Source: Mycobacteriales bacterium
GTDB taxonomy: Bacteria > Actinomycetota > Actinomycetes > Mycobacteriales > SCTD01
NCBI GenBank assembly: GCA_046262175.1
Contig: JBHENF010000071.1
Location: forward strand, 1 to 32,609
DNA: 32,609 nt
Reading direction: 5' to 3'
Under the pieces are notes generated by a model. The model worked only from the letters and a program-made list of their open reading frames with translations, made no database searches and was not told where the DNA came from. Shown here one piece after another: positions 1 through 32,609 of the stretch; the first letter of the stretch is position 1, and each line of letters opens with the position of its first letter. The position numbers were made by a program, and so were the translations under genes.

Positions 1-372
1 CTTGGCCGGAGCAGCCTTGGCCGCCGTGGCCTTCTTCGCCGGCGTGGCCTTGGCGGTGGCCCGGCTCGGCGTCGCCTTCGTGGCGGCCGCGACCTTCTTG
101 GCGCCGCTCACGGCGTCCTTGAAGCCCTGGCCGGCACGGAACTTCGGCACTGAGGTCTTCTTCAGCTTGACGGTGGCACCGGTAGCGGGATTGCGGGCGG
201 TACGGGCGGCGCGGTCCACCTTCTCGAAGACCCCGAAGCCCGTGATGGCGACTTTCTCGCCTGCGGTCACGGCGCGGGTGACGGCGTCCACGAACGCCTC
301 GACCGCCTTCGTCGCCGTCCTCTTGTCACCGACGCTGTCGGTGATGCGCTCGATCAGATCGGCCTTGTTCAA
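1..372 (-). CDS. hup: HU-family nucleoid-associated DNA-binding protein with Lys/Ala-rich C-terminal tail (3' end runs off the window)
   Basis: Not in the ORF track because there is no stop in the window. Minus-strand translation from TTG (372-370) reads MNKADLIERITDSVGDKRTATKAVEAFVDAVTRAVTAGEKVAITGFGVFEKVDRAARTARNPATGATVKLKKTSVPKFRAGQGFKDAV. This is followed by AKK/ATK-type repeats as in actinobacterial HupB/Hlp. A GGAAGGGA SD-like run lies about 7 nt upstream. hup downstream of leuCD is the usual actinobacterial synteny. Confidence 0.85.
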   Translation of the reverse strand, partial: MNKADLIERITDSVGDKRTATKAVEAFVDAVTRAVTAGEKVAITGFGVFEKVDRAARTARNPATGATVKLKKTSVPKFRAGQGFKDAVSGAKKVAAATKATPSRATAKATPAKKATAAKAAPAK

Positions 373-489
373 GGCGTGTCCCTTCCAGAACGGTCGAGGC
401 ACTGTGCCTCTCATAGCGGGAAGGTAAGGGTGGAAGACGCTCCGACAAAGCATCTGGAGCAGGAATCCTCCTTGTGTCGCAGGCTTTTT

Positions 490-729
490 TCAGCGGTCCG
501 ACGGGTCGCCGGCGGCCGTCCGCCCGTGGTCCAGGTCCTCGAGGAACGTCTCGAGCCGGGCCGCGGCTCGTTGCAGGTCATGCTTGGACGCATCGCTGAT
601 CGCGAGCAAACGCCTTGTGGCGCGGGCCTTTTCGTCTTTCGGGACGTCCAGTGACCGCACCCGCCGGTGCGCCTCGACCAGCTGCGCGGACAACCGCTCG
701 AACAGCTCGTCGGTCGGCTCGTCAGTCAC
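490..729 (-). CDS. Small hypothetical protein (79 aa, predicted helical, acidic N-terminus)
   Basis: In-frame GTG at 729-727 overlaps the leuD stop TGA (728-726) as GTGA. Product: VTDEPTDELFERLSAQLVEAHRRVRSLDVPKDEKARATRRLLAISDASKHDLQRAAARLETFLEDLDHGRTAAGDPSDR. The upstream part of the 490..834 track ORF is Arg-rich junk overlapping leuD. I recognise no family. Confidence 0.5.
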   Translation of the reverse strand: MTDEPTDELFERLSAQLVEAHRRVRSLDVPKDEKARATRRLLAISDASKHDLQRAAARLETFLEDLDHGRTAAGDPSDR

Positions 730-1313
730 CGCGCCGCCGGTAGCCAGCCGGGACGCGCTTGCTCGAAAACTCCGACGTCTTCGACGTGCCGCAACGTCAG
801 GCCGATATCGTCGAGCCCCTCCATGAGCCGCCACCGCGTGAACTCGTCGAGGTCGAACGTGGCGACGAGGTCCCCCGCCCGCAGCTCCCGGGCGGCCAGG
901 TCGACGGTCACCTCAGTCGTGGGATCGCCTTCCACCGCGGACATCAGGGCGTCGACGGTCTCCGCCGGCAGCTGCACCGGGAGCAGGCCGCCCTTGAGGG
1001 CGTTGCTCCGGAAGATGTCGGCGAACCGCGAGCTGACCACGGCCCGGAACCCGTGGTCCTGCAGGGCCCACACCGCGTGCTCGCGGGATGAGCCGGTCCC
1101 GAAGTTCGGTCCCGCCAGCAGCACGGTGGCGCCGACGTGCTCCGGCCGGTCGAGGACGAACGTCGGGTCCTCGCGCCACTCGCTGAACAGCCCGGCGCCG
1201 AAGCCGGTGCGCTCCACCCGCTTCAGCCAGTCACTGGGGATGATCTGGTCGGTGTCGACATCGCTGCGGCGCAACGGGACGGCGCGTCCGGTGTGGGTGC
1301 GGAACGGCTCCAC
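726..1313 (-). CDS. leuD: 3-isopropylmalate dehydratase small subunit
   Basis: 195-aa ORF with GTG start. Typical LeuD sequence (RSDVDTDQIIP..., GPNFGTGSSREHAVWAL). It starts 1 nt after the leuC stop. Confidence 0.95.
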   Translation of the reverse strand: MEPFRTHTGRAVPLRRSDVDTDQIIPSDWLKRVERTGFGAGLFSEWREDPTFVLDRPEHVGATVLLAGPNFGTGSSREHAVWALQDHGFRAVVSSRFADIFRSNALKGGLLPVQLPAETVDALMSAVEGDPTTEVTVDLAARELRAGDLVATFDLDEFTRWRLMEGLDDIGLTLRHVEDVGVFEQARPGWLPAAR

Positions 1314-1314
1314 G

Positions 1315-2712
1315 TCAGGTCTCCAGGTCGGTCGGTGCGGCCAGGTGGCCGAGGACGGCGGTGGCAGCAGCGACGCCGGGTGAGACGAGGTGGGTGCGAC
1401 CGCCGCGACCCTGGCGTCCTTCGAAGTTGCGGTTCGACGTGGAGGCGCTGCGCTCGCCGACAGACAGCGTGTCCGGGTTCATGCCCAGGCACATCGAGCA
1501 GCCGGCGTTGCGCCACTCGGCGCCTGCCTCGATGAAGACCTGGTCGAGCCCTTCCTTCTCTGCCTGCAGCTTCACCAGCATCGAGCCCGGCACGACGAGA
1601 GCGCGGACGCCGTCGGCGACCTTGCGGCCGCGCAGCACCTCTGCGGCGACGCGCAGGTCCTCCATGCGGCCGTTGGTGCACGAGCCGACGAAGACGGTGT
1701 CCACCTTCACGTCGCGCATCGGCGTGCCTGCCTCCAGGCCCATGTACTCGAGGGCGCGCTGAGCGGCTTCGCGTTCACTTGCACTTGCCATCGCCTGAGG
1801 GTCCGGGACGACCTCCGACAGGGCGACGCCCTGGGCCGGGTTGGTCCCCCAGGTGACGAAGGGCGCGACGGCAGCGGCGTCGAGGACGACCTCGCGGTCG
1901 AAGACCGCGTCGTCGTCGGTGCGCAGCGCGTTCCACGAGGCCACGGCGGCGTCCCAGTCCGCGCCCGCGGGGGCGTGCGGGCGGCCCTGCAGGTACGCGT
2001 ACGTCGTCTCGTCCGGAGCGATCATCCCGGCCCGGGCGCCCCACTCGATGGACATGTTGCAGACCGTCATCCGGCCCTCCATCGACAGCGCCCGGATCGC
2101 CTCGCCGCGGTACTCGACCACGTGGCCCTGCCCGCCGCCGGTGCCCACCTGCGCGATGAGCGCCAGGACGAGGTCCTTGGCGGTGGCGCCCGGCGGCAGC
2201 TGGCCCTCGACCGTGACGGCCATGGTCTTCGGGCGGACCAGCGGCAGCGTCTGGGTGGCCAGCACGTGCTCCACCTCGCTGGTGCCGATCCCGAAGGCGA
2301 GGGCGCCGAAAGCGCCGTGGGTGCTGGTGTGGCTGTCACCGCAGACGATCGTCATACCTGGCTGGGTGATGCCGAGCTGCGGCCCGATGACGTGCACGAT
2401 CCCCTGCCCGGCGTCTCCCATCGGCAGCAGGCGGATGCCGAACTCCTCGCAGTTGCGGCGCAGCGCCTCGACCTGCGCGCGACTGACCGGGTCGTCGATC
2501 GTCAGCACGTCGGTGGGGACGTTGTGGTCCTCGGTCGCAAGGGTGAGCTCGGGCCGCCGGACCGGCCGGCCGGCCAGGCGGAGCCCGTCGAAGGCCTGCG
2601 GGCTCGTGACCTCGTGCACCAGGTGCAGGTCGATGTAGACCAGGTCGGGCTCGCCCTCTGCCGCCCGCACGACGTGCGCGTCCCAGACCTTCTCGGCGAG
2701 CGTGCTCCCCAT
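1315..2712 (-). CDS. leuC: 3-isopropylmalate dehydratase large subunit
   Basis: True start taken as ATG 2712-2710 ([15 protein letters not shown]..., 465 aa), matching LeuC N-termini. An alternative ATG at 2736 adds 8 aa but lies inside the intergenic palindrome. Aconitase-family motifs are present ([31 protein letters not shown]). The 632-aa track ORF is an artefactual Arg/Pro-rich upstream extension. Confidence 0.95.
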
Positions 2713-2733
2713 GGCGGTTCCCTCGGTCGTTGG

Positions 2734-2752
2734 CATCTCGCAGTGTGAGATG
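2734..2752. promoter_or_regulatory. Near-perfect 19-bp palindrome in the divergent leuC/IclR-regulator intergenic region (candidate operator)
   Basis: CATCTCGCAGTGTGAGATG: 8 of 9 arm positions are complementary around a central G. It sits between the leuC start (2712) and the regulator start (2766). IclR-type NdgR/LtbR regulators are known to act on this intergenic region. The exact site assignment is my inference. Confidence 0.4.
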
Positions 2753-2765
2753 CAAGTATCAGTAC

Positions 2766-3464
2766 GTGGAACACAGTAGCGGAGTCGGCGTCCTCGACAA
2801 GGGTCTTCTTGTGCTCGACGCGGTCGCGGGCGGTGCCGGGTCGCTGGCGGCGCTGACGGAGCGGACCGGCCTGAGCCGGGCCACGGCGCACCGGCTGGCT
2901 GTCGCGCTCGAGGTGCACCGGCTGCTCGCGCGCGACGGCGACGGCCGGTGGCGGATCGGGCCGAAGGCCGGCGAGCTCGCTGCCGGTGGGCCGGACCGGC
3001 TGCTCGCCGCTGCGGGACCGGTGCTCGCCCGGCTGCGCGACGCCACGGGCGAGAGCGCGCAGGTCTACCGGCGGGTGCGCGATCGCCGGCTGTGCGTCGC
3101 CGTGGCCGAGCGCCGCAGCGGCCTGCGCGACACGGTCCCGGTGGGCTCGGAGCTGCCTCTGACGGCCGGCTCGGCCGGCCAGGTGTTGCTCGCGTGGGCG
3201 CCGGACGACCCACTGCTCCGCTCGGCCGCCTTCACCGCTCGTACGCTCGCCGACGTCCGCCGGCGCGGCTGGGCGCAGTCCGCCGCCGAGCGCGAGCAGG
3301 GCGTCGCGTCGGTGTCGGCGCCTGTACGGGACCGTGACGGGTCGGTGGTGGCCGCCGTCAGCGTCTCGGGTCCGCTGGACCGGCTGACCCGCTCCCCCGG
3401 TCGGCTGCACGCGGCCGCGGTCCTGGCGGCCGCCGAGGAGCTCACCCGGATGACGTCGGCCTGA
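2766..3464 (+). CDS. ndgR: IclR-family transcriptional regulator of leucine/BCAA genes (NdgR/LtbR-like)
   Basis: Start taken as in-frame GTG 2766 ([20 protein letters not shown]...). HTH segment [23 protein letters not shown] and IclR effector-domain segment [25 protein letters not shown] are present. It is divergent from leuCD, as for Streptomyces NdgR and Corynebacterium LtbR. Confidence 0.9.
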
Positions 3465-3572
3465 CCCGTACGGACTACTCCGACATGTCGGGCAGAACGG
3501 TCACATCGGACCATGGCGCACCGACCTCCGCAGTCACAGTGGACGCACGCCGCACCGCCGTTGGAGGCCCCC

Positions 3573-3758
3573 GTGCTGATGGTCGTTCGCACCGATGACA
3601 CGCCCGCCACCCTGGCGCCCCGCCGCGCGGCCCTGGCTGCCGAGGTCGCCGCGATCGCGAGCGCGCCCGTGCGGCACCTGCCGGCGGAGTTCCTGGCCGC
3701 GGTCGAGGGGCTGTTCCCCCAGCGCGTCGAGCCGCGCCTGAGCGCAGCCCGCTCCTAG
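3573..3758 (+). CDS. Small hypothetical ORF (61 aa)
   Basis: GTG 3573 is preceded by GGAGG (3563-3567) with a 5-nt spacer. Product: (M)LMVVRTDDTPATLAPRRAALAAEVAAIASAPVRHLPAEFLAAVEGLFPQRVEPRLSAARS. I recognise no family, and its stop overlaps the convergent gene's stop. This is weak evidence only. Confidence 0.35.
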   Translation: MLMVVRTDDTPATLAPRRAALAAEVAAIASAPVRHLPAEFLAAVEGLFPQRVEPRLSAARS

Positions 3759-5803
3759 TACACGAGCAGGCTGCGGGTGTTGCTGCGGCCAGGGGCGTTC
3801 GACAGGTCCTGACCGGTTCGGGCGACGAACCCGAACCGGCCGCTGCCGGTGAACGTCTTGCGGTACGCCCACTGCCCCGTGGTCGCGTCGGCCCGGGCCT
3901 GCGCCGCGAGCACCTCCGTGCCGTCAGCGGTCACCCGGTAGACCGTGACGATCAGCCCGCCGGGACGCGCCGGAACGCTGTCCCCGCTGAAGGTGTAGTC
4001 CCGGGTCCCGTTGCGAACCACGGCGATCGACAGCGTCGTCCGGACGTTCAGCACCACCGAGGCGCCTGCGGTGCAGCCACGCTGCTGGGCGTACAGCCGC
4101 GTGTTGGTCGCCGGGCGGATCGAGAAGGCGACGGTGCCGTCGCTCGTCACGGTCCCGGTGCGCACGAGGGCGTAGTCGCTCGCGGGCCGGCTGTACCCGT
4201 ACAGGTCAACGGTGCTGTTCTTGGCCGCGCTGACCACGACGTCGGCGAGCCCGGTCGCGTTGATGGTGTCGACCGGCAGGGACGTGATCGCGGTGGTGCA
4301 GGCGGGCCCGCGGGTGGGGCTGGGACTGGGGACCGGCGAGCCGTTGCCCTGCACGGTCAGTGTGCTGCTGTCCGTGCACCGCCCGCCGGGACTCTGGCAG
4401 GCAGTCGCCGCAGGGGTGCGCACTGCGACCGAGACGGCATCGGTGCCCTGCTCGGACGACGTCGTGACGACGGTGATGACGGCGGTGCCGCTCGCGTCCG
4501 TCGTCGCGCTCGACGTCGAGCTCCCGCCGCTGCCGAGGCTGCCGTTGACGATGCCGCCGGGTCCCGTCTCGCTGAAGCCGAGGCCGACGCCGGCGACGGG
4601 CACGCCGTTGTTGTCCGTCACCCGCGCCGTGAACTGCTGGCTCGTCCCGGCTGTGGCCGTCGCCGACTCCGGCGTCAGGTCCACGAAGCGGGCCGCCGAC
4701 ACAGGGGACGTCGTGGTCGCGCTGGCGGTGTCGTGCACCTCGCCCGGATCGAAACCGAGCGTCGGGTCGGCCGTGTGCGCCTTCGTCTGGTTGACCCAGA
4801 CGGTCAGCTGCTCCGTACCTGCCTTTGCCGTCGGAAACGTGCACGTGGCGATGCCGTCGTTGCCGCTGCGGGTGCAGGTCCCGCTGGTGCCGGCGGCGCT
4901 GCGGAGCAGGGGGATGACGCCGGCGACGCCGTCACCGCTCGCATTCGTCAGTCGGACGGCGAACGTGTGCGCGGCCCCGCCCTGCGGGGAGTACGACTGC
5001 TCGGGCGTGGCGACGAGGTTGACGATCGCGTCGGCCGCCTGCGGGGTGTCGGGCAGGCCGCCGGCGCTGAAGGAGACGTTCAGCGAGCGGGCGTAGTCGC
5101 CGCTGCTCTGCGTCTCGTCCCCGTCGGCGCTGCGGAAGACGTCGATGCGCGCACCCCCGGGGACGCGCCCGGCCACGCCGAACGTGACGGCGGTGCTGGC
5201 GCCGCTGCGCCCGTCGTACAGGTACACGGCCGTGTCCACGCCGCTCGGGTTGCTCGTCGCCGCGTCGGGCGTGTCAGCACCCGTCCCGGTGTCGGCGATG
5301 GAGGTCTTCGTCTTTGCCGTCGTGGCCGTGTCGGTGACGGTCGGGCCGGCGACGTAGAAGCGCTTGGCGGCGGTGCTGGTCAGGTAGTGCGGCGAGATGG
5401 CCGGCGTGCTGACCGCACCGGGGCGGCAGAAGTCGACGTCCTGCGCTGCGTCCGTGCTCGGTGTCTCGGTCAGGCGGATGACGACGGTGCCCGTGTCGGT
5501 GGCCGGACCGCCGAACGCGTCGACCGGCTGGACGGTGTACGTGAGGCACGCACCGGCCGCTCCCTGCGCGGGACCGCTGAGGCGGATGTCGCCCGTGGCT
5601 GCCGCGGAAGCGGGCGGAGTGATCAGCAGTGCGGCCCCCGTGGCCAATGCGGTGGCGGCAACGGCGAGGCGGCGGGACGACAGGCGCACGATGCGGCCCT
5701 TCGACGGGGGCGGGACGAGCGGACCGTAGCGACTGCCTGTGGCGGATGTGGCCTGTGTGACGTCATCGTGATCTGTCGGAGGTCGCGGGGAGGATGCCCG
5801 CAT
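3755..5803 (-). CDS. Secreted multi-domain protein with bacterial Ig-like (Big/invasin-type) repeats
   Basis: 682-aa ORF. A signal-like segment (SSRRLAVAATALATGAALLITPPASAAATG, possibly Tat-type RR) starts at residue ~40, so GTG 5689 (VRLSSRRL...) is a likely true start. At least three Ig-like modules are present, e.g. TATAGTSQQFTARVTDNNGVPVAGVGLGFSETGPGG...TDASGTAVITVV. There is a Pro/Ser linker (GSPVPSPSPT) and a C-terminal beta-rich region. Coding is confident; the product call is motif-based. Confidence 0.8.
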   Translation of the reverse strand: MRASSPRPPTDHDDVTQATSATGSRYGPLVPPPSKGRIVRLSSRRLAVAATALATGAALLITPPASAAATGDIRLSGPAQGAAGACLTYTVQPVDAFGGPATDTGTVVIRLTETPSTDAAQDVDFCRPGAVSTPAISPHYLTSTAAKRFYVAGPTVTDTATTAKTKTSIADTGTGADTPDAATSNPSGVDTAVYLYDGRSGASTAVTFGVAGRVPGGARIDVFRSADGDETQSSGDYARSLNVSFSAGGLPDTPQAADAIVNLVATPEQSYSPQGGAAHTFAVRLTNASGDGVAGVIPLLRSAAGTSGTCTRSGNDGIATCTFPTAKAGTEQLTVWVNQTKAHTADPTLGFDPGEVHDTASATTTSPVSAARFVDLTPESATATAGTSQQFTARVTDNNGVPVAGVGLGFSETGPGGIVNGSLGSGGSSTSSATTDASGTAVITVVTTSSEQGTDAVSVAVRTPAATACQSPGGRCTDSSTLTVQGNGSPVPSPSPTRGPACTTAITSLPVDTINATGLADVVVSAAKNSTVDLYGYSRPASDYALVRTGTVTSDGTVAFSIRPATNTRLYAQQRGCTAGASVVLNVRTTLSIAVVRNGTRDYTFSGDSVPARPGGLIVTVYRVTADGTEVLAAQARADATTGQWAYRKTFTGSGRFGFVARTGQDLSNAPGRSNTRSLLVY

Positions 5804-6503
5804 GTGCGACGTCGAGGGGTGCGGGAGGCCGCGATACGCGCGCGGGCTGTGCGGCCGGCACTACAAGCAGCAGCTCCGGCACGGGCAGGTGCAGCCGGAG
5901 AGCGAGCCGGCAGCCTGCTCCGTCGACGGGTGCGAGCGCGGGGCCGTCACGCGCGGTTGGTGCCACGGGCACTACCTGCGCTGGAGCCGTACGGGCGACG
6001 TCCGCCCGGAGGTGCCACTGACGCGGCCGGAGCGCGGCGCGTGCTCGGTCGACGACTGCGGGCGGCCACACGTCAGCGGCGGCCTGTGCGAGCCGCACCG
6101 CCAGCGCGTGCGGCTGACAGGCGAGCTGCAGCCCGAGCAGCCGCTGCGGCCCGCTCCGACGGGTGCGCACCACTCGCACGGGTACCGCCGGGTCGCGGTG
6201 CCGGCCGAGGACCGCTGGCTCGTGGACGGTGCGTCCGTGGCTCCCGAGCACCGCCTGGTGCTGGCCCGCCAGCTCCGGCGCCCGCTGCGTGCAGACGAGA
6301 GCGTGCACCACCGCAACGGCGTGCGCGACGACAACCGGCCGGAGAACCTGGAGCTCTGGTCGCGGTTCCAGCCGACCGGCGCACGGGTCGCGGACCTACT
6401 CGCGTACGCCTGGGAGCTGATCCATCGTCACGAGCCGGAGGCGGCGTTCATGCTTGGCCTGGACCTGGACCCGAGCACAGGACGACCCGGCTACACAATG
6501 TAG
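5802..6503 (+). CDS. HNH endonuclease with three N-terminal Cys/His-rich (zinc-ribbon-like) repeats
   Basis: ATG 5802 is preceded by GGGGAGGA 7 nt upstream. There are three repeats of C-x-V-[ED]-[GD]-C-x-R-x5-G-[LW]-C-x2-H (CDVEGCGRPRYARGLCGRHY, CSVDGCERGAVTRGWCHGHY, CSVDDCGRPHVSGGLCEPH). The C-terminal HNH core is EHRLVLARQL...VHHRNGVRDDNRPENLELW. Confidence 0.85.
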   Translation: MCDVEGCGRPRYARGLCGRHYKQQLRHGQVQPESEPAACSVDGCERGAVTRGWCHGHYLRWSRTGDVRPEVPLTRPERGACSVDDCGRPHVSGGLCEPHRQRVRLTGELQPEQPLRPAPTGAHHSHGYRRVAVPAEDRWLVDGASVAPEHRLVLARQLRRPLRADESVHHRNGVRDDNRPENLELWSRFQPTGARVADLLAYAWELIHRHEPEAAFMLGLDLDPSTGRPGYTM

Positions 6504-6508
6504 CCGGG
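6486..6508. terminator. Hairpin between the convergent HNH gene and tRNA-Glu (candidate bidirectional terminator)
   Basis: CCCGGCTA-cacaatg-TAGCCGGG: perfect 8-bp arms and a 7-nt loop. It spans the HNH stop codon TAG (6501-6503). There is no U-tract. Confidence 0.45.
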
Positions 6509-6521
6509 CCGTAACTCTGCG

Positions 6522-6594
6522 TACCCCCGATGGGATTCGAACCCACGCCGACGCCGTGAGAGGGCGCTATCCTAGGCCGCTAGACGACGGGGGC
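6522..6594 (-). tRNA. tRNA-Glu (anticodon CUC)
   Basis: Minus strand: GCCCCCGTCGTCTAGCGGCCTAGGATAGCGCCCTCTCACGGCGTCGGCGTGGGTTCGAATCCCATCGGGGGTA. It folds by hand into a cloverleaf: 7-bp acceptor stem, anticodon loop CU-CUC-AC, T-loop GGTTCGAATCC. 73 nt, CCA not encoded. Confidence 0.9.
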
Positions 6595-6639
6595 TTGCCT
6601 CGCGCTGTGCAGTTGTCCCAGTCGGAACCGGGCCGTGCG

Positions 6640-6711
6640 CTGGGGTACCTGGACTCGAACCAAGACTAACGGAACCAGAAACCGTCGGGCTGCCAATTAC
6701 CCCATACCCCA
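6640..6711 (-). tRNA. tRNA-Gln (anticodon CUG)
   Basis: Minus strand: TGGGGTATGGGGTAATTGGCAGCCCGACGGTTTCTGGTTCCGTTAGTCTTGGTTCGAGTCCAGGTACCCCAG. Acceptor UGGGGUA/UACCCCA, anticodon loop UU-CUG-GU, T-arm CTTGG-TTCGAGT-CCAGG. The gltX-tRNA-Gln-tRNA-Glu order is typical of actinobacteria. Confidence 0.9.
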
Positions 6712-6753
6712 TGGAGTTGCAGCCGCCAGCCTACCGGACCGCGACGACCGCTC

Positions 6754-8184
6754 TCAAACCGCGAGCGCCTGCGCAGCCTGCAGCCGAGCGAGCGTCCGCT
6801 CCTTACCCAGCAGGGCCATCGACTCCGGCAGGGGGGGCGCGATGGCCGCTCCGCAGACGGCGGCGCGCAGCGGCGCGTAGGCCTTGCCACGCTTGAGCCC
6901 GAGCCCGTTCTCGAGCAGCGCAGCGTCGATCGCGCCCTGCACGTGCTCGGTGTCCCAGACCTCCACCGGCTCCAGAGCAGCGGCCGCCGCGACCAGCACC
7001 GCCTTCTGCCCGGTCAGCGACTTCTCGGCCGCGGCCGGGTCGACGGCGAACCCCTCATCCACGAGGAAGCGCAGCAGCGGCGCCGCCTCGGTCAGCAGCG
7101 CGATCCGGGTCTGGATCAGCGGAACGGCCGCCGCCAGCACCTCTGGCGGCAGGTCCACCCCGCGAAGGTACGGCTGCAGCCGGCGGATCAGCTCGTCCTC
7201 GGGCAGCGCCCGCAGGTAGTGCCCGTTCAGCCACAGCAGCTTGTCGAGGTCGAACACCGGGCCGACCGTGTTGACCCGGCTCCAGTCGAACGACGCCGAC
7301 ATCTCCTCGAACGTGAACAGCTCGTCGCCCGATGGCAGCGAGTACCCGAGCAGGCCCAGGAAGTTGAGCAGCGCCTCGGGCAGGTAGCCCTGCTCGACGA
7401 ACCACGTCAGCCGCGCGGCGGGGTTCTTCCGCTTCGAGATCTTGCTCTTGTCGACGTTGCGCAGCAGCGGCATGTGCGCGAACTGCGGCCGCTCCCAGCC
7501 GAGCCAGTCGAACAGCAGCAGGTGCTTGGGCGTGGAGGAGATCCACTCCTCGCCGCGCACGACGTGCGTGATGCCCATCAGGTGGTCGTCGACGACGACG
7601 GCGAGGTGGTACGTCGGGTAGCCGTCGGCCTTGAGCAGCACCTGGTCGTCCGGCCGCGGCGCGGAGACCTCGCCGCGGATGAGGTCGACGAACTGCAGCG
7701 GCGCGTCGTCCGGCACCAGCATCCGCACCACGGGTGTCTCACTGAACCCGTCGAGCTCGGCCCGCTGCTCCCGCGTCAGGCCGACACACCGCCGGTCGTA
7801 GCCGGTCGGCTGCTTCGCCTTCTGCTGCGCCTCGCGCATCTCGGTGAGCCGCTCGGTCGAACACCAGCACTGGTACGCGTGCCCGTCCGCCAGCAGCTTC
7901 TCGACGTGCGGCCGGTACGTGTCGAGCCGCTCGCTCTGCCGGTACGGCGCGTACGGCCCGCCGCGGTCCGGCCCCTCGTCCCAGTCGAGTCCCACCCAGC
8001 GCAGCGTGTCGTACACCTGCTGCTCGCTGTCCTCACGGAACCGCGCCCGGTCGGTGTCCTCGACCCGCAGCACGAACTGGCCGCCCTGCTGGCGCGCGAA
8101 GGCGAGGTTGAACAGCGACATGTACGCCGTGCCGACATGCGGATCCCCGGTCGGCGACGGCGCCACGCGCACCCGCACCGTCAT
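6754..8184 (-). CDS. gltX: Glutamyl-tRNA synthetase
   Basis: True start ATG 8184 (MTVRVRVAPSPTGDPHVGTAYMSLFN...; 476 aa) overlaps the upstream gene's TGA as ATGA. HIGH-type (PTGDPHVGTA) and KMSKS-type (KISKRK) motifs are present. The 49-aa upstream extension in the track ORF is an artefact. Confidence 0.95.
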   Translation of the reverse strand: MTVRVRVAPSPTGDPHVGTAYMSLFNLAFARQQGGQFVLRVEDTDRARFREDSEQQVYDTLRWVGLDWDEGPDRGGPYAPYRQSERLDTYRPHVEKLLADGHAYQCWCSTERLTEMREAQQKAKQPTGYDRRCVGLTREQRAELDGFSETPVVRMLVPDDAPLQFVDLIRGEVSAPRPDDQVLLKADGYPTYHLAVVVDDHLMGITHVVRGEEWISSTPKHLLLFDWLGWERPQFAHMPLLRNVDKSKISKRKNPAARLTWFVEQGYLPEALLNFLGLLGYSLPSGDELFTFEEMSASFDWSRVNTVGPVFDLDKLLWLNGHYLRALPEDELIRRLQPYLRGVDLPPEVLAAAVPLIQTRIALLTEAAPLLRFLVDEGFAVDPAAAEKSLTGQKAVLVAAAAALEPVEVWDTEHVQGAIDAALLENGLGLKRGKAYAPLRAAVCGAAIAPPLPESMALLGKERTLARLQAAQALAV

Positions 8185-8960
8185 GAGCGCGCCACCACCG
8201 GGTTCGTCAGCGTGCCCAGGCCTTCGACCGACACCGATACCGAAGATCCCGCCGTGAGCGGCCCCACCCCCGCCGGCGTACCGGTCAGGATCACGTCGGC
8301 GGGCAGCAGCGTCATGAACGCGGTCACCCACTCGATGATCGCCGGAACGTCGTGCAGCAGCTGCGTGGTGCGGCCGTCCTGCCGCAGCTCACCGTCGACG
8401 GTGCACCTGACGGCAACGTCCGACGGCAGCTCGGTCTCCACCCAGGGCCCGAGCGGGCAGAACGTGTCGTGGCTCTTGCCGCGGGTCCACTGACCGTCGG
8501 CCTTCTGGTGGTCGCGCGCGGTCACGTCGTTGCCGCAGGTGTAGCCGAGCACGACGTCGTGCGCCCGCTCGCGCGGCACCTCGCGGCACAGCCGACCGAC
8601 GACGATCGCCAGCTCCGCCTCGTGGTCGACGCGCTCGCTGTTGCGGGGCAGCTGGATCGCGTCGCCCGGGCCGATCACGGACGTGGACGGCTTGAGGAAC
8701 ACCACCGGGCTCTGCGGCGCCGGTCCGCCCATCTCTGCCACGTGGTCGGCGTAGTTCTTGCCGATGCACACGACCTTGCTCGGGAGCACCGGCGCGAGCA
8801 GCTTCACCGACGACAGCGGCAGCTGCTCACCGGTCAGCTGCAGCGGCGCGAAGGGGTGCGCGGTGGCGACGCTGACGACGAGGTCCGCCGGGTCTTCGCC
8901 CGGCCCTTCCACGATGCCGAAGGCCACCTCACCGTTGTACGAGAACCGGGCGATGCGCAC
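8181..8960 (-). CDS. Fumarylacetoacetate hydrolase (FAH) family protein
   Basis: 259-aa ORF with FAH-fold features (KVVCIGKNYADH..., HEAELAIVVG, GNDVTARD, ILTGTPAGVG). The position directly upstream of gltX is as in other actinobacteria. Characterised relatives include oxaloacetate decarboxylases and isomerases. Specificity cannot be read from the sequence. Confidence 0.9.
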   Translation of the reverse strand: MRIARFSYNGEVAFGIVEGPGEDPADLVVSVATAHPFAPLQLTGEQLPLSSVKLLAPVLPSKVVCIGKNYADHVAEMGGPAPQSPVVFLKPSTSVIGPGDAIQLPRNSERVDHEAELAIVVGRLCREVPRERAHDVVLGYTCGNDVTARDHQKADGQWTRGKSHDTFCPLGPWVETELPSDVAVRCTVDGELRQDGRTTQLLHDVPAIIEWVTAFMTLLPADVILTGTPAGVGPLTAGSSVSVSVEGLGTLTNPVVARS

Positions 8961-8969
8961 CCGAGCAGG

Positions 8970-10538
8970 CTAGTCGCCCCGGTGCAGCAGCCCAGCGGTG
9001 TACGCGTCCTCCAGCGCCTGCCAGGACGCCGCGATGACGTTCTCGTGCACGCCGACGGTGCTCCACTCGGTCACGCCGTCGGAGGTCTCGACGAGCACCC
9101 GCGTGACGGCGTCCGTGCCGTGCTCGCCGCTGACGATGCGCACCTTGTAGTCGACCAGCTCCATCGACGCGAGGTACGGGTAGAGCCGCTCCAGCGCCGA
9201 GCGCAGGGCATTGTCCAGGGCGTTCACCGGTCCGTTGCCCTCTCCGGTCGCGACGATCCGCTCCCCGTTGGCGTGCAGCTTCACCGTCGCCTCCGACACC
9301 ACCTGACCGTCTGTCCGGCGCTCGACGATGACTCGCCACGACTCCAGGTCGAAGTACGACGGACGCGCTCCCATCTCCTCGCGCAGCAGCAGCTCGAAGC
9401 TCGCCTCGGCAGCCTCGAACGAGTAGCCCACAGACTCGAGCTCCTTCACGCGCTCGATGACGCGTCCGACCGCCTCGCGGTCCGGCTCCAGACCGATCGC
9501 CCTGCCCTTCAGCTCGATGGTCGCGCGTCCGGCGAGCTCGGAGACCAGCAGCCTCATGTCGTTCCCCACCACCGCGGGATCGGTGTGCTGGTACAGGTCC
9601 GGGTCGGCCTTGATGGCGCTGACGTGCAGCCCGGCCTTGTGCGCGAAGGCGCTGGTGCCCACCCACGGCTGGTGCGCGTCCGGCGCGATGTTCGCCACCT
9701 CGGCAACGGCGTGCGCGACCCGGCCCAGCTCCGCCAGCCGCCCCTCCGGCAGGACCTGACGGCCGAGCTTGTCCTCCAGCGCCGCCACGACGCTGAACAG
9801 GTCGGCGTTGCCGGACCGCTCGCCGTACCCGTTCGCCGTCCCCTGCACGTGCGTCGCCCCGGCCTCGATTGCGGCCAGCGAGTTCGCGACGGCGCAGGAC
9901 GTGTCGTTATGCGCGTGGATCCCGACCCGCATCCCCGTACCCACGACCTCGTGCACGATCTCCGCCAGCCGCGTCGGCAGCATCCCTCCGTTGGTGTCGC
10001 ACAGCGCCACCACGTCTGCACCGGCCTCTGCCGCGACCCGCAGGACCTCGAGCGCGTACGCCGCGTCGGCGACGTAGCCGTCGAAGAAGTGCTCGGCGTC
10101 CAGGAACACCCGCTGCCCCTCCGCCTTCAGGTGCGCGACCGAGTCGCGGACCATCGCGAGGTTCTCCTCCCGCGTCGTCCGCAGCGCGCGCTCGACGTGC
10201 CGCACGTCCGACTTCGCGACCAGCGTGACGACGGGGGCACCGGAGTTCCGCAGGTGCGCGAGGTCCTCCACCACGTCGCCGCCGGCTCGCCGAGTCGACC
10301 CGAACGCCGTCAGCTGCGCCGTCTTCAGCACCAGCTCGCTCTGCGCCCGGCGGAAGAACTCAGCGTCCTTCGGGTTCGCGCCCGGCCACCCGCCCTCGAT
10401 GAACCCCACACCGAGGTCGTCGAGGTGCCGCGCGATCGCGAGCTTGTCGTTGACGGACAGCGACATCCCCTCGCGCTGCGCGCCGTCGCGCAGCGTCGTG
10501 TCGTACACGTGGAACGCGTCCGTGGGAACGGGTGTCAT
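8970..10538 (-). CDS. cimA: (R)-citramalate synthase / 2-isopropylmalate-synthase-family protein (LeuA-related, CimA type)
   Basis: Start taken at ATG 10538 (MTPVPTDAFHVYDTTLRDGAQREGMSLS...). The track start GTG 10574 lies inside the upstream U-tract. HMGL-like motifs are present (GIHAHNDTSCAVANSLAAIEAGATHVQGTANGYGERSGNA), with a C-terminal LeuA-dimer/regulatory-like region. The ~520-aa length and N-terminus fit the citramalate-synthase subgroup rather than the actinobacterial LeuA found at 18582. Confidence 0.88.
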   Translation of the reverse strand: MTPVPTDAFHVYDTTLRDGAQREGMSLSVNDKLAIARHLDDLGVGFIEGGWPGANPKDAEFFRRAQSELVLKTAQLTAFGSTRRAGGDVVEDLAHLRNSGAPVVTLVAKSDVRHVERALRTTREENLAMVRDSVAHLKAEGQRVFLDAEHFFDGYVADAAYALEVLRVAAEAGADVVALCDTNGGMLPTRLAEIVHEVVGTGMRVGIHAHNDTSCAVANSLAAIEAGATHVQGTANGYGERSGNADLFSVVAALEDKLGRQVLPEGRLAELGRVAHAVAEVANIAPDAHQPWVGTSAFAHKAGLHVSAIKADPDLYQHTDPAVVGNDMRLLVSELAGRATIELKGRAIGLEPDREAVGRVIERVKELESVGYSFEAAEASFELLLREEMGARPSYFDLESWRVIVERRTDGQVVSEATVKLHANGERIVATGEGNGPVNALDNALRSALERLYPYLASMELVDYKVRIVSGEHGTDAVTRVLVETSDGVTEWSTVGVHENVIAASWQALEDAYTAGLLHRGD

Positions 10539-10568
10539 CGGGTCGTCGCTCTCATGTGGGGCCTTCTG

Positions 10569-10605
10569 AAGCACGAAACCCCCCAGTCCCGAAGGGCATG
10601 GAGGG
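10569..10605 (-). terminator. Hairpin + U-rich tract between the GGDEF/EAL gene and cimA (terminator or attenuator)
   Basis: RNA sense: CCCUCCA-ug-CCC-uuc-GGG-ac-UGGGGGG followed by UUUCGUGCUU. That is 7 bp + 3 bp with a 2x2 internal loop. An upstream UCCCCAG (10613-10619) can alternatively pair with the same G-run. Confidence 0.45.
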
Positions 10606-10628
10606 TTGCGCGCTGGGGACGTCGGACG

Positions 10629-10667
10629 TCAGTCAGCGCGCCGGCGAATGATGGCGTACGTGGGCAC
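10629..10667 (-). promoter_or_regulatory. Candidate Ile-rich leader peptide ORF upstream of cimA (V/M-P-T-Y-A-I-I-R-R-R-A-D-stop)
   Basis: GTG 10667-10665 ... ATC ATT (10652-10647) ... TGA (10631-10629). The tandem Ile codons include the AT-rich ATT, which stands out in this GC-rich DNA. It lies 17 nt after the preceding stop and ~25 nt upstream of the hairpin/U-tract at 10569-10605. I see no obvious SD. Confidence 0.35.
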
Positions 10668-10684
10668 GCGGGCGAGCGTACCGC

Positions 10685-12973
10685 TCAGACGAGCTCGACC
10701 CCGGCGGTCGCTGCCCGTGGCGACGGCACGACGATGCGACCACCGTCGCCCGCCAGCAGCGCCGGCACGTCCTGCGGCAGCAGCGGCCGGCCGAACAGGA
10801 ACCCCTGCCCGTACTGGCAGCCGAGTCCCTCGACGACGGCGAGCTGGCCCCGCGTCTCGATCCCCTCGGCGACCGTGCGCAGGCCGAGCCGGCTCAGCAG
10901 GCCGAGCACCGCGTCCGCGAGCGCCAGCGCAGCCGGGTCACGATCGACGCCCTCCAGCAGCCCGCGGTCGAGCTTCACGAAGTCGAACGGCAGCCGCTTG
11001 AGGTAGCGCAGCGAGGAGAAGCCCGCACCGAAGTCGTCCATCGCAAGCCGGATCCCGAGGTCGCGCAGCCGCTGCAGCACCGAGACCGTGTCGCGGTCAT
11101 CGTCGACGAGCACCGACTCGGTCAGCTCCAGCACCAGCCGCCGGGGCGGCAGGCCCGTGTCGGACAGGACCTGCGCGACCCGCTCCACAAGGTCGGGCAC
11201 GTGCAGCTGGACCGCCGACAGGTTGACGCTGACCGTCAGCCGGCGGTGCTCCGGATGGTCGGCGTGCCATCGGCGCAGCTGGGTGCACGCCTCGCGCATG
11301 ACCCACTCGCCTATGTCGTTGATGAGGCCGCTCTCCTCGGCCAGCGGGACGAACAGCAGCGGGCTCAGCTCACCGCGCGTCGGGTGGTTCCAGCGCAGCA
11401 GCGCCTCCAGGCCGACCACGCGCTGCGTCGGCACGTCCACGACCGGGTGGTACCGCAGGGAGAGCTCATCGTCCGCCAGCGCGGTCCGCAGGTCCTCGGC
11501 CAGCTCGGCGCGCTCCAGCACCGCCACGCGCATCGGGGGCTCGAAGACCTGGAATCGGCCCTTGCCGCCGGCCTTGGCGGCGTACATCGCGATGTCCGCG
11601 TCGCGCAGGGCGGTATCGGGTCCGGTCGCGCGCGGGTGCGCGATGCCGATGCTGCAGCCGAGCGTCACCTCCCGCTCGCCCAACGAGAACGGGTCGCTGA
11701 GGACCCGCAGCAGCCGCTTCGCGAGCGGCTCCACCCGGTCTTCGCCGTCCGCCACCAGGACGACGAACTCGTCTCCGCCGAGCCGCACGACGAGGTCGTT
11801 GGGCCGGCAGCTGCGACGGATCCGCTGGCCGACCTGCTGCAGCACGGCGTCGCCGGCCGCGTGGCCGAGCGTGTCGTTGACGCCCTTGAACCCGTCCAGG
11901 TCGAGCAGCAGCAGCGCCGCCGGCACGCGCGCGTCCGACTCCAGCCGCTCGCGCAACGCGCCGCGGTTGGCGAGCCCGGTCAAGGGGTCGGTGTAGGCAG
12001 CCGTGCGCAGCTCCTGCTCGAGCAGGGCGCGCTCGGTGACGTCGACCATCGCGCCGATGTAGCCGAAAGCAGTTCCGTCCGGGTGGCGCAGCACCGCGCT
12101 GGACATCTCGACCTCGACGTCCGTGCCGTCCTTGCGCGCGCGCCGGGTGATCGCGCGGTGCACGACCTCGCCGCGGCTGAGCTCCGCCATGCGCTCCGCG
12201 TAACCCTCGGCGTCGACGGTCGGGTTGAGCCGGCCGAGGACCTCGTCAGCCGTCCAGCCGAACATCTCCTCCGCGGCCGGGTTCCACAGCCGCACCTGCC
12301 CCTGCAGGTCGAGCTCGAGGATGGCCACGGGCGCCTCGGTCACAAGCGCGGTGAGCCGGCCCACGATCCGCTCGCGGTCGGCATCGCGGGTAACGAGCGC
12401 CGTGTGCAGCGAGGCGTTCTCGATGGCGACGCTCGCCTGCGCGGCGTACATCTCGAGCAGCTGGAGCTGCTCGGCTCCCGGCCGACGGCCGTCGCGCGGC
12501 AGGTCGACGCTGATCGTGCCGACCAGGCCGGAGCGGGACGTCGTGAGCGGCGCGATCAGAGCGTCCAGCGGGTGCCAGGCGTCCTCGTCAGCGCTGACGG
12601 GCCGGTCAGGGACCCAGGTGGGAACGGCCGCGTCGTCGTGGGACTGCCGGCGGTAGTCGACGAGGACGTCGCCCGCCGGGGTGCACTCGCGGAGCCACCG
12701 GTCCCACTCCTCGCGGCTGCCCCGACCGCCCATGAGGGTGTCGCGTGCCTCGTCCGAGCCGGCGACCGCCACCACCTCGAGGTCTCCGTCCGGCATCACC
12801 AGGTTGACGACGGCCACCTCGAAGCCGAGGCCGTCCACGACACCGCGGGCGACGGCGTCCAAGGTGCGCTCGAGGTCGAGGTCGCCGTTGATGCCGCGCA
12901 CGAGGGTGTGCAGCCGTCGCAGGGAGGCCTCGCGCGCAGCGGTCAGCGCGATATCACCCCCGGGACCGGTCAC
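10685..12973 (-). CDS. GAF-PAS-GGDEF-EAL signalling protein (c-di-GMP synthase/phosphodiesterase)
   Basis: Start taken as GTG 12973 (VTGPGGDIALTAAREASL...), which avoids overlap with the upstream gene. Features: N-terminal GAF-like region; PAS (VRLWNPAAEEMFGWTADEVLGR); intact GGDEF (RLGGDEFVV) with an RxxD I-site (RPND) 5 residues upstream; EAL motifs intact (EALLRW, DDFGAGFSSL, EGIE, QGF). Confidence 0.9.
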   Translation of the reverse strand: MTGPGGDIALTAAREASLRRLHTLVRGINGDLDLERTLDAVARGVVDGLGFEVAVVNLVMPDGDLEVVAVAGSDEARDTLMGGRGSREEWDRWLRECTPAGDVLVDYRRQSHDDAAVPTWVPDRPVSADEDAWHPLDALIAPLTTSRSGLVGTISVDLPRDGRRPGAEQLQLLEMYAAQASVAIENASLHTALVTRDADRERIVGRLTALVTEAPVAILELDLQGQVRLWNPAAEEMFGWTADEVLGRLNPTVDAEGYAERMAELSRGEVVHRAITRRARKDGTDVEVEMSSAVLRHPDGTAFGYIGAMVDVTERALLEQELRTAAYTDPLTGLANRGALRERLESDARVPAALLLLDLDGFKGVNDTLGHAAGDAVLQQVGQRIRRSCRPNDLVVRLGGDEFVVLVADGEDRVEPLAKRLLRVLSDPFSLGEREVTLGCSIGIAHPRATGPDTALRDADIAMYAAKAGGKGRFQVFEPPMRVAVLERAELAEDLRTALADDELSLRYHPVVDVPTQRVVGLEALLRWNHPTRGELSPLLFVPLAEESGLINDIGEWVMREACTQLRRWHADHPEHRRLTVSVNLSAVQLHVPDLVERVAQVLSDTGLPPRRLVLELTESVLVDDDRDTVSVLQRLRDLGIRLAMDDFGAGFSSLRYLKRLPFDFVKLDRGLLEGVDRDPAALALADAVLGLLSRLGLRTVAEGIETRGQLAVVEGLGCQYGQGFLFGRPLLPQDVPALLAGDGGRIVVPSPRAATAGVELV

Positions 12974-13010
12974 ACGTCGTGCATCGGCAGGTATGGCCCG
13001 AAGGTGAACG

Positions 13011-14243
13011 TCATCCCTGGTCCCGCACCCACGCGGCGATGAGCCCCCGGTAGTGCGCAACGAACTGCTCGTGCTCGTGCGGCGGGAAGGTCGCGCGCAC
13101 GGTCTCGACGAGCAGCCGGTCGAAGTCGGTCGAGGCGAAGTAGTCGACGGCGATCCGGTCGAAGTCGGCGAGCTGCGTACGGCAGAACTCGTCGTACTGA
13201 TCCTGCTGGAAGTACTCGTCGGCGAGCCGCCGGTAGGCGACGAGCTTGTCCTCGTAGGAGCCCGGCGCGTCCGCCACGTCGTACCAGCGGCGCATATCGA
13301 GGTCGATGCGCGGGCGTCGGCCGGTCGCGGTGCAGAACAGCGACCACTTCACCAGGGCCTTCATCGCCCACGGGAAGTAGTAGTGCAGCGACGTGATCGC
13401 GACGTCGGGGCAGGCGTTGGCGTAGTCGATCGGGCAGACCTGCCCGTCGCGCACGAGCGTCTCGCAGGAGTTGAACTCCCACGTGAAGAACGCGTTCACG
13501 ATCTTGCCGATCGTGACGACCTCGTCCCCGACCTCCGGCTCGAGGAAGGCGTGGTCGACGCTGTAGCGGTCGTGCATCGGCCGGTCCGGCGCGAACTTCA
13601 TCACCATCGTCTCGGCACCGATCGAGAGCGACCGCGCGAAGACGTCGAAGCCTTCGACACTGGCCTGCAGGTGCATCAGCCGCTGGCCGCTCTCGTCGTA
13701 CGCCTGCCGCAGCTCGGCGGAGTCGCGGATCCGGGTGACGCCGACCCAGGCGCCGCCGTCGTACGGCTTCATGTACAGCGGGTAGCCGACCTGCTCGGCC
13801 ACCTCCGCGATGTCGAACTGCTGGTTGTACTTCGCCGCGGTGTACGGGAACCGCGGGTTGTCCGGCGGCTGCTTGTGCGGCACGAGCCAGGTCTCGGGCA
13901 CCTTGAGCCCCAGCCGGATCATCGCGCAGTACGCCGCGTGCTTCTCCATCGACTGGAACGTGAACGGGTTGTTGAGCAGGTACGTGTCGTCCATCAGGGC
14001 GACCTTCTTCAGCCACTCGCGCGGCACGTAGTACCAGTAGGCGAGGCGGTCGACGACGAGGTCGTAGCGGCTCGCCTGCCGCAGGTCGAACGGCTCGATC
14101 GTGATCCGCTCGACGTCGTAGCGGTGCGTCTGCCCGCCGACCTGCAGCGCCGGGTCGTAGCGACGGACGAGCTGCTCGAAGGCGCCGGGCCAGTCCTCCT
14201 CGGTGCCGAGGAGCAGGCCCAGCAGGTGGCGGGTGTCGCTCAT
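13011..14243 (-). CDS. ATP-grasp-fold ligase-like protein, uncharacterised (RimK/glutathione-synthetase-like)
   Basis: 410-aa ORF with no signal peptide. The central region looks like an ATP-grasp (GLKVPETWLV..., VGYPLYMKPYDGGAWVGVTRIRDSAELRQAY, ...CETLVRDGQVCPIDYANACPD). The ~100-aa C-terminal helical extension is unassigned. Coding is confident; the family call is by eye. Confidence 0.8.
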   Translation of the reverse strand: MSDTRHLLGLLLGTEEDWPGAFEQLVRRYDPALQVGGQTHRYDVERITIEPFDLRQASRYDLVVDRLAYWYYVPREWLKKVALMDDTYLLNNPFTFQSMEKHAAYCAMIRLGLKVPETWLVPHKQPPDNPRFPYTAAKYNQQFDIAEVAEQVGYPLYMKPYDGGAWVGVTRIRDSAELRQAYDESGQRLMHLQASVEGFDVFARSLSIGAETMVMKFAPDRPMHDRYSVDHAFLEPEVGDEVVTIGKIVNAFFTWEFNSCETLVRDGQVCPIDYANACPDVAITSLHYYFPWAMKALVKWSLFCTATGRRPRIDLDMRRWYDVADAPGSYEDKLVAYRRLADEYFQQDQYDEFCRTQLADFDRIAVDYFASTDFDRLLVETVRATFPPHEHEQFVAHYRGLIAAWVRDQG

Positions 14244-14255
14244 GCGGGAACCCTC

Positions 14256-14996
14256 TCAGACGAAGCGGGGCAGGTGGTACGAGATCTGCGCGCGCCAGGA
14301 CGGCCAGTCGTGCGGCACGTCGTAGCCCCAGATGTCGGTCTCGACGCGCAGCCCCTTCGACCCGCACAGGTCGCTGAAGTCCAGCGTGCTCTGCAGCGCC
14401 CCCGTCGTGTCCTCCCACATCCCCTGCCCGGCGACGAGCAGCAGGGACAGCCGGGTCTGCAGCCACTCCAAGTGGTCGCCGCCGAGCCCGCTGACCGACG
14501 ACATCGGGTTGTTGAACCAGAAGGAGTCGCCCTGGTGTCCCCAGCCGAGGACCTGCAGGTCGTAGACGCCGGACAGACCGATCGCCAGCGGGAACAGGTC
14601 TGCGTGCCGCAGCGCGGCGTTGACGGCGTGGTAGGCCCCGAAGCTGCAGCCGGTGAGGACCATCTCCTGGCGGCCGCCGCAGTCCGCGTCGACGTACGGG
14701 ACGACGCCGTCGACGACCCACCGCTCGTACGCCTCGTGCCGCTGCGCGCGCTCCTCGAGCGGCAGGTCGTGCCGGTACCAGGACCCGCCGTCCCACGAGT
14801 CCAGGCAGTACAGCTTCAGGCGGCCCTCGTCCACCAGCGGTCGCAGCGCGTCGACCATGCCGTTGTTCTCGTAGTCCTCCGCGCGACCCTCGCTGCTCGG
14901 GAAGACGAGCACCGGCCGGCCGTGCGAGCCGTACGCGATCACGCGCGGCGACCAGCCGAGCTCCGGCGACCACAGCTCGGTGACGTCCCGCCTCAC
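14256..14996 (-). CDS. Esterase-family alpha/beta hydrolase (PF00756-like), cytoplasmic
   Basis: 246 aa. The GTG start overlaps the upstream stop (GTGA at 14993-14996). The nucleophile elbow G-C-S-F-G sits in LTGCSFGAYHAVNAAL. No signal peptide. It ends 12 nt before the ATP-grasp gene. Confidence 0.85.
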   Translation of the reverse strand: MRRDVTELWSPELGWSPRVIAYGSHGRPVLVFPSSEGRAEDYENNGMVDALRPLVDEGRLKLYCLDSWDGGSWYRHDLPLEERAQRHEAYERWVVDGVVPYVDADCGGRQEMVLTGCSFGAYHAVNAALRHADLFPLAIGLSGVYDLQVLGWGHQGDSFWFNNPMSSVSGLGGDHLEWLQTRLSLLLVAGQGMWEDTTGALQSTLDFSDLCGSKGLRVETDIWGYDVPHDWPSWRAQISYHLPRFV

Positions 14997-16015
14997 TGCA
15001 GGACCCGCCGGACGAGGTCCACGAGGTTGGGGTCGAACGTGTCGCGCCAGCCGGTATAGGTGTGCACGTCGCGGTTCTCGACCAGGCGCGTGTCATAGCC
15101 CTGCGCGCCCAGGGCGCGGGTCATGAGCCGGTTGTTCTCGACGTTCTCCTCGATCAGGCCGCAGGTCAGGACGACGGGAACCGGGTCGACGGCCGGGCCG
15201 GCGCGCAGCACGCTGTCGACGAACGCCGTGATGCGCTGGAAGCGCTCGAACCCGCTCTCCTGCTCGTCGAGCACGCGATGGAAGAAGCTGCTGCTCTGCA
15301 GGTACAGCCCGGCGAACGTGCCCGGGTGGTGGCGCTGCGCGTGCAGCATCGCGAGGCCGCCGAGGCTCGCGCCCATGCCCATCGTCACGGTCGCCGGAGC
15401 CACCTCGTGCAGCTTGGGCACGACGCCCAGCGCCAGCGCGCGGGAGTACGGCGCGGACGCGGAGTAGGTGGAGTTGCGGTCCACCGGCGCGAGGAGGGCG
15501 GCGCGCATCGCCGGCAGCCGGCCGACCGCGACCATCGCGTCGAGGAACAGCGTCAGCGAGGCCAGCGCGTCGTACTCCGGACCGTCGTGCACGACGAGCA
15601 GCGGCAGCGGCTCGGACGGGGCACTGTCGACGGACGACCACAGGACGCCGGGCACCTCCTGGTCCAGCGCGCGGGTCGGCAGCGACAGCTCCTGCCGCTC
15701 CCCGCGCGCCGGCTCGGCCTGCAGCCACTCCGGCACGCAGTAGCCCGGCAGCTCCAGCACCGACTTGTCGCCGAACGCGCCGCCGACCCGGTTCGGGTTG
15801 ACGGGGTCGCAGACCCACTCGCTGCCGTCGGCGTGCTGGAGCTCGAAGGAGTACTCCATCCGGTCGACGTCCGGGCGCGGCACGGTCAGCACCCAGTCGT
15901 CGCCGTCACGGGTGAAGCCGAGGGCGTCGCCCGGCAGCCGCACGTCCTGCTGCAGGCGCACCCCGCTGTACGTCCGGTGCGGGTCGGGCATGCGGAAGGT
16001 CACGGTCTCGGTCAT
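14993..16015 (-). CDS. Esterase-family alpha/beta hydrolase with N-terminal beta-sandwich (E-set/CBM48-like) domain, enterochelin-esterase-like architecture
   Basis: True start ATG 16015 (MTETVTFRMPDPHRTYSGVRLQQD...; 340 aa). The first ~95 aa look like the Ig-like N-domain seen in Fes-type esterases. Then come LLVVHDGPEY and the nucleophile elbow G-A-S-L-G (GMGASLGGLAML). No signal peptide. The 97-aa upstream extension in the track is an artefact overlapping the CBS gene. Confidence 0.85.
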   Translation of the reverse strand: MTETVTFRMPDPHRTYSGVRLQQDVRLPGDALGFTRDGDDWVLTVPRPDVDRMEYSFELQHADGSEWVCDPVNPNRVGGAFGDKSVLELPGYCVPEWLQAEPARGERQELSLPTRALDQEVPGVLWSSVDSAPSEPLPLLVVHDGPEYDALASLTLFLDAMVAVGRLPAMRAALLAPVDRNSTYSASAPYSRALALGVVPKLHEVAPATVTMGMGASLGGLAMLHAQRHHPGTFAGLYLQSSSFFHRVLDEQESGFERFQRITAFVDSVLRAGPAVDPVPVVLTCGLIEENVENNRLMTRALGAQGYDTRLVENRDVHTYTGWRDTFDPNLVDLVRRVLQ

Positions 16016-16028
16016 CGCGCCGGGAACC

Positions 16029-16421
16029 CTACGTGGCGGGCGGTCCGCCCCGCTCGGTCCAGGCCCGCAGCACGTCGCGCACCGAGAGCACGCCGACCAC
16101 CTCCTGGTCGTCGCAGACGACGAGGTGCCGGAACCCGCCGGACAGCATCGTCTGCGCCGCTCGCAGGAGGTCCCAGTCGGGAGACGCGACGACGGCGTCG
16201 GGGGTGAGGTGTGCGGACGCCGGCTCGGTGTCCGGATCCTGACCCTGCGCGACCGCCTCCAGGACGTCGCGCTCTGTGAGGATGCCGGGACCGTCGGAGT
16301 CGGCATCGAGGACGACGGCCGCGCCGACCTTGCGCGCGGCCATCGTCTGCGCCACCTGGCGAACCGTGTGGGTGGGGCCGACCTGCACGACGGTCGGGCT
16401 CATGACGTCCCGGACGAGCAC
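16029..16421 (-). CDS. Stand-alone CBS-domain pair protein
   Basis: 130 aa. GTG start with AGGAGG 5 nt upstream. Two CBS motifs are present (VMSPTVVQVGPTHTVRQVAQTMAARKVGAAVVLD...GILTERDVL; ...AAQTMLSGGFRHLVVCDDQEVVGVLSVRDVL). Confidence 0.85.
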   Translation of the reverse strand: MLVRDVMSPTVVQVGPTHTVRQVAQTMAARKVGAAVVLDADSDGPGILTERDVLEAVAQGQDPDTEPASAHLTPDAVVASPDWDLLRAAQTMLSGGFRHLVVCDDQEVVGVLSVRDVLRAWTERGGPPAT

Positions 16422-16448
16422 TGGCGCCTCCTGGCTGGGCTGTCGAAC

Positions 16449-17528
16449 CTAGACCACCCGGTGGACCCAGCCGCGGGTGTCTTCCGTCCGGCCGTACTGG
16501 ATGTCGAGCAGCGCGTTGCGCAGCTTCGTCGTCACCTCGCCGGGCTCGCCGTCGCCCGCGACCGCTTCGCCGCCGGGCCAGCGGAGCGCGCCCACCGGCG
16601 TGATGACCGCAGCCGTACCGCAGGCGAACACCTCCACGACCGAGCCGTCGACCGCACCCTTGCGCCACTCGTCGACGTCCACCTTGCGCTCCTCGACCTC
16701 GTGCCCCAGCTCGCGGGCGAGGGTGATGACGCAGTCGCGGGTGACGCCTTCGAGGATGGTGCCGCTGAGCGCCGGGGTGACGAGGCGCCCGTCGTCCATG
16801 ACGAGGAACAGGTTCATGCCGCCCAGCTCCTCGATCCAGCGCTGCTCGAGCGCGTCGAGGAAGACGACCTGGTCGCAGCCGTTGTCCGCCGCCTCCTGCT
16901 GCGCGACCAGCGACGCCGCGTAGTTGCCACCCGTCTTCGCCGCACCCATGCCTCCTGGGGCGGCCCGCGTGTACTCCTGCGAGAGCCACAGCGAGACCGG
17001 GCGCAGCGGGCCGGGGAAGTAGTTGCCGGCCGGCGAGGCGATGACCATGAACTGCGCGCTGTCGCTCGGCCGGACGCCCAGGCCGACCTCGTCGGCGAAC
17101 ATGAACGGCCGCAGGTAGAGCGACGCGCCCTCGCCGTCGGGGACCCAGTCCTTGTCCGTTCGTACGAGCAGCTCGCAGGCCGCGACGAAGTCGTCCTCGG
17201 GGAACACCGGCAAGGCGAGCCGCTGGCACGAGCGGACCATCCGCGCGGCGTTCTTCTCGGGTCGGAACATGGCCACGCCGCCGTCGGGCTGCCGGTACGC
17301 CTTGAGCCCCTCGAAGACCTCCTGCGCGTAGTGCAGGACGACGTTGGCCGGGTCCATGCTGAGCGGCCCGTACGGGACGAGGCGGCCGTCGTACCAGCCG
17401 GCGTCGCGGGTCCACCGGACGCTGACCATGTGGTCGGTGAACACGCGCCCGAAGGCAGGGGCGGCCAGCACCTTCGCGCGCGCCTCGGCGTCCACCGGCG
17501 TCCCGGTCGGCTGCAGCTCGAACTCCAC
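16449..17528 (-). CDS. ilvE: Branched-chain amino acid aminotransferase
   Basis: 359 aa, class-IV aminotransferase of the long actinobacterial type (FTDHMV, EVFEGLKAYR, GGMGAAKTGGNYAAS). Confidence 0.95.
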   Translation of the reverse strand: MEFELQPTGTPVDAEARAKVLAAPAFGRVFTDHMVSVRWTRDAGWYDGRLVPYGPLSMDPANVVLHYAQEVFEGLKAYRQPDGGVAMFRPEKNAARMVRSCQRLALPVFPEDDFVAACELLVRTDKDWVPDGEGASLYLRPFMFADEVGLGVRPSDSAQFMVIASPAGNYFPGPLRPVSLWLSQEYTRAAPGGMGAAKTGGNYAASLVAQQEAADNGCDQVVFLDALEQRWIEELGGMNLFLVMDDGRLVTPALSGTILEGVTRDCVITLARELGHEVEERKVDVDEWRKGAVDGSVVEVFACGTAAVITPVGALRWPGGEAVAGDGEPGEVTTKLRNALLDIQYGRTEDTRGWVHRVV

Positions 17529-17568
17529 CCGCGTGCCCCTCTCGTCGAGGCCCCACGGTATCGGGCGA

Positions 17569-20373
<2,805 letters not shown>

Positions 20374-20392
20374 CGCAGCCGACGCTACACGT

Positions 20393-21850
20393 CTACCTGG
20401 CGGTGACGGACACGGTGTTCGAGCGCGAGCTGGTGTTGCCGGCGGCATCGCGAGCCGTCACGAAGTAGCTGTAGCTACGACCGCTCTTGAGGCCGTTGTT
20501 GGTGAGACTGGTGCCTGTCACCGTCGCGATCACGGCATACGACGTGCTGGAGCCGGTTGCCCGCCAGACGTCGTACGCGGTGACGCCCACGTCGTCGCCG
20601 GCGGCGCGCCAGCTCAAAGCGGCGCTCCGGCTGCCGGCGGCGCCGGTCAGGCCGGTGGGCGCGGTCGGTGGCATGGTGTCGGCAGCCGGCGGCGGTGCGG
20701 ACCCGCCGCTCGCTGCGATGCGGGCCGCGACGTCGCTGCGCACGGCAGGGAGGCCGGAGTAGAAGGTGCCGCCCGGACACTCCGTCGAGCCGTAGTCACG
20801 GTGACCGCCGATGTTGGCGGTGGTGATGACGCTGCCGCTCACCGGGTTGGTGAAGGACGCGGTCGCCTGCGGGTCGATGCCGTTGCGATCGGCCTCCCAC
20901 GCCAGCACGTCCTCGAGCGCGCTCTTCGCCGCCGGAGTCGCGTCCTGGTTGGTCAACGTGCCCAGCAGCGCGATGCCGACGGTTCCGCTGTTCCAGCCAG
21001 AGGTGTGTGCACCGGTGACGCCGCGACCGAGGGCGTCGTCGCCGCTCGGGGAGACCCCCGCGGCGTAGTCGCGCGAGTGCCGTCCCTCGTAGACCTTGCC
21101 GGTCTCGTCGACGAGGAAGTTGTAGCCGATGTCGCCCCAGCCCTGGGTGACGCAGTGGTAGTAGTAGATCGACCGGATCCGCGACTGCACGGTAGCCGGA
21201 TCGGTCTCGCCGTTCGGCGTGTCCGTGTGGTGGACGACCAGCTTCTTGCTGGCGTAGAAGGTCGTCGGCCACGTCTCGACGCCGTTCTTGAACCGAAGGC
21301 TCTCGTCCGCCCCCCAGCCGGCGCGGGAGAGCACGCCGGGTTGCGGCACGGCAGCAGACGCGGTCGCCTCGACCCGGTGGCGGGTCGCCGTGCGGGCCCC
21401 GTCGCGCATGCCCAGCACCGACACGCGGGCCAGAACCCGGTCGCTGGTCACCCGCACGGCGACCGCGCCGGCGGCCGACCGGATCGCGCCGTACGTCACC
21501 CCGTTGTGGCGCTGCTCACCGGCCTCGTCCCGACCGGCGTCGACGGGCGCGCGAAAGGTCACCCCGTCAGCGCTGAAAGCGAGGCTGACCCGGGCGGCCG
21601 GCGCCCCGCGCCAGTACGCCGCCACGTCCGCGGCCCGGGCGGGCAGTCGCAGCACCACGGAGCGGACGGCTGTGGCGGACGCGGTGTGGGCGTCGGTGCG
21701 CACCGAGACGGAGGTGGCGAAGGCCGCCGGCTGCGCGAGCAGGAGCCAGCTGAGTGGGACGGCGGCGGCGAGCACGACGGCGGTACGACGGGGCACGGGG
21801 AACCTCAGGACTGGGCCGAACGGACGAGCGCCAGTGTCCGGTATCGACAT
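20393..21850 (-). CDS. Secreted N-acetylmuramoyl-L-alanine amidase (Amidase_2/PGRP domain) with unassigned N-terminal domain and C-terminal fibronectin type III domain
   Basis: True start ATG 21850 (MSIPDTGARPFGPVLRFPVPRRTAVVLAAAVPLSWLLLAQPAAFA signal). Amidase_2 features: VVHHTDTPN, GWGDIGYNFLVDETGKVYEGR, GHRDYGSTECPG. The FN3-like tail is PTAPTGLTGAAGSRSAALSWRAAGDDVGVTAYDVWR...YSYFVTARDAAGNTS. Confidence 0.85.
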   Translation of the reverse strand: MSIPDTGARPFGPVLRFPVPRRTAVVLAAAVPLSWLLLAQPAAFATSVSVRTDAHTASATAVRSVVLRLPARAADVAAYWRGAPAARVSLAFSADGVTFRAPVDAGRDEAGEQRHNGVTYGAIRSAAGAVAVRVTSDRVLARVSVLGMRDGARTATRHRVEATASAAVPQPGVLSRAGWGADESLRFKNGVETWPTTFYASKKLVVHHTDTPNGETDPATVQSRIRSIYYYHCVTQGWGDIGYNFLVDETGKVYEGRHSRDYAAGVSPSGDDALGRGVTGAHTSGWNSGTVGIALLGTLTNQDATPAAKSALEDVLAWEADRNGIDPQATASFTNPVSGSVITTANIGGHRDYGSTECPGGTFYSGLPAVRSDVAARIAASGGSAPPPAADTMPPTAPTGLTGAAGSRSAALSWRAAGDDVGVTAYDVWRATGSSTSYAVIATVTGTSLTNNGLKSGRSYSYFVTARDAAGNTSSRSNTVSVTAR

Positions 21851-21881
21851 CGAGATACCAATGGTCCGAACTGACCAGTTG

Positions 21882-22727
21882 TCAGACCAGGACCTCGCGG
21901 ACCGCTTCGGCGAAGGCGGCGGGCTCGTCCACCCACGGGAAGTGGCCGGCGCGCGGCAGGACGACGACCCGGGCACCGTCGAAGCTGGCGGCGACCGCGT
22001 GCGCCGCGGCGACTCCCGTCAGCGCGTCGCGCTCTCCCGCGAGAACGAGGACCGGGGCGGTCACCTCGCGCAGGCCGCCGAGCAGGGCCGCGACGTCGAC
22101 ATCCTCCTCGCGCGCCGGCCGGAAGCCCAGCTCGGCGCGCTTGCTCGTCTGCGTCTCCGCGGTCGCCGCGTGCGCCTGCGTCCGCTCGTCCCACCTGCCG
22201 TACATGAAGGGCCGGGCCGCCCGCCACAGCTGCTGCTGGATCTGCGGCGGCGCGGTCTCCAGCGCGTCCAGCGCCTCACGAGCCTCGGCGTACCAGGGCT
22301 CGTCCGCGCGCGCGGCGACCAGCTGAGCGACATCGGTCCGGTCGCTCCCCTGCAGCCGGCCGCTCGGCGTCACGAGCACCAGGGCGTCGACGCGATCCGG
22401 GTGCGCGGACGCCCACGCCTGCGCGACCATCGTCCCGGCGGAGTGGCCGAGCAGCGCGAGCCGCTCCTCGCCCAGGTGGACGCGCAGCGCCTCCACGTCC
22501 TCCGCGAGCCGGTCGAAGCGCAGCGACGCGGGATCGGCCGGCACCTCGCTGCGGCCGGTGGCGCGGCTGTCGAGCAGCACCAGCGTCCGGTCGGTGGACA
22601 GCCCGCCGAGGTCCTCCAGGTACGCGGCCGCGCGTCCTGGGCCGCCGGGCAGGCACACCAGCGGCGGCCCGCTGCCGACCTCGGCGTAGGACAGCCGCGT
22701 CCCGTCGTACGAGGAGAAGGTCGTCAC
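21882..22727 (-). CDS. Alpha/beta hydrolase (proline-iminopeptidase-like fold)
   Basis: 281 aa. The GTG start overlaps the serA stop (GTGA 22724-22727). Features: oxyanion-region LPGGPG, nucleophile elbow G-H-S-A-G (LLGHSAGTMVA), and C-terminal AGHFPWVDEP. Confidence 0.85.
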   Translation of the reverse strand: MTTFSSYDGTRLSYAEVGSGPPLVCLPGGPGRAAAYLEDLGGLSTDRTLVLLDSRATGRSEVPADPASLRFDRLAEDVEALRVHLGEERLALLGHSAGTMVAQAWASAHPDRVDALVLVTPSGRLQGSDRTDVAQLVAARADEPWYAEAREALDALETAPPQIQQQLWRAARPFMYGRWDERTQAHAATAETQTSKRAELGFRPAREEDVDVAALLGGLREVTAPVLVLAGERDALTGVAAAHAVAASFDGARVVVLPRAGHFPWVDEPAAFAEAVREVLV

Positions 22728-24313
22728 GCGAGGTCGACGGACCGGGCGCTGGTGGCCCCGATGGCTGCGGCGATGTCGTCGAGCACGGCGCTCGGCACAG
22801 CGCTGTCGACCGTGAGCGCCATGAGCGCGTCCCCGCCCTGCGCGGTGCGGCTCACCTGAGCGCCGGCGATGTTGACGGCGGCCTCCCCCAGGGCGGCACC
22901 GACACGGCCCACGACGCCGGGCTGGTCGGCATAGCGGAAGAACAGCAGGTGCTCGCTCGCCGGCAGGTCGACGTCGAAGCCGTCGACGGAGGTCAGCTTC
23001 TCGACCTGGCGGGTGCCGGCGAGGGTGCCCGAGACCTCGACCGCCTCCCCCGTCGGCAGCACGCCGCGCAGGGTCAGCAGGTTGCGGTAGTCGGGGCTGT
23101 CGGCGTCCGTCGTCAGCGACACCTCCAGGCCGCGCTCGGCGGCGAGCGCCGGCGCGTTGACGAAGGTCACTGCCTCCTCGACCACGTCGGCGAAGACGCC
23201 CTTCAGGGCGGCGAGCTGCAGGACCGAGACGTCGTACGCCGCGATCTCTCCCCGCACCTCCACCTCGAGCGTCGACGCGACGTGACCGGCGAGCGCCGTG
23301 AACACGCGGCCGAGCTTCTCGACGAGCGGAAGCGCCGGCCGCAGCTCGGGCACGACCGCTCCGCCGGCCTGGACGTTGACCGCGTCCGGCACGAAGTCGC
23401 CTTCGAGCGCGAGCTTCACCGACCGGGCGACGGCGATGCCGGCCTTGTCCTGCGCCTCAACGGTCGAAGCGCCGAGGTGCGGCGTCGCGACGACGCTGTC
23501 GAACTCGAACAGCGGCGAGTCCGTGCACGGCTCGGTCGCGAAGACGTCGATGCCGGCGCCGGCGACGTGCCCGCTCTTGAGCGCCTGCGCGAGCGCGTGC
23601 TCGTCGACGAGGCCGCCACGCGCCGCGTTGACGAATCGGACGCCCGGCTTGCACGTGGCGAGCTCCTTCTCGCCGATGAGGCCAACGGTCTCGGGCGTCT
23701 TCGGCAGGTGGATGGAGATGAAGTCGCTCTCGCGCAACAGCTCGTCCAGCGGCACCAGGCGGACGCCTATCTGCGCGGCGCGCGCCGGCTGGACGTACGG
23801 GTCGTAGGCCAGCAGCCGCACGCCGAACGCGGACATGCGCTGGGCGAACAGCACGCCGATCCGGCCGAGCCCGACGACGCCCACCGTCTTGTCCGCGACC
23901 TCGACGCCGGTCCACTTCGAGCGCTCCCACTTGCCGGCCTTGAGCGCTGCGCTGGCCGGGGCGATGTTGCGAGCGCAGGCGAGCAGCAGGGCGACTGCCT
24001 GCTCGGCGGCGCTGACGATGTTGGACTGCGGCGCGTTGACGACCATGACGCCGCGCGCGGTCGCCGCCGGAACGTCGACGTTGTCGAGGCCGATGCCGGC
24101 GCGCGCGATGACCTTGAGCCGTGGCGCGGCGGCCAGCGCCTCCTCGTCGATCTGCGTGGCGCTGCGGATCAGGACGGCGTCCGCGTCGGCCAGCGCCGGC
24201 AGCAGCGCGGCCCGATCCGCCCCGTCGCAGCTGCGGATGTCGAAGCCGTCGCCGAGCACGGCGACCACGGACGGAGCGAGCTCCTCGGCGATGAGCACGA
24301 CGGGCTGGGTCAC
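22724..24313 (-). CDS. serA: D-3-phosphoglycerate dehydrogenase (long type with ASB and ACT domains)
   Basis: True start GTG 24313 (VTQPVVLIAEELAPSVV...; 529 aa). NAD-binding motif GVVGLGRIGVLFAQR, a catalytic region ending in HLGAST, and a C-terminal ACT-like domain are present. The 913-aa track ORF extension is an artefact. Confidence 0.95.
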   Translation of the reverse strand: MTQPVVLIAEELAPSVVAVLGDGFDIRSCDGADRAALLPALADADAVLIRSATQIDEEALAAAPRLKVIARAGIGLDNVDVPAATARGVMVVNAPQSNIVSAAEQAVALLLACARNIAPASAALKAGKWERSKWTGVEVADKTVGVVGLGRIGVLFAQRMSAFGVRLLAYDPYVQPARAAQIGVRLVPLDELLRESDFISIHLPKTPETVGLIGEKELATCKPGVRFVNAARGGLVDEHALAQALKSGHVAGAGIDVFATEPCTDSPLFEFDSVVATPHLGASTVEAQDKAGIAVARSVKLALEGDFVPDAVNVQAGGAVVPELRPALPLVEKLGRVFTALAGHVASTLEVEVRGEIAAYDVSVLQLAALKGVFADVVEEAVTFVNAPALAAERGLEVSLTTDADSPDYRNLLTLRGVLPTGEAVEVSGTLAGTRQVEKLTSVDGFDVDLPASEHLLFFRYADQPGVVGRVGAALGEAAVNIAGAQVSRTAQGGDALMALTVDSAVPSAVLDDIAAAIGATSARSVDLA

Positions 24314-24448
24314 AGAGATCCTCAGGCAGGGTGCGGTGCAGGGCAGTCTACGTGGGCGACTGCGACGCAGATCGGACGTCCTGAGAGGATGAGGGCCGCT
24401 TCCCTCTCGGCTGCGCCCCCGCCGGTCCTCGTACAGCCTGGAGTTCGT

Positions 24449-26659
24449 GTGCGCCTCCCCCGCCTCCGACAGCTCGGTCTGGCAGGGGCGGTGCTCACCG
24501 CTCTGCTCGCGGGGTCCGCTGCCGTCCCCGCTGCAGACGCCTCGTCCACCGTGCTCCGCGGCCACCCGGTCGCCCAGGTGCTGCGTGCACCGGCGGCACC
24601 GACGGTCACCGGCCCGCGGCAGGCCCGCGCCACGAGGACGCCGGCAGCGACGCGGCCGGCCGTCTCCACGTGGCAGGTGACCTACTGCGGCTTCGAGAGC
24701 AACCCGCAGGCCAAGCAGGCCTTCCAGGCGGCGGTCGACACCTGGGCCGGCCTCATCGACACGCCGAACGACAGCGTGCCCATCCAGGTGAAGGCGACGT
24801 TCAAGAACCTCGGCGACCCGAACATCCTCGGGCAGGCCGGCCCCACCGACTTCGTGGTGCTCGACCCGCAGAACAACGGCGTGCGGACGTCGTACCCGGT
24901 CGCCCTCGCCAACGCCCTGCGCGGCCGCGACTCCACTCCCTCGTCCGGGATCGCGTGCGGCGATGCGACGACCAGCGACGGCAGCGACATCACCGCGGAG
25001 TTCAACAGCGGGGCGCAGCAGGTCTACTACGGCACCGACGGCCAGCTGCCGGACGCGTCGTACGTCGACTTCGAGACGATCGTGCTGCACGAGCTCGGCC
25101 ACGGCCTCGGCTTCCTGGGCTCCATGGACGTGGACAGCTCCGGACGGGGCAGCTACGGCGCGGGGACCCCGTACCCGGACATCTACGACCGCTTCACCGT
25201 CCGCTCCGCCGGCAGCATCCAGCGCAAGCCGCTGCTGTCCTACCCGAACACGTCCACGGCGCTCGGGGAGGCGCTGACCAGCGGCGCCGTCTACTGGGAC
25301 GGAGCGCTCGGCAAGGCCGCCTACAACGGCCGGCCACCGCGTCTGTACGCGCCGTCGCAGTTCCTGCGGGCCAGCAGCTTCAGCCACCTGTCGGACGTGG
25401 ACTTCCCGGCGGGCGACCCGAACTCGCTGATGACGCCGTTCGTCGAGAACAACGAGGTGATCCACGAGCCTGGGCCGGTCGTGCTCGGGATGTTCGCCGA
25501 CATGGGCTACCGCACACCGCAGCCCGGCGGCCAGCGGTACGAAGCGGTCGACCCGTTCCGGCTGCTCGACACCCGCGGCGGCGCCCCGCTCGGCAGCGAC
25601 ACGTTCTTCGACCTACGGGTGACCGGCGGCAGCGTGCCCGCGGCCGCGACCGCCGTGGTCCTCGACGTGACCGCTACCGGCGGCTCGTCCGCGAGCGAGA
25701 CGACGGTGTTCCCGACGCCGCGCGCCGGCTCCGCCCGACCGGTCGCGCCGAACGTCCGCGCCGAGGCGGGCGCGACCCGCACGACGCTGCTGACCGTCCC
25801 CGTCGGCACGGACGGCATGGTGCGCATCTACACCCGCGTCGGGTCCCCGCAGCTCGTCCTCGACGTCCTCGGCTGGTACGGCCCGGGCGGCACGTCGGCC
25901 TACCGCGGCACCGGCCCACTGCGCGTCGCGGACACCCGCGACGGCACCGGCGGCGTCCAGGTCGGCCGGCTCGATGCCAGCCGCAGCGTCGACGTACAGG
26001 TCACCGGCGGCAGCACAGGCGTCCCGGCCACCGCCGACGCCGTGGTGGTGACAGTCACGGCGTTGAACGCGACGACCGCCAGCGGCGTCCGGGTCGTCCC
26101 CCGGCCGTCCTCGACCGCGGCCGCTCCGCTGACGACCTCCCTGAGCGTCACGCCGGGCGAGGTCGCGACCAGCTCCGTCATCACGAAGGTCAGCAGCGAC
26201 GGGTACGTCCGCGTCACCGTCGACCAGGGTGCGACCGACGTGGTGCTGCGCCTCACCGGCTGGTACGACGACGCGGCGGATGGGCTGTTCCACGTCCTCG
26301 GGACCGATCGAGTGCTCGCGGGGCTGGTCGGCAGCAAGCAGGCGACCAACCGGACGACCTCCCGCGACGTGGCCGTGACCGGCGTCTCCGGCGTCCCCGT
26401 CAACGGCGTCGCCGCGGTCCTCGCGGTGCTGTCCGTGACAGCTTCCGGCGCCACAGAGCTGAGCCTCTACCCCGCTCCCACCGATGGCCGGGTCAGCCGC
26501 GTGCCGACGCTGGACCTGCGGCCGCGGGAGACGGCCGCCACGAGCACGACCGTCCGAGTCGGCGCGACGGACGGTGCCGGCCGTTCGCTGGTGCGCCTCA
26601 CGAACGCGCGCGGCCAGGTGTTCGCCGCCCTCGACCTGATGGGCTGGTTCGGCCCCTGA
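24449..26659 (+). CDS. Secreted zinc-metalloprotease-like protein (HExxH, HELGHGLGF) followed by three tandem ~120-aa beta-rich repeats
   Basis: Start taken as GTG 24449, with GGAG 5 nt upstream. This gives a classical signal peptide (M)RLPRLRQLGLAGAVLTALLAGSAAVPAADA. ATG 24389 is the in-frame alternative. HELGH lies at 25088-25102. The repeats lie at ~25537-25890, ~25901-26270 and ~26285-26656. The upstream 1.4 kb of the 1236-aa track ORF is antisense to serA and not coding. Confidence 0.8.
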   Translation: MRLPRLRQLGLAGAVLTALLAGSAAVPAADASSTVLRGHPVAQVLRAPAAPTVTGPRQARATRTPAATRPAVSTWQVTYCGFESNPQAKQAFQAAVDTWAGLIDTPNDSVPIQVKATFKNLGDPNILGQAGPTDFVVLDPQNNGVRTSYPVALANALRGRDSTPSSGIACGDATTSDGSDITAEFNSGAQQVYYGTDGQLPDASYVDFETIVLHELGHGLGFLGSMDVDSSGRGSYGAGTPYPDIYDRFTVRSAGSIQRKPLLSYPNTSTALGEALTSGAVYWDGALGKAAYNGRPPRLYAPSQFLRASSFSHLSDVDFPAGDPNSLMTPFVENNEVIHEPGPVVLGMFADMGYRTPQPGGQRYEAVDPFRLLDTRGGAPLGSDTFFDLRVTGGSVPAAATAVVLDVTATGGSSASETTVFPTPRAGSARPVAPNVRAEAGATRTTLLTVPVGTDGMVRIYTRVGSPQLVLDVLGWYGPGGTSAYRGTGPLRVADTRDGTGGVQVGRLDASRSVDVQVTGGSTGVPATADAVVVTVTALNATTASGVRVVPRPSSTAAAPLTTSLSVTPGEVATSSVITKVSSDGYVRVTVDQGATDVVLRLTGWYDDAADGLFHVLGTDRVLAGLVGSKQATNRTTSRDVAVTGVSGVPVNGVAAVLAVLSVTASGATELSLYPAPTDGRVSRVPTLDLRPRETAATSTTVRVGATDGAGRSLVRLTNARGQVFAALDLMGWFGP

Positions 26660-26665
26660 CGCACG

Positions 26666-26697
26666 CACGGCCCGCTCCTCAGCAGGAGCGGGCCGTG
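26666..26697. terminator. Bidirectional intrinsic-terminator-like hairpin between the convergent metalloprotease-like gene and ilvC
   Basis: CACGGCCCGCTCCT-cagc-AGGAGCGGGCCGTG: a perfect 14-bp stem with a 4-nt loop. It lies 7 nt after the plus-strand stop and 14 nt after the ilvC stop. Confidence 0.7.
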
Positions 26698-26710
26698 TGC
26701 GGAGTTCGGG

Positions 26711-28310
<1,600 letters not shown>

Positions 28311-28311
28311 G

Positions 28312-30060
28312 TCAGACCATCCCGTCGCTGTCCCAGTCGGGCCGCGTGTCGCGGGCCGCGAGGATCTCGTCGTTGCTCGTGCCGGCCGGCACCATGGGCC
28401 ACACCATCGCGTCCTCGCCGACGACGAAGTCGATGACGCATGGCGCGTCGTCGACGGCCATGGCCTTCTCGATCGTCGCGTCCACGTCGTCCTTGTTGTC
28501 GCAGCGCAGCCCGATGCAGCCCATCGCCTCCGCGAGCTTGACGAAGTCCGGGATGCGCTTGGACTGCAGCCGCGTGTTGGAGTAACGCGCTTCGTAGAAC
28601 AGCGTCTGCCACTGGCGGACCATCCCGAGGTTGCCGTTGTTGATGACGGCGACCTTGATCGGGATCCCCTCGATCGCGCAGGTGACGAGCTCCTGGTTGG
28701 TCATCTGGAAGCAGCCGTCGCCGTCGATGGCCCAGACCGTCGCCTCCGGCCGCCCCACCTTCGCGCCCATGGCCGCCGGGACGGAGTAGCCCATGGTCCC
28801 GGCGCCGCCGCTGTTCAGCCAGGTGTAGGGGTTCTCGTACGAGATGAACTGGCTGGCCCACATCTGGTGCTGACCGACGCCGGCCACGTAGAGCGCGTCG
28901 GGGCCGGCGATCTTCCCGATGCGCGAGATGACGTGCTGCGGCGCGAGCGAGCCGTCGGTGGGCTCCTCGTATCCGAGCGGGTAGGTCGTGCGCCAGCTGT
29001 CGAGGCTCTTCCACCAGCCGGTCAGGTCGGCGCGGGTGCCGGCGGCGAACAGCTCCTGCAGGGCGACGACCAGGTCGGCGATGGTCTCGCGCACGTCGCC
29101 GACGATCGGGACGTCCACCTCACGGTTCTTGCCGATCTCGGCCGGATCGATGTCGGCGTGCACGACCTTCGCGTCCGGCGCGAAGCTGGACAGCTTGCCG
29201 GTGACGCGGTCGTCGAAGCGGGCGCCGAGGGTGATGAGCAGGTCGGACTTCTGCAGCGCGGTGACCGCGGCGACGCTGCCGTGCATCCCCGGCATGCCGA
29301 GGTGCTGCGCGTGGCTGTCCGGGAAGGCGCCACGGGCCATCAGGGTCGTGACCACCGGGATGCCCGTCAGTTCGGCGAGGATCCGCAGCTCCTTCGCCGC
29401 GCGCGCCTTCAGCACGCCGCCGCCGACGTACAGGACCGGTCGCCTCGCCGACGCGATGAGACCGGCTGCCTCCCGGACCTGCTTCGGATGCGGCTTCGTC
29501 GTCGGGTGGTAGCCCGGCAGGTCGAGGGTCGGCGGCCACGAGAAGGCGCCGGTCGCCTGCAGGATGTCCTTGGGCAGGTCGACCAGGACCGGTCCGGGAC
29601 GGCCCGTGCTCGCCAGGTGGAACGCCTCCGCGATCGTGCGCGGAATGTCCTCGACGTTCTGCACCAGGAAGTTGTGCTTCGTGATCGGCATCGTGATGCC
29701 GACGATGTCCGCCTCCTGGAAGGCGTCCGTGCCGATGGAGGCGCTCGGCACCTGGCCGGTGATGGCGACGATCGGGACCGAGTCCATGTAGGCATCTGCG
29801 ATCGGCGTGACGAGGTTGGTCGCGCCGGGCCCGCTTGTCGCCATGCACACGCCGACCTTGCCGGTCGCCTGCGCGTAGCCCTCGGCTGCGTGGCCGCCGC
29901 CCTGCTCGTGCCGCACGAGGATGTGGCGAACCTTCTCGGAGTCGAACAGCGGGTCGTACGCCGGCAGGATCGCGCCGCCGGGGATCCCGAAGACGACCTC
30001 CGCCCCGACGCTCTCCAGGGAACGGACGAGCGACTGGGCTCCGGTCAGGCTCTCGGTCAT
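28312..30060 (-). CDS. ilvB: Acetolactate synthase large (catalytic) subunit
   Basis: True start ATG 30060 ([29 protein letters not shown]...; 582 aa). ThDP-binding region [17 protein letters not shown]...[14 protein letters not shown]...[12 protein letters not shown] is present. The track start at 30114 lies inside the attenuator hairpin. Confidence 0.95.
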
Positions 30061-30091
30061 GGGCTTGCTTCCTTCGGACTGCGTGGGCAAC

Positions 30092-30121
30092 AAAAAACCC
30101 CTCGTGCCAGGCACGGAGGGG
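30092..30121 (-). terminator. ilvB leader attenuator terminator (hairpin + U6)
   Basis: RNA sense: CCCCUC(C)GUGC-cug-GCACGAGGGG followed by UUUUUUG, 31 nt upstream of the ilvB ATG. The leader segment CCUCGUGC (30174-30181) is perfectly complementary to the 3' arm GCACGAGG and may act as an antiterminator. A second hairpin AGCGCGUC...GACGCGCU (30124-30152) begins at the leader stop codon. Confidence 0.75.
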
Positions 30122-30150
30122 TGAGCGCGTCGGCCGGATCGGCGGACGCG

Positions 30151-30177
30151 CTAGGGAACTACGACGAGGCGGTGCAC
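30151..30177 (-). promoter_or_regulatory. ilvB leader peptide ORF, Val/Leu-rich (V/M-H-R-L-V-V-V-P-stop; in-frame longer version from GTG 30198: VVAQADLVHRLVVVP)
   Basis: GTG CAC CGC CTC GTC GTA GTT CCC TAG. The RLVVV core is the same as in the Corynebacterium glutamicum ilvB leader peptide (MTIIRLVVVTARRLP, from memory). It lies directly upstream of the hairpins and U-tract terminator. Confidence 0.5.
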
Positions 30178-30183
30178 GAGGTC

Positions 30184-30212
30184 AGCCTGCGCGACCACTG
30201 CCCCTGTGTCAA
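30184..30212 (-). promoter_or_regulatory. Possible ilvB promoter (-35 TTGACA, 17-nt spacer, weak -10 CAGGCT)
   Basis: TTGACA lies at 30212-30207 and CAGGCT at 30189-30184 (minus sense). The predicted start site falls at or near the leader GTG (30177), which would make the leader ORF leaderless. The -10 is poor, so this is tentative. Confidence 0.3.
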
Positions 30213-30347
30213 GACGGTGGGACGACCGTCCCACATCCTGGGACCCGCGTACGAAGGCGGCGCTCCGCCCCGGCCGGCGGACCCGGTACGGCGAGGGCAG
30301 CGAGATCCCGCCGACACGCTTCGGTAACGGGAGCCGGCCGCGCGGGC

Positions 30348-32090
30348 ATGCGCCCTTATCGTCCGGCCGTGCAGGACCGTCGGTACCTCGCGTCGGCAGG
30401 GGCCAGCGCCGTGGCCGCTGCCGCTCTGTCCGCGTGCATCCTGCTCGTCAACGGCGTCCCACTCGGCCCGGACCTGTGGCTCCAGCAGCTCGCAGGCCGG
30501 CCCGCGGTCTGGCCGGGCCTCGTCGCCGAGCTCGGCAGCGGAGCCGTGCTGTACCCCGTGCTGCTGGCCATCGCCCTGTGGCGCCGGACGCTGCGCGCCG
30601 CGCTCCTGCCGGTGCTTCTCGCGCTGGCGCAGGTCGTCGAGGTCGTGGTCCTCAGCGCGCTACCGCGCTCCGGCCCGGATCTGGCCTGGGCGGGCCTGTC
30701 CTCCGGGCGTACCGCCTCCGCGGTCGTCGGCGCCGGCCTGATCGCGTGGGCGGCGGACCCTCGGGCCCGGGCGCTGCTCGTAGGACCTCTGCTGGGGGCC
30801 GCGGTCGGATGGTCGAGGGTGGCTGCCGGGGCGCACTGGGCGAGCGACGCCCTTCTCGGTCTGCTGGTCGGTGGCGCGCTGCTGTCGGTCGCGGTGGCGG
30901 TCGCCGGAGCTGTCCCGGACCGTTCGCTCCAGCTGCCGGTTGTGAGAGCGGGGAGATGGTCATCCGCCTGGTTGTGGCTGCTCCCTGCCGGCGCGTCACT
31001 CGTCCCGCTGCTGTCTTTCACGTCGGAGCGTTCGGGCCACCTGCTGATCGACCTCCAGGTGTACGTCGGCAGCGCCGGTGCTGTCGACGGCGGTCAGGAC
31101 CTGTACGCGTACCGCACGCCGCAGGGCCTGCCGTTCACGTACCCGCCGTTCGCGGCGCTGCTCGCGGAGCCGCTGGCGAGGATGCCCCTGCCCGTGGTGC
31201 GGGTGCTCTGGACGGCTGCCAGTCTGCTCGGCGTCATCGGTGTCGCGCGGACCGCCATGCGCCCGGTGGTCGCCCGTCTCGGCCTGCCGATCACGGTGAC
31301 GCTGCTGCTGCTGTCCACGCCCGTCCGCTCGCACCTCCGGTTCGGCCAGGTCGGGCTTTTCCTCGTCCTGCTGGTCAGCTGGGACCTGCTGACGACCACC
31401 CGCCGACAGGGCGCAGGCGTGGGCCTCGCGGCCGCCATCAAGCTCACGCCCGCCATCTACCTGCTGTGGCTGCTGGCCTGCCGCCAGTGGAGCCGGGCGA
31501 AGGCGGCGCTGGCGTGGGCGACCGCCGCCACCGCCGGCGGGCTGCTCGTCCTCTGGCCGAGCTCGCCCAGCTGGTTGAGGGACGCGTTGTGGGACGCCGA
31601 CCGGTTCGGCCCGAACGGCATCCCGGGCAACCAGTCGGTCCGCGGCATGCTGCTGCGCACGCCGCTGTCCGACGCCGCGGCGGCGACGCTCTGGCTGGTG
31701 TGCGCACTCGTGCTGCTCGCCGCCGGCGTGGCCGGTGCCCGACGGCTGGAACATGCCGGCCGGCGGCTGGCAGCGGTCGGCGTCCTCGCCGCGACATCCG
31801 TCGCCGTGTCGCCGATCTCGTGGCAGCACCACCTCGTGTGGCTGGCGCTGCCGCTCGCCGCGCTGGTCGAGGGCCGGCAGAACCGGCTGGCAGCCGCCTG
31901 GGCAGCAGTCCTGATCGCACCCACGACAACCCTGGCGCTGCACGTCTCCACACCCGTTCTCGGACCCGCGCTCGTGGACACGTGTGGCCTCACAGCAGTG
32001 GCCGCGGTGCTGCTGCTCCCACGCCTGCTGCTGCCGCGGCCCACCTCCCTGGACGGCGGTCGCGAGCGGCGCGGACGCTCGGCTGCGTGA
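30348..32090 (+). CDS. Polytopic membrane protein: N-terminal PAP2-like domain fused to GT87/DUF2029-type (PimE-like, GT-C) glycosyltransferase
   Basis: Start ATG 30348 (alternative GTG 30369). The N-terminal ~190 aa carry the PAP2 C3 motif SRVAAGAHWASD (SRx5Hx3D), but C2 reads SSGRTAS (PSGH with His->Arg) and I see no clear KX6RP. The C-terminal part has the GT87 hallmark DLQVYVGSAGAVDGGQDLYAY...FTYPPFAALL and many TM segments. The upstream 171 codons of the track ORF are antisense to ilvB. Confidence 0.8.
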   Translation: MRPYRPAVQDRRYLASAGASAVAAAALSACILLVNGVPLGPDLWLQQLAGRPAVWPGLVAELGSGAVLYPVLLAIALWRRTLRAALLPVLLALAQVVEVVVLSALPRSGPDLAWAGLSSGRTASAVVGAGLIAWAADPRARALLVGPLLGAAVGWSRVAAGAHWASDALLGLLVGGALLSVAVAVAGAVPDRSLQLPVVRAGRWSSAWLWLLPAGASLVPLLSFTSERSGHLLIDLQVYVGSAGAVDGGQDLYAYRTPQGLPFTYPPFAALLAEPLARMPLPVVRVLWTAASLLGVIGVARTAMRPVVARLGLPITVTLLLLSTPVRSHLRFGQVGLFLVLLVSWDLLTTTRRQGAGVGLAAAIKLTPAIYLLWLLACRQWSRAKAALAWATAATAGGLLVLWPSSPSWLRDALWDADRFGPNGIPGNQSVRGMLLRTPLSDAAAATLWLVCALVLLAAGVAGARRLEHAGRRLAAVGVLAATSVAVSPISWQHHLVWLALPLAALVEGRQNRLAAAWAAVLIAPTTTLALHVSTPVLGPALVDTCGLTAVAAVLLLPRLLLPRPTSLDGGRERRGRSAA

Positions 32091-32494
32091 CCGATACGCA
32101 CCCGTGGCCGCCGGAGCAGGGGGCGACGATCCAGCGGCTTGCCTTCCTCGCCGCCCAGCCCGCGTTGCGACGACTGGCGCGACCGTGGTGGCTGGCCCTG
32201 CTGCGGGGCGCGGAGGTCTACGGCGGCCCCTACAGCGGGCGCAGCGCGATGACGCAGGCTGCCCGAGACGCAGAGAGGACCTCGTCGACGCGGTTTGGGC
32301 CGCCGACGATGGCCAGCGAGATCCGCTCGGGGCGGATGGCCTCCTACGCGTTCGCGTGCGACCGCGTCGCGGAGAAGTTGTCCGTCGACGAGCGGCAGGC
32401 GCTGCGGGAGAGCGGCTCGCTGCCCGACTGGTTCCTCCCGGAGGTTCAGCGGGCTGCTGAACGCATCCGCAAGGTCGGGGCGAGCGCGAGGTAG
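32087..32494 (+). CDS. Hypothetical protein (135 aa), possibly translationally coupled to the GT87 fusion gene
   Basis: GTG 32087 overlaps the upstream TGA (GTGA 32087-32090). The C-terminal half looks protein-like (ASYAFACDRVAEKLSVDERQALRESGSLPDWFLPEVQRAAERIRK). ATG ~32249 is an alternative start. The competing minus-strand ORF 31457..32575 is low-complexity R/P/A/S. No family recognised. Confidence 0.4.
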   Translation: MTDTHPWPPEQGATIQRLAFLAAQPALRRLARPWWLALLRGAEVYGGPYSGRSAMTQAARDAERTSSTRFGPPTMASEIRSGRMASYAFACDRVAEKLSVDERQALRESGSLPDWFLPEVQRAAERIRKVGASAR

Positions 32495-32513
32495 CCCTAC
32501 CGTTCCCGCCGGC

Positions 32514-32609
32514 TCAGCCGGTGATGGCGCCCTGGGCGGCCGAGCCGACCAGCTTGGCGTACTTGCCGAGGACACCGGTCGTGTAGCGCGGCGCGAGGGG
32601 CTTCCATCC
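32514..32609 (-). CDS. ilvD: Dihydroxy-acid dehydratase, C-terminal 31 codons (5' part off the window)
   Basis: Not in the track. Minus-strand translation: [31 protein letters not shown]-stop (TGA 32516-32514). This matches the conserved IlvD C-terminus (...RYT.GVL.KYAKLV.SA..GAVT). Confidence 0.75.

Follow-up and report, generated by a model that had tools for sequence, protein, structure and literature searches.

Among the described systems closest to the locus analysed here, CphA/CphB combines the gene of an ATP-grasp-type ligase with that of a serine hydrolase able in principle to undo its product, and RimK and TTL add amino acids to S6 and tubulin, respectively; in RimABK, an EAL protein is combined with an ATP-grasp enzyme. 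S51 and MATCAP are peptidase families whose substrates arise by ATP-grasp-type ligation (cyanophycin and tubulin tyrosination), and some ATP-grasp enzymes, VanA and graspetide ligases among them, form esters. The glutathione system (a GshA-type enzyme, GshB and esterase D/S-formylglutathione hydrolase), the D-Ala-D-Ala ligases and the Fes/IroD esterases provide further points of comparison.

The window, that is, the whole 32,609-nt stretch of DNA from a Mycobacteriales bacterium, contains two hydrolase genes (est1 and est2) followed by an ATP-grasp ligase gene, a triad that resembles each of these systems in part. It shares with CphA/CphB the ligase gene lying beside a serine hydrolase gene that could in principle reverse its reaction; nevertheless, a Mur-ligase domain is missing from the window ligase, which the CphA models (TIGR02068 included) do not match, and the hydrolases are PF00756 α/β hydrolases, the window having no S51 gene. 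The top structural matches of the window ligase include RimK, the N-x8-K, KP-G-G and Mg-site-like motifs appear to follow one another in the same order, and the adjacent EAL protein recalls RimA in Pseudomonas; however, the ligase falls below the RimK model cutoffs and carries an extra C-terminal helical domain of ~130 aa, the hydrolases are unrelated to RimB, and the EAL neighbour is not conserved. With Fes/IroD, est1 has in common the two-domain architecture, the fold (TM 0.66–0.70), the GxSxG serine and the C-terminal histidine, but its identity is ~20%, its 47.5 bits on the Fes equivalog model NF007758 are far under the cutoff of 222, and it is found outside a siderophore context, paired with a second, paralogous esterase and an ATP-grasp protein. 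The three superfamilies of the glutathione system (GCS2-like ligase, ATP-grasp and PF00756 hydrolases) co-occur in 18 of 80 loci, although the GCS2-like protein is absent from the window, est1 is Fes-like and not FrmB-like, and there is no thiol evidence. The D-Ala-D-Ala ligase family (PF07478) offers the sole sequence-detectable similarity of the window ligase, in the ATP-binding strand, but the match is short and sub-cutoff and the window lacks a cell-wall gene context. Regarding graspetide systems, the gaps at the triad are −4 to 13 nt, and any short precursor gene would lie below the 100-aa limit applied to ORFs.

Gene layout and properties of the three proteins

The first-pass annotation described five co-directional genes separated by 13, −4, 12 and 37 nt within a BCAA gene region, and both the positions and the junctions were reproduced from the sequence (Table 1). 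The ilvE–CBS spacing is 27 nt and that between CBS and est1 13 nt; est1 and est2 overlap by 4 nt (−4) in a GTGA junction, where the GTG start of est2 overlaps the est1 stop; est2 and the ligase are 12 nt apart, and 37 nt separate the ligase from the GTG at 12973 that starts the GGDEF-EAL gene. No terminator-like site was found between the five genes in this window. The genomic context is also genuine, with leuD, leuC, gltX, FAH and cimA on one side of the block and ilvE, leuB, leuA, ilvC and ilvB on the other. The stretch that had been termed the cimA leader matches no Rfam family, and none of the five proteins matches a PADLOC anti-phage model. Direct reading of the sequences reveals no hydrophobic N-terminus in the three enzymes, in line with the earlier claim that they have no signal peptide.

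Table 1. Position and assignment of the five genes of the block
Feature	Coordinates	Strand	Basis
GAF-PAS-GGDEF-EAL protein	10685..12973	-	Pfam domains and motifs
ATP-grasp ligase, unclassified family, 410 aa	13011..14243	-	Fold (predicted), conserved motifs
est2, single-domain PF00756 serine hydrolase (predicted)	14256..14996	-	Pfam, invariant residues
est1, cytoplasmic two-domain Fes-like serine hydrolase (predicted)	14993..16015	-	PF00756, fold, Fes profile
Stand-alone CBS-pair protein	16029..16421	-	PF00571, E=1.7e-23, two stretches

The ligase consists of an ATP-grasp core of ~280 residues and the helical domain of ~130 residues, and reaches the cutoff of no Pfam or NCBIfam model: PF07478 reaches 21.3 bits (cutoff 24) over residues 140–187 only (~45 residues), TIGR01205 reaches 19.2 (cutoff 245), and the RimK, GshB and LysX models (TIGR00768 and relatives) are not among the NCBIfam or Pfam matches listed for it. 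No close solved relative was found. The AlphaFold2 model is of moderate quality (pLDDT 72, pTM 0.75), and its most conserved segment, residues 66–95, is yet modelled with pLDDT <50; Foldseek comparison retrieves RimK, Ddl, LysX/ArgX and LAL (probability 1.00, E down to 1e-7, TMt ~0.5), and this predicted three-domain α+β architecture places the protein in the ATP-grasp superfamily by fold. The segment GYPLYMKP..G..GV (K159) aligns with the ATP-binding strand of Ddl; K101, Q193, R204, E261, D273 and N276 vary little or not at all among homologues down to 28% identity, and the RimK/Ddl-type motifs are kept in those at 28–45%. E261, D273 and N276 may be regarded as Mg ligands by motif order and position, as opposed to a residue-level structural superposition.

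Both hydrolases are members of PF00756 by gathering score, GxSxG nucleophile and C-terminal histidine. The score of est1 is exactly at the cutoff (22.0 bits against 22), with all 25 members of its family matching PF00756, and that of est2 is 39.9 bits (cutoff 22). The catalytic-type residues are Ser217 in GASLG, His318 and the conserved E289/E290 in est1, and Ser118 in GCSFG, His229 and the conserved E195/D196 in est2; the elbows, stated earlier to be intact, are indeed present, and both they and the histidines are invariant in the two 25-member family alignments; each enzyme also retains an invariant acidic residue. The start codon of est1 is supported by a database protein of 340 aa with 100% identity. 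The AlphaFold2 model of est1 (pLDDT 83) contains the N-terminal β-sandwich, E-set/CBM48-like, that the first reading had proposed for one esterase: residues 1–90 are all-β and precede an α/β-hydrolase domain. Its best Foldseek matches are the Fes structures 2b20, 3c87 and 3mga, followed by CBM48-CE1 esterases, and the family profile matches Fes 2b20 with E=1.8e-17. The est2 profile weakly matches PS1 mycoloyltransferase and CE1 esterases; in hhalign, est1 and est2 align with 84% probability and 19% identity, with serine and histidine in register; est2 is a remote paralogue of the catalytic domain of est1.

Conservation of the triad and its recurrent neighbours

The order est1-est2-ATP-grasp, on one strand, is kept in 58 of 76 informative loci, and 8 further loci have est2 and the ligase; the ligase is thus directly preceded by est2 in 66/76 and est2 by est1 in 58/76. 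These loci span at least four classes of Actinomycetota, including Frankiales, Solirubrobacterales, Gaiellales, Acidimicrobiia, Euzebyales, Pseudonocardia and Nonomuraea. Clustering of ORFs of at least 100 aa disclosed no additional conserved family flanking the triad. The ligase has >8000 database homologues, all unnamed or annotated as 'ATP-grasp domain-containing', and relatives are carried by at least 582 species-level genomes; identity between actinobacterial classes is ~67–72% for the ligase and 45–63% for the esterases. The first-pass annotation had made its proposal depend on conservation of the triad as neighbours, on retention of the ATP-grasp residues and on the ligase being distinct from any characterised enzyme; the 58/76 figure bears out the first point, the motifs conserved across homologues are consistent with the second, and the third agrees with searches of Pfam and NCBIfam and with structure comparison, none of which matched a characterised enzyme.

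Other partners recur in a minority of loci each. A GCS2-like ligase, weakly matching PF04107 (E ~1e-7) and with no solved relative by sequence, lies within ~1.1 kb of the triad in the 18 loci mentioned above, in convergent, divergent or co-directional orientation; 11 loci have two or three L-amino-acid-ligase-type (LAL) ATP-grasps near the triad, and one (L028) has an M20 dipeptidase. In distant homologues of the ligase the association with hydrolases persists while the type of hydrolase changes: in L086 (46% identity), an est1-like gene overlaps the start of the ligase gene, a 417-aa PF00756 protein belongs to the gene string in L093, a MATCAP-family protein adjoins the ligase homologue in L081, and Peptidase_S51 (cyanophycinase/PepE family) is directly upstream in three contigs (L087, L088 and L091), exclusively with homologues at 36–41% identity. 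The S51 cases lend some substance to the cyanophycin synthetase/cyanophycinase analogy drawn earlier, which for the window itself fails on the CphA, Mur and S51 comparisons. The window has none of the GCS2-like, LAL-type, M20, S51 or MATCAP genes; where they occur, these partners suggest peptide chemistry.

A proposed ligase/hydrolase module and competing readings

The reading favoured here, to which we assign a probability of roughly 0.55, is that the est1-est2-ATP-grasp operon is a self-contained ligase/hydrolase module with a small, peptide-like predicted substrate. The ATP-grasp enzyme would activate a carboxylate as acyl-phosphate and couple it to an amino group or, with lower likelihood, to a hydroxyl, so that a peptide-like small molecule or a short oligomer forms in the cytoplasm; the translationally coupled est1 and est2 would cleave amide or ester bonds in this compound or in its precursor, in a logic comparable to that of CphA/CphB, RimK/RimB, or GshB paired with a GSH-thioester hydrolase. 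The analysis establishes gene order and coupling, triad conservation, the folds and the conserved catalytic-type residues; we infer the type of bond, the sharing of one substrate by the three proteins, and whether the hydrolases oppose or feed the ligase. Since the nearest structural relatives of est1 are ester hydrolases (Fes and feruloyl esterases) and not peptidases, the bond could be an ester or, alternatively, the ligase product could have nothing to do with what the hydrolases act on. Against the module as proposed, an operon that encodes both the formation and the cleavage of one bond would run a futile cycle unless it were regulated.

Such a futile cycle is avoided if the three enzymes work one way, with est1 and est2 hydrolysing an esterified or acylated precursor, in salvage or catabolism, to a carboxylate or amine that the ligase then conjugates to an amino acid. 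The translationally coupled order, hydrolases first and ligase last, suits this sequence, as does an ABC-2-type transporter pair (identified by reading sequences, not by family search) directly upstream of est1 in L011, L018, L032, L044, L055, L057 and L067; nevertheless, these loci form a single lineage, and the S51 and MATCAP partners of distant homologues fit an opposing pair better, since those peptidases are known to act on ATP-grasp-type ligation products. A one-way pathway is possible but rather unlikely. Somewhat more doubtful is the addition of amino acids by the ligase to the C-terminus or a side-chain carboxylate of a conserved protein, with est1 and est2 as erasers. The structural match to RimK, the unusual conservation of the ligase relative to the esterases, the MATCAP neighbour and the HEAT-repeat proteins that recur next to distant ligase homologues would all be in agreement with protein tailing; however, the actinobacterial loci contain no conserved candidate target gene, the ligase is below the RimK family cutoff and outside the listed TIGR00768 matches, and Fes-like α/β hydrolases are not known to act as protein C-terminal peptidases.

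The first-pass annotation itself proposed a five-gene unit, in which the ligase and hydrolases are under the control of a CBS sensor and a c-di-GMP enzyme and are tied to BCAA biosynthesis. The short gaps of 13–37 nt, the absence of terminator-like sites between the genes, recurrence of the arrangement in L001 and L002, and the RimABK precedent speak for it, and the c-di-GMP enzyme does have the I-site claimed for it (RPND, located five residues before GGDEF), with GGDEF and EAL likewise intact; yet its match to the RimA model NF052265 is weak (88 bits, cutoff 430). In tblastn comparisons, CBS adjoins the triad only in L001–L003, the three closest relatives (83–93% identical proteins), which are also the only loci where ilvE and cimA flank it; GGDEF-EAL does so only in L001 and L002, being missing in L003, where cimA comes directly after the ligase, and the remaining 77 loci have the triad in unrelated contexts. 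The CBS-pair and GGDEF-EAL genes are lineage-specific neighbours outside the conserved module, and the postulated control and BCAA link therefore rest on lineage-specific adjacency, which makes the larger unit improbable; under the preferred module reading, these genes and the BCAA genes would have been acquired as neighbours in one Frankiales-like lineage. Hardly credible is siderophore-type chemistry, whereby the triad would build and hydrolyse an enterobactin-like ester-linked oligomer, a reading in the vein of the earlier siderophore ligase/esterase analogy: est1 is nearest to Fes in sequence profile and fold, and ester-forming ATP-grasp enzymes exist, but est1 remains far from the Fes equivalog cutoff, and no NRPS, NIS synthetase, siderophore-uptake (TonB/ABC) or iron-regulation family is among the recurrent neighbours in the 80 loci.

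In summary, the first-pass annotation was right about a conserved triad and a ligase unmatched to characterised enzymes, whereas the five-gene unit, CBS/c-di-GMP control, the BCAA link and the siderophore logic were not upheld. What stands out is a large ligase family, ~70% identical across classes, for which there is no Pfam or NCBIfam model or solved relative and for which, as for the triad, no paper was found; in practical terms, the experimental target is sharpened to three genes instead of five, accompanied by an explicit list of alternative partners. Tentatively, and with a rather low likelihood, the triad and its partners in other genomes, the GCS2-like ligase and the LAL-type ATP-grasps, may together make and turn over an undescribed cytoplasmic peptide of Actinomycetota, with the Fes-like hydrolases as dedicated erasers. 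If so, candidates for the peptide are an oligopeptide of the γ-glutamyl or aspartyl type and a peptide cofactor of low molecular weight; alternatively, it could be a peptide tail attached reversibly to a conserved protein. A widespread, strongly constrained ligase tied to two hydrolases suggests an unrecognised part of core actinobacterial metabolism or protein modification.

Gene order and the conserved unit

The window (G+C 72%) carries on its minus strand an actinobacterial BCAA cluster, with leuD, leuC, gltX, an FAH-family gene and cimA on one side, and ilvE, leuB, leuA, ilvC and ilvB on the other, of five genes that lie between cimA and ilvE in the same direction (see table). The positions and spacings proposed in the first-pass annotation agree with our reading of the sequence, which gives 27, 13, -4 (GTGA), 12 and 37 nt from ilvE onwards, and the same reading recovers both of the esterase elbows that it had named (GASLG and GCSFG) and the motifs claimed for the c-di-GMP protein (RPND five residues ahead of GGDEF, with EAL intact); the est1 start codon is backed by a database protein identical across all 340 residues. 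The leader placed upstream of cimA (110 nt, 10575-10684) found no Rfam family match at the gathering threshold; the Rfam scan of the window returned two tRNAs and nothing else, and therefore no known leader is present upstream of cimA. Scanning of 10400-18800 for promoters and terminators gave no promoter-like sites and a single terminator-like site within ilvE, at chance level, and PADLOC returned no defence model match. The ligase gene is lower in G+C (0.67 versus ~0.72), and horizontal transfer was rejected as the cause: GC3 stays at 0.97, and codon positions 1 and 2 account for the difference.

Coordinates of window genes and of features at homologous loci (L numbers) in other genomes
Feature	Contig	Coordinates	Strand
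cimA	window	8970-10574	minus
GAF-PAS-GGDEF-EAL protein	window	10685-12973	minus
ATP-grasp-like protein (ligase), 410 aa	window	13011-14243	minus
est2, PF00756 esterase, 246 aa	window	14256-14996	minus
est1, PF00756 esterase, 340 aa	window	14993-16015	minus
CBS pair, 130 aa	window	16029-16421	minus
ilvE	window	16449-17528	minus
701-codon frame (minus) and 243-codon frame (plus)	window	3755-6503
tRNA-Glu(CTC)/tRNA-Gln(CTG)	window	6521-6711
Amidase_2 and fibronectin-III protein	window	20393-22018	minus
1483-codon open frame	window	22208-26659	plus
PAP2-GT87 fusion	window	29811-32090	plus
GCS2-like protein	L041	9258-10829	minus
Paralogous ATP-grasp cluster	L028	11766-15582
Peptidase_S51 (cyanophycinase/PepE family)	L087	5305-6765
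Peptidase_S51 (cyanophycinase/PepE family)	L088	5540-6934
Peptidase_S51 (cyanophycinase/PepE family)	L091	2-406

A scan covering a single genome for each species matched at least 600 stretches, 582 of them encoding a relative of the ligase, and the best 80 loci, a set skewed to close homologues, were retained and searched by tblastn with seven window proteins, followed by a strict adjacency count. Neighbourhood conservation, the check put forward in the first-pass annotation, was borne out for est1, est2 and the ligase gene (the triad), which keep their order and strand in 58 of the 76 informative loci (those with sufficient upstream sequence); est2 and the ligase are kept together in 8 further loci, and the upstream esterases are absent beside the ligase in 10. 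The carriers include Frankiales, Geodermatophilaceae, Pseudonocardia, Actinophytocola, Nonomuraea, Virgisporangium, Propionibacteriaceae, Jiangellaceae, Solirubrobacterales, Gaiellaceae, Acidimicrobiaceae and Euzebyaceae. The five-gene block did not hold as a unit: among the best 80 loci, CBS, ilvE and cimA adjoin the triad only in L001-L003 (83-93% protein identity to the window), and GGDEF-EAL only in L001 and L002, with cimA directly after the ligase in L003. Clustering across loci of 1067 GC3-filtered ORFs (>=100 aa) revealed no further family at a fixed position relative to the triad, under a filter that dropped some true genes (est2 clustered in 40 loci versus 66 by tblastn). The triad thus stands out as the conserved unit, with the CBS, c-di-GMP and BCAA genes as lineage-specific, incidental context.

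Elsewhere in the window, the open frame between leuA and ilvC is a possible gene with no Pfam match, although its reality is uncertain because its GC3 is 0.82, versus 0.90-0.95 in neighbouring genes. The Amidase_2 (N-acetylmuramoyl-L-alanine amidase) and fibronectin-III protein lies within the BCAA cluster beside leuA. The 701-codon frame shows a weak match to Big_1 (Ig-like), and the 243-codon frame carries an HNH_3 endonuclease motif; both lie between the IclR/leuC region and the two tRNA genes, themselves just downstream of gltX, and could represent a small insertion beside tRNA genes. The PAP2 and GT87 glycosyltransferase fusion is divergent from ilvB, and, because its frame from stop to stop runs into the 5' end of ilvB, its true start must be further downstream.

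Features of the esterases and the ligase

The est1 family profile matches the Shigella enterobactin esterase Fes (E=1.8e-17) over a stretch that starts where the N-terminal domain ends and spans the catalytic domain; the nucleophilic Ser and the C-terminal His both line up. In the est1 model (pLDDT 83), residues 1-90 are all-beta and are followed by an alpha/beta hydrolase domain, and the closest structures are those of Fes (TM 0.66-0.70), followed by CBM48-CE1 feruloyl esterases, in agreement with the N-terminal E-set/CBM48-like beta-sandwich proposed earlier. By contrast with this two-domain protein, est2 has a single PF00756 domain, with only weak profile matches, to PS1 mycoloyltransferase and CE1 esterases; it is distantly paralogous to the catalytic domain of est1 (hhalign probability 84%, identity 19%, with the Ser and His residues in register). 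Conservation is complete or nearly so for Ser217, His318 and E289/E290 in est1 and for Ser118, His229 and E195/D196 in est2, and both enzymes look catalytically competent. Direct reading found no hydrophobic N-terminus in either, consistent with the annotated lack of a signal peptide.

For the ligase, every Pfam and NCBIfam model scored below its cutoff, the best match being Dala_Dala_lig_C (21.3 bits versus a cutoff of 24, residues 140-187), and none of 21 family members scanned singly scored above any family cutoff in these collections. PDB searches with the single sequence and the profile aligned only GYPLYMKP..G..GV, which pairs with the strand that binds ATP in Ddl, biotin carboxylase and RimK. 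The AlphaFold2 model (pLDDT 72, pTM 0.75) gave Foldseek matches to RimK, Ddl, LysX/ArgX and L-amino acid ligase with probability 1.0 and target-normalised TM ~0.5, in which the C-terminal helical domain of ~130 residues has no counterpart. The >8000 database matches are named 'hypothetical' or 'ATP-grasp domain-containing', and 273 clusters of a 50%-identity library match at E<=1e-30. The conservation of the ligase is unusual: in loci of several classes outside the three closest relatives, its identity to the window protein is 66-72% by tblastn, versus 49-63% for est2 and 45-59% for est1. In an alignment reaching down to 28% identity, R66, G112, T118, P160, Q193, R204, G209, R226, D273 and D280 are invariant and K101, K159, N258, E261 and N276 nearly so, an order that by motif reading would fit RimK/Ddl-type motifs (N-x8-K, KP-G-G, then an acidic residue and D/E-x-N). 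Residues 66-95 (DRLAYWYYVPREWLKKVALMDDTYLLNNPF) form the most conserved segment, yet have the lowest model confidence (pLDDT <50), and may be a partner- or substrate-binding element ordered only in complex.

Partners and neighbours in other genomes

Among distant database homologues of the ligase (P numbers), with partners counted on one to three contigs each, P0125 (46% identity; L086) has an est1-like gene in 4-nt overlap with the ligase start; P0141, P0164 and P0166 (36-41%; L087, L088 and L091) have a Peptidase_S51 protein of 460-490 aa directly upstream; P0160 (36%; L093) shares its gene string with a 417-aa PF00756 protein and two HEAT-repeat proteins; P0148 (38%; L081) has a convergent gene for a MATCAP-family (PF08014) protein; and P0206 (32%; L082-L085), from a low-G+C organism, is without a hydrolase partner. 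The partners in L081, L086-L088, L091 and L093 indicate that the ligase stays paired with a hydrolase across changes of hydrolase family, several of the alternatives being peptidase families. Divergent DUF3806 and HEAT-repeat genes occur in L087 and L088, and HEAT-repeat proteins also flank the ligase homologues in L082-L085 and L093.

In 18 of the 80 loci, a GCS2-like protein of ~500 aa (77% mean column identity) is encoded within ~1.1 kb of the triad (L041, L021, L023, L028, L035, L046, L049, L052 and others); it matches PF04107 weakly (E ~1e-7), and its profile gave zero PDB matches. The gene is mostly convergent, just after the ligase, but divergent from est1 in L005 and L008 and co-directional in L042, L061 and L075; because the adjacency survives rearrangement, a functional link can be argued, and this protein, itself of an uncharacterised family, probably shares the pathway of the triad. 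One to three ATP-grasp paralogues occur in 11 of the 80 loci (two or three in 7 of those 11), the scanned representatives matching L-amino-acid-ligase/PRK02186-type models, and L028 also has an M20 dipeptidase gene; none of these three kinds of gene is found in the window. Where two or three paralogues cluster near the ligase (L028, L021, L042, L080, L070 and L071), est1-like and est2-like genes accompany them, and this arrangement is a larger multi-ligase locus variant with the upstream esterases missing or displaced. In one group of unclassified Actinomycetota MAGs (L011, L018, L032, L044, L055, L057 and L067), an ABC-2-type transporter pair (ATPase and permease), recognised by sequence reading, lies directly upstream of est1 in the same direction, ~1.8-2.7 kb upstream of the ligase.

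Proposed activity and its alternatives

Conserved gene order, coupling, folds and residues are direct observations, and we favour, with a probability of about 0.55, a self-contained ligase/hydrolase module acting on a small peptide-like compound. The ligase would form an acyl-phosphate and join an amine, most likely an amino acid, to the carboxylate of that compound, and est1 and est2 would hydrolyse bonds in it or in its precursor; we infer here the nature of the bond, the sharing of a substrate and the direction, opposing or sequential. The triad is similar in logic to CphA/CphB, to RimK with its operon partners and to GshA/GshB with esterase D. A sequential salvage pathway would draw on the same ligase and hydrolases and seems unlikely, and RimK/TTL-like protein tailing with erasers, for which RimK is among the structural matches, is somewhat less probable again. 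The regulated five-gene unit of the first-pass annotation, an arrangement that recurs in L001 and L002, is very improbable, and siderophore-like ester chemistry, to which the Fes-type fold of est1 would lend itself, the most doubtful reading of all, the est1 score of 47.5 bits lying far below the Fes equivalog cutoff of 222.

At family level, the comparisons placed the proteins in the ATP-grasp superfamily and in PF00756 and gave est1 a Fes-type fold; every other comparison at this level failed. Literature searches (ATP-grasp with enterochelin esterase, S51, cyanophycinase or MATCAP; Actinobacteria) found nothing on the ligase family or the putative operon, and the family is not covered by a graspetide survey. 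The proposed module would follow the known ligase/hydrolase scheme with an unclassified ATP-grasp family and Fes-like hydrolases, and the system is widespread and strongly conserved.
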